Part shown: positions 1 to 57,753 of the stretch, one piece after another
Numbering within the stretch: position 1 is the first letter of the stretch
Layout: each line of letters opens with the position of its first letter
Position numbers and translations under genes: made by a program
The notes under the pieces: generated by a model
The model's database searches: none
What the model saw: the letters and a program-made list of their open reading frames with translations, nothing else
Told to the model about the DNA's origin: nothing
Source of the DNA: a virus
Lineage: Duplodnaviria; Caudoviricetes
Length of the DNA stretch: 57,753 bases
IMG/VR virus record: IMGVR_UViG_3300022181_000117
Coordinates: 1 to 57,753 of that record
Direction: 5' to 3' (one strand)

Positions 1-672
1 TTACTTCGCTAGTGTATCCGAAATCAGGATCTCCCTCGGGCCCGCGCTCGTGTCCAAATGCTTCCAGAGGTACCAGGAGGCCACCGAACGATATGGCCGC
101 CATGCATCTGAGATTCTTTCCAATGGCCAGCTTTCTCCAGTTTCCCCGTAAAGCATTTTTGCGGCGCGTTGTAGGCCGGCATCTCCCAGAGCGAGCACGT
201 CCGGTCTTCTCAGTCCGAAGATTAGAAACATTTCAGCGGTCCAGCGGCCTATCCCCGGCAATTCAGTGAGGATGGAGATTACATCATTGTCGGATTGGTT
301 TTTCAAGTTGTCAAAATTTAACCGGCCGTCGGTGGCACGGGCCGCCAGTTCGAGAATATAGCGAACTTTTGCTGCGGACAGCCCGGCGCTTCGCAATGTG
401 TCAATGGAGGCAGCCAGAAAGCGCCGAGGGGTGAAGGGGACCGAAACGATCTTAGAGACTCGGCCTTTGATGGTGTCAGCGGCTTTTGCAGACAGTTGCT
501 GGCTTATGATCGAGGCTGCGAGCGAGTGAAACGGGCGGAACTCCCGTTCAGCGAGTGGACATGGTCCGTGCAACGATAGAAGGCGGGCCATGACCTCATC
601 AGATCGACTCAAATGGTTTTCAGCTTCACGCATAGCCTTTTGGGTCAGGGTAAGGTGCTCAAACTTTGTCAT
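1..672 (-). CDS. alkA: DNA-3-methyladenine glycosylase II (AlkA/HhH-GPD family)
   Basis: SIISQQLS, helix-hairpin-helix LPGIGRWTAEM, catalytic D (LGDAG) and WRPYRS motifs. Start taken at MTKFE (672); the ORF extends to 729. Confidence 0.88.
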   Translation of the reverse strand: MTKFEHLTLTQKAMREAENHLSRSDEVMARLLSLHGPCPLAEREFRPFHSLAASIISQQLSAKAADTIKGRVSKIVSVPFTPRRFLAASIDTLRSAGLSAAKVRYILELAARATDGRLNFDNLKNQSDNDVISILTELPGIGRWTAEMFLIFGLRRPDVLALGDAGLQRAAKMLYGETGESWPLERISDAWRPYRSVASWYLWKHLDTSAGPREILISDTLAK

Positions 673-728
673 TGAGTTCCCTGTGCCGACAATCGGGAGC
701 TTATTGGTAAGTCGCAAAATGCCAATCA

Positions 729-1199
729 CTAAAGGTGTTGGGTCGCTGTAAGTCCGCTGGTCAAAGCTGCTCTAATCTTCATTATACATGCAGGCAAGTC
801 TGCTGCAAGTTCGTGTTCCCAAAATCGAACAACGTTGATCCCCAGCGATGTTAGGCGCTCGGTGGTTTTCCTGTCCCGTTCTTGGTTTCGCGTGATCTTT
901 TCTTGCCAATACTCGTTATTGGTCTTAGGCACGTGCCCACAAGCAGGACACCCATGCCAGAAGCAGCCGTCAACGAAAACGGCCAACTGCACTTTCGAAA
1001 AAAAGAAATCGGGTCGCCCTAAAATGTCCTTGGGGTGCAAAGTCCACCCTGCAAGCCGCCCCTGGACCATGGCCATGCGCAGTCGCTGTTCGGTCGTCTT
1101 GTTTCCTTTGCCGCGCACAGCGGCCATGGCCTTTGATCTCGTTGCGGAAACGTCCTGGAATTTCCCGCCCGGCAGTTTCTGCCGTAGCTCACGTTCCAT
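729..1199 (-). CDS. vsr: Very short patch repair endonuclease
   Basis: RSKAMAAVRGKGNKTTE, GRPDF, FVDGCFWHGC and RFWEHE are canonical Vsr motifs; lies downstream of a C5 MTase. Confidence 0.93.
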   Translation of the reverse strand: MERELRQKLPGGKFQDVSATRSKAMAAVRGKGNKTTEQRLRMAMVQGRLAGWTLHPKDILGRPDFFFSKVQLAVFVDGCFWHGCPACGHVPKTNNEYWQEKITRNQERDRKTTERLTSLGINVVRFWEHELAADLPACIMKIRAALTSGLTATQHL

Positions 1200-1231
1200 A
1201 AATTAATGCCCTCATCGAAAAACGCGGTGTA

Positions 1232-2404
1232 TTAGCTGCGCCGTTTGGTAGTATGGCGATTGTTAAAATATAAGCTGTCTTGTTGCTCAAGTCCGCCGCC
1301 TGTAGAAATATCAAGAATCGCATCCAAAAATCCTTCACCAGCTTCGTGAGAGCGGATTTTAAAATAATCAACTATACCTTCAGTAACTTCGGTGATTGAA
1401 TAGCCAGTAGACCGCGCAGCAGACAAGAAGGCCTCTTGATATAGACGGAGAACTAGGTTTGCACCATGGCGGGACCCTGTGAGCTGAAAAAACGCAGCCT
1501 GCCCAACAAGAACTCTTATTAAAGGTGCAGCCTTTTCGACACCTTTTTTTGATCTATGTCCTATCAGCGTATTTCCCACTAACGCGTCATAAAAAATATC
1601 AGCTGAATAATGGTCAGACAAAAATTGCAGTTGGTCTCCGAGCCTTTTTCCATCCCCGCCTTTTGCAGAACCCGTTTTGCTCTTAATTTGGTGAATCCTG
1701 ATTCGCTCACCTTCTTTTGTTGGTGGCTGAACCAGATCAGCCCCCGGGAACGGGTTGGTAGTGTAGTCAAATGCCTCTTGGTCTTCACCTCGGGGTTCCG
1801 GAATTCGGACGTTGCCGCGCATAAGGCCCAGCACATCCTCATGCAAATGTCCCATTAGCCCTTCAATAATCATCAGAGCTTTATGTGATACCGTAGCGGA
1901 TATAGCTCCGTCGAATTCGCCCTGATATAGAAGATATTGTGCCGCTGCTAAGATAAAAGGATCTAATACATCTCCCTTGTTGCGGCCAACTTCCATATCT
2001 TTGGCGGTTTTTGGGAACGTGGCAACTATCGACACAACCTTGTCGCGCACAAAAGCTACTGAAAAATCAGGGTCATCAAATGCCCGAAGCAGCATAGCGC
2101 GGGTAGAGAGTCCTGTGGAAACACGAGGAATTGCCTGCTCTGGATATCCTTGGTCGCTCAGCAAGGAAGAAAAAAATCTAGTAAACTCTCCAAAGGATTT
2201 ATCGGCAAAATCGGCTGCACTCACTGATACTAACCGTTCAGGTGTGGCAACTTTAATACGCAGTTGTTCAAAGATTGTAGAGAGAAAATCGAAGGCATTC
2301 GAGAATGCTAGTTCAAATGCATTTCCCTGAGCTTTAATGATCGCATCCTTCAAGGGACTTGAAAGACGATTAATTGGGTTATCAGACAGAACGTATTTTA
2401 TCAT
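1232..2404 (-). CDS. Putative type II restriction endonuclease (PD-(D/E)xK-like)
   Basis: Lies between the MTase and vsr and overlaps the MTase stop (start MIKYV at 2404). Has EGLMGHLHE...GADLV...HQIKSK, a catalytic-like pattern. Low GC. Confidence 0.65.
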   Translation of the reverse strand: MIKYVLSDNPINRLSSPLKDAIIKAQGNAFELAFSNAFDFLSTIFEQLRIKVATPERLVSVSAADFADKSFGEFTRFFSSLLSDQGYPEQAIPRVSTGLSTRAMLLRAFDDPDFSVAFVRDKVVSIVATFPKTAKDMEVGRNKGDVLDPFILAAAQYLLYQGEFDGAISATVSHKALMIIEGLMGHLHEDVLGLMRGNVRIPEPRGEDQEAFDYTTNPFPGADLVQPPTKEGERIRIHQIKSKTGSAKGGDGKRLGDQLQFLSDHYSADIFYDALVGNTLIGHRSKKGVEKAAPLIRVLVGQAAFFQLTGSRHGANLVLRLYQEAFLSAARSTGYSITEVTEGIVDYFKIRSHEAGEGFLDAILDISTGGGLEQQDSLYFNNRHTTKRRS

Positions 2405-3662
2405 GCTCCATATCCAAAAATGACAATTGAACAGCTGGCTTTTTTCTATTGTTGCTTGCGTAAGACCTGAGCTTTCGTATGGCTTTTTCTGCCAAAGAAG
2501 ACAACTCTTCCTTAGACAGTTCATACTTATTAGTAGCCGATGAAAGGGTACTAAGGACACATGTGCCCAATGCCCGACCCAGTTGGGTGGGCACAGCATT
2601 GCCGATTTGCTGGTACTGTTGGTTCATGGCTCCCAAAAGTTCCCATTCGTCAGGGAAACCTTGAATGCGTTTATATTCATTAACTGACAGTGGACGATCA
2701 CGTTCGGGGTGACACAGGGCTGTACCCTTGCGGTTTGCTTTTGTTGTAAGAGTTGGAGCTGGACTATCCCAAGCCAAACGACGCATGAATCCAGTCTTCC
2801 CCCCTCCCGCGTCAAAAGATCCGCCCAAGGCCTCTTTTTGTTTCTCGATGGGTAAATCTCTCCAGTTACCGCCAGGCGGCACATTCCGAAAAATCAGTGC
2901 GATTCGATCGGTATATATGGAGTGGACTCCAGGCGAATCGACTAGGTCAGAAATCGCGTCTTGCAAAGTGACATAGGGTAGGAGAGGTGGCAAACCATGT
3001 GTTGGCCTTGGAAGTCCCATTGCTCCAACATCACGAAATCCAAGCATACAAAACCGAATTCTCTTTTGTGGTGCTCCATAATCCGCCGAATTGAGAATCC
3101 CGAAGGTAATCGAATATTGAAGGGCGTGTATTTCATCCAACAAATATCTGAAGGCGCTACCCGAGAGTTCATTGTCTGCAAGGGCTCTGTTGTTATCTTC
3201 ACCCGTTACATCCTCTCGGCTATACCGTGCTAAGTTCCAATGTTTGCCTGGTCTTAAGTGAATCGGGCGGTGCTGCAAAGCAGCCGTCAAAAGATTGCCT
3301 ACGTTCTCAAAAATGAACGCTTGTGGTTTTAGTGCATTTACAAAGCGAAAGTACTCAAAAATCAAATTGCCGCGCGGATCACTTAGACCAGATCGCTTGC
3401 CCGCACTAGAAAAACTTTGGCACGGAGGACCGCCGACCAAGATTATGGAGGAATCAATACCAAGAGTTTCGGCAATATCGACTGGGTTTAAATCCGATAC
3501 AGACCCCTCAAATACCCGCACTTGCGGGCGATTGCGTCGAATCGTCGCGCAACACCATTTGTCTATCTCACAGCACGCAACTGTTTCTATGCCGCTTTGC
3601 TCTAGTCCTAGATCAAGCCCCATGGCCCCGGAAAATAGTGATATGGTTTTGTATCTTTTCAT
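2382..3662 (-). CDS. DNA (cytosine-5)-methyltransferase
   Basis: Motif I FSGAMG, IV GGPPCQSFS, VI FENV, VIII QKRIR, X QIGNAVP. Confidence 0.96.
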   Translation of the reverse strand: MKRYKTISLFSGAMGLDLGLEQSGIETVACCEIDKWCCATIRRNRPQVRVFEGSVSDLNPVDIAETLGIDSSIILVGGPPCQSFSSAGKRSGLSDPRGNLIFEYFRFVNALKPQAFIFENVGNLLTAALQHRPIHLRPGKHWNLARYSREDVTGEDNNRALADNELSGSAFRYLLDEIHALQYSITFGILNSADYGAPQKRIRFCMLGFRDVGAMGLPRPTHGLPPLLPYVTLQDAISDLVDSPGVHSIYTDRIALIFRNVPPGGNWRDLPIEKQKEALGGSFDAGGGKTGFMRRLAWDSPAPTLTTKANRKGTALCHPERDRPLSVNEYKRIQGFPDEWELLGAMNQQYQQIGNAVPTQLGRALGTCVLSTLSSATNKYELSKEELSSLAEKAIRKLRSYASNNRKKPAVQLSFLDMEHDKIRSV

Positions 3663-3733
3663 ACTTGGGCTGGCCCTCTCCGGTTCAGTTTGTGGGCGGG
3701 TGGCAGTGTTCCCTGCAGAGGCAGGGCACCTGC

Positions 3734-4060
3734 TTACCTCATGGTCATCTGCTTGGGTTTGGTCCTTGTTCTCCTCAACGCTTCGGCCCGATCCGGGCGC
3801 GGAGCGCGCAAACGTCCCGGCTCGTAGTTTGTTGCATCGACCTCGAATTTCATAATTCCCAGTTTGCGCAAAAACTCAGCAGCCGTATTAAGCGAAGCAA
3901 ACCGTCGAAAGTCACCGCGCGAGCTGGCGAGCATTTTTTCCGCCTCCCCATAGCGGACCGTGACAGCAAAGCCACCTGGCTGCCCAACTACACATGCGGA
4001 TCTCACGGAGCTGGCTTCAACTAACTCCCGCAAAGTGATCTCTTTAATAGTCTGCATCAT
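3734..4060 (-). CDS. Small conserved mobile-element protein, first gene of the R-M operon (possible regulator)
   Basis: Protein-like 108-aa ORF co-oriented upstream of the MTase; preceded by a promoter with an inverted repeat. Confidence 0.65.
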   Translation of the reverse strand: MMQTIKEITLRELVEASSVRSACVVGQPGGFAVTVRYGEAEKMLASSRGDFRRFASLNTAAEFLRKLGIMKFEVDATNYEPGRLRAPRPDRAEALRRTRTKPKQMTMR

Positions 4061-4093
4061 GCTACCTTGTTCGCAAGCTCTGATGAAGTTAAT

Positions 4094-4130
4094 AACGTTA
4101 ACACTAAAGGCATTTAACGTTGTTTGTCAA
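4094..4130 (-). promoter_or_regulatory. Sigma70-like promoter with overlapping inverted-repeat operator
   Basis: TTGACA (4130-4125), 18 bp, TAGTGT (4106-4101). Inverted repeat AACGTTAA-N12-TTAACGTT at 4094-4121. Confidence 0.5.
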
Positions 4131-4192
4131 TCAGATAATGTAATTGCCCAGAAATTCATTGGCATAAAGGTTGCCGTGCAGGGCCTGTTTTC

Positions 4193-4516
4193 TCACTCCA
4201 CCTCCACATACCCGAAATTGAACTCGTTCACCCCGCCGCCCTGCATAGTGAGAACGAATTTCAGGGTGTGCTTTCCCGCGAACTGTGCACCGGGGTATTT
4301 CAGCTTGATTTGAACGATGGGCGACATGACGACCGGTTCACCGTCCATGAGGTTTCCGGTCGTCTCGACGTCGCCCTGCCAACTCGTCACCGCGGCATCA
4401 TTGATGGGATCGCTCTCGGGATTGGGAAGCGCGGCGCGGAAATTGAAAGCGTAGGGCCCCCATTGCGCGGTCGATGCGTTGACGGGAATCCTTGAGGTCT
4501 CGAAATCCAGAGGCAT
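4193..4516 (-). CDS. Phage tail-associated hypothetical protein (beta-rich)
   Basis: RBS AAGGAAAGGGG before ATG 4516 (MPLDFE); last gene of the late operon. Confidence 0.6.
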   Translation of the reverse strand: MPLDFETSRIPVNASTAQWGPYAFNFRAALPNPESDPINDAAVTSWQGDVETTGNLMDGEPVVMSPIVQIKLKYPGAQFAGKHTLKFVLTMQGGGVNEFNFGYVEVE

Positions 4517-4536
4517 ATCGTCCCCTTTCCTTAAAA

Positions 4537-4653
4537 TAATTCGGACATTCCTTCCATAATTCGGATACTCCACAGCCGCCGCCATGGCGGCTTTTTCTTT
4601 ACCCAGCGCCGTTCTTAATTCGGACATTTTTCATAATTCGGATATCCGAATTA
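4537..4653. repeat. Cluster of TAATTCGGA(C/T) half-sites ending in a perfect 20-bp palindrome
   Basis: Copies at 4537, 4557, 4616 and 4634, plus an inverted copy forming TAATTCGGATATCCGAATTA (4634-4653). Confidence 0.85.
4574..4600 (+). terminator. Intrinsic terminator-like hairpin (T-tract on + strand)
   Basis: AGCCGCC-gccat-GGCGGCT followed by TTTTCTTT. Confidence 0.5.
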
Positions 4654-4663
4654 CCACTTATTG

Positions 4664-5134
4664 TTACGCAAATTCGACCTTGATGGACGTGAGGTCGTTG
4701 TTCAGGTTCGTGCAGCCGGCCGTCACGGTGCGCCTGAGCCACAGCCTTTGAGCGGCTCCAACGGCGATATCGGGGATGCTCAGCTTGCTCGACGGCGTGT
4801 AATGCGCGAAGGTGACCCCCGAAGGCGCCGTGCTCTCGTTGGGGATCGTTTGCGTTCCGGCCTCGAGGCCGAGATCGAGCTCGGTCTTCGGACTCGGGGT
4901 GTCCGGGTCGATATAGACGGCGACGGACTGCGCCGCGGCGTTGCCGTTGTTGTACACGTCGACGGCCCGGTATTCCACGTCGCCGGCGGCCGCCTCTTCC
5001 GGGCTCACATTGTCGAAGAGGTTGTTCATGGCCGTGCCGCCGACCTGCGTGCTGCTGCGCGTCCCGCCAAGCGAGGCGTTGGGGTCGCTGTTTCCCGGCC
5101 CGCCGGTGAGGAAAAATTGGATTGAGGCCGCCAT
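4664..5134 (-). CDS. Phage virion/tail-associated protein
   Basis: G/S/T-rich; DPNASLGG...NNLFDNVS...EYRAVDVYN pattern of phage structural proteins; RBS AAAGGAG. Confidence 0.65.
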   Translation of the reverse strand: MAASIQFFLTGGPGNSDPNASLGGTRSSTQVGGTAMNNLFDNVSPEEAAAGDVEYRAVDVYNNGNAAAQSVAVYIDPDTPSPKTELDLGLEAGTQTIPNESTAPSGVTFAHYTPSSKLSIPDIAVGAAQRLWLRRTVTAGCTNLNNDLTSIKVEFA

Positions 5135-6022
5135 CTAATGTCTCCTTTGCAATGCATGAAAGGTGAATAATTGTGGTGTGGATTCAAACGAGAAGCATTC
5201 CCGCGACAGGACAAAACCGCTCTCGACCGGACCGGCTTCGAACTCGAACGGCGCACCGACGACCGAGAACCGGAACCGCCGTGCATCGGCGCTGAAAACG
5301 ATCTTGCTTTCCGTAAGGTCCGGGAGAATTTCGGCGATGATCCGCCATGCGATGTGCCGGGCGAGCCGGTTGAGCACTTCCCATCCGGATTCAAAATCCT
5401 CTCGCCTTAGAATCCTCCAGGAAGTTTCCCATTCGGATTCCCCGAGGATTTTCCAGGACAGGGCGCATTCGGCCAGGTTCCCGCCAAGATCCTGCCAGGA
5501 GATTTCCACCGAAAGACGGTTCAGCACCTGCCAGGCGGTTGCGGCCTCCAGGTCGGCAAGAATTCGCCATGCCGTCCCGCATTCGCGGGTATTGAATATC
5601 CGCCATGCCGTTTGAGAGGAAATCCCGGCAAGCGCCCTCCAGGCAAGATCGATCGAGGCCTTGGCGAGTATCCGCCAGGACAGGCCGGGGCTCTTCGCGT
5701 TCAGCACGCGCCATGCCGCATCCCGCGAAAGACCGGCAAGGACCCTCCACGCGGTTTCGAACGCTCCGGCGTCGATCACCCGCCAGGACGACTCTGCGGC
5801 AGCTCCCGCCATGACGCGCCATGCCGTCTCGAACGGAGCCGATGCATTGAGAATCCTCCACGACGCCTCGCGCGAATTCGCGTTCAGGGTTCGCCATGCC
5901 GTCGGGCATTCGACGAAGACGGCGGATGCAAAGGAAAAATTCACCGCATCGTGGACCGGAGGCGTATAGGCGCCGGCCAGTTCGAAATTGACGGCGTTCG
6001 CCGCCGGAGGCGTGTAGCTCAC
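5135..6022 (-). CDS. Tail-fibre-like protein with ~16 12-aa WR(I/V)L repeats
   Basis: Periodic (T/S)AWR(I/V)L units; duplicated N-terminal YTPP...VNF motif. Confidence 0.65.
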   Translation of the reverse strand: MSYTPPAANAVNFELAGAYTPPVHDAVNFSFASAVFVECPTAWRTLNANSREASWRILNASAPFETAWRVMAGAAAESSWRVIDAGAFETAWRVLAGLSRDAAWRVLNAKSPGLSWRILAKASIDLAWRALAGISSQTAWRIFNTRECGTAWRILADLEAATAWQVLNRLSVEISWQDLGGNLAECALSWKILGESEWETSWRILRREDFESGWEVLNRLARHIAWRIIAEILPDLTESKIVFSADARRFRFSVVGAPFEFEAGPVESGFVLSRECFSFESTPQLFTFHALQRRH

Positions 6023-6027
6023 ACCCT

Positions 6028-6408
6028 CTAGCTCCCCGGAGTCAGGTTGTCGTGAATGCGCCCGTCCGCGCTCTTATTGGGATCGAGGCAGACCACGAAA
6101 TACTCGGCGACGCTTCGGAGCGCCTCGAAGCTGTAAGCGCCCGCCGGGTTCGTTTTCGTCATGGAGACGAGCTGCATGGACGCGCGGTCGTAGAGTCCCA
6201 TCATGGCCCCGGAAACCGGGTTTTCATCGGAATCCGTGACGATGCCGGAAAGCGCTCCCGAATGCGCGAAAGATACATTCTGGCTGAAGTTCTCCATGAA
6301 CGCGCCGTGATTCAAAGGGCTGTAATCCCCGTGCATCAGGCGCAGATTCGGGGTGCGGTACTCGCAAAAGACCCGGTTGAAATGCCCGATCGATCCAAGA
6401 TCCGCCAT
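6028..6408 (-). CDS. Tail-associated protein with Ig/prealbumin-like (carboxypeptidase regulatory-like) domain
   Basis: LSGIVTD...PVSGA...T.TNPAGAYSF pattern. Confidence 0.55.
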   Translation of the reverse strand: MADLGSIGHFNRVFCEYRTPNLRLMHGDYSPLNHGAFMENFSQNVSFAHSGALSGIVTDSDENPVSGAMMGLYDRASMQLVSMTKTNPAGAYSFEALRSVAEYFVVCLDPNKSADGRIHDNLTPGS

Positions 6409-6418
6409 GTCGCGCTCC

Positions 6419-7369
6419 CTATCTGAAATTGATTGCGTCCCACGTGTCGCTGATTTCGATCAGGACGCAACTGTTGTAGATGCGAAATACCTCGACGGTT
6501 TTCCCATTCGCATTGGAGCTTGCATCGCCGCTGATAACGTCGCCCGTCGTGAACGAACCCAGCCTGTGACACGGCGCCCAAATACCGGGAAGCCTTCCTC
6601 GTATGATGCCGTATGTTGCGGTGGTATCCGGTTCGGTAATATAGAAGGGCGTCAGGAACAGGCTGCCCAGTATGGGATCCGGATAAAACGGATAGTTGGC
6701 GGTATTGGAGGCCATGTTCTCGGCGACCGCCGTAAGCCCGGACATCGGGGTTTTCCCGCAGGCAATGGAATAGGCGGCGCCGTCGTAGCGCTGCGAGAGA
6801 TAATGGCCGGAGACGGGGGTGTGCGTGGCGTTCTTGAAATTCTGGAATTGGCTGCCGCTGTTTGTGCTGCCGGTTGCGCCGATCAAGACGGTCCCGTTCG
6901 CATCGGAGGTCTTGTAGCTGACGAAATCCCCGAAGCAGCTGACCACGCCCGCAATTTGGTTATTGCTGTAATCGACGTAGAGATAGAAGATCTTCCCGTT
7001 TGAGATCAATACCCACGGATATCCCGATCCGGCCGCCTTGCAAAAGTACATTCCGCCCGACAGTTGCGCGTCCGTGGGGAACGGGTTCGTCCCCGAGCCG
7101 ACCGCGACGCCTGCGGCGGTGGCCACGGAAAACGCCCGGGCCCTGGCCGCGGTCGTGCCCGTATCGTCGATTCCCAAATAGAGGCGGTTGCCCGTCGGGG
7201 CGCGGTAGGTGGCGAGATTGGTCCCGGAGAATTCCTTCGTCCAGCCGAGCGCCGATTTGCTGCCGTACCCGTTCACCAGGCACGCATCGAGAATGGCGAT
7301 GAGTGCCCCGGCGGTGTTGGACAGGGTGGGAGCCGAATCGTCCGTTGATCTGAAAATGGAGATGGCCAT
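6419..7369 (-). CDS. Virion structural / tail fibre protein
   Basis: N-terminal STDDSAPTL...LDACLVNGYG...GWTKEF and C-terminal RGRLPG motifs typical of phage tail proteins; RBS AAGGAG. Confidence 0.7.
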   Translation of the reverse strand: MAISIFRSTDDSAPTLSNTAGALIAILDACLVNGYGSKSALGWTKEFSGTNLATYRAPTGNRLYLGIDDTGTTAARARAFSVATAAGVAVGSGTNPFPTDAQLSGGMYFCKAAGSGYPWVLISNGKIFYLYVDYSNNQIAGVVSCFGDFVSYKTSDANGTVLIGATGSTNSGSQFQNFKNATHTPVSGHYLSQRYDGAAYSIACGKTPMSGLTAVAENMASNTANYPFYPDPILGSLFLTPFYITEPDTTATYGIIRGRLPGIWAPCHRLGSFTTGDVISGDASSNANGKTVEVFRIYNSCVLIEISDTWDAINFR

Positions 7370-7426
7370 GTGTTCTCCTTATGGTGTGAAAATCGACAGC
7401 ACAATGTGAAAAATGGCCGCACAATG

Positions 7427-10400
7427 TTACATGCCCTGTTCCTCGTAGCTTTCGATGACGGCCAGTCGGCTCTTGTTCGGCCGGAGCATCTTTCTCACCT
7501 GGTCCCGCATGGAGTCCCGCGAGATGAGGGGAACCACCCGGCGCATGTCGTGTTCCCGAATGAACGTGTTGTAGCGCTCCACCTTGTCGAGGATGTCCCG
7601 CAACTTGCCGGGGTCCGCTTCGGCATCGGCGAGATAGGCCCGATATTCCTCGTAGATGTTCTTGCGTCGATCCGAAAAATTGGCCTGTTCGCGCCTGGCT
7701 TCCCGTTCGCGGGCCTCGACGGTTGCGCGTCTGCCGGACCGGAATCCCAGGATGCGCCCTGCCGTCTCTCCCCCTGTCGGGATGTAGGGCTTGCCCCGCT
7801 CATCCCATACGCGGTTTCCGCTGCTGGTCGTGGCGCCGTTCAATTCGCGCATGGCTCGCAGGAAGTTGCCAAGAAATCCCGGCGCGGCACGCTCCGCCGC
7901 GCGTCCGGGCTGGCCGGTCGCAAGGTAGTGGCCGGCCCGTCCGATGTCTTCCACGATGCCGCCGAACGCCCCGGTGAGATCGAGCAGCGTTCGCGGGGTC
8001 TGCATGCCAACGGCAAGGGAGCCGGAGAGATCGACCCCGGCCGCGCCGAGAAGACCATGCCGGGCGACCCGTTCGGCTTCTCCGCCGAGGTTTTCCCTGA
8101 TCACGTCGTAGACCATCTTTTCCGGGTCCCGGTCATCGCCCACGGCCCGCATCATGGCCTTGCCGATTTCCATCAGGATGGGAGTCGCCGCCATGGCCGA
8201 AGACCCCGCAAGGACGGCGGGGGAGAGGAGGGCGAAAGTGAACGCCTTGACGTTTCGCTTGTTCGCGCCCAGGTCGTAGAGGGTCTGCAGGTAGTTGTGG
8301 GCGAACTTGGCGTAGGTGTATCCCATCTGGCCGATTTTCGCCGCCGGGTTGCTCCCCATCGACCACATGGGCATCGTGGCCTTGCCGTAGATGCCGTGGG
8401 CCTTGTTGCTGGCGTTGACGGCGGCGTCCGCGGCTTCCTCGTGGGACAGGCCGCGCGCCCGCGCAAGGCGATACCCGGCCAGCATGGTGGAGCCCCGGAT
8501 CCATTCCTCGGATTTGCGGAACATCCACATGGCCTTGTCCATGACCGCCTGCCAGGATTTTCCGTAAGCCCCCGCAAGGTTCGCCATCGCCTCGCGGGTG
8601 AACTGCTCCAGGTTGGCCGAGCCTCTCATGCGCTCCATGAAAGCCTGCTCATCCTTGTTGCCGAGCGTCTTTTTCCCGGTCATGAAGCCCGCGAAATCAC
8701 GGGAAGCGCTCATGAGTTCCTTTCCCACCTTGAACAAGCCGCCCTTGCCCCCCATGGCGTATTCGTGAAGCGCGGGCGGAACGGTGGTGGCCATCGCCGT
8801 GATGTTGGCGAGCACCGTGCGCGGGGAAAAACCGAGGTACTTGAAGCTGACAAGGGATTTGCCGAACGCGATGGCCCGGTCGGTCGCGTCGGGGTTTCTC
8901 AGCATTTCGTGAATGTAGTCCGCGTAAGTCTGGTAGCGCTCCGGTTCCTTCGCGGGGTCGATGCCGCCTTCGTGAACGGATTTGGTTTGCCGGTCGGATT
9001 CGAGTTCCTTTGCCGTGAGCGCAATCGCGTTCGTCACGTCTCCTGCGTCATCCCGCAACACCCACTCGTCGCCTTCCCGTTCGTAGGTCTGGTACTCGCC
9101 CATCAAAGCCTTGAACATCTGCGACGCGGCCTTGCTTTTGGCGATGCCGCCCGCGGTCTGCTGCGCGTACATGAGGTTGCGGGTCAAGGGGTCCGTGATG
9201 TAGCCTCGAACCACGTCCCCTTCGGAGCGCTGGATCTTGTGGGCCCTGAATCCGCGTTCCTTCAGGATGTCGGCTGCGCTCTCCAGGACTTCCTTTCGAA
9301 GCCTTGCCGCGATTTCGGGATCGAGGTCCGCGCCCCTGACGGCCCGGTCCACGGCCGCCTGGATGTCGGGGATGGTGATGTCCTGGTAGATGGATTCGGG
9401 CAGGCGCTCGATGCGCTGCGGATCACTGATGTTCTTGTGACCCTCGCGCTTTAACCGTTCGATGAACTTGTAGGCCGCCCGCCGGGAAGGCTGGTGGAAG
9501 CGGTAGCGCTCTCCGCCCCTAGCCGAGGTGATGAACCAGTCCCCGGCCTCTCGGATCCGGGGGGAGTAGGAGCCCTTAAGCCAGCCCATCTGGTTGTAGA
9601 GGTCTTTCAACGTGACCTGATGGGGTTTGCCTTCCGCGTCCCTTTGCGTTCCAATCACCGGGACCGGCTTGCGAGCCTTCTCATAATGATTGAGCAGTTT
9701 TCGGATATCGGCACTCTGAAGCTCAAGCGCCTCATCGAGCATGTCCCGGATCTTGTCGACGGCCTCGATCACGTCTTTCGGAGCGCCTTCTCGCACGAGC
9801 TTGTCGCGGTAGGGCTCGATGATCTTGCCGTATGCGTCTTTCTGGTAGACGGGGTTGCCGTTTTCATCTTTGTGAACCCTCCACTTCCAGTTCATCCGGT
9901 CCATATAGTCGATGTGATGCCCGATGTCCTGGTATGCCTTCGGAGCGTCAGATTGATCGTAGAGATCGTACCCCTTTTGCCGGGTCCACCATCCCTTGCC
10001 CTTGAACATGACGACCTTCATCGCTTCGGCCACTTCGGGAGCCTTGAGCACCAGGTTCATGATCTGGTGGCGGTCTTCCTCCCGGCCTTGCGCGGCATCG
10101 AAAATGGCCTTCCCGACCTTGTTCTTCCAGTGTTCCGCGGTGATGAAGAGACGCCCGAGAAAGCCGGTTTCGGTGCGTTCCTCAACCCGGCCCGATGCGG
10201 CTTTTATGGTGGAGAGGAATTCATCGCGCCCTGCGTCTTTGAGGGAGAACGCGGGCTTGAATTGTCCTTCCGGGGTCATCAGTGAAAACAGCGGTTGTCC
10301 CTTCATGGCGGACTCGCGCATGGCGTCGGTCACGGGAAGAAAATGGACCATGGATACATCTCGTGTTCCGTGCGCTATCGGGATATTTGTCTCTCCGACC

Positions 10401-13400
10401 CTGGCCCCCCACTTCTTGACGTACTTGTTGACTTCGGAGGGAAGGATTCTGTCGTAGAAGCCTTTCATGCCCTCGCCGCCGACCTTGAGGTCGAGGCCAC
10501 GGAAAGACACTTCTTTCCCTGGTTGTTCGGCTTGTGCAATGATCTTCTCCGAAAGGTCCTTCCCGATGAAATCGGATAGTGCGTCAGGACTCATCGTTTC
10601 TTCGGAATGAATGATCACCCCATCCTTTTCGATGGAGATATTGTAGGTCCCGGGCAGGAAGCTATCTTGGGCGGCATATACGGTATCCACTTGTTTGCTC
10701 AGATCGTATCGCTCCGCCTGAACCGTGCCGGGGTCCCAGGAGATCCCGCCATACCCGTTCTCTGCGGCGTAACGGATCATGCGTTTCATGGCCAGCATGG
10801 CCCAGGAACCGGTTGACGTGACGAACGGGCCGCCAGGAATCATGTGGGCCGTTGCAGTTTGAGCGGGCGATTCCGCCAGTCGCCTGCGAGCTTCTTTTAT
10901 GGCCGCTTCCTCGGTCTTGACTTCAGGGTCGAAGATATTGGTTACAAAATCCCCGTCTTTTGTTGTGACTTCCCAATATCCATTGGAGTTCTCCGCATGG
11001 AGTTCCTGCTTGGCGAAATCTTTACGGAATCCTTTCTTCCTTCCCTCCTGCGCCCAATCGCTCTGCACTTCTGCAATGTGAAGCAGCTTCTCTCCGTCGG
11101 GACCGGTACGGTCATCGAAGCGCACATGGGCGAAAACGTTGGGCTCGGTCCAATGGGGGGATCGATAATTGCGTGTCGTATCGAGAGCAGCGCGGAAAAT
11201 CCCGTTGGGCGAATCCACGGCTTTTTCGTCTTTGGATACCGGTAACGTCAGCAGCAGTTCCCGGTAATTCTCCCCGCCCGGCTGGGTATACATGTCGTAG
11301 CGTGTTTCCTGGACTATCCCCATCTTCCGTGCAACGAGACGTAGGTCGTCCGGGAGTATTTGTGCTTTCCGGATTCGTTCCAGCAGTTCTTCCCTGGAAG
11401 CTTCTTCGATGCTGTCGAGATCGGCGAATTCCTCGTAGCCGAGAGAATCCACAATAGCCGCAGCTTCGCGGAGTTCCTCATCGCTCATGGCATGCCATCT
11501 GAGCCCCCTATACTTCGTCGCTTCCTCGATTTGCACTTCATTTTGCTTCAGGAAGTCCAGGATCTCCTGCTTGCCGATCTTGCCTTTTCGCTCGGCAAGC
11601 CATTCCAATAGACCGGACCATTGCAGTTCCTCCGCCTTGAATTCGCCCTTATTGGCCCAGGAATCGATCATGCTCCGGAAAGTCTCGGATTGCCCGGACC
11701 CGGGGAGTTTGTTGAGCAGGGTCCGTTGAAGTTGAGAATAGAACATGGGGGCCGCTTGCGAATAACGCGGGGTGAATGCGCCTTGAGAGCCCGGCCTGAA
11801 AGCTCCGCCCGATTCCACAGCCCGCCCGGCCCGCGCCACGAGAGCCTTGATGTCGGCCTCGGTGAGCCGGATGGTGAAGCCGATGTTCCTCAACGCTTCC
11901 CGGATCGCCGCATAGAGGCGTTTGAGAAATCCGGGCTTCTCGCCCTTCTCCGCCATGCGGGCGATCTTCTCGCGGGCGGCGCTCATTCTGCCGTCCCGGG
12001 TGCTGAGATCGAAACCGTAAAGGTCGGCAACTTCCTGGAGTCCTTTCTTGCCGTACAGCATGAAGACTTCCCTCAGGAAGGGTTGGAGCCGGTCTCCAAG
12101 GAGCGCCTCGACGCCGTAGTGCCCGACGAGCTCATGGAGCAGGACTTCCTGCAACCGCTCGGGCGTCGGAATGTTCTCGCCGACAAGGTAGACCGCGCCG
12201 GTTTCTCGGTCGTAGGCCGCCTCGGGAATGCCGCCTCTGTCCTTGGCCTCTTCGGCTACGTGCGCCGGAAGATCGTCCACCGAGTTGACCACTTCGACCC
12301 GGGGACCGCCGGGGAGCTTTTCGACAATGGGCTTGAGAATTCGCTGAAATTGTTGTATATTATTTAGTGTGGGGCCACGGAGCGTTTCAGGACGTTGAGA
12401 GAGGGGCTCTTCGGAGCGCGAAAACGCATCGGAGGGAGCACTGCTTGCCGTGGCCTTTCCTGTTTTTTTGTACATGGTCTTCGGGACAAGTTCCCCGGTT
12501 GCAGTTCTGACTTCTTCCAGGTAATAAACAAATCCGTTGACACGCTTGATGTATTGTATTACCCGGTTTCCATGCTTGGTTATCGATTTGCCAAGACGGA
12601 TCTTATTCGGTGGTTGGATGATTTCAGGTATGTGCAGGATATCTTCCCTGGTTATTGCAGCCTGCCCGCGCAAAGCCTCTCTTGCTTCATTTCCGTGTTG
12701 CTTCAGGATGTGCCGAATCGAATAATTGTCAACAATGTGCGCGTAGCCGGAAACGTCAATCTTGGCATCCTTTTCGATCCTGTCCGCTTCTTCCTCGTCA
12801 GCCTTCCGGATTTCGACTTTCCTGACCTTGCCCGCCGGGTTTTCCATGGCGTAATCGAAGAGATCGGAGAGCTTCCACTTGAGTTCGCTATCCCGCGAAA
12901 TGGAAAATGCGGCCCTGCGGCCGCCCGGCCGATACGGTGCGGTTTCATCCACGATGGGCCGGTTCCTGGTCAGTCTGGCAAGGACCGTCTCGCCCTCCTC
13001 ACCCGTTGGGACGAAATATCGCGTAGTGTATTGAATTCTCTCCCGGAAAATTCCGGCATCGTCGAGTTCCTTGTCATGAGCGTAATTCGGTCCGGTGAGC
13101 TCGATTCTCTTTTCGCCGGACACCCATCTTTCGGCCAGGCTCCAGTTGTTTGCCAGGCGCAAGGTGAAACCCTTGCCGAGAAGATCGATGGCCTTTGCCG
13201 GGGTATACTGCACATCGCTCCGGGATGCCCCGAGATTTGCAAGAACCTCGTTCAAGTCCTGGTGATTGATGAGTCTTCCGAGAAACCGCTTGCCGTCGCT
13301 CGTCTGCAGGCGGACGATTCGAGTGCTTCCCGTAAGGCGGTCCCAAATGGGAAGGACGGCCCCGGTTATCATGTGGGTTCTTTCGGTCACGGTTTTCGGT

Positions 13401-16400
13401 GCTTCCGCGAGATGTTTCTCCCATGCCTCTCGCGCCGCATCGCCTTCGAGCTTCGTCCACTTCTTGGTGTCGGTCAGTTCATCTTCGTGGACCTGCTGCG
13501 CCTTGGTGGCCGGGGATTTCAACGTGGCAACGTTGTAGACTTCTCCCGTCTTGTTGTTCGTTGTGGAACGGATAGGGCCGGCCGCCCAAATCTTCCCGCT
13601 CCTGACATTCCGGTAAATTCCGGTCTTGGCAAACCGCTGGCCTTCGGCGTAAGTCATCCGCGGAGCCGGATTGGTGATATCGACTTCCACGTATTTCGTC
13701 TCGGCCCCGGTCTTTTCATCCTTGTGGACCGTCTCTTCCTTGACGAGTACGATCTTGTCGGCGTGGATGTTCTCAAGGCCCTGATCGAGCGTCCCGAATT
13801 CGATCTCTCTTTCAATGACGGTATCGAGTTGATCCGAGAAGGCGTCGAAGACGGCATTCTGAGCTTCATACTTGAGAGAAAGAAGGCGGTTCAGAAACTG
13901 AGTCATCTGTGGATAACTGAAAGTCTGATTGCCGGTTTCGTTGATAAGTTTCAGACCTGTCTGCCGCTCGAATTCCTCGATGCCGACGCCGCCGATATGT
14001 CCATCCTGAAAGAGTTTGTCGATCGTGCGGAGAAGAGCTTCCTGGGCATATCTGCTTTCAAGATTATCCCTGGCCGTGAAGAATCCCTGGCTTCCGGCCT
14101 GGCGCTGTCCCTTGGTGAGCGCTCCAAGCTGATCAAGCCTCCGGGCGATGGAGGATATGAAGCGTGCCTGTCCTTTTAGATCGGTGGTCACCAGTAGATA
14201 ATGCGGGGCCTGTCGTTGATTGGTCCGGTGAGTGCGCCCAAAACCCTGAACGGCTACATCGGCCCGCCATCCCGGTTGCACCAGGAAATGAATGCGCTTC
14301 TCCTGGTTCTTCGCGGTCAGGTCGGCATGGTAGCTGAGTCCGGTTCCGCCCGCCGACGAGAAGATGAGGACGCGCTTCTTCCCGGCCTGGAACGCTGAGG
14401 CGTCCGCTTCAGTCTTGGCCTTGCTCCTGGACTCCTTGACTCTGTGGCCGTCCTCGCCGACCACGACCCGCTGAGTTCTCCCGGTTATCTCGGCCACGTT
14501 TTTCGCGCCGAATTCGTTCAGGATCATTTCCATTGGGCCGTCCGGAACCTTGATGCTTCCGATTTCGTCAAGGAGCCGTTCCCTCATCTCAACGGCTTCA
14601 CGGTTCTGAACGGGGTTGCCGTTGGAATCGAGCACCATCTGCGCTCGAATATTGCCGTTGTCGTCCATGTATTCTTCGTATTGAAAAACCGGGAAACTGT
14701 GCGCGATGTATTGAGCCAGCTGGTCGCGCGGCGTAAGATCGAGATCCTCCAGGGTATCTTCCTCGCCGAGCTTGGCAATCGCGCGGTTCAGGCTCGCTTC
14801 GTTGGTATTCACGAGTTGAATCACGCAGGAATTCCCCGTATCCAGTTCTTGATGCATGCGTTTCAATACGGACGGCATCTGGAGGGAGGTAATGATCTGG
14901 TTGAAAAACCTCTGATGCGAGCCCCAAAAGGCGGCCATGGCCGCGCCTTTGGCATCTCCGTTCATGAATGCCCCGGTCACTTCCAGTGCCTTGTTGACGT
15001 TGTTCAAGACCACCTGCCACCCTTCGGCCAGCTTGTCGTAAATCCCGCGTTGTTCGTCGGAAAGAGAGTGCTCCAGGCGGTCATAAGTCACGTCATGATA
15101 GGATAGGGACCGGGCAAGGTATTTGCCCATGGCCTTGAGATCGCGGGCAACCAACTCCATGGCCGCGATCCCTCCGGAGGAAATTTGGGAGACAAACGCC
15201 TTCACATTGGGGAATGCCGTTCCGGCCCCCCACAAACCCAGTCGCTTTGCATAGGCCAGATTCAGGACTTCCGTGGCGCCGGTTGCCGAGACATAAACCA
15301 CGCGAGCCTTGGGAAGCCTGTCCTGCAATTCGATTCCGGCAAGGGCCGTTTTCGACGGGTCTTTCGTTCCGCGCTCCCCCTTGACCTGAATGGCGTTGCC
15401 CATCTGGTGCGATTCATCGAAAACGATGACGCCGTCAAAATCCTTCCCGAGCCAATTGACGATCTGGTCGATTCTCTTTTGCGGAGGCATTCCTTCTTCT
15501 TTGGATTTCGTAACGTTTTTCAGTGTGGCGTAAGTGGTAAAAAGAATGCCCTCCTCTGCCTTCACGGGAGTTCCGGGCTTTATTTTCCCGAATTCGAAAA
15601 CCTTCTCCGGATCGTCTCCTATTCCCTCCACGTCTCTGCGTGCGTCCTTGAACAGACTGGAGTTCGCGCTGAGCCATACGCCTTGTTTGCGGCCCTTGTT
15701 CCAGTTGTCCAGGATGATGCCTGCGATTTCACGGCCCTTCCCGACGCCGGTCCCATCACCGATGAAATATCCTTGGCGCTCCCCGCTCTCAAGCATCGCG
15801 TTATGTGCTTGGCCGGCACGCACCACGTTCTCCAATTGAGCGTCGGAGAGTTTGCCTTCCTTGATGATCTTTTCGGGAATGGACGGACGATAGGCGACCG
15901 GCGGCGGCTTGACCGTCGCCATGGCGGCGCTTTCAACGAGGGTCCCGGGATGGGGTTTGGCTTTGGATATTGAAACGGTAGACTTGTACTGATCGTAAAC
16001 GGAATCGGAAAGCGCGGTTTTGGCGGCTTCCTCCTCGGCCTGCCGAACTTCTAGAGGTCCGGTCTCCCGGAGGCCACCATCTGGCTCCAAACCTGGTCGA
16101 GAAGGCTCCACGCGAACTGGAGTGGGGGCTTGTCCTTGTCTTCCAGAAGTCCCGGAAGGGCGCTCCCTCCTTCCTTGTCCTTTCCCTCCAAGATCTTCAT
16201 GGTATCCTTCGGATCGCCCAGGCTGAATGCCTCCACGGTCGCCTCTAACCTGTTGTCCAGGTCGAGTTCCCCCGTGCGGATGGCCCACAACATCAGCTGG
16301 TGCGCGTGGAGAAACGAGTAATCCACCTTCTCGCCCGCCTTCTCCAAGGCTTTCAATGCGGCCTGGTTGAGGGGCACTCTGTTGAGCCAGTTCACCAGTT

Positions 16401-19400
16401 TCTGTTTGTTGGCGGGCATCTCTGACTCCTTTGAGAATGGGCGGCGCTTCCTTCACATCTTCAACGCTTCCCTTGACGATATCATAGCCTTTGGGCTCTA
16501 TTTTGTCAATTATTATCAAACGGTTGTCAAAGCTTGTTCCGTACTTTTGATATCCCTTCCCGGACAAACCAATATCCGCGCGGACCGCATATTTACCGGT
16601 GATCTTATTCCACCACTTACGAAAAGCGGGCGCATCCATGGCCATTCCGCGACCGACTATCGCAACGAGCCTCCCGCCGGATTGCAGACGGTTCAACGCC
16701 TGTTCGATATGACGTTCGGCGTTGCTGGTTTTGCGTTGCCCGGTGATCCTTCCCGCCGTCGATGAAAAGGGCGGATTCATGATGATGATGGTGGGCCTGA
16801 CATCATCGGGCAGGATGTTGTCGAGCTGCTCCGCGTTCTCCGTGAAGACGCGATCGAATCCCATCTGTTTAAGAATCCCGGCCCGGCGCTCGGAGAACTC
16901 ATTCACATAGGTCCTGGCACCCGATGCTTTGGCAAATACCGCAAGACCGCCAATACCCGCGCTCGGCTCAAGAACCGTGTCCTTCCCGGTGATGTTCGCG
17001 GCCCAGGCCGCCAGGTAGGCGAGAGGGGGCGGAGTCGAAAACTGCTGAAACTCATCCATCTCGGCGGTGCGCTTGGACTGCGTGGGAAGCAGATTGATGA
17101 GGCGCTGCAACGCCTTGATCTGGTCCTTTGCGGCATCCATGTCGGCCGGAAGAGCTTCCCCTGTGAAATGGTCGAGGATGTACTGATTGACGCCCATCTC
17201 CATGGCATCGTAGGCATCCTTGGGGGTGTATTTGCCTTCCGCCTGGCTCCCGCCGAACGCTTCATTGCCCTTGGCGAAAAGATCCTTGGCGGAAAACATC
17301 TTTCCGGCGGCAATCTTGTCCTTCACCCAGGCGGCGAGTTGCCGGCTTGCGGATGATGCGGGAGCTGTTTCCGTTTTTGTTGTCGGAACAATCTCGGCCT
17401 TCGCGCCGGGTTGAGGGATGACCGGATAATTCTTTAAGGCATCGAGATATTCCTCGACGTGGTCCCCCAAACTGATTTCAGAGGGTTCTTTCCGTACCTT
17501 TTCCCCGGCCTGTTTCAGCTGTTTTCCGTATTTCTCTGCAAGATCCGGATATCGATTCAGCACTTCAGGTGGAATGATCTTGTTTTCTTTGAGTGCCGTC
17601 TCGACATGCTGACGATGAGCGACGGAAGCCGTTTGTTCAAAATGCTTTTCCGTTCCAACCAGAAATCCATGAGTTTCAGGAAGAAAGGGCTTCTTCAATT
17701 TCGTTTTGGCTTGCTCGGTGAACTCTTCCCGCGTCATCTCATGGGGCTGTTTTTCCGGACGGCTCTGTTTTTCAATGTCCCTGAGCACCCCCGGCAGTTC
17801 CTCGAAAGAATAAACCGCGTCGTGCTTGTCGATGGTGAACCGGAGTTTCGTGACATCGGTCTTCGGATCGAGCAGCACTTCATTGGCCGATTCGCCGCGT
17901 CCGACGATGGATTCCCGTGGCGCCACGATGCCCACCGGAACGTGCTCGTAATCCCCGTACATGGGAATGACCGGTTTGTCCCTGGTCGTGATCTCGGTCG
18001 CGCTGATTCCCGGCCGTCCTTCGAAAGATCGGCCTTCGCGCAATCGCTTGTTCTCCAACAGATATTGGAGTTCTTCGACATCGGTGGCACGGACTGCGGA
18101 ACCGAGAGGAATGTTTCCCGCCGCAACTTCACGTTGGATCACGTCTTTGACGTGCGCCTTCTCTTCGGCGATTTCCCTGGTGGTTGTAGGGGCCGCCTCG
18201 ATCTTATCGACGCTGTGCGCGGCTTCTTCAAGGGCAGCCTCAAGGTCGCTGCTCAACCTCGGGCCTTTGGGCTTTTCTGGACGTTCCTCCTGGATCGGTT
18301 TCTGTTCTTGAGCGCTTTCTTCCTGAGAAAGCGCCGCCTCCAATTCCCTTATGGCCTCGGCCGTACTCTCGACTCTGCGCTGTGAAGCGGCCACGTGGTT
18401 TGCGTTCAGCCATAGATTAGTCTCAAGACCATGCCCCATGCTCTTGTCGTAGTCGCTGACGGCGGCCTCTCCGCGAGTTTCGAGATCGGCCTTTCGAGCG
18501 AGATCGCGGGCGAGTTCCCTCCTGGCTTGCTCATGTTCCGCCCGGGCCTTTTGAAGCTTCTTTTCGAGGGCGGTCCTTTCCTTTTTCGTCATCTTCCTCG
18601 CCGGTTCGGGCTTTCCCATGGCCGGAGCCTGCGGCGCTACCTCGCCTTCCCGCCGCCCTTCCGGTGCTTGAAATACTCCACCTGCCGGAGCCGCTCGTTC
18701 GCCTGCGCCTCGCTCGGGTACGGGCCCCCCAGCCGCTTCTTGCCGTCCTCGGAGCGCACTTCCCATCCCTGCCTGGTTTTCACCTTCATAAGCCTGTCCT
18801 TCCTTGTAAGAAACGGGTTTCTTCGTTTGCTTCGGGTTTCTCACCCATCGTTTGAATTCCTTCATGCCCATTCCGGTGACGGCGCCCTTGCCCTGCCAGC
18901 CGGGGGCATAGTTCTGCCGGTAAATCTGTTCCGCCTCCGCCTGGCTGTTTGCGCCGAGAATCACCTTGTGTTCATCGAATTTCCCGGTTCCCGGGTCGAT
19001 CTGGTCGACCACGTAGGCCCGCTCGCTCGTGGGGTTCGGGCCGATGAACGCATCGACGTGGTCCTTGTCTTTTCCCTTGGTACCCAGGATGTAGCCGTAA
19101 TGATTTTGAAGCGTGGATTCCCAGCGCTTTCCCTCCTTGTCCGTCCCGGAGCGAATGGAGCCTTGCGGGTTCTCGATGCTGATTCCAAGCCCCTGGAAAT
19201 TCACCCGGCCTTTCTTGTAGTTCCCGGCTTCCTTCTGAGCCTCGGTCGGCTCCGGGCGTTCGTTCAGCGGAGAAGTCGCCGCCTCGTGGGCCTTCCGGTC
19301 GATGGTTTCGAGCGGAGCCTCGGCACTTTCGGGAGGCAGTGCCGGAGCGGCGGGTTCGACCGCGGGGGGCATCGGGTAGTTTTCCCGCCGGATGCCCTGG

Positions 19401-21112
19401 AGGGCTTCCCCGGCCAGGCGGTCTCTCAGAAGCTCCGCTCCCGCCGGAGACTGCATGCGGTTGAAGTCCTTGAGGAACACGCCGGCCGATTCCGCAGCCG
19501 ACTTGGAGACGGGTTGGAGCGGCTCCCGGCGGATGGCTCCCCCCTGGAGAAGGTCGCTCGTCTCGCTTCCGGGCATGGCGACAGGACCGGCGCTTTCCGT
19601 GTGCGGGGCTCCGGCGAGGATGTTGCTGCTGTCCGGGACTCTTTGAGCCCGTTCCATCTGTTGCTCGTAGAGCTCCTGCACGGCCATGCCGTCCGAGAGT
19701 TGCTGTTGACGGCGGGAGATGGCGCCCTGGTCGATGTTTTCGGGCGGGAAATTACGGCCGTACTGGTCCCAATACTGCTGTTCGGCCTCAATTTCCTCCC
19801 GTGTGGTCGGAACCGGGCGCCGGTCGATGTCCGAATAGAGTTTCTGCAGCTGGGCCAGTTCGGCTTGCTGCTCGTCGGTGCGCTGCCCCTCGGGCACCCC
19901 GGAAAGCTCGTCGATTCGCTTTTGGAGCATCGAGGCGTCGCGCCCGCGCGCGAGCCGCGAATAAGCCCCGCCGATCCCGCCGAACACCCCGCCGCCCACC
20001 GCTCCGGCCATGCCCGCCTCGAACATCCGCGCGGCGTTCTCCCCCGTGAACGCCTCGAACGTGGGGTCCGCGATGGCGAGGTTGGCGATGGAGAGCAACT
20101 CCTGCCCGGCTTCCTGCGCGAATTCCTGCGGGGCCTGGACGGCGGCCTCCTTGATGATGGAGCCGAGAAGGGACGTGTCCGCCTTTTCGAGCGCCTTCCT
20201 GAAGAGGGCCGTCTTTTCCGGCCCCACGATTCTCGATATGGTCCGGTAACTGCCGCCCGCAAGTTCCAGGAAAGACGAAGCGAGGCCCGTGGCCGCCGCC
20301 GTCAGGGGAGCGTCCGCGCCGCGCTCCGTCAGGGCTTCGGCGTAATTGCCCCCCGCCTCCAGGGGAAAGGTTCCGGCCACAACGCCCGTCGCGCCCCCAA
20401 GGGAGCGCATGGCAAGTTTCGATGCCGCCCGTTCCGCGACCTCCCGGGAAATCCCCCTGGTGACCATTTCCCCGGCCATCTTCTCGATGGATTTCTTGAG
20501 CGCCGTTTTGCCCAGCAGCCCCGCCGCCGCGCCCACGACCGTTCCGCCCACCGGCTCCACCGCGCTCCCCGCCGCCGCTCCCAGCAAGGCCATGCCCACG
20601 CTTTCCGCGACGCTCGGGAGCAGCTCGCCGACTTTCCCCGCTCCGTACTTATAGGCGGAAACCGGGCCGGTGATGTCCCGGAAGCTCGGCACCGACGCCG
20701 GATTCAACTCGGCTTCCTCCACGTTTCGGCGGTATCCCTCGATGCCCCAATTCTTCAGGCGGTCGATGCCCATGGCCGAACCGGCAAGCCCCGCCATGCC
20801 GTAAAGGGACGACTGCATCTGATCGATGCCCCGGAGCACCCCCCTCGTCAATTCCCCGCGCTTCTCCATGTTTTCCCGCGCGATTCCGCGCCGCTGCGCC
20901 TGGTAGGCTTCTTCCAGCATCGGATCCGGGGATGCGCCGTAAGCCGCCGGGGATGAAGGTCTTTGAATGGCCCGGGAAACGGGCGCGGCGGTTTCCGTGC
21001 CCTCACCGGGAGCCTCCGGTTCCCGCGGCGAAAAGACGGGACCGGCATCCGGCGGCCGCGCCCCGGTGATCGCATCGTATCCCTTGAGGAAATCGTCATA
21101 CGAAATGCCCAA
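7427..21112 (-). CDS. Giant (4561 aa) polyvalent DarB-like internal virion/ejection protein
   Basis: A/G-rich ejection-type N-terminus; inorganic-pyrophosphatase-like domain (~19300-18840, ISIENP..HYGY..KDHVDAFIG); N6-adenine MTase (~17340-16500, VLEPSAGIG, NPPF); Strawberry-notch SF2 helicase (~15970-12950, GDGTGVGKG, DESH, QGFGRTHR); PBECR3-like nuclease (~12880-12470, RHILKQHG); zincin HELVGH (~12130); EVQSDW domain (~11060). TTG start with GGAGG RBS. Confidence 0.9.
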   Translation of the reverse strand: MGISYDDFLKGYDAITGARPPDAGPVFSPREPEAPGEGTETAAPVSRAIQRPSSPAAYGASPDPMLEEAYQAQRRGIARENMEKRGELTRGVLRGIDQMQSSLYGMAGLAGSAMGIDRLKNWGIEGYRRNVEEAELNPASVPSFRDITGPVSAYKYGAGKVGELLPSVAESVGMALLGAAAGSAVEPVGGTVVGAAAGLLGKTALKKSIEKMAGEMVTRGISREVAERAASKLAMRSLGGATGVVAGTFPLEAGGNYAEALTERGADAPLTAAATGLASSFLELAGGSYRTISRIVGPEKTALFRKALEKADTSLLGSIIKEAAVQAPQEFAQEAGQELLSIANLAIADPTFEAFTGENAARMFEAGMAGAVGGGVFGGIGGAYSRLARGRDASMLQKRIDELSGVPEGQRTDEQQAELAQLQKLYSDIDRRPVPTTREEIEAEQQYWDQYGRNFPPENIDQGAISRRQQQLSDGMAVQELYEQQMERAQRVPDSSNILAGAPHTESAGPVAMPGSETSDLLQGGAIRREPLQPVSKSAAESAGVFLKDFNRMQSPAGAELLRDRLAGEALQGIRRENYPMPPAVEPAAPALPPESAEAPLETIDRKAHEAATSPLNERPEPTEAQKEAGNYKKGRVNFQGLGISIENPQGSIRSGTDKEGKRWESTLQNHYGYILGTKGKDKDHVDAFIGPNPTSERAYVVDQIDPGTGKFDEHKVILGANSQAEAEQIYRQNYAPGWQGKGAVTGMGMKEFKRWVRNPKQTKKPVSYKEGQAYEGENQAGMGSALRGRQEAAGGPVPERGAGERAAPAGGVFQAPEGRREGEVAPQAPAMGKPEPARKMTKKERTALEKKLQKARAEHEQARRELARDLARKADLETRGEAAVSDYDKSMGHGLETNLWLNANHVAASQRRVESTAEAIRELEAALSQEESAQEQKPIQEERPEKPKGPRLSSDLEAALEEAAHSVDKIEAAPTTTREIAEEKAHVKDVIQREVAAGNIPLGSAVRATDVEELQYLLENKRLREGRSFEGRPGISATEITTRDKPVIPMYGDYEHVPVGIVAPRESIVGRGESANEVLLDPKTDVTKLRFTIDKHDAVYSFEELPGVLRDIEKQSRPEKQPHEMTREEFTEQAKTKLKKPFLPETHGFLVGTEKHFEQTASVAHRQHVETALKENKIIPPEVLNRYPDLAEKYGKQLKQAGEKVRKEPSEISLGDHVEEYLDALKNYPVIPQPGAKAEIVPTTKTETAPASSASRQLAAWVKDKIAAGKMFSAKDLFAKGNEAFGGSQAEGKYTPKDAYDAMEMGVNQYILDHFTGEALPADMDAAKDQIKALQRLINLLPTQSKRTAEMDEFQQFSTPPPLAYLAAWAANITGKDTVLEPSAGIGGLAVFAKASGARTYVNEFSERRAGILKQMGFDRVFTENAEQLDNILPDDVRPTIIIMNPPFSSTAGRITGQRKTSNAERHIEQALNRLQSGGRLVAIVGRGMAMDAPAFRKWWNKITGKYAVRADIGLSGKGYQKYGTSFDNRLIIIDKIEPKGYDIVKGSVEDVKEAPPILKGVRDARQQTETGELAQQSAPQPGRIESLGEGGREGGLLVSPRAPADVVGHPHGGTRPGQQVRGDRGGIQPGRSEGYHEDLGGKGQGRRERPSGTSGRQGQAPTPVRVEPSRPGLEPDGGLRETGPLEVRQAEEEAAKTALSDSVYDQYKSTVSISKAKPHPGTLVESAAMATVKPPPVAYRPSIPEKIIKEGKLSDAQLENVVRAGQAHNAMLESGERQGYFIGDGTGVGKGREIAGIILDNWNKGRKQGVWLSANSSLFKDARRDVEGIGDDPEKVFEFGKIKPGTPVKAEEGILFTTYATLKNVTKSKEEGMPPQKRIDQIVNWLGKDFDGVIVFDESHQMGNAIQVKGERGTKDPSKTALAGIELQDRLPKARVVYVSATGATEVLNLAYAKRLGLWGAGTAFPNVKAFVSQISSGGIAAMELVARDLKAMGKYLARSLSYHDVTYDRLEHSLSDEQRGIYDKLAEGWQVVLNNVNKALEVTGAFMNGDAKGAAMAAFWGSHQRFFNQIITSLQMPSVLKRMHQELDTGNSCVIQLVNTNEASLNRAIAKLGEEDTLEDLDLTPRDQLAQYIAHSFPVFQYEEYMDDNGNIRAQMVLDSNGNPVQNREAVEMRERLLDEIGSIKVPDGPMEMILNEFGAKNVAEITGRTQRVVVGEDGHRVKESRSKAKTEADASAFQAGKKRVLIFSSAGGTGLSYHADLTAKNQEKRIHFLVQPGWRADVAVQGFGRTHRTNQRQAPHYLLVTTDLKGQARFISSIARRLDQLGALTKGQRQAGSQGFFTARDNLESRYAQEALLRTIDKLFQDGHIGGVGIEEFERQTGLKLINETGNQTFSYPQMTQFLNRLLSLKYEAQNAVFDAFSDQLDTVIEREIEFGTLDQGLENIHADKIVLVKEETVHKDEKTGAETKYVEVDITNPAPRMTYAEGQRFAKTGIYRNVRSGKIWAAGPIRSTTNNKTGEVYNVATLKSPATKAQQVHEDELTDTKKWTKLEGDAAREAWEKHLAEAPKTVTERTHMITGAVLPIWDRLTGSTRIVRLQTSDGKRFLGRLINHQDLNEVLANLGASRSDVQYTPAKAIDLLGKGFTLRLANNWSLAERWVSGEKRIELTGPNYAHDKELDDAGIFRERIQYTTRYFVPTGEEGETVLARLTRNRPIVDETAPYRPGGRRAAFSISRDSELKWKLSDLFDYAMENPAGKVRKVEIRKADEEEADRIEKDAKIDVSGYAHIVDNYSIRHILKQHGNEAREALRGQAAITREDILHIPEIIQPPNKIRLGKSITKHGNRVIQYIKRVNGFVYYLEEVRTATGELVPKTMYKKTGKATASSAPSDAFSRSEEPLSQRPETLRGPTLNNIQQFQRILKPIVEKLPGGPRVEVVNSVDDLPAHVAEEAKDRGGIPEAAYDRETGAVYLVGENIPTPERLQEVLLHELVGHYGVEALLGDRLQPFLREVFMLYGKKGLQEVADLYGFDLSTRDGRMSAAREKIARMAEKGEKPGFLKRLYAAIREALRNIGFTIRLTEADIKALVARAGRAVESGGAFRPGSQGAFTPRYSQAAPMFYSQLQRTLLNKLPGSGQSETFRSMIDSWANKGEFKAEELQWSGLLEWLAERKGKIGKQEILDFLKQNEVQIEEATKYRGLRWHAMSDEELREAAAIVDSLGYEEFADLDSIEEASREELLERIRKAQILPDDLRLVARKMGIVQETRYDMYTQPGGENYRELLLTLPVSKDEKAVDSPNGIFRAALDTTRNYRSPHWTEPNVFAHVRFDDRTGPDGEKLLHIAEVQSDWAQEGRKKGFRKDFAKQELHAENSNGYWEVTTKDGDFVTNIFDPEVKTEEAAIKEARRRLAESPAQTATAHMIPGGPFVTSTGSWAMLAMKRMIRYAAENGYGGISWDPGTVQAERYDLSKQVDTVYAAQDSFLPGTYNISIEKDGVIIHSEETMSPDALSDFIGKDLSEKIIAQAEQPGKEVSFRGLDLKVGGEGMKGFYDRILPSEVNKYVKKWGARVGETNIPIAHGTRDVSMVHFLPVTDAMRESAMKGQPLFSLMTPEGQFKPAFSLKDAGRDEFLSTIKAASGRVEERTETGFLGRLFITAEHWKNKVGKAIFDAAQGREEDRHQIMNLVLKAPEVAEAMKVVMFKGKGWWTRQKGYDLYDQSDAPKAYQDIGHHIDYMDRMNWKWRVHKDENGNPVYQKDAYGKIIEPYRDKLVREGAPKDVIEAVDKIRDMLDEALELQSADIRKLLNHYEKARKPVPVIGTQRDAEGKPHQVTLKDLYNQMGWLKGSYSPRIREAGDWFITSARGGERYRFHQPSRRAAYKFIERLKREGHKNISDPQRIERLPESIYQDITIPDIQAAVDRAVRGADLDPEIAARLRKEVLESAADILKERGFRAHKIQRSEGDVVRGYITDPLTRNLMYAQQTAGGIAKSKAASQMFKALMGEYQTYEREGDEWVLRDDAGDVTNAIALTAKELESDRQTKSVHEGGIDPAKEPERYQTYADYIHEMLRNPDATDRAIAFGKSLVSFKYLGFSPRTVLANITAMATTVPPALHEYAMGGKGGLFKVGKELMSASRDFAGFMTGKKTLGNKDEQAFMERMRGSANLEQFTREAMANLAGAYGKSWQAVMDKAMWMFRKSEEWIRGSTMLAGYRLARARGLSHEEAADAAVNASNKAHGIYGKATMPMWSMGSNPAAKIGQMGYTYAKFAHNYLQTLYDLGANKRNVKAFTFALLSPAVLAGSSAMAATPILMEIGKAMMRAVGDDRDPEKMVYDVIRENLGGEAERVARHGLLGAAGVDLSGSLAVGMQTPRTLLDLTGAFGGIVEDIGRAGHYLATGQPGRAAERAAPGFLGNFLRAMRELNGATTSSGNRVWDERGKPYIPTGGETAGRILGFRSGRRATVEAREREARREQANFSDRRKNIYEEYRAYLADAEADPGKLRDILDKVERYNTFIREHDMRRVVPLISRDSMRDQVRKMLRPNKSRLAVIESYEEQGM
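12333..12361 (+). promoter_or_regulatory. Antisense sigma70 promoter inside the giant gene
   Basis: TTGAGA (12333-12338), 17 bp, TATATT (12356-12361) in an AT-rich patch within GC-rich coding DNA. Confidence 0.65.
12368..12469 (+). ncRNA. Candidate structured antisense small RNA (~100 nt)
   Basis: Closing stem GGCCACGG (12373-80) / CCGTGGCC (12448-55); inner stem GCGTTT (12382-87) / AAACGC (12422-27); GCTC-TTCG-GAGC tetraloop hairpin (12406-17); T7 tract (12463-69). Confidence 0.55.
16051..16419 (-). CDS. Nested (overprinted, +1 frame) 122-aa helical protein inside the giant gene
   Basis: AAAGGAG 7 nt before the ATG and its own promoter upstream. Globular amino-acid composition, whereas the host frame here is G/R/P low-complexity. 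Confidence 0.75.
   Translation of the reverse strand: MPANKQKLVNWLNRVPLNQAALKALEKAGEKVDYSFLHAHQLMLWAIRTGELDLDNRLEATVEAFSLGDPKDTMKILEGKDKEGGSALPGLLEDKDKPPLQFAWSLLDQVWSQMVASGRPDL
16481..16509 (-). promoter_or_regulatory. Internal near-consensus sigma70 promoter for the nested gene
   Basis: TTGACA (16509-16504), 17 bp, TATGAT (16486-16481), ~60 bp upstream of ATG 16419. Confidence 0.75.
18637..18789 (-). CDS. Nested (overprinted, +1 frame) 50-aa basic protein inside the giant gene
   Basis: Hand-translated MKVKTRQGWEVRSEDGKKRLGGPYPSEAQANERLRQVEYFKHRKGGGKAR*; RBS AAGGAAGG upstream; below the ORF-track cutoff. Confidence 0.65.
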   Translation of the reverse strand: MKVKTRQGWEVRSEDGKKRLGGPYPSEAQANERLRQVEYFKHRKGGGKAR

Positions 21113-21128
21113 TGTCAGCCTCCGCGAT

Positions 21129-21160
21129 AAAAAAATCCCGGCCGCCGATGACCGGGATTA
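21129..21160 (-). terminator. Intrinsic terminator immediately upstream of the giant gene
   Basis: Minus strand AATCCCGG-loop-CCGGGATT followed by a T-run. Confidence 0.65.
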
Positions 21161-21246
21161 AACTTTTCCCCTGAAATACCGATTATCTCATGTAGTCCGC
21201 GTGCAAACGTTCGCCCAACACCAACCCGTATAAAAGGAGAACCGAA

Positions 21247-21633
21247 ATGAAGAAATTGCTGTGCGCCCTCGTTGCCTTGACCTTCGTGCTTGGAGTCGCG
21301 CTTCCGTCGTCATTCGCTCAAAGCGACCGCGCAACCCTTGAAAAGAACAGGCTCAAGAGTGAAATCAAGCGCCTTGAGGAACAACGGTTCAATACCAGCA
21401 GTAGCCGTCCTGATTATAGACAACATATTGAATGGCTTGATCGATCCATCTCCAAGAAAAAGCAGCAATTGAGCGACCTGGAATCAAATCCGGAACAGTA
21501 TTTTTACAATCAGTCTGTTAATCAGCAAAATCAACGGAATGATCCAGGAGTTGCCGTTTCCGTTGGCGATGGCAATGTGGCAGTTGATTCCAATGGTAAC
21601 GTAATCCCCATTGTTGGCGGAAAACGCCGCTAG
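21247..21633 (+). CDS. Exported moron protein (signal peptide, coiled coil)
   Basis: Opposite strand to its neighbours, lower GC, AAAGGAG RBS, signal peptide MKKLLCALVALTFVLGVALPSSFA. Confidence 0.8.
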   Translation: MKKLLCALVALTFVLGVALPSSFAQSDRATLEKNRLKSEIKRLEEQRFNTSSSRPDYRQHIEWLDRSISKKKQQLSDLESNPEQYFYNQSVNQQNQRNDPGVAVSVGDGNVAVDSNGNVIPIVGGKRR

Positions 21634-21635
21634 TT

Positions 21636-23096
21636 TCATCGCACCATGTTTCGACGGATAGCGGCCATGCTGGATTCCCTTGGCGGCTCCCATGCCGTGT
21701 TGATTGTGTCCGGGCCGACGACGTTGGGATTGACTTCCGTGTAGGTCCGCGCCGCAAGGTTCATGGGATGCGTCCCGTAGGATGGCGCGACGGGGCTCCA
21801 TGCGCCCGTGTCGCCCCCGGCCATTGCCGCCCGGCTGGAATGATACCCGGCGGCTGCCGGGTTGACGTACCGCGCCGGGATGGGCAATTGCGCCTGCCGG
21901 GAAATGCCCCGCGGTTGCGCCGGCGACGGAGCGGGAGCCGATGCGGGAGCCTGCGCCGCCGTCATGGTCGTTTGTTGCGGGCCTTCGAGCAGCCTGCGGT
22001 GCGCCGCCAGTTGCTCCCCGGTCATGACGCCGACTGCGGGCCGCGCGACTCCCGCCTCCACATTGTAGTTTTCCGGGAGGCCGCGCCGCGTGATCGCCCC
22101 CGCGTTTCCCGGGGCCGACGTCACGTCCGTCATGCCAGGATACGACCTGGCGGGCTGGGATTCGGGCGCGGTCCCCGGCGCTCCGTACCATCCCGCGTTG
22201 GGAGCATAATTGGTCTGCGGTTGAAAAACGGGGCGCGGCACGGCGCCGTAGATTCCGCCTCCCATTCCGCCTCCCATTCCCATGGCGCCCGTTCCGGGCA
22301 GAAACCCGAGCCTTGCCCGAGCCTGTTGCCGCTGCTCCTCGATGGACATGGCCGGGGTCGATCCGCTTCCGATTCCGGCCTTGCTCGAAAACTGCCTGAG
22401 AGCATTGAGGGCGTCCGGGTTGCGCTGTGAAAGCTCCTGGATAAACTGCGCCTTGTCCTGGTCGCCGGAGAGCAGCAGGATGTTGTGCAGGGTCTCCACG
22501 GCGGCCGGGTCCTTATGGCTGAGCTTGGACAGCCAGCCGTAGGATTCGCCGCCGCCTCCGCCCCCCACCTGGCGGCCGTGCAGGAACGCCACCGTGGATT
22601 TGTTGCCTGCCTTGTCTTCCGTGGTGCCATAGTGATAAGCGGCCTGCGGCGTTGCGTGCGCCCACATGCCGGCTTCCGTCGCGTAGTTGCGGGCCGCGAT
22701 TTCCCGTTCCTGGAGCCCACCGGGACCGTACATTGCGCGGGATTCATAGTCCTTGATCGATCCCGGCCCGTATTGCATGAGGCTTCGCCAGTTCTCGGCC
22801 TCCTGCTGGTATCTCATGCGGTCGAGCGCCGCCCGGTTCTGTCCTTCCGCCGTGCCGTGAACCGCAAGACTCAGGTCGCGGTTCTGCTCGAAGGTGCCCT
22901 TCATTTCCCGGTCGAGCGCGGCCTTGTCCTGGAAAGTCCCCTGGAGTTCCCTGGCCGCCGCCTGCTTGTCGGCGAACGTTCCCTCGAATTGGGCCTTCTT
23001 CGCGCTTTCACGATCTGCTTCCGCTTGTGCCCTGCGGTTGATCGCACCTTCGGAGAAAAACTCTCTGTTGGCTTGCATCAAAGCATTACGGTCCAT
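21636..23096 (-). CDS. Putative DNA ejection/pilot protein
   Basis: A/G/Q-rich low complexity; lies directly upstream of the giant internal virion gene. Confidence 0.6.
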   Translation of the reverse strand: MDRNALMQANREFFSEGAINRRAQAEADRESAKKAQFEGTFADKQAAARELQGTFQDKAALDREMKGTFEQNRDLSLAVHGTAEGQNRAALDRMRYQQEAENWRSLMQYGPGSIKDYESRAMYGPGGLQEREIAARNYATEAGMWAHATPQAAYHYGTTEDKAGNKSTVAFLHGRQVGGGGGGESYGWLSKLSHKDPAAVETLHNILLLSGDQDKAQFIQELSQRNPDALNALRQFSSKAGIGSGSTPAMSIEEQRQQARARLGFLPGTGAMGMGGGMGGGIYGAVPRPVFQPQTNYAPNAGWYGAPGTAPESQPARSYPGMTDVTSAPGNAGAITRRGLPENYNVEAGVARPAVGVMTGEQLAAHRRLLEGPQQTTMTAAQAPASAPAPSPAQPRGISRQAQLPIPARYVNPAAAGYHSSRAAMAGGDTGAWSPVAPSYGTHPMNLAARTYTEVNPNVVGPDTINTAWEPPRESSMAAIRRNMVR

Positions 23097-23108
23097 TGAT
23101 TCTTCTCC

Positions 23109-24401
23109 TTAGGATCTCTTCTCACTGTAATTATAGATGTATTCGGTGGCAAAGGTCGGATCGCTCTTGGTCTGGTCGTAGTTCTCGCTGGTGGAGTATC
23201 CGCCGGAGGCGCTGGCGTGGATGGCGCTCAGGGCGGAGGCGACCAGCTGGGCGCAGATGCTCGCGCCGTCCTTTGCGGCCTCGATCATGAGGTTGCGGTT
23301 GGCGATGAACGCCTGGAGCACGGCCCGGGACGATTCGAGCATGAGCTGGGTCTGGTTCTTGGCCTGCTCCACGCGGGCCTGGAACGCCTTCACCTCGGCG
23401 TCGAGCTGCGCGGACCCCGCCTTGATGTCGGTCCCGTAGCCTTCCACCCGGGCGGCGTAGGCTTTCACGATCACTTCGACCCTGGACACGGCAAGCTGCA
23501 GGTCCGCCTTGTACTTCTCGATCCGCGCGAGGTAGATATCCAGGCTCTGTTTGTTGACGGCGATCTGCACGTCCGCCTGCGCCTTGATTCCCTCCATGGC
23601 CGCCGCGTATCCCTGCACTTCGGTCTTGTAGGCGTCGAGGCCCGTCTGCACTATGGCCTTGGCTTCATCGAGCGCCCGGTTGTTCACGGCGTCCGCGTGC
23701 CCGACCATCGCCCCCTCGAGAGCGACCATCTGGGCGAGCACGCTCTTCCAGCCCTCGACCTCCATCTGCGCCTGCTGGATCATGATCTTTTCATTGATGT
23801 CCGAGTTGCGGCGCTCGATTTCGATGCGCGCATCCTCGAGGCGGGCCGCGAGCATCATCGGGGGCAGGGTGAAGCCCCGGGCCGCCCAAAAATTCAGGGC
23901 CTCCTCGTAGAGTTTGGCGTCCCCGATTTCGTTTCGCCGTTTCGCCTGGTTGAAAACGGCGTCGGCGACTTCCTCCGGAATGCCCAGGGCCCCCGATTTG
24001 GACAGTTCGAGCAGCCGCGCCTTGAGCCGGTCCAGCACTTCCGACGTGTAGGCTTCTTCGTAGAAGCTCCAGGCGGGAATGTCCGGCGTCGGCAACTCCG
24101 GAAAGGCGGGAAGCTCGATTTCGCGAAGCGACGGCAGTTCCGGGACCGCCACGTCGTCGATGCGGATATCGTCCTCATCGGGAGGCGCGGGCCGCAAATC
24201 GAACGGGATCAGGCCGATGTCGGGCTCCGGCCAGTCGTATTCGATCCAGGACATGTCCAGTTCCTGCATTTCGCCCGTGGCCGCGTTGGAGAGCTTCCAC
24301 AGGTAGCCGTTGATGTCGGTCAGCTGCTTGAACACGTCGTCGGCGTACCTGCGGCACTGCTCGAACTGCGAAACGATGAGATCATAGGTGGGTCCGCCCA
24401 T
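23109..24401 (-). CDS. Putative internal virion protein (coiled coil)
   Basis: WAARGFTLPP motif and an A/Q-rich helical region; position in the structural operon. Confidence 0.6.
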   Translation of the reverse strand: MGGPTYDLIVSQFEQCRRYADDVFKQLTDINGYLWKLSNAATGEMQELDMSWIEYDWPEPDIGLIPFDLRPAPPDEDDIRIDDVAVPELPSLREIELPAFPELPTPDIPAWSFYEEAYTSEVLDRLKARLLELSKSGALGIPEEVADAVFNQAKRRNEIGDAKLYEEALNFWAARGFTLPPMMLAARLEDARIEIERRNSDINEKIMIQQAQMEVEGWKSVLAQMVALEGAMVGHADAVNNRALDEAKAIVQTGLDAYKTEVQGYAAAMEGIKAQADVQIAVNKQSLDIYLARIEKYKADLQLAVSRVEVIVKAYAARVEGYGTDIKAGSAQLDAEVKAFQARVEQAKNQTQLMLESSRAVLQAFIANRNLMIEAAKDGASICAQLVASALSAIHASASGGYSTSENYDQTKSDPTFATEYIYNYSEKRS

Positions 24402-24402
24402 T

Positions 24403-26037
24403 TTATTCGGCCTCCTCGGTTTCCTCGATGTCTGCGTTGAACGTCACGGCGTAGGCGACGTTTCGGGGCACCCACGGCGTTTCGGGGAACACCCGCGCGA
24501 ATTCGTCCTCGAACTGTTGCGTGAGGTCGAACACCCCGCGCCCCGGGACGATCGCGAGCAGCTTCCAGCTTCCGTCCCGGAAGCGGATCACGTTGACGGC
24601 CGCCTTCTCCTCGCCCTTGCCCACAAGACAACTCGACGTCATGACGATGTAGGGCTTCTGGAAAAAATCCAGGTCTTCATAGGCGCGGTTTATCCCCTCG
24701 TAAGTGAGTACGGTGAGCTCATGGCGGGTGTCCTGGTTGATCACGGCGTGGAATTTTATTGTTCCGGTCAGCCCGAGGTAATAATAGGGCTCGCCGTCAA
24801 CCACGGTTTCAAGCCAGGTGAGTGCCCTTTCATGCCTCACCACATTGGCCGGCGCACACGGAAAACGCGACGAGAGTTGCGATAATTGGAATGTGCCGGT
24901 GTACACCCCGTTTATGTTGAGCGCCTCGCCGATCTTTCGGTCCTTGAATCCCACGCTGTCGAAATCGAGGTATCGGGCCAACTCGTGATGGCTGAATTCG
25001 TCGGTCTCGAAGTTGTGGAAGAAATAGATTCTCGGGTCGGGCAGTTCCGGATCGTACATGTAGGGCAGGGGAGCGGGATACGGCTCGTGGTAATCGGCGT
25101 CCGCCGGTTGCACCTGGTAGAGCTGGTAATAGGTCGTGCCGCTGATCGCCGGCGTGTAGAGGCGGTATTTGACGGCGCCCACATACTCGTCGGTGGGATA
25201 GAGACCGTCCTGAAACCATGTCACGTAGACGATGTAAAGGCAGGGCACCCCGTTGGGGTCGGTCCCCAATTCGAACCGGTGTATTCTCCCAAGCCATCCG
25301 TCGTCCGAGCCGCTCCACGAATGGTCCCGAGGCTCTTCCTCCCACATCCGGTGGAGTATCCAGGTATTTCCTCCGATGGGGCACGGGCCGTATTGCTCGT
25401 CTTTGATGTGCGTTCTCATGTATTGCCAGCGGAAATAACATTGCTGGTTTCCCTGGGGATGAAACTGGCCGTATTGCGACCATCCGATGAGGAGCAGCCG
25501 CAGGTCCTCGTTGACGCACGAGGTGAAATGCCGGGAACAGGCGGTATGGTGCCCGACGAGCTCGTAAGGGCCTTCCAGGGTCTTGAGATAGTGCGGAACC
25601 TCGATGTGCTTGAACTTGTCCGTGATTTCAAGGCACGGCGCGTCCCCGTCGAACTGGAACGTCACGAGGTATGCATGGCCGGGATAATTGCTCGTGGGCG
25701 ACCACGGGCTTGTCCCGTTGTCCCATTCCAGGTCGCCGTCGTTTCGGAACGGCGCGGTGTTGATCTGGAACCATCCCCTGATGACCGGGAAATCCTTCTT
25801 TTCCGGTTCGGGAGGGGCTCCGGTCGGAACGTAAATGGTCACGACCTCCGATCCGAACCGGCTGTCGAGGACCAGTTGCGTGCCGTCCGGGAGGAAAACC
25901 TTTCGCGCCAGCTGCGAAAGCGGGAGCGGCCCGAGTTGCATCATCGCCCGGTGGATTTGAAGCTGCTGCGCGGCCAAGGCGATGTAATGGGCCCGCATCT
26001 CCAGGGGGCCTTTGTACCGAAACGAAGGTGGAATCAT
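24403..26037 (-). CDS. Phage tail/structural hypothetical protein
   Basis: Aromatic, beta-rich. Start chosen at MIPPSF; an upstream GTG near 26118 is an alternative. Confidence 0.55.
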   Translation of the reverse strand: MIPPSFRYKGPLEMRAHYIALAAQQLQIHRAMMQLGPLPLSQLARKVFLPDGTQLVLDSRFGSEVVTIYVPTGAPPEPEKKDFPVIRGWFQINTAPFRNDGDLEWDNGTSPWSPTSNYPGHAYLVTFQFDGDAPCLEITDKFKHIEVPHYLKTLEGPYELVGHHTACSRHFTSCVNEDLRLLLIGWSQYGQFHPQGNQQCYFRWQYMRTHIKDEQYGPCPIGGNTWILHRMWEEEPRDHSWSGSDDGWLGRIHRFELGTDPNGVPCLYIVYVTWFQDGLYPTDEYVGAVKYRLYTPAISGTTYYQLYQVQPADADYHEPYPAPLPYMYDPELPDPRIYFFHNFETDEFSHHELARYLDFDSVGFKDRKIGEALNINGVYTGTFQLSQLSSRFPCAPANVVRHERALTWLETVVDGEPYYYLGLTGTIKFHAVINQDTRHELTVLTYEGINRAYEDLDFFQKPYIVMTSSCLVGKGEEKAAVNVIRFRDGSWKLLAIVPGRGVFDLTQQFEDEFARVFPETPWVPRNVAYAVTFNADIEETEEAE

Positions 26038-26119
26038 CGCATTCGCTCTCCCCATGCCGCCGCCGGCGCACAACATGACGGCGGCCGCAAGACAAATCAG
26101 GCGGACAACGGAGCTCACG

Positions 26120-27241
26120 TCATGCCTCCTCTCTGCGGTGACGCAGAATGAAGTCGTGGAATCGGGACGGGGTGGAAATCTCCGCCTCGCATCGAAAGGC
26201 GGGGAACGGGACTTCGATGTCCGCGTCGGCCGTTCCTTCCATGGCTTCGGCCTTGCAGGAAAACCCGGGCATGTTCGCCGTGATCTCGGCCCATCGTGCC
26301 GCCCGGGCTTCGGCATTCACCGAAAACCCGGGAAGATTGACCGTGATTTCCGCCCATCTCTCGGCCAGCGCTTCCGCGGCACAGGAAAACCCGGGCAGTT
26401 TCACCGTGATTTCCGCCCACTTCTCGGCCCTCGCTTCGGCCTCGCATGAAATGCCGGGCATCTCCGCTTCGATGTCGGCCCCGCCCACCAGCTCGCACGA
26501 AAATCCCGGCGCGGGAATTTCGATGTCGCAATGCGCGATGGCCGATCTCGCGCCGACCTGGTCCCCGTTTTGAAGGTGCGTCGCCATGGTGACGACGGTG
26601 GATTGACCGACGGGCGTGGAAACGGGCGTTGCCTTGACCGATACGATCCCGGGCACCTGCACGCTGTTGCAGACGGCTCCGGCCTTGACCGAAACGACGG
26701 CCTCGATCACCGTGTCGTAGGCCTCGAGCTCGGTGCTGACCACTCTTCCGCCCGGGCTGCCGCTTCCTCCCGTGAAGGTGAAGCCCACCGGCGTGCCGCT
26801 CGTGTTGATGCACACGACCTTGACGTACCGGGCGTTCACCGGGTTCGTCAGCGTGAAGGTGAGGCAAGCCCCAGCCCCGCCGTGCGACGGAGTGGGATTC
26901 GAGAAGGTTTCGACGAACGTCCAGTTCGAATTGTCGTCGGATCGGTAGATGGAAAAATTGGGCGCGTAAAAGGGACCGCCGCCCCATGCCGTCCAGGTGA
27001 CGAGGTTGTTGTAGTTGTCCGTCCACCGGACGTAGAGCAGGATTTGAGCGACACCCTTGACGGAACCGAGATCGAGGCCGACCGTTCCGCCTCCGTAGGC
27101 CGAAAAATAGGACGCCCCGGCCCCGATGGTCTTGTCGGTATCGAAGAGGGCCGAAACCCCGGTGGTCATCGCCCCGGACGTGTAGGGCGGGGTGTCCGTG
27201 CATTTCAGACCGTCGGAGGGAGTGAGCAGGATGTAGGCCAT
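26120..27241 (-). CDS. Tail fibre/adhesin with F5/8-type-C (discoidin)-like domain and 21-aa C-terminal repeats
   Basis: LDLG...YRSDD..NWT...ARYVKV motif; repeats WAEIT..PGFSC.AEA. Confidence 0.65.
   Translation of the reverse strand: MAYILLTPSDGLKCTDTPPYTSGAMTTGVSALFDTDKTIGAGASYFSAYGGGTVGLDLGSVKGVAQILLYVRWTDNYNNLVTWTAWGGGPFYAPNFSIYRSDDNSNWTFVETFSNPTPSHGGAGACLTFTLTNPVNARYVKVVCINTSGTPVGFTFTGGSGSPGGRVVSTELEAYDTVIEAVVSVKAGAVCNSVQVPGIVSVKATPVSTPVGQSTVVTMATHLQNGDQVGARSAIAHCDIEIPAPGFSCELVGGADIEAEMPGISCEAEARAEKWAEITVKLPGFSCAAEALAERWAEITVNLPGFSVNAEARAARWAEITANMPGFSCKAEAMEGTADADIEVPFPAFRCEAEISTPSRFHDFILRHRREEA
26170..26540. repeat. 63-bp coding tandem repeat (~6 degenerate copies)
   Basis: AAAACCCGGG recurs at 26260, 26323 and 26386. 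Confidence 0.8.
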
Positions 27242-27244
27242 CGG

Positions 27245-27673
27245 CTACGTCTCCAGCTTCACTTCGATGTTCGTCACCTGCAGCGGGTTGCCGTCGGTGG
27301 CCGTTTTGTTCCCGTTGAAATCGAAGTAGCAGACGATGGTGTCGTCGGAGCTTGTGTCGTCAATGAGAATTGCTCCCGGAGTGGGACCAATCGATCCGCC
27401 GGAGGCGATCCATTGGGCGTCGCTTGCCGTGTACTTCGCCTTGTTGTTGGCATCGTCCTCGGTGACCGCGCCGCCGGAGAGCGTGAGTCCTCCCGCCGTG
27501 TAGCCGTTTCCGGCCGCGAGCTCGGATGCCGACACATCCGCCCAGGTGGCGTGATTGTCCTCGTTGAAGACGAACCCGGAAGCCATGAGCCGGAGTTTCA
27601 GCGTGTCCGCGCTCATATCGATGACCTTTTTCATGAGCTGGTACACGAAATGATTGCTGCACTTGCTTGCCAT
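27245..27673 (-). CDS. Small phage structural protein
   Basis: DTLKLRLM...GNGYTAGG..L pattern common in tail-associated proteins. Confidence 0.7.
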   Translation of the reverse strand: MASKCSNHFVYQLMKKVIDMSADTLKLRLMASGFVFNEDNHATWADVSASELAAGNGYTAGGLTLSGGAVTEDDANNKAKYTASDAQWIASGGSIGPTPGAILIDDTSSDDTIVCYFDFNGNKTATDGNPLQVTNIEVKLET

Positions 27674-27688
27674 CCGAGCCCCTCCTTA

Positions 27689-28066
27689 TCAGGGATCCCT
27701 GATTTCGATGACGTACTGGTCGAGCTGCACGGCGTTGCCCGCCTGGACCGTCACGGGCGTGCAACGCTTGACGTGACGCACCAGCCCGGCGACGGAATCC
27801 GCCAGGGCGACGAACCTTCCGGTGCCCGAGCCGGTGGGCGAGGCGATTTGCTTTGCGGCCAGGGTAAGCTTTCGCCCGCTCACCGAACCGTCCGACGGGC
27901 CGGTGAAATCCGATGTTTGAAGCGGCGCGGAACCGAGCTTGTAGGTCGTCGTCGCCTGGTAGTAGGAAGCCGGCTCATCCGAACACAGGTACAGCGTGTC
28001 GCACGTGTTCTTCACCTGGATCAGCGCCGGGTCCGAGAAAAACGACGCCCAAAAGGCGGTGGGCAT
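27689..28066 (-). CDS. Small phage structural protein
   Basis: GPSDGSVSGRKLT motif; operon context; GGGAGG RBS. Confidence 0.65.
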   Translation of the reverse strand: MPTAFWASFFSDPALIQVKNTCDTLYLCSDEPASYYQATTTYKLGSAPLQTSDFTGPSDGSVSGRKLTLAAKQIASPTGSGTGRFVALADSVAGLVRHVKRCTPVTVQAGNAVQLDQYVIEIRDP

Positions 28067-28087
28067 GTTCGAGCCTCCCCGTGCCGT

Positions 28088-28798
28088 TTAGCCTTCCATC
28101 GGCATGACGATTTTCATGGAGTTGACGTATTGCGCGTGTCCGGCGGTCACCTCGGTCGAACCCACCTTGGCGTTGGCCCCGGATTTGCCGATGGAGCCGT
28201 CGAAGCGGATCGCGGTCGTTGACGCTCCGGTTTCGTACCGGTTGTCGTAGAAGCGGAAATGCCTCGCCGATCCATTGGCGAGACCCAGGCCGGACCAGAT
28301 TTGCGCCGCGGCCTTCTCGAGCACGCCGTCGGTCGGCTCATCCTCGAATTCCAATCCATTCAGCGGGTTCCCCGGCGTGAAGGCGCCCGAATTCAGGGTG
28401 ATCCGCAAAAGCTTCTCCCCGGTTTCGGCATTGTCGGCTTTTTCCGGTTGTTCCCCGATGCGCCATTCCATTACGCCGTGCCGGAACAAATCCTTGAAGC
28501 TGCGCGAGTTGGCGAGAGCGACCGTGATGGATGCCCCCTCGGTCTCCGTCACCGGCGCGGTTTCGAGGGTGACCTGCGAGCCGTCCAGGGCGACGGTGGC
28601 GATCTTCCAATCGCGATTGTTTCCGGATTGCGCGGCCCCGCTCACGACGATCACGTCGCCGGGCAGGAGGAATTTCAGTCCGTTTGCCGAATCGGCCAGG
28701 ACGTTGCCGGATGCGTTGAAAGAAATGGTAGCGGCGGCAAGGGCGTGCTTCCCGCCAAGAAGGGCGTTTCTGAGCCCCGTGCTGTATCGAATCGCCAT
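28088..28798 (-). CDS. Phage structural protein
   Basis: YSTGLRNALL...RFDGSIG pattern; AAAGGAG RBS. Confidence 0.7.
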   Translation of the reverse strand: MAIRYSTGLRNALLGGKHALAAATISFNASGNVLADSANGLKFLLPGDVIVVSGAAQSGNNRDWKIATVALDGSQVTLETAPVTETEGASITVALANSRSFKDLFRHGVMEWRIGEQPEKADNAETGEKLLRITLNSGAFTPGNPLNGLEFEDEPTDGVLEKAAAQIWSGLGLANGSARHFRFYDNRYETGASTTAIRFDGSIGKSGANAKVGSTEVTAGHAQYVNSMKIVMPMEG

Positions 28799-28819
28799 CG
28801 GTTTTGCTCCTTTCTCGAA

Positions 28820-28903
28820 TTACCTCAGTTGGTGCCGCTCGATCAGTATGCCGACCGCCACCCAAAACAGCGCCAGCAGGCAGTGAAGGATCATTTCGCC
28901 CAT
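28820..28903 (-). CDS. 27-aa single-pass membrane peptide
   Basis: MGEMILHCLLALFWVAVGILIERHQLR; fills the intergenic gap; GGAAGG RBS. Confidence 0.35.
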   Translation of the reverse strand: MGEMILHCLLALFWVAVGILIERHQLR

Positions 28904-28923
28904 CGCGCATTCCTTCCCATGGC

Positions 28924-30312
28924 CTATGGATTGAGCGACGCGATGTATCGCCCGTTGTGCCAGGCGCCTGCGCCGCTCGCCGCTTCGGGCAACGACACCG
29001 CGTCTTGCGTGAGGTTCACGAAAACGCCCCCCGCGGCCCCGACGCAAACGCCTTCCCGGGAGGCCCACATGACGGCCTTGCCGTCGATTCCCCGCTTCTT
29101 GAGCTCTCCGACCACGGAGGCGTCGACATCGGCTTCCGTCCCCGGAATGGCCGGATAGGGGGCCTTCGGCACGATTCCCCACTGTTCCGGGTCCGGCCCG
29201 GCCAGAAAATACGTGGCGTGCCGGTCCGCGACCCACACGCCGTCCTGCACGGACCGCATCAGGGTGAGCCTCGATCCGAACCGGACCGCGTAACGCTGCG
29301 GCGCGAACCAGTAAGGCGCGAACGGCAGGGAAGGCAGCACGGCATCGTCCACGGCCACCAGGACCCGCCCGCCGAACACGTCGACAAGGTGCCCGACGGG
29401 CGGTTTGCGGATGCCGTAGGTGAGCGGCGGGCCCACATAGTCCTTTCCGGCCCACGCCTTTACGGTTCCCCGCAAGAGGTCGATCACCCCGTTTTGAACG
29501 CCGTTCGAGTGAAAAATGTCCGTGCCGACCGGCGCATGGGACATGCGAAGCCCCGGGGTGAGTCCGTATCCCAGGGACCGCGCCGAATAGTCGGGCCTGA
29601 GCTCGTACAGAGAATCCTCCGAGCAAAAAAAACAGTGGCCGGCATGGGCGAACAGCGAATGCGCGGCCCCCGAGCGCCGCAGGGTGTAGCCCTTTCGCAT
29701 GGAAACCCGCCCGGTGTCCTCGATATCGACGTTGACCGCCTCCGGGAGCTCCTGAACGCCGGTTTCCGGGTCGAACTTCATCCGGGCCGGGTCCTGGCGC
29801 ATGTTGAGCCCGAGCGCCGCGGCGAAAAGCGGAACGGGCACCATCTTCGGGGGCAGAAGGGAAATCGAATCGATGCTGAAATCCGAGCCGTTGACGTTTT
29901 CGATTCGCAGCTGGAAGTACCGACCGCGAACGGAGCGGTCGAGATCCACCCGGTTCCCGTGCTGCTGGTTGAATACGAGCCGGTTCGAGAGCGTCCTGGT
30001 TCCGGGACTGCCGTCATCCGCCGTCACGTTCAGGCTCAAATCTCCATCCGCCTCGAAGCCTATGTAAGCTTTGAGGAAGTTCTTTACATACTGGGAGCCC
30101 CAATCGACCTTGGCCGTATCGAAGTAGGCGGCGATATGTGCCCCGGCGTCCGTCCTGGCGTCGAAAAGGGAAAAGATCCCGTCCTCGTTTGCCCCCAGGA
30201 GCACGCCGTTGAACACCGCGTAGGAATTGAAATCGAAGCCGTCATACTGCGACGCGGCGTTGATCCGCGTGTTGAGCGCAAGGGTCAATCGCTCGATCGC
30301 GCTCATACCCAC
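28924..30312 (-). CDS. Tail tubular/stabilisation (nozzle-like) protein
   Basis: Follows the head-tail adaptor; GLN...EAVNVDI..TG...RKGY motif of beta-propeller stabilisation proteins. Confidence 0.6.
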   Translation of the reverse strand: MGMSAIERLTLALNTRINAASQYDGFDFNSYAVFNGVLLGANEDGIFSLFDARTDAGAHIAAYFDTAKVDWGSQYVKNFLKAYIGFEADGDLSLNVTADDGSPGTRTLSNRLVFNQQHGNRVDLDRSVRGRYFQLRIENVNGSDFSIDSISLLPPKMVPVPLFAAALGLNMRQDPARMKFDPETGVQELPEAVNVDIEDTGRVSMRKGYTLRRSGAAHSLFAHAGHCFFCSEDSLYELRPDYSARSLGYGLTPGLRMSHAPVGTDIFHSNGVQNGVIDLLRGTVKAWAGKDYVGPPLTYGIRKPPVGHLVDVFGGRVLVAVDDAVLPSLPFAPYWFAPQRYAVRFGSRLTLMRSVQDGVWVADRHATYFLAGPDPEQWGIVPKAPYPAIPGTEADVDASVVGELKKRGIDGKAVMWASREGVCVGAAGGVFVNLTQDAVSLPEAASGAGAWHNGRYIASLNP

Positions 30313-30953
30313 CGCCTCATCTGCACGCGGGATTTGGGCATCCCGTTTCGCCTGAAAAGCACCTGGCGCACCAATCCCTTGAAGCGCGCGGTTTCTTTGT
30401 CGTCGAAGGCGGCCATGGCCTGCCCGGTTTCATCCCGGGTCGTGTTGCTCATGTGATAGAGCTTGACGAGATACTCCTGGATAACTTGATCGAACAATCC
30501 CGAGTATGGAACCACGCTCGTTTCGTCCGCCATCGGCGTGGAGAACCGGAAGTAGTTGCCCCTCACGGTGACGGCGGCTTCGGGCGGCGGGTGAAGAACC
30601 AGGCTCGACCCGGTGAGCTCGTAATATTGCGGCGTCCCGGGTGCCGTCAGCCTCAGCGCGGTTTCCCTGTCCGGCAACGCGAACAGGAAGCGCGTCGTCC
30701 CGTCAATCCACGGCGGTTCGGTGAGCGCCTGGAACCCCGGCGGCAGACCGGCGCTCGAAGCCCCGGCGGCGAAGGGAAGTTCCAGCGGCGTTTCGGCGAG
30801 TTCGGATTTTTCCCACAGGAGTTGCATGTCGATTGCCCGCAGGATGTCGTTGATGAGCGGAACGACATTGTCCGCAACCCCAGAGACGCCCGTGAACGTC
30901 GTGTTGTTGATCCGGTACTTGACCGCGTTGACGATTTCCTGAACGGTGGACAT
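30303..30953 (-). CDS. Head-tail adaptor (tail tubular A-like)
   Basis: TVQEIVNAV...GTPQYY...LHPPP pattern; position after the capsid genes. Confidence 0.7.
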   Translation of the reverse strand: MSTVQEIVNAVKYRINNTTFTGVSGVADNVVPLINDILRAIDMQLLWEKSELAETPLELPFAAGASSAGLPPGFQALTEPPWIDGTTRFLFALPDRETALRLTAPGTPQYYELTGSSLVLHPPPEAAVTVRGNYFRFSTPMADETSVVPYSGLFDQVIQEYLVKLYHMSNTTRDETGQAMAAFDDKETARFKGLVRQVLFRRNGMPKSRVQMRRWV

Positions 30954-30956
30954 GGC

Positions 30957-31289
30957 TCACTCCGGCTTTTTCGGGCGGCCCCTGGTTCGCGGAGGATCGA
31001 GGATCGCCGGTTCCGATGGAGGATCATCTGTTCCGGCCTGGATTTCACCGTCGCCGGGCTCATCCTCGAGAGTCGTGAAAACCGGGAGTTCGTTTTCGGG
31101 AGCGCCGGCTTGCGTTTCCTCATCGATTCGAGCCGATTCAACCCGTGGAAGGATCGGAGCAGGCTTTCCGATACCGATGGGCCTGCCGCCTTCCGGGCAT
31201 TCGAACGGTTGCATGTCCGCTCGCGTGGCCAGGCGCGGATTGAACACGTAGAAATGTCCGGTGGTGATCTGCCTCAGATATACGGGCAT
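30957..31289 (-). CDS. Phage hypothetical protein (acidic, RGRPKK tail)
   Basis: AAAGGA RBS; operon context. Confidence 0.55.
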   Translation of the reverse strand: MPVYLRQITTGHFYVFNPRLATRADMQPFECPEGGRPIGIGKPAPILPRVESARIDEETQAGAPENELPVFTTLEDEPGDGEIQAGTDDPPSEPAILDPPRTRGRPKKPE

Positions 31290-31364
31290 TGGATATCCTT
31301 TCTCTTTGAATCCCGCCCCGGCCGCCCGTCCGTTCGGGCGGTCCGGAGCGGGGGATTAAGTGTG

Positions 31365-31784
31365 CTAGCTGTAATCGCCTTGGGTGTCCAGGTTGACGAT
31401 CACGGCCTTCACCAGCACCTTGGCGGCGTTCGCGCCGGCCTGGTTCATGGTGAGCCGGATATCGTCGGCTGCCGCGTAATATTTTGGATTGGCCAGCGCG
31501 GCTCCGGCGTGCGCGAGAGTATTGAGATTGACGTCGGCGCCGAATGCCGTGGGCGACGCCGAATCCCCGATTCCGGCAGTCAGCACGGCGCCCTCCGCGG
31601 TCAGCACTTGGTGGACGACTTCGAGCACGCAGGACTTTGCGGGAATGGCGATGATCGCGGCGCTCTCGGCGTTTCCGACCGGGTGCTTGGCCAGGTCGAG
31701 CACGGCTTCGATCACGGACAGATTGACCCCGGTGAACGCCGCTTTCGCGGCCCCTCCGGTGAAGTTGTAGGTTGGTGCAGCCAT
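31365..31784 (-). CDS. Capsid decoration-like protein
   Basis: Ala-rich beta protein right after the MCP; AAAGGAG RBS. Confidence 0.65.
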   Translation of the reverse strand: MAAPTYNFTGGAAKAAFTGVNLSVIEAVLDLAKHPVGNAESAAIIAIPAKSCVLEVVHQVLTAEGAVLTAGIGDSASPTAFGADVNLNTLAHAGAALANPKYYAAADDIRLTMNQAGANAAKVLVKAVIVNLDTQGDYS

Positions 31785-31802
31785 GTGTATCGCTCCTTTT
31801 TG

Positions 31803-31839
31803 AAAGAAAAATCCGGCATCCCCGTGGAGGAATGCCGGA
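31803..31839 (-). terminator. Terminator after the major capsid gene
   Basis: TCCGGCAT...ATGCCGGA hairpin followed by TTTTTCTTT on the minus strand. Confidence 0.7.
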
Positions 31840-31850
31840 AGTTGTGAGGG

Positions 31851-32777
31851 TTACGCCGCGCCCTTGGTGGCGTAGAGGTCGCACAGCCCTTCGGGCTTTA
31901 CCACCTTGTAGCCGTACACGTTGAGGCCGCGCACCAGGTTGCCGAACGTGCTCTCGGCGCGCAGCGTCTCCATGTTGGTGATTTGCGCCGCGAAACTGAT
32001 CGCGCACGGATGCCCGGCCATCATGTGAAAACACAGATCCGAGCCGTCGAGCGCGGAATAGAGCAGGTTGCTCGAATAGATCGTGAACCGGTCGATCATG
32101 CCGAGACGGCCGTTTCTCAGGATGCTCGTGCCGTCTCCGGCAAGGGATGCGTCCTTGAGCTCCGATTTCTTGATCATGCCGCAAAAGATAGGCGGCATGA
32201 GGAGCCAGCGGCGGTCCTCGGGAACGCTCTGCTCATCGAGCACCGTTCCGAGATCGACGATGAAATCCAGGATGTTCGCCTTGGTCAGTTCCACGGGGGT
32301 TCCGGCGATGCCGAGATTGAAGGCCGCCGTTTTCTTCCCGGCCGCTGCGCCTTTGTTGGCGGCGTCGGCGTCGGCGTAAACGACATGGAGAACATCCTTG
32401 TCGATTTCGATTTTCATCTGCTCGGAGGCGTCCCGGCTCCAGTCGGACATAATCTTCACGTCCGACTGAAACTTGTCCACGTCCTCGACGATGAAATTGA
32501 AGTATTTGCCCTTGTCGATGTTGAGCTCGATGATATCGGCTTCCGGGCGCTGGATGAGCAGGTTCTGTGCTTTTTGGTAGTCGCGGATCACGATGTCCGG
32601 GGTCTGGCGGATGTTGACCTTGTCCCCGAAATTCTTGATCTCGCCCTCGTGGTCGGTGTTGCTGATGGCCGCAAGCACGGTCGCTTCGTAGAATTTGACG
32701 AGCAGCTTGCCGGACCAGATTTCCGGGATGAATTTCCCGGAGTAATTCGGATGCCCTGCGGCTGGAGTGAGACCCAT
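31851..32777 (-). CDS. Major capsid protein
   Basis: FIPEIWSGKLL...EGEIK..GDKVNI...RGLNVYGYKV motifs; follows the scaffold. Confidence 0.88.
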   Translation of the reverse strand: MGLTPAAGHPNYSGKFIPEIWSGKLLVKFYEATVLAAISNTDHEGEIKNFGDKVNIRQTPDIVIRDYQKAQNLLIQRPEADIIELNIDKGKYFNFIVEDVDKFQSDVKIMSDWSRDASEQMKIEIDKDVLHVVYADADAANKGAAAGKKTAAFNLGIAGTPVELTKANILDFIVDLGTVLDEQSVPEDRRWLLMPPIFCGMIKKSELKDASLAGDGTSILRNGRLGMIDRFTIYSSNLLYSALDGSDLCFHMMAGHPCAISFAAQITNMETLRAESTFGNLVRGLNVYGYKVVKPEGLCDLYATKGAA

Positions 32778-32796
32778 GGTTCATGCCTCCATAACG

Positions 32797-32834
32797 GAAA
32801 AACCGCATGGAGGCTTGTTGCCTGCTCATGCGGT
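32797..32834 (-). terminator. Terminator-like hairpin between scaffold and capsid genes
   Basis: ACCGCATG...CATGCGGT followed by TTTT on the minus strand. Confidence 0.45.
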
Positions 32835-33871
32835 CATTTTCCTTGTCTGTGGGCGGCTTCCATCTGCTTGTTGAAAGCCGCCTCGATTTTGTCGTATTCG
32901 GCCTTGGGGATTCTTCCCCTGGTGTACTGCGCCGCCGCCTGCTGGAATTGCTCGGGCGTTATGGTCTGCGCCGGTCCCGAAGGGGGAGCGCCGGAAGAGC
33001 TCCTGCCGGGAACGACCTGGTTTTCGATTCCCGGTTTTCCGGGAGTCTGCCCGGCTTTGGCCGGAGGCGGATTTGCGAGGCCTTTTTCGCGCTTGAACTG
33101 GTCGAAGAAGAGAACATGCCGGTTGACGTCCATCCGGGCCGTAGCGTCTTCGAGAAGTTTTTGGCGCGGCAGACCGCTGAACGGATCAACCTCGTTGAGC
33201 CAGCCGATGAATCCCGGGTCCTTGTTGATTGCGTCCCAATCCGGGACCCGCTCGTCAACGGCGTCCCAAAACCGTTGCCGGTCGGTCTTGGCCTGGTTCT
33301 GGACGATGGCGCCCGCCTGGCCCTCCGTTTTGGCCAGCCGGTCGGTCAGCTCCTTGTTCTGCCTGGTCAGGCCGACGATGGAGTTCACCAGCGCCTGGAT
33401 CTCGTCCGGGAAATCCTCGTAGTCCTGGAGATTGATCTCGGGCACGGGCGTCGGTTTGGGCTCGTCGTCCTTTTTCGGCTCGGCGGGCTTTCCGGCCTTG
33501 AGCGCATCGACTTCGCCCTGAAGCGTCTTGACCAGTTCGGCCAGGCGCGGGACTTCGGCGTTGTACTTGCCCTGCAAAACGAGATACTTGACCTTCCAGT
33601 CATCCTCATCCGGCTTCGTATCGCCCGGTTGCTGCGGCGAAACCGGGGAAGAGCCCGGAGGCGGTCCCGGTTCTGCTGCGGGCGCGGCTTCCTTGCCCGG
33701 TTCGGGCATTTCGGGAGCCGGTGAATCTTCCGGGGCCTTCGGGGGCTCGACGGGAGGTTCGTTTCCGGTGTTCCCTGTTTGCGCGGCGGCCAGTTCGGCC
33801 TGGAGCTTGTCGGCTTCCTCGGCCTGCTTTCGCACTGCCGCGGGAAGCGCGGCGTAGTCTTGCTCGGACAT
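32834..33871 (-). CDS. Capsid scaffolding protein
   Basis: P/E/A-rich; LQGKYNAEVPRL coiled coil; lies between portal and MCP. Confidence 0.8.
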   Translation of the reverse strand: MSEQDYAALPAAVRKQAEEADKLQAELAAAQTGNTGNEPPVEPPKAPEDSPAPEMPEPGKEAAPAAEPGPPPGSSPVSPQQPGDTKPDEDDWKVKYLVLQGKYNAEVPRLAELVKTLQGEVDALKAGKPAEPKKDDEPKPTPVPEINLQDYEDFPDEIQALVNSIVGLTRQNKELTDRLAKTEGQAGAIVQNQAKTDRQRFWDAVDERVPDWDAINKDPGFIGWLNEVDPFSGLPRQKLLEDATARMDVNRHVLFFDQFKREKGLANPPPAKAGQTPGKPGIENQVVPGRSSSGAPPSGPAQTITPEQFQQAAAQYTRGRIPKAEYDKIEAAFNKQMEAAHRQGK

Positions 33872-33966
33872 GATCGGTCCTTTCCGTGAGCCCCGTTGCC
33901 GGGGTATTCACTGGCGGTGCGGGAGGGTCGGAGCGCATCTGGTCTTCCGGTCCCGCGAGTTGAAAC

Positions 33967-33996
33967 AAAAAAGCCCCACCCGGAATGGGTGAGGCT
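33967..33996 (-). terminator. Intrinsic terminator upstream of the scaffold gene
   Basis: AGCCTCACCC-attcc-GGGTGGGGCT followed by TTTTT. Confidence 0.7.
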
Positions 33997-34035
33997 CGGT
34001 CACGCTGTGTGGATTGTGGTGGAGATGGATTCAGG

Positions 34036-34293
34036 TCAGGCCTGGTTCCTCCTCAGATCCTTGATCTTCTGAAAAGTTTCGCGTGCCCCGGAGGCGGCAT
34101 CAAGAATGTCCTCGAGCGCCTGCCGGGCTCCCTGCTGCCACATCAGGGACGGCGGGCTTGTGTGCCTGCTCTTTCGATCCAGATCTGCAAGCGAATCGGT
34201 GAGCCATCCCCTGAGCTTGTTAAAATCCCGGTTGCTTTCAAGAGATGAAAGCGCTTCCCAAACGTCATCCGAGCATTTGGTCATCATGGACAT
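34036..34293 (-). CDS. Small portal-adjacent protein
   Basis: WQQGARQAL motif; GAGGGAG RBS; typical podoviral position. Confidence 0.65.
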   Translation of the reverse strand: MSMMTKCSDDVWEALSSLESNRDFNKLRGWLTDSLADLDRKSRHTSPPSLMWQQGARQALEDILDAASGARETFQKIKDLRRNQA

Positions 34294-34306
34294 TGATTAT
34301 TCTCCC

Positions 34307-36475
34307 TCATGGCCTTGGTTGTTGCGTGAACGTGGCAAAATCCTGCCCGCCCATCTTGCCGCCGGCGGGATTGGTTTCTTCGGACTGCCGCATCTGAGCC
34401 GGGCCGCCTCCGGGTTGCGCGGGACCGCCGTTCACGGGCGAGCCCCCCTGACCGCCGCCGATTGCCGCGACCAGGGTTTCGATGGGAATGCCAAGGACCG
34501 CCGAAATCCTCTCCAGACCGGCCTGGAGCTGTGTGAGTTCTCCCCGCAGGATGTCGTCCCGGGACGGAACGATGTTGTCCACGGGCATCTTGAGCGCCCG
34601 GACCGATTCCCGCAGGATTTCCGCGAGACCTTCCTTGCCGATCACGGCGATCACGTTCGGGTTCAGCGCCACCTGGAGGAATTCGTTCCGGCGCATTTGG
34701 AGCTGCTCGGCCATGATGAGAAAATCGCTTGCCCGCGCTCGGATCTTGATGTCCCCCTTGACGCTCGGATCGTCGCCCCACAGCATCGTCCACAGGTGCA
34801 ATGCCTTGATGGACGGCACGACGATCCCGAAATCGACGTTGCTGACCACGCGTTTCATGACCCGGCTGGAAGCGTTCATCAGCATGGAGAGTCCAGACGC
34901 CGTGCCCGCGCCGCCGCCCTTGGAATCTGTCCCTCCGTAGGAGTAGGACCAGACGCCCGTGATTTCCCCGGAGAGATTGAAGAAGTAGTCGAACAACTTG
35001 AGCAGCTCGCCCGTCATGGCGTTCGGCTGGAAGAAGTTGATTGCCGGGTATTTCCGCTCGCCCGTATCGTTCGTGGTCTGCCAGATTTTCCAGGGGTAGA
35101 GGTTCGTCACGTCCTCGCCCGCCTGAATGCGGTCGACGTTGACTTCCACCTGCGGGCCGGAGGCGATGGCCATGTTGTTGACCAGCGCCCGGGCCGCTGC
35201 GTTGCAGATGTCCTGGATATCGCTCATGAGCTCTGGCAACGCCTTGCCCCAAATGGAGCCGGCCTTGCGCTCGAAACAGGCGCCGTAATAGTTCCGGTCG
35301 CCCAACGGCGAGGGGTTCTTGATGCAGCGAATCACATGCCGGCCGATCAGCCATGCGTTGATTTCGTAGTCCAGGTCGGGGTCGGGGATCTCGGCTTTGT
35401 CCATTCCCCATTCGAGGAGCATTTTCCCCTGAGCCGATCCGCAATACTCGAGGGCCTCGATGGTGACGGCGGGATCGTCGCGCTCATAGTCCCGCGACTC
35501 CGCGATAGCCCGGTCCTGGTCTACCGCGAGCCAGTTTCGCAAGCCGCCCTGGCCGTATTCCCGGAGCACGGTGCGGATTGCCTCTTCCGAGTATCCGCTG
35601 ACGCCGATCAGATCGTTCAGGTCTTTGCGCGTGAGCCGGTGCCGCTCGATGAGATACCCGTCTTGCAGGGTGCGGGCGCCCGGGGACGGGTAGAGGTCGA
35701 AGGGGCTCACGACGTCGTATTCCTTCCGGAGCTCATCTTGCACCTGGACGGTGTTGTCGGGCATCCAGGAGAGGCCCTTTCGGCGCCGGATCACCGGACC
35801 TTTCAGAAAACATGCCGGAAACGTCACGAGGTCGTCGATCAGCTCTTCGATGGCCTGGTAGTAATCCGCCTGGACAAGATCGTCGTCCATGGCGTCTTCC
35901 ATGCGTTGTGCCCGTTTCTTGGCCGCCGCCTCGATTTCCTTTCGCTTTTGTTCGGCCGCCGCCTCGATTTGAGCGCGCGCCTGGGCTTCGTCGGCAACGA
36001 GGCCGGTAGCGTAGATCTCGTTGACCAGCTTGACGTTGACGTCGGCTTCAACTCTTTGCAGGATTTCGGGGGAAAGCTCCGGGACGGGTGTCGGCTCCGC
36101 GGCCCACGCACGCTCCCCCGGAGGGAGCATCACGTCCCGGATCCAGGCTTTCGCGGCCCGGACCTTGACCGAAGTCAGCATGATGAAGATTTCGGAGCCT
36201 CCGAACTTCTTGATTTCGGCCAGCTTTGCCGGGTCGTACTTGCCGTCAACCTGGCGCAGGCAGGCGAGCAGTCGCTCCTCGATGGGTCGTTTGGCAATCT
36301 CGGCCGCCTGCCAGCACTTGCTCAGATAACCGGCAAGCGAGGTCGTGAGCGCCTCTGTTTGCTTTCTGCGCTCCTCTTCGGCCTGCAGGCGCTCCGCTTC
36401 TTCCTGCTGTTGCAGGACCGCGTTGGGAACGACCCGGATCAATCCGCTCTGATCGTATGGCATCTTTACGTCCAT
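34307..36475 (-). CDS. Portal protein
   Basis: ~720 aa directly after TerL; NNMAIASGPQ and TASGLSMLM motifs; alternative start at 36463. Confidence 0.88.
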   Translation of the reverse strand: MDVKMPYDQSGLIRVVPNAVLQQQEEAERLQAEEERRKQTEALTTSLAGYLSKCWQAAEIAKRPIEERLLACLRQVDGKYDPAKLAEIKKFGGSEIFIMLTSVKVRAAKAWIRDVMLPPGERAWAAEPTPVPELSPEILQRVEADVNVKLVNEIYATGLVADEAQARAQIEAAAEQKRKEIEAAAKKRAQRMEDAMDDDLVQADYYQAIEELIDDLVTFPACFLKGPVIRRRKGLSWMPDNTVQVQDELRKEYDVVSPFDLYPSPGARTLQDGYLIERHRLTRKDLNDLIGVSGYSEEAIRTVLREYGQGGLRNWLAVDQDRAIAESRDYERDDPAVTIEALEYCGSAQGKMLLEWGMDKAEIPDPDLDYEINAWLIGRHVIRCIKNPSPLGDRNYYGACFERKAGSIWGKALPELMSDIQDICNAAARALVNNMAIASGPQVEVNVDRIQAGEDVTNLYPWKIWQTTNDTGERKYPAINFFQPNAMTGELLKLFDYFFNLSGEITGVWSYSYGGTDSKGGGAGTASGLSMLMNASSRVMKRVVSNVDFGIVVPSIKALHLWTMLWGDDPSVKGDIKIRARASDFLIMAEQLQMRRNEFLQVALNPNVIAVIGKEGLAEILRESVRALKMPVDNIVPSRDDILRGELTQLQAGLERISAVLGIPIETLVAAIGGGQGGSPVNGGPAQPGGGPAQMRQSEETNPAGGKMGGQDFATFTQQPRP

Positions 36476-37971
36476 CCTGCCGCGCTCTTGGGCGTCTGCT
36501 GCTTGACGGTTGTCGGCATGGGCATCGGAAATCTCACGTTCATTTTTGCGTCGAGGATTCGCGCCTGGCAGTCGAACCAGTCGTCATGCACGGCGACCGG
36601 GAAGGCAAGGTACTCCTCGTCGATGAACTCCCGCGTGGCGTCATGTTTTTTCCTCTCGGCGTCGATGAACGGGCACGTTTCGGGCAGGAAAATTTTCCCC
36701 TGCTCGTAATAGGGGATGAGCCTCCTGATCCGATCGTTCTTGGGCATGCTCCCGCCCAGGGCCACTATCGGAAACCGGTAGTTCTCCTTGACCATGACCG
36801 ACTGGATATGCTCGATGTCCGAGTCCTTCCCGTATTTCTCGTACCCCACACGAATGGGCTGATAGAGCCTGTGCAGCCGGAAAAGGGCCTTCGTGCGTTG
36901 CGGGAGGTTCAAGCGGTCCCGAAAGAAGAAGATGGAGTAGAAATTTCCGTCCGATGCCGCCCCGATCACCCACATGGCCGTGTAGTCGCTGGTTTTCTTC
37001 TTCTCGCTTGCCGGGTCCACGAGGATATACCGGTTCATCCCGGACCATCGTTGCGGCCGCCAGAACTTGATCCAATCTTCTTTGAACCCCTGGACTTCGT
37101 CGGCCGTGGGATCCTGGAGCATTTGGCACCCGAACACATACGGGCCCATGTCGCGCCGTTTCTGAGCGAGCACGGCGGGAGTGAGAAAAACCGGCTTCCC
37201 TTCAACCTTCCCGGTGTCGGTTGCCGGATAGATGCGCTTGTCGGCGGACTTTCGGTCCATCATCGTCTTGTAGCTATCGTTGAAATGATACCTGGTGCCG
37301 ATGTAGCGTATCCGGCCGTCGGCGGTGCCAAGGTTCAGGCTGATTTCCCAGGCGCCCGTGACTTTCTTGATCATCTCAGGAGTCGTGACGGATTCTATCG
37401 TCACGACGTCATCGTAGATCAGCAGGGAGAAGTGCTTGCTCGTGGGTTGCCCGTCGACCAATCCCCAGGCCTCGACCGTTGATTCCTTGGGATTGCCCTT
37501 GCGCTTGACGATAATGCCGTCGTCCACGGACCATCTCGGAGCCTGCTTTTTGGGCTCTGCCCATAAGATGTCCGAGAACAAGTCTTTCAGATATGCGTTG
37601 TCCTCGAATTCCCGCTTGATCTGCGTGAGGAAGCCCTTGGCAATCGGGCGTGTGTGGCTGAAAATCCCGATCGTGATTTCCGGGTCGCGCAAAACGTCCT
37701 GGATCGTCATCCCGAACGTGATAATCGTCGATTTGTAGTGATCCCGCGCCCACAAGTCCAGGTGACCATCCGGGCTCCTTTGCACTTCCAGGCATCGATC
37801 ATAAAGCCAGTCGTGATCGACATCCCGACGCTTGAGCACGCGGGTCAGGAGAAAGAACACGTCCTGCAAGGCCAGTTCCCGGCAGGCGGCCTGCTCTTCC
37901 TCCTCGCTAACCGCGGCTGCGCTCCTGAGGATTTCGGTGTACCTGGCCTTGCGTGCTTCGCGCTTATTCAC
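36466..37971 (-). CDS. terL: Terminase large subunit
   Basis: ARDHYKST Walker A variant, LIYDDV Walker B, IGTRY, RNase H-like LVDPA...HDDWFD. Confidence 0.93.
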   Translation of the reverse strand: MNKREARKARYTEILRSAAAVSEEEEQAACRELALQDVFFLLTRVLKRRDVDHDWLYDRCLEVQRSPDGHLDLWARDHYKSTIITFGMTIQDVLRDPEITIGIFSHTRPIAKGFLTQIKREFEDNAYLKDLFSDILWAEPKKQAPRWSVDDGIIVKRKGNPKESTVEAWGLVDGQPTSKHFSLLIYDDVVTIESVTTPEMIKKVTGAWEISLNLGTADGRIRYIGTRYHFNDSYKTMMDRKSADKRIYPATDTGKVEGKPVFLTPAVLAQKRRDMGPYVFGCQMLQDPTADEVQGFKEDWIKFWRPQRWSGMNRYILVDPASEKKKTSDYTAMWVIGAASDGNFYSIFFFRDRLNLPQRTKALFRLHRLYQPIRVGYEKYGKDSDIEHIQSVMVKENYRFPIVALGGSMPKNDRIRRLIPYYEQGKIFLPETCPFIDAERKKHDATREFIDEEYLAFPVAVHDDWFDCQARILDAKMNVRFPMPMPTTVKQQTPKSAAGWT

Positions 37972-38383
37972 CGTTGACCACGCTGTCGATCAATTCTCTG
38001 ATCGCGGGAGTGAGGGTGTGGCTGACGTGAATCGGCTTCTCCCCATCCCCGGTGTGAACCATTTCGCGGGGGGCCTTGGAAACGAGGAAATCGGCGATGT
38101 CCATTACCTTGTTGAGATCGTTCGCCCGCAACGCGTAGAGGCTCATTTTGACGGTGAGGTTCGTCTCCGCGACCTCACGGACTACCTTCCTTGCCCATGC
38201 TCTCGTGTGTCGCCCTTCGGGGGCCGCAATCCCAATCGAAATGCAAAACGCCAACCGTTCCTCGTCGGTCAGGTTGGCGAAGAGATCCTGAGCCCAGGTC
38301 TTTTCATCCAGGCCCTCAACGAGGCGTGTCTCGTTGTGGTAATTGGATTTACGACTGTGCTGTTTCTTGGCCCCGCGTGCCAT
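37964..38383 (-). CDS. Probable terminase small subunit
   Basis: Overlaps the terL start; C-terminal HTGDGEKPI motif typical of TerS. Confidence 0.6.
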   Translation of the reverse strand: MARGAKKQHSRKSNYHNETRLVEGLDEKTWAQDLFANLTDEERLAFCISIGIAAPEGRHTRAWARKVVREVAETNLTVKMSLYALRANDLNKVMDIADFLVSKAPREMVHTGDGEKPIHVSHTLTPAIRELIDSVVNGE

Positions 38384-38535
38384 TTCTCCGTCCTTCCGTG
38401 AGTGCTCCCCAAACCGCCTCGATACCCATCGCCCGAACGAGGCAGTTCAGAGCGCGATTATCACCCGCAGGCGAATGGATGAGCCGCGCTTTGGCATCAA
38501 TGGCCGCAACCGTGCGCTCCTCGACGTGCCGGAAG

Positions 38536-38742
38536 TTATTCATTTCTCAAACCGCGAAAATCAATCGGGGTGACCGGGAGAAGCACATCGATGCGGTAGT
38601 CGTTGTGACACCGGTCGCAACGCCGGTGTTCAATCCGTCTACCTGGATTACCCGGACAGGTCTCTAGGATTTTGATCATCTCGTACTGTGTTGTGGATCG
38701 ACAAGTCGGGCAGTAGTCAGGTTGAAGACGATCTTGTTCCAT
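38536..38742 (-). CDS. Small Zn-ribbon protein
   Basis: CPTC...CDRC; AAGGAG RBS. Confidence 0.55.
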   Translation of the reverse strand: MEQDRLQPDYCPTCRSTTQYEMIKILETCPGNPGRRIEHRRCDRCHNDYRIDVLLPVTPIDFRGLRNE

Positions 38743-38761
38743 GGGTGTTTTCTCCTTCGGT

Positions 38762-39046
38762 TTATTCCTCGATCTCCCCGCGCATATACCCAAACACGAT
38801 CCCTTTGGCCCATTCCAGGAGCCCGAGGACCGTCAGGCAGGATTGCCCGAACCAATACCGGGCCATATCCGACGCCATGCGCGAATCCGCGGGCGCCATA
38901 TCGTAGGCGAGAAAGAGATTCCGGATTTTCCCCTGCCTGTTCAACTCGATCACTTTGAGCAGCTCTCGCTCGCAACCATCGGGAGGCACCACGAACGGGA
39001 GCACCCTTGCGTGTTCGGATTGCGGTTGCACGACCTGAAGAGTCAT
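38762..39046 (-). CDS. Phage hypothetical protein
   Basis: Protein-like ORF with RBS, in the operon. Confidence 0.55.
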   Translation of the reverse strand: MTLQVVQPQSEHARVLPFVVPPDGCERELLKVIELNRQGKIRNLFLAYDMAPADSRMASDMARYWFGQSCLTVLGLLEWAKGIVFGYMRGEIEE

Positions 39047-39070
39047 GGGATTTTCTCTTTCCTGTATGGC

Positions 39071-39292
39071 TCACATGGGAAAGGTGGTTATGCTGATGCC
39101 TGGATTTTCCCGCTTTATCAATGAAACACCCATGAACCGGACATCGCGCGGTCCATGGATACTGATGCGGGATTTGGACAGTGCCTCAGCCCGTAGAGAA
39201 TCCCACTCAGCAGGGCCAAGCGAGATGCAGACAATGCCCCTGCCACGCCCCTCAGCCTCTGCGAGTTTGTCTATGATAATGTCGGATACCAT
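39071..39292 (-). CDS. Phage hypothetical protein
   Basis: Start at MVSDII after a G-rich RBS. Confidence 0.45.
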   Translation of the reverse strand: MVSDIIIDKLAEAEGRGRGIVCISLGPAEWDSLRAEALSKSRISIHGPRDVRFMGVSLIKRENPGISITTFPM

Positions 39293-39354
39293 TTCTTCCC
39301 CCCCCCTTTCCGCCCGTACCGGCACTTTTGCAGCCCATGTATCGCGTTCCTCTT

Positions 39355-39801
39355 TCACTTCCCCACGCCCTTGACCTTCTCGAATGAACGCGCCCCCGCC
39401 AGCCCCAGCATCCCGAACAGCAGCGTCATCAGCACGGTGCTGTCCAGCACGGGCAGGGGAGGCAGCGGCGTAGCCTTGAACGCATTGAGGCACCAGGGCA
39501 GAAACGGGCATACGATCAGCTGGTAGACCAGCCCGAACACGCAAACCCACCCGACAGCTGGCCGCCATCCCCCGCGAAACAATGAGCCGCTCGCCGCCTC
39601 TGCCTGGTTGACCGCGAGTTGCGCCAGGCGGGCGGAGTTCTCGATTTCGAGGAGGCGCATTTCGATCTCGGCGCGTTTGTCTGGATCAATCGGAGCTTCG
39701 CCGGTAATCGCCGTCCGAATCCCAATCGCCGCCTCTCCGATCCCCTTGAGGATTCCGGAGGCGGTTCCACTGGTCAATTCACTCAAAAATCCAAAGCCCA
39801 T
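39355..39801 (-). CDS. Holin (3TM holin family)
   Basis: VNQAEAAS.SLFRGGWRPAVGW...LFGMLGLAGARSFEKVKG signature. Confidence 0.88.
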   Translation of the reverse strand: MGFGFLSELTSGTASGILKGIGEAAIGIRTAITGEAPIDPDKRAEIEMRLLEIENSARLAQLAVNQAEAASGSLFRGGWRPAVGWVCVFGLVYQLIVCPFLPWCLNAFKATPLPPLPVLDSTVLMTLLFGMLGLAGARSFEKVKGVGK

Positions 39802-39805
39802 TTTC

Positions 39806-40153
39806 TCACCTGCTTCCCTTCCCCGGATTTTTGGCCAGCTCGTCGCGCGAACCCGGGGCCTCGGTGAACCTCAAATTCCAGAGCCGGTCGTTGATCTTGC
39901 CCAGGTCGCAGCTCATTTTTTCGAGCAACCTCAATACCTCGTCGTCGGTTTTTTTCAACAGCGGGATTTGCTCGACCAGGACCCTCGCTTCCCGGTCCCG
40001 CTCCTCGAGGTGCTGCACCCGGGCGTCGAGCGTCGCCGTCCACCGGATCGTGGCGACGGCGTGAACGCCGAGTGCGATCACTACGCCGAGAATCGGAGCG
40101 TTTCTCCGGGCCCAGCAAATCGGTCCGCCGCCAGCGGCGCGTCGCTCAGTCAT
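39806..40153 (-). CDS. Membrane-anchored coiled-coil protein (lysis region)
   Basis: One TM segment followed by a heptad region; GGGAGG RBS. Confidence 0.55.
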   Translation of the reverse strand: MTERRAAGGGPICWARRNAPILGVVIALGVHAVATIRWTATLDARVQHLEERDREARVLVEQIPLLKKTDDEVLRLLEKMSCDLGKINDRLWNLRFTEAPGSRDELAKNPGKGSR

Positions 40154-40298
40154 GGGATTGGCCTCCCGCCCTGGGAGAAACTGCCGTTGAGTCCGCGACT
40201 CGTTTTGCCGATTATCCTCACAGCCTCTCGCTCCTGTGTGTCAGGGGTGATTGGTCAGGCTCGGTCGTGCGTGCCATCGCCCGGCCGGGCCGCACTCC

Positions 40299-40535
40299 TT
40301 AAACGCCGCCGCTCCGGAACATCCGGAACTGATTGATTGCCTCGTGGACCGCGTTCTGCAGGGCTTCCATGCTTCTCATCCCTGTAATGTGATACTGATC
40401 GAATTCGGAAGGAACGGGATCCCCCTGACGCTGTTTGGCCAAGGTCGAGAGCGCCCACCGGAGCACCTGTTCAACCTTGTAGCTGTTGGTCTGCGCTTTA
40501 TTCAGGGCCTCGATCGCGGCATTCAGGTTCTCCAT
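40299..40535 (-). CDS. Phage hypothetical protein (first late gene)
   Basis: GGAGG RBS; helical 78 aa. Confidence 0.55.
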   Translation of the reverse strand: MENLNAAIEALNKAQTNSYKVEQVLRWALSTLAKQRQGDPVPSEFDQYHITGMRSMEALQNAVHEAINQFRMFRSGGV

Positions 40536-40565
40536 CCATAAAACCTCCGCGCCCGCCAGCTCCCC

Positions 40566-40604
40566 AAAAAGAAAGGGACCGCCTGCCGAAACAAGCGGCC
40601 CCCC
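40566..40604 (-). terminator. Terminator in the late-operon leader
   Basis: GGGGCCGCTTG-tttcgg-CAGGCGGTCCC followed by TTTCTTTTT. Confidence 0.6.
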
Positions 40605-40805
40605 ATTATGAAAAATGTGTCACAAGGACCACGGAACTTTGGGCCAATCAAGCGGGTCATTGCCGTCCCCCGCATAAACCGGCCACAGTATCAAAATTGG
40701 ATCAAATTCAGAGACTTCGCGCAACTATCAAATTGTATCAACTTAAGCTATGGATATTGTTTACTTATGCTCTGAAATCTATTCTATGGTAATTGGCAAA
40801 AAAAA

Positions 40806-41156
40806 GAGGCGTTCTCCATCTCCAAATCTTCGCCGGACAAAATCACGAACATACGAAAACACCTCACCTCACTCCATCAAACGGCGTTCTCATTTGCCCA
40901 TCTCTCGAATCCTTCGCATTGCCCTCCTGACCCTGACCCGCATTGCATGCCTTGGATCGACAGCGCGGGAGTGTTTCTTCCATCTTTCCACCCAAATCTT
41001 TCGGCTGATGATCTGCCCGAGGCACCGACGCACCGGGAATCCCTTCGAATGCACATGACGCCAGAACGTGGCCATGGAGATTCCGGCGTAAGCGGCTACA
41101 GCTTTGGCGCCGTGGAGCCAATCGGTTACGAGGCGTTCTCCATCTCCAAATCTTCG
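40806..41156. repeat. 27-bp perfect direct repeat
   Basis: GAGGCGTTCTCCATCTCCAAATCTTCG at 40806-40832 and 41130-41156. Confidence 0.9.
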
Positions 41157-41273
41157 ATCGAGATCAATCCCCTGGAGACGGCGAGGTCTTGCAGCTCGCG
41201 CAGAATCTGCCGGATCATACGCCGCAATTGCCGCCTTGAGAGCTTCATAGTCCTCATCCCGAAATCTTCCCAT
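40890..41273 (-). CDS. HTH DNA-binding protein
   Basis: GGAGG RBS before MGRFRD; WLHGAKAVAAYAGISMATFWR is HTH-like. Confidence 0.55.
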   Translation of the reverse strand: MGRFRDEDYEALKAAIAAYDPADSARAARPRRLQGIDLDRRFGDGERLVTDWLHGAKAVAAYAGISMATFWRHVHSKGFPVRRCLGQIISRKIWVERWKKHSRAVDPRHAMRVRVRRAMRRIREMGK

Positions 41274-41518
41274 TCGTTGGCCTCCATAACGCACCAGGCG
41301 ATAATAATTTTCTGCTGGTCATCGGTCAGGGATAGCACACAAAAACCGAATTCCTCGACATCAGAGCCGCCTTCGCCTTGGATGGGCGGAGCCACGAGGC
41401 CGCAATAGTCCCGACGTGACATCCGCGCCAGGATGCCCGGGCGGAATCCTTCGCACGAATCTCGAGCCATCCATGAGAAAAGAAGCGAGTAGACACGGCC
41501 ATGGATCGCGTATGGCAT
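41126..41518 (-). CDS. Putative late regulator (Q/sigma region-4-like)
   Basis: LSLTDDQQKIII...LSRRQLRRMIRQ sigma4-like pattern; position upstream of the late operon. Confidence 0.45.
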   Translation of the reverse strand: MPYAIHGRVYSLLFSWMARDSCEGFRPGILARMSRRDYCGLVAPPIQGEGGSDVEEFGFCVLSLTDDQQKIIIAWCVMEANEWEDFGMRTMKLSRRQLRRMIRQILRELQDLAVSRGLISIEDLEMENAS

Positions 41519-41551
41519 CGGTCATGATCCTCCGCAGCTCGCCGACCATCG

Positions 41552-42103
41552 TTACGCTTCCGCTCTCCTGAGCCACCCGCGCCGATATTTCTCGAACGCC
41601 GGCTTCTTTGCTATCAATCCGAGATAGAAGTCCTTTGCGCCGAGGCGGATACCATTCAGCAGGGGGTCGGGCGACAGGGAATTGATCCGTGCCAGGCTCT
41701 TGGGTCCGAGCTTGCCGTCGACCACCAGGTTCCCCGCCGCGGCCTGGGCGATCATGTGGGAGCGGACGGAGCCCATGTTGACGGCAAGATCGAAGATTTT
41801 CCAGGCCACCATCGGGTCGCTTATCCATTCGTAGCCGTAGTGCTCCCACCACTGGCTGTAGTAGATCTTGATCGCTTCTTCCACGGTCATGGCCAGGATG
41901 TCCGCGCGGTCGATCCTGCCGTCGTGATTCATGTCGCCGATCAGGTAGCCGTCGTCGGGGTCGATCTCGCCGCATTTGGTCATGAAGACGATGCTGATCC
42001 CGTAATTCGTGACGCCCCCCGGGTCTACAAGATCGTCGGACAGCTTCCCCTCGAAATCGAGGGTCCGGTTGATGTTGCTCAGAAACTTCTCGGTCAGTTC
42101 CAT
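41552..42103 (-). CDS. Endolysin, glycoside hydrolase family 108 with peptidoglycan-binding C-terminus
   Basis: FEG....DPGGVTNYGIS, FDLAVNMG, VDGKLGPKS, GWLRR. Confidence 0.92.
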   Translation of the reverse strand: MELTEKFLSNINRTLDFEGKLSDDLVDPGGVTNYGISIVFMTKCGEIDPDDGYLIGDMNHDGRIDRADILAMTVEEAIKIYYSQWWEHYGYEWISDPMVAWKIFDLAVNMGSVRSHMIAQAAAGNLVVDGKLGPKSLARINSLSPDPLLNGIRLGAKDFYLGLIAKKPAFEKYRRGWLRRAEA

Positions 42104-42342
42104 TGGTACTCTCCCCTCCGGTATTGAGCCTCTTTATCTCGAGTGGAGCAAATTTCGGGGCCGCGAATGCACGCAGTGCGGATGATGAAATGATCGTCCA
42201 GACGGTCCCTCACCGCGATGCCGGCGACCGTGCGCATGTGCCAGATATGCCCTTGGAAGCGGGCCATGAGATACCGGATCGCGGCCTTGCGAAAAGCGGT
42301 TTCGGGTGTTTCGGGTTTGTGCGTCGCTCGCGCGGTCGCCAT
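42094..42342 (-). pseudogene. Probable truncated VRR-NUC/resolvase-like gene
   Basis: N-terminus PETAFRKAAIRYL..W..R..AG resembles VRR-NUC starts, but the PD/ExK core is absent. Confidence 0.35.
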
Positions 42343-42533
42343 TATTTCATCTCCTTTTCCTGGATCAGCACCTCGCATTTGATCATGTGCAGCGCCATGA
42401 CGGGCGCGAACTCCTTGTCCGGGTCCTGCGCCTCGACCTCGATGGTAATGACGCCGATGCTCTCGCCCATCTTGCCCGTCTTGAGCGCGAACTTCGAAAT
42501 GACGGCCTTCTTGAACTCAGCCACCTTCATCAT
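42342..42533 (-). CDS. Phage hypothetical protein
   Basis: GGAGG RBS; 63 aa. Confidence 0.5.
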   Translation of the reverse strand: MMKVAEFKKAVISKFALKTGKMGESIGVITIEVEAQDPDKEFAPVMALHMIKCEVLIQEKEMK

Positions 42534-42972
42534 CCCGCAAACCTCCCGCCGGCCTCGCCATGCGCCAGATCGCCCCGAGGCGGATCAGGCCCTCAAGGGC
42601 CGTAAAATGTCCCTGCACCCCGTAATCCCTCGCCACCCGGACCATCAAGTTCCGCCGCTCCTCGGGGGGCAACGCCCCGAAGCGCCGCCTCGCCTCGTCG
42701 AACCGGTCCTTTTCCCGGCAATCCTCCGCGGCCGGCTGCCAACGCCCGTTTCCCGCGCTTCTTGCCTTGTCGGCCCGAACGTTCAGAACCGCCGTCGCCA
42801 TGTTGCGCGGATATTCCCCTCGTTTGAGCACGTCGAAAACGGCGGCCAGCTCCGTGGCCGGAATCTGCTTTACGTCCTCGTACCAGAGGTCCACCGACTC
42901 CCTTGAGGGATACTGCCGCTGGTTGTAGTCGCACAGGTTCTTTACGAATTGCCTGAACTCGGACAATTTCAC
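42517..42972 (-). CDS. Replication-associated protein (possible helicase loader/inhibitor)
   Basis: GTG start coupled to the stop of the replication initiator; MKLSEF...LWYEDVK pattern. Confidence 0.5.
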   Translation of the reverse strand: MKLSEFRQFVKNLCDYNQRQYPSRESVDLWYEDVKQIPATELAAVFDVLKRGEYPRNMATAVLNVRADKARSAGNGRWQPAAEDCREKDRFDEARRRFGALPPEERRNLMVRVARDYGVQGHFTALEGLIRLGAIWRMARPAGGLRDDEGG

Positions 42973-43823
42973 CGGCCGCCTCCTTCCTCGAGTTCTCGGA
43001 CCCAATCCGGCTTTTTCGGATCGTAGCGGGGGCCGTCCCTGCATCTTGTCTCGTTGAGATAGGACTCGAATTTCGTTCCGAACAGCGTCTCCGGTCGAAG
43101 GTAATCGATCATCTTCGGATCCGTTGCCCACTTCTCGCATTTGACGTCGATGACCCGCTTGAAGTCTTCGATTCTCCACCCTTCGGACCATCGAGCCTTG
43201 ATATGTTTCTTGGTTGCTTGCGTGTTTGCGCGGTACCGCTTTCCGGTTTTGGCGTTGAAGTATGCGATGATCTCCGCGAAAGGGGGCGAGGCCGGCGGGG
43301 CGTCGGGCAGGTTGCCCGACAGCGTACCGTTAGGTACGCAATCTTCAGGATTCAGGATTAAGGATTCAGGATTCAGGACGCGCGCGCGCGAGGGTTGCCT
43401 TGGTGGAAAGTCCTTTTCGCCTTGGTGCGAAGTGCTTTCCACCTTGGTCGAAAGGGGTTCGGCTTTTTCGGGAGGATTTTCGTTCCAGGGGGGAATTTCG
43501 GATGGCTGCTCGTTGCTGTGCGGACGCTGGTGTTTCAGAAAATTGAGGATTTGGATGTACCGTCTTCCCTCGCGACAATACCGGACGATCAGCGCCGGCG
43601 CGCCGTCGCTCTCGGTCTGCCCGGCCAATTGATCCAGGAGCGCGTCCACCGAAACGGATTCTCCCGGAAAAACCTCGAGGCCGATTTGGCGCGGCCTGTC
43701 CTGAAGTCTCCCCTCGCGATCCGCAAGGCACCACAACCCGACGAAAAGGATTCGCGCAAGGGGGTCGCATCCCAGCAGGTGTTCATTGGAAAAAAAACCA
43801 GGCTTTACATTTCTTGCCCGCAT
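42969..43823 (-). CDS. Phage replication initiator/replisome organiser
   Basis: RARNVKPGFF...LWCLADREGR N-terminus; YLRPETLFGTKFESYLN conserved phage C-terminal domain. Confidence 0.85.
   Translation of the reverse strand: MRARNVKPGFFSNEHLLGCDPLARILFVGLWCLADREGRLQDRPRQIGLEVFPGESVSVDALLDQLAGQTESDGAPALIVRYCREGRRYIQILNFLKHQRPHSNEQPSEIPPWNENPPEKAEPLSTKVESTSHQGEKDFPPRQPSRARVLNPESLILNPEDCVPNGTLSGNLPDAPPASPPFAEIIAYFNAKTGKRYRANTQATKKHIKARWSEGWRIEDFKRVIDVKCEKWATDPKMIDYLRPETLFGTKFESYLNETRCRDGPRYDPKKPDWVRELEEGGGR
43346..43455. repeat. Putative replication origin iterons
   Basis: 7-bp CAGGATT tandem (43346-43378); CCTTGGT..(G)AA(A)G at 43398, 43420 and 43442 (22-bp period) inside the initiator gene. 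Confidence 0.6.
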
Positions 43824-43849
43824 CTTCCCCTCGAAATCGAGCGCTCCCC

Positions 43850-44080
43850 TCAATACTCCGGCCGTCCGGTTTCATTGAAAACGGTCGCAATCCGCCTCAA
43901 GCGGTTGGGGTTCGTGAAATCCCCGGCCCAAAGCCGTTCATCCATGCTTCGCGCCGCGGCCTTCTCCGGATCGTGCGAGTGGTGGAAACACTCGCCGGTC
44001 TTGTTGTGGATACTCAGCTTCCTGCCGCATTTGCGGCACACGCCCACATTCATAATTTTCTCCGCTATCATCGTCGCCAC
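43850..44080 (-). CDS. Small Cys/His protein
   Basis: CRKC...CFHH; in the early operon. Confidence 0.45.
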   Translation of the reverse strand: MATMIAEKIMNVGVCRKCGRKLSIHNKTGECFHHSHDPEKAAARSMDERLWAGDFTNPNRLRRIATVFNETGRPEY

Positions 44081-44135
44081 ACTTCCAAGACATCGAATAT
44101 TCCGGGTTAATTTTTATCGAGAGAAAAATTATTAC

Positions 44136-44342
44136 TTAATTTGACTCGTCGTCGGCGTTTCCGGTAGCCTGTTCCCAATATTCGGGAGTGTCGCTTTCGA
44201 TAAGAAGTTGAGTGCGAATGGCCTTCTCCACCCACGCGGCAAACGACATGTCTTTTCTGGCCGCCGCCAGTTTTGCACGCTCTGCGATGGAAGGTCGGAG
44301 GCTGACTGATTGGGGGGCTTTCTGTTCGGCCAGGAATCCCAT
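44136..44342 (-). CDS. Small DNA-binding protein (ribbon-helix-helix/CII-like)
   Basis: QSVSLRPSIAERAKLAAARKDMSFAAWVEKAI RHH-like pattern; GGAGG RBS. Confidence 0.6.
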   Translation of the reverse strand: MGFLAEQKAPQSVSLRPSIAERAKLAAARKDMSFAAWVEKAIRTQLLIESDTPEYWEQATGNADDESN

Positions 44343-44379
44343 AGTTTCCCCCTCCCCGGGAAGTCACTGCTTGTTGCTG

Positions 44380-44398
44380 TTGTGTATTTTGTTCACAA
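44380..44398. promoter_or_regulatory. Operator-like imperfect palindrome TTGTG-N9-CACAA
   Basis: TTGTGTATTTTGTTCACAA; 17-bp exact copy at 48401-48417 and a 17/19 copy at 48991-49009. Confidence 0.7.
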
Positions 44399-44482
44399 GT
44401 GGTATGAAAACGACGAGAGGTGGGAACCGTGCCCGCCTATCGCCCATTGCACCCTCATGGGCCATGAACGAAAGGGAAAACG

Positions 44483-44638
44483 ATGACGAAAGAAGAAATC
44501 GCACTCGAAATCCTCGTCGCCGTGATTGGAAACGAAAGGGGCCCACACTACACGATCGATAACGCCAAACAGGTGGCCGAAGCCTACAACGTCATTCTCG
44601 AGACGATCAAGGTTCCGGCGTCGGCACCGGAGAAATGA
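44483..44638 (+). CDS. 51-aa antisense-oriented small protein
   Basis: Hand-translated MTKEEIALEILVAVIGNERGPHYTIDNAKQVAEAYNVILETIKVPASAPEK*; AAAGGGA RBS. Confidence 0.6.
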   Translation: MTKEEIALEILVAVIGNERGPHYTIDNAKQVAEAYNVILETIKVPASAPEK

Positions 44639-44777
44639 TCGCCTTCACCATTTCGTGATAGGTGCGAATCGCATTATCGCCGTAATCGATCCGCTCGACC
44701 GCCAGGGCCATGATCCGGATCTTTTGATCGATTGAAAGCTCAGCGCCCGGATTCGCTTCTTGCGCGCAAGTGTTCAT
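44607..44777 (-). CDS. 56-aa small protein downstream of cro
   Basis: AAGGAG RBS before MNTCAQ; helical. Confidence 0.5.
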   Translation of the reverse strand: MNTCAQEANPGAELSIDQKIRIMALAVERIDYGDNAIRTYHEMVKAIISPVPTPEP

Positions 44778-45057
44778 TTTCGGTTTCTCCTTGGTTTGCG
44801 GGGTGATGCTGCGGGGCATCATCGGAAAACAACCATTCCTCCGGTTTGCCCAGGATTGCGGACAGTCTCTTTTTTTCATCGTCCGTGAAGTCGCGTTCTC
44901 CACGCAGCTTCATGTTGAACGTGGACAACACCATGTCGAGCGCCGCGGCCGCCTCGCGCTGGACGAGGCCCTGCTCGATCAGCGCGATCTTGATCCGCAC
45001 GCCCTGCCGGCGATGCGACGGAGACGGAGTCCCGACTTGAGGGGATTGAGACGTCAT
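44740..45057 (-). CDS. Cro-like HTH (XRE) regulator
   Basis: GLVQREAAAALDMVLSTFNMKLRGERDF; divergent from the repressor. Confidence 0.85.
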   Translation of the reverse strand: MTSQSPQVGTPSPSHRRQGVRIKIALIEQGLVQREAAAALDMVLSTFNMKLRGERDFTDDEKKRLSAILGKPEEWLFSDDAPQHHPANQGETENEHLRARSESGR

Positions 45058-45094
45058 GAGCCGTATTCTCCATTCTGATGATTGTGACTGAAAC

Positions 45095-45124
45095 ATTTTA
45101 CACAAATGGATTTATGCATGTCAA
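45095..45124 (-). promoter_or_regulatory. PR-like lytic promoter
   Basis: TTGACA (45124-45119), 18 bp, TAAAAT, flanked by TTGTG/CACAA half-sites. Confidence 0.6.
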
Positions 45125-45867
45125 GGCCGAAGCCAAGTCAACTTATAAGAAGGCTGTTTGCTAGCCGCCTCGCTCTCGTCATGGGGGGGATGACTGCCAC
45201 GGATCTGTCACGTGAACTCAAAAGCAAGCAAGAAGTCACAATCACGTATCAGGCAATCGTGAACTATCTCAAGGGCGATTCCTTGCCAAAATCAGATATT
45301 CTTTATGAACTCGGGAAGTTTTTCGGGAAACCAATGGGCTGGTTCTTTGGAGAGGATGAACCGCAGAGGCGCCTTCCCAAACTGGTGATAGAAGAGACTC
45401 GCCGGTTCCAGTGCCTTGACGGGAAACACACCTTCTCCCGGGAGCATTACGTGCCGATTCCATTGCTGAAGGACGCCATCGCGGCGGGGCCGCCGAGCCG
45501 GGTCAAGGAAGACGACATCGGGAGCTGGGCCGTCATTTACAACGACCGGGAATGGATGCCCCACAGCCCCGAGGAATACACCTGCGTCAGGGTCAAGGGA
45601 GAATCGATGTGGCCGGTTCTTGCCGACGGCGATATCGTGGCCGTGGATCATGCCGACCGGGACCCCGCCTCGCTCAACAACAAGATGGTCGTGTTCCGGA
45701 CCGATGAAGGCGCGACGGTGAAATGGCTTCGGCACATCCCCAAGTACGAAATGGTGATCGGAGAGCCCGAAAACAGGGCGATGTCCGACAGCACCGTTTA
45801 CCTCAAGGGCGAGGACATCAACGACAAAATCGTCGGCCGCGTCGCCTGGTGGTGGGCAAAGAGATAA
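45106..45867 (+). CDS. cI: CI-like repressor (XRE HTH + S24 autopeptidase)
   Basis: N-terminal HTH; VKGESMWP...GDIVAVD...TVKWL...IVGRV S24 motifs. Alternative start at 45118. Confidence 0.92.
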   Translation: MDLCMSRPKPSQLIRRLFASRLALVMGGMTATDLSRELKSKQEVTITYQAIVNYLKGDSLPKSDILYELGKFFGKPMGWFFGEDEPQRRLPKLVIEETRRFQCLDGKHTFSREHYVPIPLLKDAIAAGPPSRVKEDDIGSWAVIYNDREWMPHSPEEYTCVRVKGESMWPVLADGDIVAVDHADRDPASLNNKMVVFRTDEGATVKWLRHIPKYEMVIGEPENRAMSDSTVYLKGEDINDKIVGRVAWWWAKR

Positions 45868-45934
45868 TCATCTGTCTGATATTTGAATTGACACAGAACA
45901 AAGTTGTGTATATTCAAACATTCCAAATACATCA

Positions 45935-46555
45935 TTATGCTCTAGAAGCATCACGATCAATACCTTCTAGAATCCTAGTAAAATGCACGGACAACTTGAA
46001 AAGGAATAAATATAGCCCATAATTACTGAGAGTAAATAGACGTATTCCCTTAAGTTTTTCAAAGTCAATATACTTAGTATCACAATTGTTAATTCTATCG
46101 AAAAATACTATTGATTCCCTTTCTAGCATTCCATGTGGAGGAAGGTAGAATATCTGTGTAATTCTTTGTTTTCGGATATCCCTTACATGAGAGTCGATTG
46201 AATCGACATCCTTGATGCCCTCTTCCAGCAAGGCATTCTTATATTTCTCTAAATTAAAAATAGTAGCATAGATAATTGCTGACGGAAATAGCCTAGGATT
46301 AACTGGGCTAATATCACAGGTATTAGATAGCACCATAGCCGGCGCCATGGCGATCTTCTCATTGGGAAGATTGACCACCAGCATATCAGTCAATCCGTCA
46401 CCTTGGTAAATCATTCTATCTTTTTGTAAGTAATCCGTATAAAGTCTACTATCTATATTATCCGGGAATCGCTTTAACTCCTCGAATAACTTATCGCTTG
46501 ATCCAGGAGATAAATACTTTGGTAGATAAATGCTTATGTCTTCCAATGAATTCAT
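45935..46555 (-). CDS. Putative PemK/MazF-fold toxin-like protein
   Basis: YQGD...MVLSNTCD...FYLP...RLFTLS...HFTR pattern; low GC; ATGA-coupled to the upstream gene. Confidence 0.5.
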   Translation of the reverse strand: MNSLEDISIYLPKYLSPGSSDKLFEELKRFPDNIDSRLYTDYLQKDRMIYQGDGLTDMLVVNLPNEKIAMAPAMVLSNTCDISPVNPRLFPSAIIYATIFNLEKYKNALLEEGIKDVDSIDSHVRDIRKQRITQIFYLPPHGMLERESIVFFDRINNCDTKYIDFEKLKGIRLFTLSNYGLYLFLFKLSVHFTRILEGIDRDASRA

Positions 46556-46863
46556 ATCAAGTCCCAATATCGGCGAGTGACCATATCAGCAAAGGATGAT
46601 TCCAGCTCCACAGAATTGGAAATAAGTTCTGATGCAAATTGACGTATGATATTGACCTTTTGCAGATCGGAACTGGTGCTTGGATCTATTCCATAATACC
46701 TTGTAAGAGTAAGTTGTGCGTCCCAAGGATGGGAATGAGACATAACGCTATTATGGGTAGCTTCAAGCCTCGTTTCCATGGGTTGACCGCACGGATCAAT
46801 CCCAGCATAGGTCAAAACTGCAAACGTCGAAGCCGTTACAATGAGGCACTTCATTGGATTCAT
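46552..46863 (-). CDS. Small hypothetical protein (possible antitoxin)
   Basis: Low GC; C-terminal helical ...FADMVTRRYWDLI; coupled to the downstream gene. Confidence 0.55.
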   Translation of the reverse strand: MNPMKCLIVTASTFAVLTYAGIDPCGQPMETRLEATHNSVMSHSHPWDAQLTLTRYYGIDPSTSSDLQKVNIIRQFASELISNSVELESSFADMVTRRYWDLI

Positions 46864-46868
46864 TTCTC

Positions 46869-47597
46869 CTACTCCTTAGAATATTCTGGGTTTAAAGAGT
46901 TGAGGAACGCCGGCTTCAAAAGCTTGAAAAAAAGAGTCTTCTCGTCGATATGGGCAGCTTCAATTATCTTGGGTATTTCTTCAAAATGGCGATCAATTTC
47001 AGTGATTTTGCTTATGTCAATATCAATGACTGATCCATGCCTCGTGGTATTAGTAGATTTGACATCTGCGGGATCGGCAATTTGAAGGGTTTGAGCAAAT
47101 TCCCTTCCAACAAATTCAAATCTCAGGATGGCAGTCTTTGTGACTAACGGTGAACCATTCAGTAAGAGATTAAGGTCTATATTCTCTAATATGCCTGGCT
47201 CAAATACATTTATATATCGTAATCCAACCCGATTAATTGTTTTTATGAATTCGAGTTCCCAAATTTTATTCAATGTATTAACAATTTCGCCAAAAAATGA
47301 CGTCCAACCGATATATTCTCCTGCGTTAGTAAATGAGATTACTTTTGGTCCAAGCAAGAAATGTAAATTCCCGCGTTTTAGTCGGTAGTGAGGTTGAAAT
47401 TTAAACTGCGGCTCATTTTCGCGGATTTGTTCTGGGAGTTGCAGGATTGGCAACTTTTCCAATTCTGGAAAGTCATCCATTAGAACCGGATAAACAATAC
47501 CAAATATGGCATCAGAAATGAGTCTCGACTCAAATCGAAGCTCGACGGTAGTTTCTGCCAAGGGGCAAGGAGAAATCTTGATAGGAAGTCGGATCAT
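46869..47597 (-). CDS. TIGR04255-family protein
   Basis: PLAETTVELRF...YIGWTSF...RVGLRYINVF...VIDID...F..L motifs; start ATG 47597. Confidence 0.75.
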   Translation of the reverse strand: MIRLPIKISPCPLAETTVELRFESRLISDAIFGIVYPVLMDDFPELEKLPILQLPEQIRENEPQFKFQPHYRLKRGNLHFLLGPKVISFTNAGEYIGWTSFFGEIVNTLNKIWELEFIKTINRVGLRYINVFEPGILENIDLNLLLNGSPLVTKTAILRFEFVGREFAQTLQIADPADVKSTNTTRHGSVIDIDISKITEIDRHFEEIPKIIEAAHIDEKTLFFKLLKPAFLNSLNPEYSKE

Positions 47598-47722
47598 ACA
47601 AATCCCTTTACCAGTCGCCACTTCAAGGCCATGAAAGCTTCTTCAACGCGGGGGTGGGCAACTTCTGCGGCCTGTAATTTTTCTATCACCTTCGGTTTGA
47701 CTTCAAAGGAGTAGAGGAGCAT
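47594..47722 (-). pseudogene. 42-aa ORF, probable N-terminal remnant of the Panacea-cognate (RelE-like) toxin
   Basis: MLLYSFEVKPKVIEKLQAAEVAHPRVEEAFMALKWRLVKGFV*; begins 3 nt after the antitoxin stop; ATGA-coupled to TIGR04255. Confidence 0.45.
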
Positions 47723-47725
47723 TCG

Positions 47726-48259
47726 CTAAACTGCCGCATCTTCAGCGATGGATTGCCGAGCCCAGGCAATATCCTCCTCGTCGATCTCGCCCATGGACGC
47801 CGCAAAAACCGTGTAATACGGTATCTCCTCGCCTATGGCCGCAAGCTCCCAAATCCGATCGTGTGTTTTTTCACTGATTGAGCGCGCGGTATGCCCGTGG
47901 CAGATAGTGCCGATCAGTTCGTCGATCATGTGGATTTCATCGGCGGAAAACAAAGATAGATAGGGTTTTCTCAGCGCGACGTATTCTCTCTTTTCATACC
48001 CATGGAAGGCCGCGTCGCGGACAAAAATTCGGCCGGCGTCCACGAGGTCCTGCTGTGCGGGAAGAACGTGTTGCGGAACGGGACCAAACTGCCTTTTGAT
48101 GTATGTCTCGCCGGTTATTGGAGTCCCATGGAGAATATAAGCCCAGGTATCGGCGTACCAGAGCATCTTGTTCAGCTTGGTCGCGCCCAGGTTGTCCTTG
48201 TCGGTTTTGTAACAAATGTAGTGAACCAGCGCTTTGAATTTCTCGAAATCGAATGCCAT
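47726..48259 (-). CDS. Panacea (SocA/DUF4065) domain antitoxin
   Basis: KLNKMLWYAD...ITG..Y...FGPVP...SEKTH...W signature; AAGGAGG RBS. Confidence 0.85.
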   Translation of the reverse strand: MAFDFEKFKALVHYICYKTDKDNLGATKLNKMLWYADTWAYILHGTPITGETYIKRQFGPVPQHVLPAQQDLVDAGRIFVRDAAFHGYEKREYVALRKPYLSLFSADEIHMIDELIGTICHGHTARSISEKTHDRIWELAAIGEEIPYYTVFAASMGEIDEEDIAWARQSIAEDAAV

Positions 48260-48456
48260 GGCCGGGCCTCCTTCTTGATGGCATTGGTCAAAACCGCATC
48301 CGCCATGCCCTTACCGGCTGACCCTGTTTTTTCGCTTTAATTGCCATGATGTATTTCCGCTTCTGTTTGTACTTATCGTCACTTTGACCGGCCGAGTCAA
48401 GTGTATTTTGTTCACAAAGTCCACGCTCCGTTCGCCCGGCGGCAAGGACGTTCTGT

Positions 48457-48849
48457 CTAACTGCGAGGCTCTTTGCATTCCCTGCCATGAGAACACGCGG
48501 ACCTATGGAGGTTAACCGGCTGATTTAGGGCGGAAACAATCTGCGGAATTGTCTCCGCCCGAAAAAGTATTTTACCCATGGGTTCATCGCCGTCCGCGCT
48601 TTCGATTCTGTAGACGATCTCGCCTATGCCGCGCAGCGCGGAAGCCAAAGTGCAAAACACGAACTTGCTCAGCTTTCTCCAGTCACCGTACCGAAAATAG
48701 ACCCAACCCCAACCGTCATATCCCTGGCAACTGTCCAAGGTGTAAAGCTCATCGATCCGGTTGAGCCGCTCAACCAAACCGGCAATCCCTTCGTCTACCG
48801 GGCTGTTGACCTTCACCCATACCTGTTTGTGCGCTTTCCCCTGCCTCAT
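48457..48849 (-). CDS. Hypothetical protein with Tyw3-like N-terminal motif
   Basis: VDEGIAGLVERLN....YTLDSCQG. Confidence 0.5.
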   Translation of the reverse strand: MRQGKAHKQVWVKVNSPVDEGIAGLVERLNRIDELYTLDSCQGYDGWGWVYFRYGDWRKLSKFVFCTLASALRGIGEIVYRIESADGDEPMGKILFRAETIPQIVSALNQPVNLHRSACSHGRECKEPRS

Positions 48850-48972
48850 TCTTACCTTACCTTGTCGGCCCGCATGTAACGCAGGGCGCGGGCGTCTGCG
48901 CATCCGCCCCTTCCTTTCCTGGCTCGCCGGAAGAATATCACAGAACTGGATAAGTGTACTTGTTTTTCGGCA

Positions 48973-49009
48973 TTGACAGAATAACTGCACTTGTGTATTC
49001 TGTTCTCAA
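48973..49009 (+). promoter_or_regulatory. PL-like early promoter with overlapping operator
   Basis: TTGACA (48973-78), 17 bp, TATTCT (48996-49001); operator copy at 48991-49009. Confidence 0.7.
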
Positions 49010-49220
49010 CATGCGTTTTCATCCCTTCTGCGGCGCGCGCGACAGGCTCGATGCCGACGGACGGCGCCGGCGGAAGGGAGAGTTTGAAACCCTTGCCCGG
49101 GTTTTTCGCGGATCAGGCGCCCTCCGGGGCCTAACGAGCCGATGGCCGCAGGGAAGCCGGACGGAAAGCACGCGGACGCGGATCGACCGTATTCGTTCAC
49201 CCTTCAAGCGAGGAGGAGCC

Positions 49221-49595
49221 ATGCCCATGGAATGCATCAAATGCCCGGTATGCGGCGGCGAGGCCAGGCCCAAGTGGGAAGCCGCAGGCGCCGCGCACCC
49301 CTATTTCATCGGGGATTATTTCTGCCCGCTCCACGAGGGGAGCATCCGCGCGAGCGGGTACGTAAGAGACGGCCAACGAACCGTTCTCTACTTCCATCCC
49401 GCGTGCCCGGACCACGGCACGGACCACGTGGTCCCGGACGTCGATCGGCGCCTCTTTTACTGCGGTATCTGCGGCCGCCGGATGGAAATCTTCGAAAGAC
49501 TGATCGTCACGGTGACCAGGCCCTTTCCGGAAAAGCTCCAGCCGGTCACGTGGTTTACGGTCCTGCACCGGGAAGGAGGGACAAACCAATCATGA
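49221..49595 (+). CDS. Multi-Cys Zn-binding protein A
   Basis: CPVC, CPLH, CPDH, CGIC; GAGGAGG RBS. Confidence 0.7.
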   Translation: MPMECIKCPVCGGEARPKWEAAGAAHPYFIGDYFCPLHEGSIRASGYVRDGQRTVLYFHPACPDHGTDHVVPDVDRRLFYCGICGRRMEIFERLIVTVTRPFPEKLQPVTWFTVLHREGGTNQS

Positions 49596-50020
49596 AACGT
49601 CAACTGAAGATCGTTGAGCCCGGGACTCCCCCGGCGGTTGCCGATTGGGAGGAAATGAAGGCCGGGATCCCCGACTGCCCGGTCTTCACGCAGGCCGAGC
49701 TCGATGAGGAATGGTATCGGCGCCAGCACGAAAAGGACCTGCACAGACGGCCGGTTCTGCCCCCGCCTCCGCCGAAGCGCCGCGCGGTCCAGATCGAAAT
49801 GTTCAAGGACGCTCAGGACCTGGTCTTCGAGTCGGACGGCCGGTTCGAATCCTTCCAGGTCAAACCGGACCCGAAAGAGGGAAACGTGACCGGCAAGATC
49901 GTCCTTACCGTGGACACTTCCGACGCCTACCGGGATCTCGCGCCGCTCCTCAAGCTGCAGGACCGGTTCGTGCGCATCCTGGTGGCAAGCACCGGCGTGA
50001 GCGCAAAGGACCTGGACTGA
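49592..50020 (+). CDS. Phage hypothetical protein
   Basis: ATGA-coupled start MKRQL. Confidence 0.6.
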   Translation: MKRQLKIVEPGTPPAVADWEEMKAGIPDCPVFTQAELDEEWYRRQHEKDLHRRPVLPPPPPKRRAVQIEMFKDAQDLVFESDGRFESFQVKPDPKEGNVTGKIVLTVDTSDAYRDLAPLLKLQDRFVRILVASTGVSAKDLD

Positions 50021-50033
50021 AAGGGGAGGGCGC

Positions 50034-50129
50034 ATGAGCAGTTTCATCGTCTTGAACCGCTGGTACCTGGTCCTGCTTTGGGCGCTGTCCCTGGTGGCGG
50101 CCGTTCTCATGGGAAGGTGGCTCCCATGA
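50034..50129 (+). CDS. 31-aa membrane peptide
   Basis: GGGGAGG RBS; MSSFIVLNRWYLVLLWALSLVAAVLMGRWLP. Confidence 0.45.
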   Translation: MSSFIVLNRWYLVLLWALSLVAAVLMGRWLP

Positions 50130-50148
50130 CGGCCGTAAGGAGAGAGTC

Positions 50149-50586
50149 ATGAAATGTCCTGTCAATGGTTGTGAATTCGAGCTCTTTCGGCAATGGGAGG
50201 CGAACATTCCGTCCCGGCGCAACTTCACGGGGGTGTTCGCCTGCCCCCGGCACGGCGTCATGAAGGCAAGCGGGGTTTTCGACCCCGTGTCTCACCGCAA
50301 GGACATCCTGTACTTCAACCTCGCCTGCCCCGAGCACGGAACGGACTCGGTCGTGGTGGACGCGCGGCACGGCATCCACACCTGCATGGTCTGCCACCGG
50401 AGCTGGACCGCGGACGCCGAGGGGAAGCACATTCACCGCGGTCCGCTTCCCGATCCAGGCGACCAGGGTCCGGTCACGTGGATGAACACGGTGTATGCCG
50501 CCGGGCTCGATGACTTCGATTTCGAGGCCGACGAGCCCCGTCCCGCCTTTGGCGACGATTTTACAGATGAGGAAAGGAAACTTTGA
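50149..50586 (+). CDS. Multi-Cys Zn-binding protein B (paralog of A)
   Basis: LYFNLACPEHGTDSVVVD vs LYFHPACPDHGTDHVVPD in protein A. Confidence 0.7.
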   Translation: MKCPVNGCEFELFRQWEANIPSRRNFTGVFACPRHGVMKASGVFDPVSHRKDILYFNLACPEHGTDSVVVDARHGIHTCMVCHRSWTADAEGKHIHRGPLPDPGDQGPVTWMNTVYAAGLDDFDFEADEPRPAFGDDFTDEERKL

Positions 50587-51920
50587 TGAGCAAAAACGGA
50601 AACACAGCAATAGTAACAATCCCTACCCCGGCCGACGCCGTGACGCGCATCGCGGCGCAATACCCGGAAGAGGCGAAGGTTCTCTCCGGCGTGCTTGCCC
50701 GGGACGTCCGCACGCTCGGGACCGACGAGGTTTTCGCGCTTCGGGACGGCCAGGGGGAAATCAAGGCGTTCAAGGGGACTCTTACCCTTTCCCTGGCCGA
50801 CGGCACCCTGGTGCAGCCAGTTGCCGACGGACCTCCCGTGATATCCGCGCAAGGCTACGAGCAGTGGGCGGAGGCGGTCGGGGCTTCGGTGATTTTCCCC
50901 AAAGAAGTCCTGGTCGACGGCCAATGGCAGCAAAACCCGGCCATTGTTCGCGACAAGGACAACCGCCGGATCCTGTGCATCTATGCCCGGGCCGTTGCGT
51001 TTCGGTTCAGCTCCAAGGGCATTCCCCAGGTATCGGACTGGACGACCATCTTCGATACGCCCTCGTACAGGCTGATCGACCTGTTGGGAAAGGCGAAGAA
51101 GTTCCCGCAGGCGTTCCGGCTGCTGCCGGCGGATATGGGCAAGCCCGAACTGGAGGGGACCTGGGCGAGTTATCCCTTTGACGAATCGACGGCCCTGTGG
51201 GTCAACACCGCCCACGAGGAGGCGCTGAGCTGGTTCGCGCAGATTCTCAATCGGGAGAAAAAGGCCATCGATTTCGCGCAAACCTTCGCCAGGCGCAACA
51301 CCCTGAAGCACCTTTCCGGCCTGCAAAGGGTGCCGCCCAGCCGGGAAACGGAATCCGAGTGGAAGGGAAAGGACGGAAGGATGCACAAGACGAAACGCAT
51401 GGAATACCCCTCCGCCTGGACGGTTCCCATCCTGTGCTGGCGGCCGACTTCCGGCAACATCGTGAAGTGGGACGCCACCCGGTACGCCACGGTCCAGGAA
51501 GTCGCCGGTCGCCTTATCACTTCCAGGGGCGACGACTTCGCGTCGGACGGCGCGCAAACGCCCTTTGCCATAGAAGCCAGGACCGGCAGGGAATCCGTCT
51601 CGGACGATCCGGGCAACGAGGCTCTCGAGGCCTCCGTCGACCCCGAAGACCAGGGCGACGTGATCGACGCCGAGGTCCAGGAACCCCCGCAACGGCAGGC
51701 CCCGCCCGAAGCCCCGCCGAAAACCCCCGAGTTGAAGTTGAGCGACGAGGACCGGAAGACTCTCATGAACTACCACGCAGCCCGCGAACAATTTGTTCTC
51801 GAACATGCCGAAGCTTGCAATCTGCTCGGCTTCGCGGTCGACGCCAACTTAACCCCGGACCAGGCCAGGGCCGTTATCCACAAGATCGGCGTGGTGCTCG
51901 ACGCGCAAAACATCGCATAG
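50583..51920 (+). CDS. Putative recombination (single-strand-annealing-like) protein
   Basis: AQTFARRNTLK helix, acidic DVIDAEV linker; position before the ATPase and helicase. Confidence 0.5.
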   Translation: MMSKNGNTAIVTIPTPADAVTRIAAQYPEEAKVLSGVLARDVRTLGTDEVFALRDGQGEIKAFKGTLTLSLADGTLVQPVADGPPVISAQGYEQWAEAVGASVIFPKEVLVDGQWQQNPAIVRDKDNRRILCIYARAVAFRFSSKGIPQVSDWTTIFDTPSYRLIDLLGKAKKFPQAFRLLPADMGKPELEGTWASYPFDESTALWVNTAHEEALSWFAQILNREKKAIDFAQTFARRNTLKHLSGLQRVPPSRETESEWKGKDGRMHKTKRMEYPSAWTVPILCWRPTSGNIVKWDATRYATVQEVAGRLITSRGDDFASDGAQTPFAIEARTGRESVSDDPGNEALEASVDPEDQGDVIDAEVQEPPQRQAPPEAPPKTPELKLSDEDRKTLMNYHAAREQFVLEHAEACNLLGFAVDANLTPDQARAVIHKIGVVLDAQNIA

Positions 51921-51931
51921 AGGAGGCCGCC

Positions 51932-52963
51932 ATGATCGCCAAGGTGATGGCCAAGGGATTCAAAGGGCTCGAATTCGAGCAGCCGCTTTCCCGCCTCAAC
52001 CTCTTCGTCGGCCCGAACGGAGCGGGCAAGTCCGCCCGGGCCGAAACCGCGGTTCTCGCGGTGAACGGCTGCCTGCCCGGGGGCCCCAAACAGCCGGGCG
52101 CATTGCTCGATGCCTATGGCTCCGCCGAGAAGATGTTCGTGGGCGTGGAGCTCTCGGACCATACCCATCTCATGCGCCGCTACGTCAGGGGCGAAAGCGG
52201 CGGCGGAACTTCACAGGTCATGAAGGACCGGAAGAAATGCACCCCGGCGGAATATGCCAAGGCGCTCGCCGGGATCACCGTGTTCGACCTGCGGGGTTTT
52301 CTCTCGCTCTCCGACCAGGAAAAGCAGGATATGATTTTCTCCCTCTTTCCGCCCGATGGCGATATCCGGGAACTGGACGGCAAGATCGAGGCGCTCAAGG
52401 CCAAGCGGGACAAGATCGCGGCGGATATCCGCGCCATTGAGGGGACGATAAAACGGCTCGCCGGAGCTCGCGCGCAAATTCAACTTCCGGCTGGAAGCCT
52501 CTCCGAGCTCACGGAACAAATCGCGGGGGTCGAGAAGGAACTGGCGGAGGCCAGGGAGAACCTCAAGGATCAGGAAATTGCCGAGGCCGAAGCGCGGGCG
52601 GCGGATGCGGCGAGAGCGCAGGCGCGGCTCGAAGCCGAACAGGCGATGGACGCGGCAGCGAAGGTTCCCCCGTCCGCGGTGAGCGGCGAACCGGCATTCT
52701 TGCCGGAATCCCCCGGATTCCCGGAACGGCCCCCGGTTGTCCCGGCGGCGGTTCGGGATCCCATTCCAGGGGTGGATTACCAGACGTCCTACACGGCGGG
52801 CGGCATCCTCGATCCCATCGGAAATTCCGATGACGGCCACGATCCGGTCGAATCCATTCAATCGATCATCGCTACGATGCGCAATGCCGGTTGTGACGCC
52901 TGCGCCGCCGTCCTGGTGGCAAAACGCGAACTGCGGAAACACGCGAGAAAGGCGGTGGCATGA
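51932..52963 (+). CDS. Rad50/SbcC-like ATPase, N-terminal half
   Basis: KGFKG, Walker A GPNGAGKS, coiled coil, terminal CDAC; GAGGAGG RBS. Confidence 0.8.
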   Translation: MIAKVMAKGFKGLEFEQPLSRLNLFVGPNGAGKSARAETAVLAVNGCLPGGPKQPGALLDAYGSAEKMFVGVELSDHTHLMRRYVRGESGGGTSQVMKDRKKCTPAEYAKALAGITVFDLRGFLSLSDQEKQDMIFSLFPPDGDIRELDGKIEALKAKRDKIAADIRAIEGTIKRLAGARAQIQLPAGSLSELTEQIAGVEKELAEARENLKDQEIAEAEARAADAARAQARLEAEQAMDAAAKVPPSAVSGEPAFLPESPGFPERPPVVPAAVRDPIPGVDYQTSYTAGGILDPIGNSDDGHDPVESIQSIIATMRNAGCDACAAVLVAKRELRKHARKAVA

Positions 52964-53541
52964 TGGATGCCGAACTGCTCAAGAATCAAATCTCCGGCCT
53001 GGAGGCGAAATTGAAAACGCTCCGGGAATCATCCGACCGGCATCACAAAGCCAAAGGGCTCGCCGAGGAAGAGGAGCGGGCGCGCGCCGACATGGGCAGG
53101 CTCGAAACGAAGAACCAGGCGGTGAAAGAGGAAATCGCCGAACTGCGCGGCAGGAAATCGGAGGCACTCCAGGCTACCGCCGCCGCGCTCAGCCTGAAAA
53201 TGGCGGAAGTGCTCCCGGAGGGGAAGCCCGCTTTCGAGGTCGTGGATAGGGAGGTTTTCATCGGCTGGGAATTGCCGGACCGGGGGAAGGTGCCCTATGC
53301 CGGGCTTTCCGGCGGTCAGAAGGCGATTTTCGATAAGGCGCTCGAATACGCTCTCGCGGGGAAGGGCGAGAAGGTCCTGATCGTCGAGGCCGCGGAGCTC
53401 GACGGCGAAAACCTCGTCGAGGCCATGGCGAGGCTTTCCGCGCTCCCGGAAGACGTTCAGGTCCTCTTGCTCACCTGCCACAACTACAAACCGCCCCCGG
53501 AGGTCCTGGAGAGATGGAACGTCGTGGAGGTAGCGGAATGA
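52960..53541 (+). CDS. Rad50/SbcC-like ATPase, C-terminal half
   Basis: Coiled coil, ABC signature LSGGQ, Walker B-like LIVEAAELD, H-loop LLTCH. Confidence 0.78.
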   Translation: MMDAELLKNQISGLEAKLKTLRESSDRHHKAKGLAEEEERARADMGRLETKNQAVKEEIAELRGRKSEALQATAAALSLKMAEVLPEGKPAFEVVDREVFIGWELPDRGKVPYAGLSGGQKAIFDKALEYALAGKGEKVLIVEAAELDGENLVEAMARLSALPEDVQVLLLTCHNYKPPPEVLERWNVVEVAE

Positions 53542-55298
53542 ACCTCGACCTCCAACAGCAAGCGGCAGTCCAGACGGAATCCCGCTCGGCCCTGGTGATC
53601 GCCGGGGCCGGGTCCGGTAAAACGCGGGTACTGACCGAACGGATAGGCCACCTGATCGAACACGCCAAGGTCAGCCCGTACGAGATTCTGTCTTTTACGT
53701 TCACCCGCAAGGCGGCGGGCGAGATGAAAGCCCGCCTCGAATCGCGCATCGGCCCGAAAGCCCACCACGTCACCATGGGGACCATGCACGCGATTGCTCT
53801 GCAAATGCTCAGGCGCTTCGGCGAGCTCGTCGGACTCCGGCCCGGCGGCATCACGGTCTATTCGGCCTGGGAAGAGGAATTCCTTCTGAAGGAAGTGGCG
53901 CGGGACATCGGCTTTTACAAAAAGACATGGAAGGTGCCCAAGAAGGATATCGACCGGATGTTCGCCGACTTCTACCAGGAGGGGAAGAGCCCCTCCGACG
54001 ACCACCCGGCCCGGGACCTGTTCCTTGCATTCATGCAACGCTGCAGGGAGAACAACGCCCTGACCTACGGCGGGTTACTCATGGGCCTGGACCTGATCGT
54101 TTCGACCCTGGCGAAGCATCTGCATTGGCGGCACATCCTGGTCGACGAGATACAAGACATTGACCCGCTCCAATGGAAGATCATCAATGCCCTCTGCCGG
54201 GCGTTTAACGCTTCCCTCTTCGTGGTTGGGGACATCGACCAGAGCATCTATGCGTTCCGGGGCGCCGTCCCGGGATACCTGCTCGAGCACCAGGGGGAAT
54301 TCGACATCTTCCTCCTGGAGAGCAACTACCGGTCCGCGGCGCCGATTGTGGACGGGGCAAACCGGCTCATTGCACACAACACGGGCCGGATCGGCAAGAC
54401 GATGCGGGCGGCCAGGCCAAAACCAATTGTCAGCACGGAAGATTATGACGACGGCATCGCAGTGGGCATCGAAGTGGCCGGCGAAATGGACTCGGCAGCA
54501 TTGTCGGCCAGTCTCAAATACTGGCCGTGGGAAGACACCGCGGTCCTTGCCCGCAATCACGTTCTCTTGCGCCGCCTCTCCGAAGAACTGACCGCGCGCG
54601 AAATCCCGCACACCTACATCGGCCGGAAATCGGCGCTCACCAATTCCGAGGAATTTCGGCGGTTCCATGCATTCCTGAAACTCCTGGTGAACCCCCACGA
54701 CAATTTCAGCTTCCTGCTGGTCAAAGACCTTCTCGGCGTCACGCCGGAGCAGTATTCCGCCATCCGGGTTGACGCCGTGATCAACGGCTGCGGACATCTC
54801 ATGGCGGCAAGATCGTATTTGGTGGAGGGTGGATATGATGAATTCTTTCGAGAGACAAGCCTGCCCCTCGTTGTGGCTTTCATTATCGGTCTCGTGTTTG
54901 ACAAGTTCGAATGCCAAGCCACGGCGGAATTCATAATGTCGTGGATGGAATCTAATGCCGCCGGGAGCATTCAAGAGTACCTCGACTGGCTCGCAACCTA
55001 CGACATCCAGGACGAAATCACCGACCGGGACGAAGGACTATCACTTATGACCATCCACGCGGCCAAGGGCCTCGAATGGCCGGTCGTGATCGTGGCCAGC
55101 TGCAACGAGGGGATCCTGCCCTCCAAGCAGGCGGCGGCAGCGGGCGAGATCGAGGAAGAACGTCGCCTCATGTACGTGGCCATGACCCGCGCCCGGGACC
55201 AATTGATCCTGGCGGTCCGCCCCGAGCGGCAAGAAAAGGGAGACGGCCGGGTCTATGAATCGCCAATGAGCCGGTTTGTGCGGGAGACGCAGACATGA
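53538..55298 (+). CDS. UvrD/PcrA SF1 DNA helicase
   Basis: AGAGSGKT, TFTRKAA, VDEIQD, VGDIDQSIYAFRGA, TIHAAKGLEW, YVAMTRAR. Confidence 0.95.
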   Translation: MNLDLQQQAAVQTESRSALVIAGAGSGKTRVLTERIGHLIEHAKVSPYEILSFTFTRKAAGEMKARLESRIGPKAHHVTMGTMHAIALQMLRRFGELVGLRPGGITVYSAWEEEFLLKEVARDIGFYKKTWKVPKKDIDRMFADFYQEGKSPSDDHPARDLFLAFMQRCRENNALTYGGLLMGLDLIVSTLAKHLHWRHILVDEIQDIDPLQWKIINALCRAFNASLFVVGDIDQSIYAFRGAVPGYLLEHQGEFDIFLLESNYRSAAPIVDGANRLIAHNTGRIGKTMRAARPKPIVSTEDYDDGIAVGIEVAGEMDSAALSASLKYWPWEDTAVLARNHVLLRRLSEELTAREIPHTYIGRKSALTNSEEFRRFHAFLKLLVNPHDNFSFLLVKDLLGVTPEQYSAIRVDAVINGCGHLMAARSYLVEGGYDEFFRETSLPLVVAFIIGLVFDKFECQATAEFIMSWMESNAAGSIQEYLDWLATYDIQDEITDRDEGLSLMTIHAAKGLEWPVVIVASCNEGILPSKQAAAAGEIEEERRLMYVAMTRARDQLILAVRPERQEKGDGRVYESPMSRFVRETQT

Positions 55299-55597
55299 AT
55301 GACCGAGTGACTTATTACACGCTTGAATTTCACCGGGTCGACGATCCCCCGGACGCGGACACTGAAGTTCTGTGCATCGACAGGGAAGAAATTGGCTTGG
55401 GCTACTACGATGACAGCCAGGACCCGTCCTGGAGACACAGCGACGGGCAACCATGGCCTGGAGTCAAGGCTTGGGCGGAGTCGCCCGACCCCAACGAATG
55501 CATGGCCGACTGCTATCCCGATCGTGCCTGCCGGGTCTGTGGATGCACTCAATGGTTTGAGGTATGTCCGCGCAAATGCTATGGAAAATGGTTGTGA
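55295..55597 (+). CDS. Phage hypothetical protein
   Basis: Coupled start; VKAWAESP and CRVCGC motifs. Confidence 0.5.
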   Translation: MNDRVTYYTLEFHRVDDPPDADTEVLCIDREEIGLGYYDDSQDPSWRHSDGQPWPGVKAWAESPDPNECMADCYPDRACRVCGCTQWFEVCPRKCYGKWL

Positions 55598-55619
55598 ATG
55601 GGAAACCAGCCCAACCACT

Positions 55620-55928
55620 CGCCTCGATTGGGTCATCCTCGGCGGCGAGACCGGTCCCCGCGCCCGCCCGATGCACCCTGATTGGGTGCGGTCAGTCAGG
55701 GATCAATGCCAAGCGGCAAGGGTGCCCTTCTGGTTCAAGGGTTGGGGGGAATGGCACCCCTTCAGCGACAACGGCCCTTTGCCGCCAAACTGTTCCTATG
55801 TTGGCATAGGGGGAACAATCCGAAATGGGGATGCCGAGGCCGATACTGATTGGTGTATGGGCAAGATTGGAAAGCGCGTCGCCGGCCACCTGCTCGACGG
55901 CCGGGAGTGGAGGGAGTTGCCGAGATGA
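55620..55928 (+). pseudogene. C-terminal fragment of a Gp37Gp68/DUF5131 protein
   Basis: LDWVILGGETGPRARPMHPDWVRSVRDQC...FKGWGEW...LDGREW; the N-terminal CxxC part is missing. Confidence 0.7.
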
Positions 55929-56107
55929 GCAAAGAACCGACACATCCGTTTCAGTGCCTTTCGTGCAGTATCCGCATCGCATTGGTAGAGCGCGTCGGCT
56001 CGGACTTTACCCTTGAGTTGTGCCCTGCCTGTGAGTGCAAGGAGAGATTCGATTCAATTAGGCGGCATATTCGGAGACTGGCCGAGAAGTTCAGGAGGAA
56101 GTCGTGA
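55925..56107 (+). CDS. Small Zn-ribbon protein
   Basis: CLSC...CPAC; ATGA-coupled. Confidence 0.45.
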   Translation: MSKEPTHPFQCLSCSIRIALVERVGSDFTLELCPACECKERFDSIRRHIRRLAEKFRRKS

Positions 56108-56532
56108 GGATCTACATAGCCTCGTCTTGGCGAAACCAGCACGCAGTTGAGATGCTGACCGATAGGCTACGCGAACAGGGTCACGAAGTGATTTCGTTCG
56201 TCGAGGCCGCTGTTGAAGTCGAGGGGCGCGATGGTCTCCGGTTCGATGTCGAAGATTGGATCGCTTCCGAGGACGGCCGAAGGAAATTCGAATACGATAC
56301 CGGGGCCGCAACGACGTCGGACCTGGTCGTCTATATCGGACCCTCCGGAACGGACGCCTGGGCGGAGGTCGGAGCTGCCTGGGGCGCCGGCGTTCCCATA
56401 GTGGGCCTGTGGGCGAAGGGCGAACCGGCGGGTCTCATGCGGCGCATGATCAGCTACTGGTGCGTGGATTACCACGCGCTACTCCAGGCCGTCAAAGTAT
56501 ATGAGAGACCGATGTCGCATCCCGCGACATGA
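56104..56532 (+). CDS. Nucleoside 2-deoxyribosyltransferase-like protein
   Basis: IYIASSWRN...D...SDLVV...SG.DAWAEVGAAWG. Confidence 0.65.
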   Translation: MRIYIASSWRNQHAVEMLTDRLREQGHEVISFVEAAVEVEGRDGLRFDVEDWIASEDGRRKFEYDTGAATTSDLVVYIGPSGTDAWAEVGAAWGAGVPIVGLWAKGEPAGLMRRMISYWCVDYHALLQAVKVYERPMSHPAT

Positions 56533-56549
56533 TAGAGGTTGATTAATCC

Positions 56550-56993
56550 ATGACTGTGCTCACGCCCCAGGAAGTCGCAAGCCGGTTGCAAGTCTCCGTC
56601 AGGTGGGTGTACGATCACGCCGAAGCCCTTGGAGGGGTGCGAATTGGCGGGAAGGTGTTTCTGACCGAGGAGGGGCTGGACTATGCCTTACAAGGACCGA
56701 GGAAAGTGGCGGGCGGTGGTAAAGATAGCGGGCAAGCGCTACACCGAAGCCTTCCCGCTGACGGCGGAGGGAAGAAGAGACGCCTGCTCCTGGGAAATCA
56801 CGGAGCGAAAGAGGCTGACGGAAAAGACCCAAACCGCCATGGTCTTTTCGACAGTCTACAATTGCTACCTGGATTACGCCGAGTTGAGGTACTCAAGGAC
56901 CACGCACGTCGAAAAAAAGACGCTCGGCAAGCGCTTCATGAACCGGGTGGGGAACAAGCTCCTCGAGGAAATCACCCCGAAAGACCTGCATGA
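56550..56993 (+). CDS. xis: Excisionase-like HTH protein (tail overlaps the integrase)
   Basis: VLTPQEVASRLQVSVRWVY...GVRIGGKV. Confidence 0.7.
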   Translation: MTVLTPQEVASRLQVSVRWVYDHAEALGGVRIGGKVFLTEEGLDYALQGPRKVAGGGKDSGQALHRSLPADGGGKKRRLLLGNHGAKEADGKDPNRHGLFDSLQLLPGLRRVEVLKDHARRKKDARQALHEPGGEQAPRGNHPERPA

Positions 56994-57753
56994 TTTTCTC
57001 ATATCCTCAGCCGAATCGATCAGCAACAACAAGGCGAACCGGGACCGCAAGAACCTGATGGCCTTCTGGAGATGGACACAAAAAATCTACGATATACCCA
57101 ACAACCCGGTTGCCAAGATAGACCGTCTCCCGCATGACCGAGCCCCGCAGTATACCCCTCCCGAATCCGACATACTCAAGATTCTCGCTATTGCAACCAG
57201 GAGGGAACGCGCTTTCCTGGATTGCTATTTATGCACGGGAGCCCGACGCGGCGAGATCTTTCGGCTCAAGTGGGACGATGTGAATTTCGAGCGGCGGGAA
57301 ATCCGGTTGGGGACCCGCAAGAGCGTCGTCGGTAGCCTGATCTACGAGGAACTGCCCATGAACGACCAACTCCATGATTCGCTCATGTGGGTCTGGAAGA
57401 ACCGGAAATGCAAGGATAGCCCGCATGTGTGGGTGATCGAGGAGGGTCCGTATATCGGAAGAACGTACACATTCAGACGCCGGTTTCTGGCCGGTCTGTG
57501 CGAGCGGGCGAAGGTGCGGACATTCGGTTTTCATGCCCTCAGAAGATACGTGGCGTCCATCCTGGCCGACAAGCACAAGATCAGCGCCAAGACGATACAA
57601 CGCATACTCCGTCACAAGGCGATTGCAACGACCGAAAGATACATTCACCGGATCAATACGGATCTCGCGGAGGTGATGGGACTGTTGGGTGAAAGTAAAG
57701 TGAAAGACTCGCCCGGTACCACGGAGCGGTACCACGACGAGTCTTCTAATTGA
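56683..57753 (+). CDS. int: Tyrosine recombinase (phage integrase)
   Basis: TGARRGE, K, FHALRR, LRH...TTERY catalytic set; GAGGAGG RBS. Confidence 0.95.
   Translation: MPYKDRGKWRAVVKIAGKRYTEAFPLTAEGRRDACSWEITERKRLTEKTQTAMVFSTVYNCYLDYAELRYSRTTHVEKKTLGKRFMNRVGNKLLEEITPKDLHDFLISSAESISNNKANRDRKNLMAFWRWTQKIYDIPNNPVAKIDRLPHDRAPQYTPPESDILKILAIATRRERAFLDCYLCTGARRGEIFRLKWDDVNFERREIRLGTRKSVVGSLIYEELPMNDQLHDSLMWVWKNRKCKDSPHVWVIEEGPYIGRTYTFRRRFLAGLCERAKVRTFGFHALRRYVASILADKHKISAKTIQRILRHKAIATTERYIHRINTDLAEVMGLLGESKVKDSPGTTERYHDESSN

Follow-up and report, generated by a model that had tools for sequence, protein, structure and literature searches.

In a window of 57,753 nucleotides, which is the whole stretch of DNA analyzed and comes from a virus record (IMGVR_UViG_3300022181_000117), the gene for a giant polyvalent protein was found to be likely dual-coding at two of its inter-domain linkers, as seen in Table 1. 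On this reading, each linker also encodes a separate small folded protein in the +1 frame, one from a widespread family and the other from a family specific to its junction, and the two do not look like members of toxin/antidote pairs. Pfam and PHROG matches placed an InPase, an MTase-like domain, a Strawberry-notch (Sno) type helicase with AAA_34 and Helicase_C_4, and a PBECR3 nuclease, in that order, within the one 4561-aa ORF, and the PHROG match for the protein was "DarB-like antirestriction". Homologous DarB-like giants are described as virion-associated in Bcep22-like phages in a section of a study of phage JC1, whose gp69 was detected by mass spectrometry (PMC9144972). By likeness to JC1 gp69, the giant protein may be delivered with the virion.

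Table 1. Positions of the giant gene, its domains, the nested genes and associated sites in the window
Feature	Position	Strand	Remarks
Giant polyvalent (DarB-like) protein gene	7427..21112	minus	4561 aa, single uninterrupted frame; Pfam and PHROG domains
InPase domain	18842..19243 (aa 624-757)	minus	PF18823, E 5.6e-56
Shine-Dalgarno-like site of P0002	18797..18805	minus	AAGGAAGGA, read directly from the sequence; 7-8 nt upstream of the P0002 ATG
Nested gene 1 (P0002)	18637..18789	minus	50 aa, +1 frame; directly after InPase; motif RLRQVEYFKH
N6-adenine MTase-like domain	16493..17104 (aa ~1337-1540)	minus	PHROG DNA methyltransferase families; weak Pfam MTS; NPPF motif
Sigma-70-like site	16481..16509	minus	TTGACA-17-TATGAT (11/12); 62 nt upstream of the P0003 ATG
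Shine-Dalgarno site of P0003	16426..16431	minus	AAGGAG; formed by giant-frame motif K-G-V-R-D
Nested gene 2 (P0003)	16051..16419	minus	122 aa, +1 frame; downstream of MTase; predicted seven-helix protein
RNA-library contigs (two runs/metatranscriptomes)	15943..16463; 15903..16461		521 nt and 559 nt; the contigs do not tell the strand
Strawberry-notch type helicase	13772..15955	minus	AAA_34 aa 1720-2027; Helicase_C_4 aa 2194-2447
PBECR3 nuclease-like domain	12452..12805 (aa 2770-2887)	minus	E 4.2e-23
Promoter-like site	12333..12361	plus	TTGAGA-17-TATATT (10/12)
Candidate antisense sRNA	12333..12473	plus	promoter-like site and stretch with terminal T-run; not supported

The nested 50-aa gene that a preliminary description had placed after the InPase was confirmed, with its own Shine-Dalgarno (SD) site, ATG and codon-usage signal. 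Its product, P0002, is predicted to be a small basic protein with a beta-beta-beta-alpha arrangement (AlphaFold pLDDT 86.7). An IMG/VR search found 97 relatives, of which 80 were retained. Fifty-three were short free ORFs, 18 lay in frame within ORFs of at least 150 aa, sometimes as the C-terminal module, and the 9 remaining loci (8 distinct) were embedded in large ORFs with the same frame relation as P0002. An SD-like site was present at all 8 distinct embedded copies compared to 35 of 61 short-ORF loci overall, and the in-frame copies had neither an initial methionine nor an SD. In low-GC phages the module occurred as a domain in frame, and in phages of 46-59% GC it was embedded out of frame. 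The protein database yielded only 5 matches, all unnamed, and the ESM Atlas yielded clusters of unnamed 45-50-aa proteins. Judged by these relatives, the P0002 family appears to consist of widespread small basic phage proteins. Foldseek found 0 matches to P0002 in the PDB at E <= 1e-3. The VIA wide fold search gave a best Z of 5.0, the matches extending to the N-domain of lambda Int and to DNA binders of the AP2 type, and similarities at this level between modeled folds would be within the range of common arrangements. P0002 may be a nucleic-acid-binding protein or a virion/packaging accessory.

It had been proposed that the giant protein grew by capturing each enzymatic domain together with its cognate immunity or antidote gene, resulting in a layered effector/immunity system in one ORF. 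We consider this unlikely. Capture from elsewhere is plausible for P0002, since the module is also known as a free-standing gene and as an in-frame domain. A direct capture series was not demonstrated, since a split-versus-fused BLAST of the neighbors of free P0002 genes against the embedding large ORFs gave 0 matches at E <= 1e-6. The pairing of effector and partner does not hold for P0002, which is not tied to the InPase. Locus L081 has the InPase and lacks a P0002 homolog, and embedded homologs lie at unrelated junctions, upstream of the InPase in L057 and upstream of an MTase in L064. Among the downstream neighbors of free copies, 4 of the 6 tested were terminase large subunits.

The expected co-occurrence of passenger and domain was found with the second nested gene, and this argues for captured pairs. 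The MTase is followed by a promoter-like site and the 122-aa gene, as previously described, and the gene has an SD, an ATG and a codon-usage signal. A HMMER search with P0003 against 1.84 billion representatives gave 28 matches at E <= 1e-3, of which 27 were 112-140 aa and one was 43 aa. The P0003 alignment was built from these 27 and P0003, and most of them cover the full length. All eight loci found through P0003 have it in frame +1 of an ORF of 3349-4596 aa, in the MTase-helicase linker. Of ten loci found through the helicase alone, six had an HMM match in frame +1 at the equivalent place (E 2e-29 to 7.5e-16) and the other four had an ORF of 113-117 aa that begins at a shared G-V-R-N/D motif. 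These four resemble the P0003 family weakly (hhalign E 0.0027, probability 11%). In frame +1 of this linker, the embedded gene was counted at 14 loci by homology and at 4 by position. The tblastn searches with P0003 found no match in GenBank phages, GenBank plasmids or genome contigs. From these searches, the P0003 family would occur solely as an embedded gene, where the MTase and Sno helicase join, in this lineage of phages. Because P0003 co-occurs with this junction, it may be a module-specific partner of the MTase and Sno helicase. Predicting a complex of P0003 with aa 1240-2110 of the giant protein gave a score of 0.00 and returned no answer. AlphaFold modeled P0003 with a pLDDT of 84.7 and a pTM of 0.81; Foldseek searches of the PDB and BFVD found 0 matches at E <= 1e-3, and the best Z of the VIA wide search was only 4.1. 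An ankyrin-like lead from the ESM Atlas was weak, with low shared features, and was not accepted.

The passengers were also said to be still expressed from within the linker. Both genes apparently have the means for this in their own SD and ATG, and the 122-aa gene also has the promoter-like site and RNA contigs. Of 8 loci, only 3 had a promoter-like site (10-11/12) at the equivalent place near the P0003 start, and the site consists of conserved MTase codons. The RNA-library contigs covered the P0003 gene alone, with none on 16470..18380, and neither the 50-aa gene nor the remainder of the compared stretch had cover in runs X6 and X7. The contig edge lay 11-13 nt past the start that the -10 box predicts, a place that a DNA contig spans. 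Neither the strand nor the actual ends of an RNA can be read from such contigs, and DNA may be present in RNA libraries. The contigs give a weak hint of a discrete P0003 transcript.

No passenger was found for the nuclease, where an antisense sRNA had been claimed. The plus-strand promoter-like site does exist, although 11800..19400 is not enriched for such sites (3 compared to 1.9 +/- 1.6 in shuffles). The 155 nt downstream of it had a fold z of +1.20, with 179 of 200 shuffles folding as well, and an Rfam search found no family. The PBECR3 region is also absent from the relatives found. The antisense sRNA is not supported, and PBECR3, the sole clearly nuclease-like domain, is left with no embedded gene behind it. 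The claim of a passenger in every enzymatic module is not supported either: the signal was present at two linkers of the giant gene only, and further alternative-frame blocks in the relatives L081, L085 and L086 were rejected as R/P/S-rich junk. Nothing here indicates that the InPase or the MTase-helicase is self-toxic, and in the searches neither small protein resembled a known antitoxin or immunity protein by family or by fold. Pfam, PHROGs and NCBIfam gave nothing or weak matches only (DUF2795, E 0.058; phrog_3684, E 0.008), PDB sequence profiles gave no significant match, and neither the families, the folds nor the neighbors of the small proteins indicated a function.

Another explanation is that the nested ORFs are untranslated fossils of genes overrun at fusion, or by-products of the G/P/R/E-rich linker peptide. 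Their length agrees with this. The giant gene has 7 +1-frame ORFs of at least 100 aa compared to 6.6 +/- 1.8 expected from 300 synonymous resamples, and with the giant peptide fixed the probability of an open +1 frame was 0.42 for the 122-aa ORF and 0.91 for the 50-aa ORF. The length of the nested ORFs by itself is not beyond chance, but the coding signal is. In a frame scan of 453 windows of 120 nt, another frame outscored frame 0 in codon usage only at aa 771-830 and aa 1561-1700. These blocks coincide exactly with the 50-aa and 122-aa ORFs, both +1 and both lying whole inside the giant ORF, and GC by codon position moves to the +1 phase at both. When the nested protein was fixed and its codons were resampled, the giant frame was open in only 0.1% of trials for P0003 and 13% for P0002, which means that both frames are constrained. 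The idea that a GC3-rich nested gene leaves the giant frame open "for free" was rejected for P0003 on this basis (P = 0.001).

Conservation also argues against fossils or by-products. An SD-like site and an ATG or GTG were kept upstream of the embedded ORF in every embedded relative examined. At low-GC loci (0.38-0.45) the P0003-type ORF is a strong length outlier, being the longest of 335-475 alternative-frame ORFs (145 codons compared to 51 for the next in one example). In a relative from run X2 (~92% alike), all 4 listed differences in the P0002 gene were silent in the nested frame and altered the giant frame, a comparison of 4 sites in one low-depth contig; in the InPase stretch of the same run, 18 of 31 differences were at giant-frame third positions. 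Among distant loci, divergence was 0.55, 0.49 and 0.59 at nested positions 1, 2 and 3, which is near saturation and favors the nested frame only weakly. Selection on the embedded frame was observed by these measures, the four substitutions being a small sample. Both families have confident, alignment-driven fold predictions, and the RNA-library contig over the 122-aa gene is discrete. With these data, fossils or by-products are a very improbable explanation.

Equally improbable is programmed +1 ribosomal frameshifting into the nested frames, which would make shorter giant isoforms with the 50-aa or 122-aa module at their end, like the low-GC fusions. The in-frame and sometimes C-terminal P0002 modules would fit this, as would the RefSeq CDS of phage PBC5, which terminates in the frame of a third embedded family (P0037, "MNLNNW..."). 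Against it, most embedded P0002 copies have a nested-frame stop only 2-17 codons upstream of their start, the distance in L064 being 33. In 3 of the 8 P0037-family phages examined the stop lies 2-5 codons upstream, the others being at 20 or more and PBC5 open upstream. No common slippery motif was observed, and the SD and start codon stand at the family N-terminus in every embedded copy.

Embedded genes also recur in other polyvalent genes. The third family was unannotated in at least seven cultured phages checked by frame, and in 0 of the 21 GenBank records holding it was it annotated. The phages include Atu_ph08, VvAW1, Pavtok and LASTA, and the hosts are Agrobacterium, Sinorhizobium, Ochrobactrum, Vibrio, Microcystis, Erwinia and Klebsiella. 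The three embedded families visible so far (P0002, P0003 and "MNLNNW...") are unrelated to each other. A tentative extension, to which we give somewhat less than an even chance, is that conserved embedded genes in disordered linkers of virion-delivered polyvalent giants are a general unannotated phage feature. Made in the infected cell as free proteins with a timing of their own, they would be partners (regulators, assembly helpers or counter-defence factors) of modules that otherwise come pre-made in the capsid.

Genes within genes are known from other phages. Rz1 is embedded within Rz, itself a small gene, in lambda and many others; both products are needed, as the two subunits of a single lysis complex. 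The likeness is that a small gene lies whole within a larger one, reads in the +1 frame of the same strand and has its own translation start. The differences are that the host here is a 13.7-kb gene for a multi-domain, putative virion protein and that there are two embedded genes, from unrelated families and in disordered linkers only, any functional link to the giant protein being putative. In phiX174, B lies in A and E lies in D, and overprinting of this type is attributed to pressure on genome size and to birth de novo. Both frames are constrained there as here (P = 0.001-0.13 for an open giant frame), but free-standing and in-frame forms of the 50-aa family are known as well, and these favor capture over de novo birth. 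In polymorphic toxin/immunity cassettes, the immunity gene is a separate ORF after the toxin and tracks the toxin domain. Our case shares the pattern of large modular proteins accompanied by nearby small partner genes, but its small genes lie within the ORF and one does not track its adjoining domain. The host gene has the multi-effector architecture of polyvalent proteins and P1 DarB (Iyer et al. 2017, PMC5512222), but embedded genes are not part of that description, the terms "overlapping", "frameshift" and "linker" each occurring 0 times in its main text. A passage on JC1 mentions an embedded spanin Rz1 in Rz (PMC9144972). Our literature search found no paper on embedded genes in polyvalent proteins.

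We infer translation, timing and both functions of the nested genes as follows. In frame 0, the linkers read as G/P/R/E-rich, low-complexity peptides that keep the 4561-aa polyvalent protein whole. In frame +1, each would be translated from its own SD and ATG into a separate small folded protein. Elsewhere, the family of gene 1 is found free-standing in packaging/head modules or as an in-frame domain of large proteins. Gene 2, with a host-type promoter-like site and seemingly its own short RNA, may be an accessory of the DarB-like module that has to be available as a free protein, in an amount or at a time of its own, while the giant is made for the virion.

A gene that lies inside another gene is disallowed by gene callers and missed in routine annotation. 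If the small proteins serve the DarB-like anti-restriction module or DNA packaging, some of the machinery has gone unseen in a widespread group of phages. A knock-out or recoded version of the giant gene would affect two or three genes together without this being noticed. The 50-aa module, found in free, in-frame and out-of-frame embedded forms, provides a rare visible series for the origin of overlapping genes. The nested genes also hint at how multi-domain giants may be built.

Two conserved, dual-coded genes with separate signals lie inside the giant gene, and the features discussed here are collected in the table below. The giant protein also matched "DarB-like antirestriction" in PHROGs and fits the polyvalent protein concept of Iyer et al. 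2017 (PMC5512222). Bcep22-like podophages have DarB-like giants that were reported to be virion-associated by mass spectrometry (PMC9144972). Genes for a tail-assembly-like protein and a DNA methyltransferase (MTase) are among those adjoining the giant ORF. GC content is 0.55-0.64 in the window, apart from a fall to 0.41 at 46001..48000.

Features of the giant gene and its embedded ORFs (window coordinates unless a locus, L, or amino acids, aa, of the giant protein are given)
Feature	Position	Strand	Remarks
Giant polyvalent ORF	7427..21112	minus	4561 codons, no internal stop
InPase	aa 624-757		Pfam
DNA-methyltransferase families	aa ~1337-1540		PHROGs
Strawberry-notch helicase	AAA_34 aa 1720-2027; Helicase_C_4 aa 2194-2447		Pfam
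PBECR3 nuclease-like domain	aa 2770-2887		Pfam
50-aa ORF	18637..18789	minus	directly 3' of InPase
122-aa ORF	16051..16419	minus	after MTase
Alternative-frame block 1	aa 771-830 = 18623..18802		frame +1; coincides with 50-aa ORF
Alternative-frame block 2	aa 1561-1700 = 16013..16432		frame +1; coincides with 122-aa ORF
Promoter-like site TTGACA-17-TATGAT	16509..16481		upstream of 122-aa ORF
Promoter-like site	12333..12361	plus	after PBECR3
RNA-library contig, run 1	15943..16463		depth 21.9; over 122-aa gene
RNA-library contig, run 2	15903..16461		depth 10.1; over 122-aa gene
"MNLNNW..." ORF (~100 aa)	L089:10442-10747		Atu_ph08, NC_070876.1; also in L090-L096

The preliminary description had proposed a 50-aa gene behind InPase and a 122-aa gene with its own promoter behind the MTase. 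Both ORFs and the promoter-like site were found in the sequence at the proposed places, the 50-aa ORF with a Shine-Dalgarno (SD) sequence and start codon (AAGGAAGGA-N8-ATG) and the 122-aa ORF with AAGGAG-N6-ATG. Seven +1-frame ORFs of at least 100 aa occur in the giant gene, compared to 6.6 ± 1.8 in 300 synonymous resamples, and when the linker peptide was held constant, an open +1 frame had P = 0.42 (122-aa) and 0.91 (50-aa). The openness of the nested ORFs is unremarkable and, therefore, their significance must rest on other evidence. A frame-likelihood scan of 453 windows was conducted with the codon usage of the giant gene itself, excluding both suspect regions from training. Frame 0, that of the giant gene, was beaten by another frame in exactly two blocks. 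Codon-position GC in those blocks shifts to the +1 phase (e.g., 0.83, 0.58, 0.30 compared to 0.63, 0.44, 0.70 gene-wide). The frame-0 peptide across both nested stretches is of low complexity and rich in G, P, R and E, while their +1 translations resemble ordinary proteins. We infer that both nested genes are translated as free proteins.

The 122-aa protein (P0003) had 28 matches at E <= 1e-3 in a HMMER search of 1.84 billion representatives. One was a 43-aa fragment; the other 27, of 112-140 aa, align across most of the length of P0003, and one match is 90% identical. In all eight loci found in this way for which DNA was available (L081-L088), the gene is embedded precisely where the MTase gives way to the Sno helicase, in frame +1 relative to a large ORF of 3349-4596 aa. 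In each, the SD and start are encoded within a conserved giant-frame motif, mostly (K/L/Q/E)-(G/E)-V-R-(D/N), from which L086 and L088 deviate. A search with the helicase N-lobe alone provided an independent sample of 10 loci. Six of these gave a P0003 HMM match (E 2e-29 to 7.5e-16) in frame +1 of the same linker, and the other four have a +1 ORF of 113-117 aa beginning at the same motif, for which a relationship to the P0003 family is weakly supported by profile comparison (hhalign E 0.0027, probability 11%). The four low-GC loci (38-45% GC) have 335-475 alternative-frame ORFs each, and the embedded one exceeds all others in length, for example with 145 codons compared to 51 for the next longest, or 137 compared to 61. 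When codons were resampled with the P0003 protein fixed, 0.1% of trials kept the giant frame open; hence, both frames are under constraint. The AlphaFold model has seven helices (pLDDT 84.7, pTM 0.81, 35 sequences); fold and family searches with P0003 returned no match, nor did tblastn against GenBank phages and plasmids. In the low-GC giant genes of L099 and L100, the second-longest alternative-frame ORFs (126 and 107 codons) also stand out and might be further embedded genes.

Nine metatranscriptome runs contain 10-18% of the sampled words from 15900..19300, and contigs were placed on the window for two of them. Both runs have a contig over the 122-aa gene and none on 16470..18380. The contig edge falls 11-13 nt past the start predicted from the -10 box (16486..16481), and the edge at 16462 is spanned by a DNA contig and has no loose ends. 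These contigs are a weak hint of a separate transcript of the 122-aa gene, given that they are strandless, that such libraries can contain DNA and that the runs may share one campaign. The promoter-like site, which is composed of conserved MTase codons, is present at the same place in three of the eight loci (11, 11 and 10 of 12) and may be lineage-specific. Without this site, initiation inside the giant mRNA would be enough for the 122-aa gene.

Selection on the 50-aa gene was assessed with X2, a sequencing run whose DNA contig is ~92% identical across 18621..19300. None of the four listed differences within the ORF alters the nested-frame residue (G, E, G and R kept), and each replaces a giant-frame residue (R>G, A>T, P>A and A>T). 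In the adjoining InPase stretch, giant-frame third positions hold 18 of 31 differences. Therefore, purifying selection changes frame at the embedded gene, in a small comparison of four sites and one low-depth contig. Likeness to X2 resumes 16 nt past the 50-aa stop, so a variable linker starts right behind the embedded gene. In this relative, different sequence (302 and 110 letters) takes the place of two linker stretches, 17481..17778 and 18177..18621.

Pattern-based screening of IMG/VR yielded 97 relatives of the 50-aa protein (P0002), and 80 loci were retained. The invariance of RLRQVEYF among them is partly ascertainment because the screening patterns included this motif. Counting the window, 53 copies are free short ORFs, 18 are in-frame within ORFs of at least 150 aa, and 10 (the window and nine loci, 8 of them distinct) lie nested within ORFs of 629 to >2253 aa, with the large frame always at peptide-frame +2. 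A GGAG-type site precedes ATG or GTG in 8/8 distinct embedded copies, compared to 35/61 short-ORF loci overall. Most in-frame copies lack both M and SD; the genomes with in-frame copies have 28-43% GC, apart from two with 57-66%. The gene had been proposed as the cognate passenger of InPase, and co-occurrence does not bear this out. Embedded copies occupy differing domain junctions (before InPase in L057, before an MTase in L064), L081 has InPase and no copy, and the six downstream neighbors of free copies that were tested comprised four terminase large subunits, one connector-type protein and one without a family, so the P0002 gene is not a partner of InPase. Its AlphaFold model is a three-stranded sheet with a helix (pLDDT 86.7). 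Fold searches reached a best Z of 5.0, too weak to name a fold, with the lambda Int N-domain and AP2-type DNA binders among the matches.

The frame-likelihood scan, when run on the DarB-like gene of phage Atu_ph08 of Agrobacterium (L089), revealed a 102-aa +1 ORF, "MNLNNW...", of a third family, which does not occur in the window. tblastn located this family in 21 GenBank phage records. Each match lies beneath the giant gene, and no record annotates it as a separate gene. Among PHROGs, the family matches phrog_938 at its C-terminal end. Coordinates place it in frame +1 in POI1126, VvAW1, Mwe-JY07, Pavtok, LASTA and Atu_ph08. By reading of the sequence, Sinorhizobium phage PBC5 (L090) has the same +1 relation and Pseudomonas phage Itty13 (L096) has a large ORF on the same strand as the match. 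An SD-like site and ATG lie under the giant-frame motif NEPEQL in seven of eight phages (NESQPL in LASTA), with a less certain start, placed by eye, in POI1126, where the match begins at query residue 3. The RefSeq giant CDS of PBC5 (NC_003324.1, 26155..32697) terminates in the embedded-gene frame, and an older record divides the region into orf33 and orf34; possible causes are a frameshift, a sequencing error and a genuine split. In Itty13 (NC_070969.1), the sole annotated feature over the match, CDS 5006..8467, is on the opposite strand, which may reflect a wrong strand assignment in a GC-rich genome. A second coding-like alternative-frame block in the Atu_ph08 giant gene (L089:16718-17236, aa 3891-3960) lies just before LPD39, and its C-terminal part, "MAQQAAPIRGFHGDPP...", looks protein-like.

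An antisense sRNA had also been claimed behind PBECR3, a domain missing from the relatives found. The plus-strand promoter-like site exists, but such sites are not enriched in the region (three compared to 1.9 ± 1.6), the 155 nt that follow are less stably folded than the average shuffle (z = +1.20), and Rfam and tRNA scans gave nothing. The signal was treated as chance. At 12366..12473 (plus strand), an 8-bp stem (GGCCACGG / CCGTGGCC) closes a stretch of ~90 nt and is followed by a T-run, which derives from giant-frame lysine codons; it resembles a terminator but is no more stable than shuffles.

Other alternative-frame blocks flagged in relatives were read as junk. Therefore, embedded genes occupy particular linkers, rather than every module carrying a passenger as originally envisaged. 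At the level of titles and abstracts, the literature held no relevant account of genes that are embedded in or overlap those for polyvalent or DarB-like proteins, and the terms "overlapping", "frameshift" and "linker" are absent from the main text of Iyer et al. (PMC5512222). The proposed effector/immunity system, with toxin and antidote in one ORF, was judged unlikely. The 50-aa protein is probably an accessory of the packaging or virion module, and possibly a nucleic-acid binder. For the 122-aa protein, we infer an accessory of the MTase-helicase module that is produced at its own time or dose.

Follow-up and report, generated by a model that had tools for sequence, protein, structure and literature searches.

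The antisense RNA of several type I toxin-antitoxin systems is convergent with the toxin gene and overlaps the 3′ end of its message, as in txpA/RatA and bsrG/SR4 of Bacillus subtilis and in par of pAD1. The nuclease toxins colicin D and colicin E5 are followed directly downstream by the gene for their immunity protein. The locus described here resembles the type I systems in gene arrangement only: a predicted structured RNA with its own promoter is encoded on the strand opposite to a harmful product, immediately past that product's coding sequence, into which the terminator-like helix and U-tract of the RNA reach. Unlike the type I toxins, which are small hydrophobic membrane peptides, the partner is a BECR-fold RNase domain of ~120 amino acids that is often part of a giant protein, and the predicted RNA usually lies inside coding sequence, carries a near-invariant hairpin and occurs once per domain copy. 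By analogy with the type III systems (ToxIN), the RNA would bind and neutralise an endoribonuclease with which it is inherited jointly. It differs from them in having no tandem repeats (none was found when sought in 12200-12900), in lying downstream on the opposite strand rather than upstream on the same strand, and in its nuclease, which is PBECR3 and not ToxN-like. The nuclease fold family and the position directly after the toxin domain are shared with colicins D and E5 and with MuF toxins, but in L106, L147 and L151 an RNA-like element on the other strand takes the place where the gene of an immunity protein would sit.

The window, that is, the whole stretch of DNA that was analysed, comprises 57,753 nucleotides of a provirus record (IMGVR_UViG_3300022181_000117; Duplodnaviria, Caudoviricetes). 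Its − strand carries a giant gene at 7427-21112, an open reading frame of 4561 amino acids with InPase, methyltransferase-like, AAA_34/Helicase_C_4, PBECR3 and HELVGH zincin modules. In passages of Iyer et al. (2017, PMC5512222), PBECR domains are described as fused to MuF or portal domains, within large virion-linked proteins, or solo, and polyvalent proteins are predicted to be virion-packaged weapons that are injected into the host. Judged by those passages, the window gene is a typical polyvalent protein and the PBECR contexts listed there are the contexts encountered here. The PBECR3 nuclease domain is encoded at 12452-12805 on the − strand (residues 2770-2887) and belongs to Pfam PF18812 with 81.9 bits (cut-off 30) and an E-value of 4.2e-23. 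A PF18812 match was also obtained in all ten related loci tested, and ten columns are invariant among five PBECR3 sequences, the window's copy included. Between this domain and the HELVGH zincin motif, encoded at 12119-12136 within the same − strand frame, lies the antisense unit at 12333-12469.

An initial annotation of this DNA had named a promoter, an 8-bp closing stem, a C(UUCG)G tetraloop and a T7 tract as parts of a + strand transcription unit, and each was found in its place. The −35 hexamer TTGAGA (12333-12338) is separated by a 17-nt spacer from the −10 hexamer TATATT (12356-12361), and the combination scores 10 of 12 in a promoter scan. On the coding strand the −10 hexamer corresponds to the rare codons AAT ATA, and GC3 at this site is 0.1 vs 0.70 gene-wide. 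Transcription would start near 12368 and yield a predicted RNA of ~100 nt that folds into a three-way junction of helices P1, P2 and P3. The closing helix P1, taken from the minimum free energy (MFE) fold, joins the 5′ arm GGGGCCACGG (12371-12380) to the 3′ arm CCGUGGCCUU (12448-12457), which runs into the codons at the end of the PBECR3 Pfam match. Its core is the inverted repeat of GGCCACGG at 12373-12380 and CCGTGGCC at 12448-12455, lengthened by G·U pairs to 10 pairs in all. The hairpin P2 (12383-12394), CGUU-UCAG-GACG followed by UU, bears the signature of the family, defined as CG-Y-Y-loop-G-R-CGU on the antisense strand 20-110 nt past the domain end; in the window it reads CGUUUCAGGACGU and lies at +72. 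The −10 hexamer ends 21 nt upstream of P2, within the family range of 17-36 nt. The P2 loop of the window is one base longer than usual, as in locus L144, and that of L092 is related, contains CAG and has the standard length. The arm P3 (12397-12447) contains a hairpin at 12406-12417 with C(UUCG)G itself at 12409-12414. The tetraloop of the initial annotation is thus present, but it sits in a variable and unconserved arm, and the conserved hairpin is the one with the UCAG loop at 12383-12394. After P1 follows a U-rich, terminator-like tail (12458-12469; UUUCCUGUUUUUUU) that ends in the T7 run at 12463-12469 and reads TAC AAA AAA ACA (YKKT) on the coding strand.

By itself, the window unit is not beyond chance expectation. 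The + strand fold of 12366-12470 has −39.8 kcal/mol and a z-score of −0.93, with 29 of 200 shuffles equally stable, and a 140-nt frame at the site gave a fold z of +0.34. Promoter-like sites in the giant gene number 4, with 3.5 expected, and the probability of a 10/12 site on the + strand was 0.14 by shuffling. The T7 tract is the sole run of at least six T on the + strand of the giant gene, and a promoter followed by a T run arose in 1.5% of whole-gene synonymous-codon resamplings. The 8-bp inverted repeat is absent from the 25 longest of the 67 in the giant gene. A scan for intrinsic terminators consisting of a simple G+C-rich hairpin, a loop of 3-8 and an immediate U run did not list the site, because what the P1 helix encloses is a branched stretch of 67 nt. 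When the window was left out of the P2 profile, the top-ranking match anywhere in it was at 12375-12402 (+ strand), at an E-value of only 0.14. Covariance models of the MRKYP subgroup (R1) and the MuF subgroup (R2) gave no match to the window's copy. The 3′ arms of P1 lose register in MAFFT alignments. The models are subgroup-specific, and each recovers little beyond its own subgroup. Rfam 15 had no match at the site at E≤10, and among 12 related loci none at E≤1 apart from a sub-threshold antisense_SR1 match on the sense strand of L106 (32.1 bits; gathering score 45). Each of two RNA-library runs provided one contig, at 12575-12741, unstranded and of low depth, and neither reaches 12333-12469; the DNA runs X2 and X3 span the site with zero differences. 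The unit is lifted above chance because it recurs behind homologous PBECR3 domains.

Recurrence was assessed in 34 non-redundant PBECR3 loci, collected with a profile from a three-sequence PBECR3 alignment and two peptide patterns. All belong to one branch of PBECR3, and since the lineages are related the counts given below exceed the number of independent events. A strict P2 motif, CG-Y-Y-U(C/U)G-G-R-CGU, stood at the expected place in 26 of the 34 loci; the background was 11 matches in 181 kb and 10 in 316 kb. The motif was distributed 15/8/3 over all three reading frames, and P2 occupies non-coding DNA downstream of a stop codon in L106, L111 and L126. Strict P2 was absent from all three PBECR3 loci of Helicobacter phages; Helicobacter pylori itself has PBECR proteins of the jhp1044/HP1116 type. 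For 31 loci P2 anchors were chosen by pattern and by eye; in their alignment 96.7% of P2 cells were paired, and none of 500 shuffles reached the observed values. Pair 31-38 alternates between UA (16 sequences), CG (12) and UG (2). The P2 region has seven near-invariant columns, namely six hairpin columns and the U that follows, and this holds across reading frames and across loci of 28-67% G+C. The loops observed were UUCG, CUCG, CUUG, UUUG, UUAG and UUCA.

The closing helix P1, assessed by MFE parsing and duplex energies, is conserved as a helix. Its sequence is wholly different between lineages, yet the two arms of each locus pair with one another (none of 10,000 permutations was as good). 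In alignment-free duplex calculations, own arms gave −23.4 kcal/mol vs −15.1 with the arms of other loci, and in 11 of 18 distinct lineages no foreign arm paired better than the own one. For the window the own-arm duplex had −26.6 kcal/mol, vs −17.2 ± 2.6 with the arms of the 30 other loci, and was the best of the 31; its 3′ arm abuts the last PBECR3 codons, so that both the placement and the specific pairing of the family helix are present here. Within a 14-sequence subgroup 98.4% of P1 was paired, and 4 of its 9 pairs showed compensatory changes. Five non-coding copies have 28 consensus pairs, 6 of them changed on both sides, and the sequence U6CU5 comes immediately after a helix of 12 consensus pairs in them. 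The P3 arm differs between loci in length and sequence. Across the loci the fold z was −1.74 vs −0.18 in controls (p 1.3e-8); the held-out copy L151 (fold z +1.04) folds no better than its shuffles.

The promoter recurs as well. An antisense sigma-70-like site scoring at least 9/12 was present 80-135 nt past the domain end in 19 of 34 PBECR3 loci vs 1.18 expected, the expectation being the sum over each locus's own background; the same count on the sense strand gave 1 vs 1.16 expected. Anchored on P2, a promoter of at least 9/12 was found in 22 of 31 loci vs 6 of 213 control windows (Mann-Whitney p 7e-16). When the encoded peptides were resampled with synonymous codons, 3.99 loci with a promoter were predicted, and 16 of 30 were observed; without the non-coding L111, the values were 2.99 and 15 of 29. 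A site of at least 9/12 is missing in 12 to 15 of the 34 loci. The zincin junction served as a control, with 80 loci of which 44 are non-redundant. A promoter-like site was common there only to the window and L009; the other 42 loci had none (0/42, with 2.7 expected by chance) and no excess of antisense structure.

The unit follows the PBECR3 domain through its various contexts. The partner downstream of the domain varies, being the zincin in the window and InPase in L089, and the element stands directly after PBECR3 in a MuF fusion too (L106). Both genes with a second PBECR3 domain, L093 and L123, have a copy of the element for each. Among the hold-out records, P2 and a closing helix lie after the stop codon, in non-coding DNA, of solo PBECR3 genes of the Azospirillum lipoferum plasmid AZO_p4, near 216.6-216.7 kb, and of Rhizobium phage RHph_N28_2. 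In L106, L147 and L151 no protein gene occupies the position after the domain; the RNA-like element on the other strand is found there instead. The initial annotation had staked its proposal on a conserved promoter and a covarying structure after homologous domains, and both were found, on the antisense strand; its suggestion of a self-contained module travelling with the domain was likewise borne out, the unit being kept through differing fusion partners, second copies and solo genes. A blastn search with the MuF-type element gave no match in phage records and E. coli genomes.

From these comparisons, the window site would belong to a conserved family of genes for structured, cis-antisense small RNAs, each of which makes up a two-part cassette with a PBECR3 RNase domain, a reading to which we assign a probability of about 0.35. 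Its parts differ in strength. A nucleic-acid element that is under selection and tied to PBECR3 is very probable, and transcription of its antisense strand is likely. That the RNA controls PBECR3, by whatever route, we regard as evenly balanced, and that it does so through direct binding is put forward tentatively. In this model a sigma-70-type promoter at 12333-12361 would drive an RNA of ~100 nt that ends within the last codons of the domain and provides the antidote to, or immunity against, the nuclease. The RNA would most likely bind the PBECR3 domain directly, with P2 as a recognition element or pseudo-substrate, and so the nuclease would do no harm to the cell that makes it, or to the lysogen, before its packaging and injection. 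Antisense control of the mRNA may add to this, perfect complementarity being automatic. Nuclease and antidote would move as a unit between polyvalent, MuF, portal and solo proteins, and the RNA made in a lysogen would also protect it against the injected nuclease of related phages. The complete proposal, a new type of toxin/RNA-antidote cassette in which a BECR-fold RNase is held inactive by the P2 pseudo-substrate, is shuffled together with its antidote and confers immunity on lysogens, is doubtful as it stands.

An antisense RNA that works by base pairing only, in the manner of type I antitoxins, on the late mRNA is an unlikely alternative. The P2 loop, Y-U-N-R, would make the first contact, the duplex would be cut or translation blocked, and the PBECR3-bearing protein would thereby not be produced in lysogens. 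The convergent arrangement with its own promoter is that of such antitoxins, 13 of 31 loci have a U-tract inside the nuclease coding end, the RNA is by its very position fully complementary to the mRNA, and the P2 loops fit the U-turn loop motif of antisense RNAs. However, a cis-antisense RNA needs no particular sequence to pair with its target, yet the seven P2-region columns are near-invariant. One copy per gene would suffice for silencing, and both genes with two PBECR3 domains have two. The toxin is moreover an RNase domain and no small membrane peptide.

The structure could also have been selected in the sense mRNA, as a processing or pausing site or as the nuclease's own recognition site, with the antisense promoter-like sites being secondary; this is quite unlikely. 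Thermodynamics favours neither strand, the fold z being −1.74 on both, and Watson-Crick covariation is blind to strand. At the zincin junction it is the sense strand that is slightly more structured than its controls (−0.77 vs −0.27, p 0.026). The wobble pairs, by contrast with these measures, depend on the strand: inside P1, G·U outnumbers A·C on the antisense strand by 16 to 3, and these pairs, together with the invariant U·G pairs, of which one lies in P1, would be A·C mismatches in the sense transcript. A U·G pair is also present in P2 of 18 of 31 sequences. A U-tract occupied the tail position in 13 of 31 loci vs 47 of 393 control windows and comes after the helix when read in the antisense direction; it is missing from about half of the loci, the entire MRKYP class among them. 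Enrichment of promoter-like sites is confined to the antisense strand, where they exceed what the encoded peptides predict. Taken jointly, G·U wobbles, promoters and U-rich tails point to the antisense strand as the one that would be transcribed.

A DNA-level inverted repeat at the edge of a domain cassette, acting as a recombination site that shuffles PBECR3 and having no RNA of its own, is highly improbable. It would account for the location of the unit at a module boundary and for downstream partners that vary by locus. The only close relative of the window's linker in three collections, L003 (the same contig as L006 and L009), has an upstream domain that differs from the window's from the linker onward; this upstream segment had no Pfam match and a probability of only 0.7% for similarity to the PBECR3 profile. 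One metagenomic DNA contig departs from the window exactly at 12368. A recombination site leaves unexplained, however, the conserved promoter, the U-tracts, the three-way junction and the excess of G·U over A·C, and the unit also follows solo genes outside polyvalent proteins.

That the unit is a chance by-product of coding, its hexamers derived from N-I and I-L-K codons and its T run from K-K, has very little probability. Nothing in the window alone is significant given the size of the scan, and the linkers of the gene generally use rare codons ending in A or T; against this, most of the 34 loci, and held-out records as well, show the architecture behind PBECR3, whether the DNA there is non-coding or read in any of three frames, and the helix covaries. 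Rare-codon pausing at the domain boundary was considered as a separate candidate and rejected: windows of rare codons are indeed concentrated in linkers, but pausing does not account for the copies in non-coding DNA. Most remote of all is a sense-strand frameshift or slippage cassette (C AAA AAA A, a 7-nt spacer and a stem) that truncates the protein after PBECR3, with stops after ~25 codons in the −1 frame and ~31 in the +1 frame, since, for all the suitable geometry of A7 run, spacer and stem and although this is the sole run of at least six A on the coding strand of the giant gene (3.15 expected), only 9 of 34 loci, none of them in the MRKYP class, have such a run near the domain end, and copies of the element lie beyond stop codons too, where frameshifting is irrelevant.

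The element is apparently undescribed. In passages of the full-text literature on PBECR, polyvalent proteins and MuF toxins there is no report of this RNA. The text of PMC5512222, as represented by its passages, treats protein domains only, and the word "antisense" occurs in it 0 times. According to passages of Jamet et al. (2017, PMC5576092), a cell producing a MuF toxin should also make the immunity protein, and many C-terminal extensions of proteobacterial MuF proteins are without a known domain. How the producer or lysogen is spared from nuclease domains is unaddressed in the passages of PMC5512222, of a 2026 BECR preprint and of PMC5576092.

If the reading favoured here, an RNA gene paired with PBECR3, is true, a domain-linked RNA antidote would explain how the producing cell or lysogen escapes PBECR3, and BECR nucleases, for which immunity proteins are known, would gain an RNA partner too. 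Direct tests are feasible, as solo PBECR3 genes with the element are available in cultivable, harmless hosts, namely in Azospirillum lipoferum 4B and in a Rhizobium etli phage. It would also mean that the linker of a protein, whatever its frame, can harbour a working RNA gene, which then moves with the neighbouring protein domain when domains are shuffled; such linker-borne RNA genes would be invisible to gene finders and to intergenic surveys of RNA motifs.

The window (57,753 bases) is a provirus record and contains a - strand ORF (7427-21112; 4561 aa) whose product is a typical polyvalent protein, with Pfam assignments to InPase, a methyltransferase-like stretch, AAA_34/Helicase_C_4 and PBECR3 (residues 2770-2887; E 4.2e-23), the last followed by a HELVGH zincin module. 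This ORF encloses the site under study (12333-12469, + strand), which spans codons ~2882-2927 (peptide YKKTGKATASSAPSDAFSRSEEPLSQRPETLRGPTLNNIQQFQRILKP). All of the sequence elements listed in the initial annotation were found there on the + strand: a -35 hexamer TTGAGA (12333-12338), a 17-nt spacer, a -10 hexamer TATATT (12356-12361), the mutually pairing 8-bp stem arms GGCCACGG (12373-12380) and CCGTGGCC (12448-12455), C(UUCG)G (12409-12414) and a T7 run (12463-12469). On the coding strand the -35 hexamer falls within ATT CTC AAG (I L K), the -10 hexamer corresponds to the codons AAT ATA (N I) and the T7 run to TAC AAA AAA ACA (Y K K T).

Nothing at the window's site was significant in isolation. 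The + strand fold (z -0.93) was equalled by 29 of 200 shuffles, and the - strand fold had a z of -1.97. Promoter-like sites across the giant gene showed no excess (4 against 3.5 expected), the site was not among the calls of a terminator scan, the 8-bp inverted repeat was outside the 25 longest of the gene's 67, and Rfam gave no match at the site. The sole 10/12 promoter-like site on the gene's + strand is 12333-12361 (0.15 expected), the sole + strand run of at least six T lies ~100 nt downstream of it, and such a pair arose in 1.5% of whole-gene samples under synonymous-codon resampling. GC3 at the site is 0.1 against 0.70 for the gene, with codons unusually AT-ending. Because many windows had been scanned, the site alone was at first read as a by-product of coding; the comparison on the PBECR3 side was then positive.

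Elsewhere in the giant gene, the top promoter-like site is TTGACA-17-TATGAT (11/12; 16481-16509, - strand), which is intragenic, on the coding strand and close to the end of the methyltransferase-like part. The rarest-codon windows are mostly low-complexity linkers (e.g. codons 1596, 1670, 1244 and 806), runs of at least six A number 1 against 3.15 expected from codon usage, and the G+C of the PBECR3 part (0.45-0.50) is below the gene average. Two RNA-library runs from a mixed culture yielded one unstranded contig apiece (167 and 151 nt) at 12575-12741, inside the PBECR3 coding sequence, possibly through DNA carry-over; the rest of 10400-14400 was without contigs in both.

Retrieval by alignment of three PBECR3 domains gave 58 viral loci. 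Adding the window and one phage record, and discarding near-duplicates and one too-short locus, left a set of 34. These loci sample one branch of PBECR3, with domains 30-46% identical to that of the window and G+C of 0.28-0.69, and include related lineages, so that the counts overstate independent events. The promoter proposed in the initial annotation does recur after homologous domains: an antisense promoter-like site scoring at least 9/12 and starting 80-135 nt past the PBECR3 end was present in 19 of the 34 loci against 1.18 expected from own-locus backgrounds, while the same test on the sense strand gave 1 against 1.16. Anchoring the search on P2, a small conserved hairpin, gave a best promoter score of at least 9/12 for 22 of 31 loci, compared with 6 of 213 control windows; the promoter lies upstream, with its -10 end 17-36 nt from P2. 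The 31 anchors were picked by pattern and by eye, the anchored tests omitting L096, L142 and L146 of the 34 (L142 has a P2 variant by eye). Under synonymous resampling of the encoded peptides, the promoter was seen in 16 of 30 loci against 3.99 predicted, or 15 of 29 against 2.99 without L111, in which it is non-coding. The hexamers thus depend on a choice of codons beyond what the peptides dictate.

The strict P2 pattern, CG-Y-Y-U(C/U)G-G-R-CGU, was found on the antisense strand 20-110 nt past the PBECR3 end in 26 of 34 loci, against backgrounds of 11 matches in 181 kb elsewhere and 10 in 316 kb of a zincin control set, one of the latter being the window itself. Its four pairs were formed in 96.7% of cells, with the third varying between U-A (16 sequences), C-G (12) and U.G (2), and the observed pairing values were reached by none of 500 shuffles. 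The nucleotides of P2 are read in all three frames (T-S-E-T, N-A-R and R-P-E type peptides; frame counts 8, 15 and 3), and in L106, L111 and L126, where PBECR3 is the end of a MuF-type gene and the 125-nt gap to the next gene is occupied by the element, the motif lies 3' of the stop codon. It is thus the nucleotide sequence that is conserved. The P2 loops match Y-U-N-R, the loop pattern of antisense RNAs.

The closing helix P1 starts no more than a few bases 5' of P2 and has its 3' end in the final codons of PBECR3 (TMYKK, TMWKK or MRKYPAT). The P1 sequence is wholly different between lineages, with arms complementary in each. In an alignment-free test, the 5' flank of each locus was paired with its own 3' region and with the 3' regions of the other loci. 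Pairing with the own region reached -23.4 kcal/mol versus -15.1 for others, a result matched by 0 of 10,000 permutations; among 18 lineages with distinct arms, the own arm was the best partner in 11. A covarying structure is present behind homologous PBECR3 domains, in line with the initial annotation. P1 pairing was 98.4% in a 14-sequence subgroup, where 4 of 9 pairs showed compensatory changes, and RNAalifold of five distinct non-coding copies gave 28 pairs, of which 6 had changed on both sides, the variable arm P3 included. The mean fold z of the element was -1.74 versus -0.18 for controls (p 1.3e-8).

This z was identical on both strands, and thermodynamics thus gives no strand; raw fold energy was lower on the antisense strand, which is G+U-rich, in 23 of 31 loci. 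Four features of the sequences point to the antisense strand as that of the putative RNA: promoter-like site enrichment confined to it, U-tracts after the helix (13 of 31 loci versus 47 of 393 control windows), an excess of G.U over A.C inside P1 (16 versus 3), and U.G pairs in P1 and P2, some invariant or frequent, that would be A.C mismatches in the mRNA. The copy in the window has the P2 CGUU-UCAG-GACGU at +72, with a loop one base longer, as in locus L144, and a related loop in L092; a P1 of 10 pairs, its own-partner duplex being the best of 31; a 10/12 promoter with the -10 end 21 nt before P2; and a U-rich tail. A P2 profile from which the window was excluded had its top match in the whole window at 12375-12402 (+ strand), but with an E of only 0.14. 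The covariance models of the MRKYP and MuF subgroups gave no match to this copy because both are subgroup-limited, each being confined to its own.

The loci support the supposition of the initial annotation that the element moves with PBECR3 as a self-contained module. In the polyvalent proteins at L093:136-601 and L123:1783-2205, which have two PBECR3 domains each, both domains have their own antisense copy behind them, and the domain after the element varies, being zincin in the window and InPase in L089. Five records outside the 34-locus analysis served as a hold-out. Both solo PBECR3 genes among them, on the Azospirillum lipoferum 4B plasmid AZO_p4 and in Rhizobium phage RHph_N28_2, carry an antisense P2 in non-coding DNA after the stop and were the only hold-out matches of the P2 profile (E 0.004 and 0.002). 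Their closing helices have 10 and 7 pairs, and their fold z is -2.40 (AZO_p4) and +1.04 (RHph_N28_2). The strict P2 motif was found in none of the three held-out Helicobacter phage PBECR3 loci (L148, L149, L150; jhp1044-type genes). These three share a TTTGTGGTAGAAT-like antisense site of extended -10 type at +129 to +168 past the PBECR3 end, possibly by chance in AT-rich DNA. At the plasmid locus (L147; AZO_p4, 216080-216800) the RNA element follows a solo PBECR3 gene of 165 aa; its neighbours are genes for a cyclic-nucleotide-binding protein and a TetR regulator, with no phage genes within the 2.7 kb examined, and it looks like a free-standing two-part module.

Among 44 non-redundant zincin-module loci the promoter-like site was present only in the window and L009 (0 of the 42 others against 2.7 expected by chance), and antisense folding at the zincin junction did not exceed controls (z -0.31 versus -0.27, p 0.40); nothing, therefore, moves together with the zincin module. 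On the sense strand, folding just upstream of the module is slightly stronger than in controls (mean z -0.77 versus -0.27, p 0.026; 34 viral loci, L009-L054). L003, on the same contig as L006 and L009, was the only close relative in three collections (zincin module 81% identical in protein) and differs in its upstream domain: it has LPD1 and a 158-aa segment without assignment where the window has PBECR3. L003 is without PBECR3, yet it keeps the promoter-like site at the same codons (TTGACA-17-TATGTT) and a strong inverted repeat around the linker, the longest of its 6.6-kb locus (20 nt, 85% complementary), with an antisense fold z of -2.66. The P2 motif is absent from L003:3023-3185, and the site may be a domain-swap remnant or a different RNA. 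In a wastewater DNA run, one contig at low depth matches the window to the right from 12368, over the RNA body and PBECR3, and diverges on the left; the breakpoint coincides with the predicted RNA 5' end, and TATATT recurs in the divergent part, 5 nt before the junction.

The comparison of loci demonstrates co-inheritance with PBECR3 of a structured element, conserved at the nucleotide level and bearing a predicted antisense promoter. It would be transcribed as a ~100-nt RNA (12368-12469) that may serve the PBECR3 nuclease. The gene layout resembles that of type I systems, whose defining feature is however a small-peptide toxin, which PBECR3 is not. In logic the element is perhaps like type III systems, but it is without their tandem repeats and its RNA would lie on the strand opposite the nuclease. 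Rfam 15 has no family for the element. 'Antisense' occurs 0 times in the available text of Iyer et al. 2017 (PMC5512222), as do 'antisense' and 'RNA antitoxin' in that of a 2026 BECR preprint, and full-text literature searches returned, among the passages covered, no report of a PBECR3-linked RNA.

The main rival mechanism is antisense pairing of the RNA with the mRNA, for which complementarity comes automatically. Pure cis-antisense RNA requires no fixed sequence, however, and P2 is nearly invariant across hosts of widely differing G+C and across reading frames; moreover, one copy accompanies each domain, not each gene. For these reasons the favoured mechanism is one in which the putative RNA neutralises the PBECR3 domain directly. 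It is favoured also because the element sits where nuclease toxins usually have their immunity gene, as is expected for MuF toxins in the available text of Jamet et al. 2017 (PMC5576092), and because the plasmid-borne solo PBECR3 gene with its element, in a non-phage context, resembles a toxin-antitoxin pair.

Follow-up and report, generated by a model that had tools for sequence, protein, structure and literature searches.

A small gene probably nested, in the +1 frame, within an interdomain linker of a phage polyvalent-protein gene

Within the window (the whole 57,753-nucleotide stretch of viral DNA analysed here), the minus-strand interval 18637..18789 is very likely a real small gene with its own initiation site, written in the +1 frame over an interdomain linker of a virion-type polyvalent protein of a provirus. 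Ribosomes engaged in the host frame of the giant mRNA would read the stretch as a flexible linker rich in A, G, E, R and P that leads from the InPase domain to the next module. Other ribosomes would initiate at an internal Shine-Dalgarno/ATG combination and make a 50-aa basic protein of three strands and a helix. As to its origin, a small gene may once have followed the gene for an InPase-ending protein and have been read through upon fusion to downstream modules. InPase forms the C-terminus of PHROG 4660 ("minor head protein"), at positions 633-763 of 765.

The nested reading frame and its host gene

The host gene is one minus-strand ORF of 4561 aa (7427..21112) that reads through the nested gene in another frame. 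Its single continuous translation carries the Pfam domains InPase (residues 624-757), AAA_34 (1720-2027), Helicase_C_4 (2194-2447) and PBECR3 (2770-2887), a set also noted as AAA_34/ResIII with InPase, Helicase_C_4 and PBECR3, and has a DarB-like PHROG match. Nearby genes have PHROG matches to tail assembly, head closure and head-tail adaptor/portal functions. With many unrelated effector domains and a virion-gene neighbourhood, the host gene is a phage polyvalent-protein gene, one of those described for phages and conjugative elements by Iyer, Burroughs, Anand, de Souza and Aravind (2017, PMC5512222). The main text of that article defines InPase, PBECR3, LPD38 and ddrB-ParB as polyvalent-protein domains, and states that InPase, DdrB-ParB and LPD38 are of phage type. 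No second gene within a linker is described in that main text; the supplementary domain lists could name the module otherwise.

The ORF of the nested gene (50 aa plus stop, with an ATG start; ORF list and translation) lies entirely inside the giant ORF, on the same strand and in its +1 frame, the host flanks on both sides sharing one frame. Its translation, P0001, is exactly the peptide quoted in the preliminary description of this DNA. A Shine-Dalgarno-like sequence, AAGGAAGG, was read from the sequence at 18798..18805 (minus strand), 8 nt upstream of the ATG, so that the order on the minus strand is AAGGAAGG ACAGGCTT ATG. The claim of a 50-aa +1-frame ORF with a ribosome binding site of its own was thus borne out, and the purine-rich motif explains why the feature had been extended to 18805. 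By our own count, the product has a net charge of about +8.

The InPase domain (PF18823; E=5.6e-56) maps to 18842..19243 on the minus strand, as computed from the host ORF start at 21112. The nested gene starts at about host residue 775, 18 residues past InPase, nested codon 6 coinciding with host codon 781. Its placement right after a pyrophosphatase-like domain was therefore correct. The overprinted linker (18635..18790, minus strand, about host residues 775-826) is rich in A, G, E, R and P, its host-frame translation across the overlap being EGENQAGMGSALRGRQEAAGGPVPERGAGERAAPAGGVFQAPEGRREGEVAP. As counted by us, 36 of these 52 residues are A, G, E or R, in agreement with the low complexity ascribed to the host frame.

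Fourteen other-frame ORFs of at least 30 aa, 8 of them of at least 50 aa, occur on the same strand inside the giant gene between 16000 and 21000, and an ORF of the size of the nested gene is not, by itself, beyond chance. What exceeds chance is the match of the translated sequence to a protein family, at E=1.1e-23 to the family profile. A scan of 18300-19300 for promoters and terminators found none, and the contig from the one metatranscriptome run (X7) spans 18388-18538 only, outside the nested gene. A host-frame ATG lies 17 nt past the nested stop in the window and raised the idea of re-initiation; since such an ATG is not conserved in the related loci L163 or L016, the idea was dropped.

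A family of small proteins in free, fused and nested states

As judged by the alignments, the predicted nested product is a member of an unnamed family of about 44 aa with the motif LGGPYP..RLRQVEYFKH or, in longer form, G[WY]xVxS..GK.LGGPY....A..RLRQVEYFKH. P0001 covers model positions 1-44 of 45 and is 43-67% identical to the 146 other aligned members. Numbering family columns by the window peptide itself, it has all the invariant residues (R33, Q36, V37, E38, F40 and K41) and all the near-invariant ones (G8, V11, S13, L20, A30, L34, R35 and Y39), with one additional residue, R19, ahead of LGG. The preliminary description had likened the peptide to stand-alone small phage proteins ending in RLRQ(V/I)EYFKH, and rightly: all 5 candidates proved to be free-standing homologues of 44-52 aa, with C-terminal RLRQVEYFKH(RKG) and 62-74% identity. 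It had also named a homologue search as a check, and homologues are numerous: at E≤0.001 the profile search returned 3409 cluster representatives, of which 1081 reach E≤1e-10, and 117 of 236 pattern matches in viral contigs and 130 of 303 in genomes were confirmed as relatives. Thousands of sequence clusters from bacteria, archaea and phages are without a Pfam or NCBIfam model.

To judge from these matches, the family exists in three states: as free-standing genes of cells and phages, as in-frame fusions within phage proteins, and as nested genes. It is at least as common in cellular genomes as in phages. The three states can be compared inside one family. The genes closest to free-standing phage copies are those for terminase, adaptor and endolysin, which bears on a possible link to the capsid. 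The only cultured phage to come to light, Aeromonas phage 1233, carries an unannotated free-standing copy; none with a nested copy turned up. In genomes, a 23S rRNA gene lies downstream on the same strand at 27 of 80 loci (within 560-800 nt at 16 of them), which suggested a link to the ribosome or rRNA. These loci seem to represent a single lineage of Acidobacteriota type, and at one of the family loci, L082, a terminator-like hairpin and a promoter-like site separate the family gene from the 23S rRNA gene; the link was for these reasons not relied on. The other cellular copies showed no recurrent partner, with 95 Pfam families among 96 neighbours and the commonest, Radical_SAM, present in 4.

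Queries with the nested peptide found no Pfam or NCBIfam model that covers the family (0 Pfam families at E≤1); PHROGs gave weak matches only, to phrog_3684 and phrog_2859, both function-unknown entries, and the ESM Atlas returned only "hypothetical protein" clusters. Among family members, weak matches were obtained to DUF6316 (PF19837; 33 of 147, best E 0.0024) and DUF2188 (PF09954; 15 of 147, best E 1.9e-5), likewise small beta-strands-plus-helix domains of unknown function. P0001 itself, however, has no Pfam match at E≤1 and falls below the curated threshold of DUF2188, and the RLRQVEYFKH helix motif is specific to the family of the nested gene. The relation to either domain would be, at most, that of a distant superfamily. 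DUF2188 is linked to defence operons in a preprint (bioRxiv 10.1101/2022.04.27.489752, citing Burroughs & Aravind 2020).

A search for longer homologues gave 0 matches among 2 candidates, and the fused forms came to light only through DNA-pattern and profile searches. In these relatives the same module of about 42 residues is read in the main frame of large phage proteins: four examples (L015, L022, L027 and L033) lie on contigs of 34-193 kb, in proteins 931-1186 aa long, and further ones are L049/L066 and L074/L078. The module may sit at the extreme C-terminus (residues 267-307 of 308 in L023-26; 487-527 of 532 in L024). In another protein, P0011, three modules precede, on the N-terminal side, a region with matches to head maturation proteases in 580 phage records. 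The fused copies, which differ from the nested ones in having no start codon at position 1 (0/13) and no separate product, show that the module presumably functions as part of packaged proteins.

Recurrence of the nested arrangement and constraint on its frame

Nesting was found at 14 distinct loci, the module lying in each inside a long same-strand ORF of 629 to 4576 codons within the available sequence. Besides the locus of the window itself (WIN), at least 13 other loci have this arrangement (L001, L006, L016 (=L018), L035, L061, L062, L068, L079, L100, L162, L163, L180 (=L181) and L216). The hosts carry polyvalent-protein domains (InPase, LPD38, AAA_34, MTS and ddrB-ParB), and the offset is identical in 14/14, the module always occupying the +1 frame of the host. 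At family position 1 the nested copies have ATG (11) or GTG (3); a start codon is present there in 122 of 133 free-standing copies. By our own reading of the upstream sequences, a purine-rich GGAG/AGGA motif precedes the start by 4-11 nt at 13 of the 14 loci, the one with no recognisable Shine-Dalgarno sequence being L180 (GC 0.40). In the family tree (48 columns), 92 of 148 inner branches are open, and the nested copies do not form one well-supported clade. Cellular abundance, in-frame fusions and nesting at at least 13 other loci were all unforeseen in the preliminary description.

The fixed offset has a cause that can be read directly from the sequence. In a set of 130 free-standing genes, 23 have the host-like frame open and 5 the other frame, which meets a stop at codon 1 in 115 of the 130. 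Only the host-like frame is usable, because the ATGAT start of the family makes TGA in the other frame and so closes it.

Among the first 50 of 80 related loci, only 4 of the 50 whole records with a related InPase polyvalent protein contain the module, in all cases as a nested copy; for records at least 90% complete, the count is 2 of 23. The other 46 of these 50 records have no complementary free copy. The module is dispensable for the phage type of the window, and its distribution (4/50 records) argues against an obligate tie to InPase.

Similarity to three relatives is lost at the 3' end of the nested gene. By blastn, that to L162 ends at 18645 and that to L163 at 18638, and contig X4 diverges from the window at 18621; the three end points, 0-16 nt away from the nested stop, define a mosaic junction at 18621..18645. 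Relatives whose downstream parts are unrelated share the N-terminal block as far as the nested stop. This coincidence suggests how giant polyvalent proteins may be assembled.

Comparison of the two frames identified the nested one as that conserved, which answers the call in the preliminary description for a check on conservation of the alternative frame. Over 10 loci (45 pairs), mean amino-acid identity was 0.571 in the nested frame versus 0.337 in the host frame (57% vs 34%), and the nested frame was the more identical in 45/45 pairs, which are not phylogenetically independent. In the InPase part, nucleotide differences peak at host codon position 3 (e.g. 13/17/50); for 5 of 6 pairs, again not phylogenetically independent, those in the nested part peak at host position 1, equivalent to nested position 3. 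The closest pair, WIN-L162, has flat periodicity in the nested part (9/8/7). In a single 92%-identical contig, X4 (depth 4.3), at least 4 differences fall inside the ORF, and the 4 counted among those listed are all at nested-frame third positions and silent; the same 4 all alter the host residue (R>G, A>T, P>A and A>T). Together, these comparisons show purifying selection on the nested frame, the host frame apparently being merely kept open.

Three other explanations were weighed. The nested frame could be a molecular fossil: a small gene swallowed on fusion, whose DNA now serves as linker only and whose second frame is residual and unexpressed. The host frame must indeed be translated across the nested gene, with InPase and the downstream domains in one frame; the mosaic junction at the 3' end fits a history of fusion, and the evidence for a nested product is comparative. 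We nevertheless regard this explanation as improbable, for a residual frame accounts poorly for 14 loci that have diverged to roughly 45-77% identity and yet all retain the start, the stop and the invariant family residues, for substitutions that track the codon periodicity of the nested frame and are silent in it in the close relative X4, or for a frame that in L180 stays open for 76 codons at a GC content of 0.40. Alternatively, ribosomes might slip into the nested frame by programmed +1 frameshifting, giving a truncated N-terminal fragment (up to InPase) that ends in the module, with the Shine-Dalgarno-like motif as stimulator. Such sequences stimulate frameshifting in prfB and dnaX, and in-frame fusions of the module do exist, some of them C-terminal (L023-26, L024). 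Nested-frame stops, however, stand 2 (L061), 5 (L006, L016) or 8-9 codons (L079, L001) before the start, which would confine the slip to a tiny window, and all 14 nested copies, but none of the 13 fused ones, place ATG or GTG exactly at family position 1. We consider this mechanism quite improbable.

An artefact, whether an ORF arising by chance in GC-rich DNA or an in-frame domain misframed by assembly errors, is extremely improbable. Other-frame ORFs of at least 50 aa are common in the giant gene, as the 8 between 16000 and 21000 indicate, but chance would hardly produce a profile match of E=1.1e-23, and misassembly is at odds with 14 independent assemblies that agree, the nested stop being always proper and the host frame uninterrupted. 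Contigs from two other public runs also have 0 differences from the window (X2 over 18643-18993, X3 over 18751-18905). Homology already refutes an artefact.

Predicted fold, possible role and related systems

The preliminary description had proposed a beta-beta-beta-alpha pattern. The AlphaFold2 model, built on a 147-sequence alignment, agrees with it: strands are predicted at residues 2-5, 8-12 and 19-24 and a helix at 27-46 (mean pLDDT 86.8, pTM 0.61), that is, three strands followed by one long helix. Foldseek found nothing in the PDB at E≤0.001 (best, 6q2z, E=2.1), and the BFVD structure search gave uncharacterised phage proteins only (best E=0.009). In the wide VIA-align comparison the best Z was 5.0 (2kvt), under the noise level of the tool; for the lambda Int and AP2-type DNA-binding domains Z was 3.1-4.1, inside its stated noise. 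All VIA-align scores being within noise, no fold was assigned. A profile search of the PDB gave 0 matches, and P0011 and P0068 likewise had 0 matches in the PDB.

A small basic protein of this kind might act in the capsid interior, on nucleic acid, or both; the capsid interior is suggested by the fusion of the phage module to packaged proteins (prohead protease and polyvalent proteins). The nested gene might also be more than a passenger, serving as a portable linker-junction for welding or exchanging cassettes of polyvalent domains and, in addition, supplying a small basic protein that enters the capsid with the giant protein. We think this unlikely; were it to apply generally, independent genes would be systematically concealed in the linkers of giant phage proteins. 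Because gene callers do not allow one gene inside another, the nested protein would be missed at every polyvalent-protein locus. The family is short, highly conserved and easily synthesised, which makes it a tractable target.

The nested gene may be seen as a variant of the embedded-gene theme represented by lambda Rz1, which lies in the +1 frame of Rz: same strand, own start signals and, apparently, selection on the embedded frame. As with Rz1, a small phage gene with its own start is contained wholly inside a larger one in the +1 frame, and the arrangement is conserved across phages; Rz and Rz1 are both translated, and here both frames appear, by comparison, to be coding. Excerpts of PMC5295617 and PMC6139136 describe the embedding of the o-spanin gene in the i-spanin gene. 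The two cases differ in that Rz and Rz1 form a single machine as its two subunits and the stretch of Rz that is overlapped is functional protein, whereas the host frame across the nested gene encodes a low-complexity linker on which no constraint is seen except that it stays open. Unlike Rz1, moreover, the nested protein is also encoded by a common free-standing gene in cells and phages, and would therefore have been captured, not born, in the overlap. This makes it a clear case of overlap that probably arose by capture of an old gene and not by de novo birth.

A second nested candidate, the 122-aa ORF at 16051..16419, lies in the same giant gene; its support is much weaker, consisting of one 90%-identical homologue. 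The two ORFs had been said to use the same frame and they do, since 18789-16419 = 2370 = 3x790.

The nested ORF and its protein family

The 50-aa nested ORF starts with ATG and occupies positions 18637..18789 of the minus strand; its translation is identical to the peptide quoted in the preliminary description. The minus strand reads AAGGAAGG-ACAGGCTT-ATG at its 5′ side. The ORF is enclosed by a 4561-aa ORF (7427..21112, minus strand), relative to which it is in the +1 frame, nested codon 6 mapping to host codon 781. Pfam identified four domains in the host protein: InPase (residues 624-757), AAA_34 (1720-2027), Helicase_C_4 (2194-2447) and PBECR3 (2770-2887). As all four belong to a single translation, the host frame must be read straight through the nested ORF, which begins about 18 residues past InPase and thus follows the pyrophosphatase-like domain as originally described. 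Among the neighbours of the host gene are matches to tail-assembly, head-closure and adaptor/portal families. The record itself, an IMG/VR provirus, has 57753 bases and an estimated completeness of 72%.

An ORF of this size is unremarkable in this giant gene, where eight other same-strand ORFs of at least 50 aa lie out of frame between 16000 and 21000. A 122-aa ORF of protein-like appearance (16051..16419, minus strand) overlies another low-complexity part of the host protein and, as had been claimed, shares the frame of the 50-aa gene. The sole homologue of this candidate is P0157, a retrieved protein of 122 aa (90% identity); no relatives were found in viral contigs or among the retrieved loci.

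A word-indexed search with the 50-aa peptide returned five proteins of 44-52 aa (identity 62-74%), each terminating in RLRQVEYFKH or a close variant of it, which bears out the proposed resemblance to stand-alone small proteins with this ending. A scan by pattern and tblastn gave 236 pattern matches in viral contigs, 117 of which were confirmed as relatives, and 303 in species-representative genomes, 130 of them confirmed. The titles of these genomes name Acidobacteriota, Patescibacteria, Omnitrophota, Planctomycetes, Proteobacteria, Micrarchaeota and Bathyarchaeota. From each collection, 80 loci were retained. When run against 1.84 billion proteins, a 147-sequence family profile matched 3409 cluster representatives at E≤0.001, of which 1081 reached E≤1e-10. 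The window copy matches this profile with E=1.1e-23 and has every invariant family column. Pfam and NCBIfam searches with the window peptide gave no match and an Atlas search gave "hypothetical protein" clusters only; none of the three collections has a named family that covers it. Scanning the 147 members against Pfam produced weak matches only, to DUF6316 (33 members), SPOR (22) and DUF2188 (15; best E 1.9e-5). In the predicted AlphaFold2 model (pLDDT 86.8), three strands are followed by a long helix, in line with the beta-beta-beta-alpha pattern proposed from the sequence; structure searches yielded nothing above noise. The only cultured-phage match of the window peptide (64% identity) is in Aeromonas phage 1233 (OR359403.1; L242:3980-4132), where the copy is free-standing and lacks an annotated feature, in a record with just 28 features.

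Free, fused and nested copies

Carriage was classified in the first 160 loci by applying a family HMM to six-frame translations, followed by inspection. The small gene is free-standing in 134 loci, a class that includes four ambiguous cases (L013, L038, L120 and L154), fused in frame within longer phage proteins in 15 (13 distinct), and out of frame within a long same-strand ORF in 11 (10 distinct, the window being counted separately). A search with the window's InPase region added 80 loci, five of them with a nested copy (4 distinct), bringing the distinct nested cases to 14. The hosts of nested copies bear polyvalent-protein domains. InPase lies upstream of the nested copy in the window, L162, L163 and L180, and downstream in L061 and L216; for the remaining eight, the flanks bear no detectable resemblance to those of other nested loci. 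The 2624-codon ORF around the nested copy of L035 (4257-12128) matches the central and C-terminal domains of the DNA polymerase III beta-clamp at residues 1045-1282, an unusual polyvalent-protein component. Locus L120 (4694-6299), on an Alphaproteobacteria MAG contig with a GC content of 0.70, has the small gene within an ORF of 535 codons that has the host-like frame; it was left outside the nested count, as real nesting and a GC-driven spurious ORF look alike there. Four retrieved proteins, P0011 (515 aa), P0068 (564 aa), P0007 and P0008, contain two or three tandem modules separated by acidic linkers.

The closest known arrangement is the Rz1 gene embedded within Rz (PMC5295617 and PMC6139136). 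The words "overlap" and "frameshift" are absent from the main text of the polyvalent-protein paper (PMC5512222), and nesting of this kind was not found described in the literature searched on polyvalent proteins with overlapping genes, on small, nested or out-of-frame phage genes or on DUF6316. The present case is that of a small gene of wide distribution that has been captured and lies nested within the linkers of giant phage proteins.

Initiation and selection in the nested frame

A start codon occupies family position 1 in 14/14 nested copies (ATG in 11, GTG in 3), in 122/133 free-standing copies and in 0/13 fused copies, which have CGT, ACA, AAG, GTA and others. Thus, the fold does not need the methionine, which is retained in precisely those settings that call for a start of their own. 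Reading by eye revealed a GGAG/AGGA-type motif 4-11 nt upstream of the start in all nested copies except that of L180 (13/14). A stop in the nested frame precedes the start by two codons in L061 and by five in L006 and L016; such close stops leave almost no space for a frameshift out of the host frame. Since neither promoter-like nor terminator-like sites were found near the nested gene, it would be translated from the mRNA of the giant gene.

Conservation of the alternative frame, one of the two things whose absence would have counted against a second gene, was observed: nested-frame identity exceeds host-frame identity in 45/45 pairs of 10 nested loci (means of 57.1% versus 33.7%). For the four loci with InPase upstream, host codon position 3 carries the most differences in the InPase part (e.g. 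13/17/50 and 39/41/82). Within the nested part the maximum is at host position 1, equivalent to nested position 3, in five of six pairs (e.g. 22/11/14 and 20/9/9), the closest pair being flat (9/8/7). A contig from sludge metagenome run X4 is about 92% identical to window 18621-19396. The four differences listed within the nested ORF all fall at nested third positions and are silent in the nested frame, and each changes a host residue; the 36 listed in 18790-19145 distribute 6/10/20 over host positions 1/2/3. This comparison involves one contig of depth 4.3 and the differences that were listed; the counts fit the others lying beyond 19145.

Frame offset, origin and gene neighbourhoods

In 130 distinct free-standing genes, the frame that hosts use is open 23 times, as against five for the other same-strand frame; the latter is shut at the first codon in 115/130 because ATGAT (Met-Ile), like the ATGAA of the window, contains TGA. 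The constant offset therefore reflects a constraint and is not a sign of common descent. Being so short, the family tree does not allow origins to be counted; its well-supported branches force at least two state changes.

By blastn, the window resembles L162 over 21198 to 18645 (82.8%) and L163 over 19291 to 18638 (67.4%), the nested stop codon being at 18639-18637 (minus strand). The endpoints place a mosaic junction where the nested gene ends. In the hosts of the window and L162, the 301 residues upstream are 80% identical and no similarity exists downstream. The X4 contig departs from the window at 18621, with 110 other letters in place of 443 nt; the substituted stretch, 18177..18621, lies just 3′ of the nested gene. 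This substitution is a second sign of host-protein mosaicism at this point. Among "minor head proteins", there is a PHROG in which InPase is C-terminal (positions 633-763 of 765). In the simplest history, the small gene would at first have stood behind a protein with InPase at its end; once that protein was fused to modules further downstream, the small gene would have been read through in the sole open frame.

Phage modules accompany capsid-entering proteins, including polyvalent proteins. In P0011, three modules precede a region matching head maturation proteases found in 580 phage records, and the genes closest to free-standing phage copies include those for terminase large subunit, adaptor and endolysin. 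Because the protein is basic and the helix is its most conserved surface, we tentatively entertain for this small basic protein a place inside the capsid, the binding of nucleic acid, or both, a role that is possible rather than probable. The module is accessory, since 46/50 related phage records lack it entirely.

Cellular copies have heterogeneous neighbours. A lineage of Acidobacteriota type is the exception: there, the small gene stands ahead of a 23S-5S rRNA unit in the same orientation (27/80 genome loci: L082, L083, L086, L097 and 23 others). No 16S gene was found within 6 kb upstream at these loci, and the gap to the 23S rRNA gene is 560-800 nt in 16 of the 27. In L082 (6001-6135 and 6698-10096), the stretch between the small gene and the rRNA unit contains a terminator-like hairpin as well as a promoter-like site.
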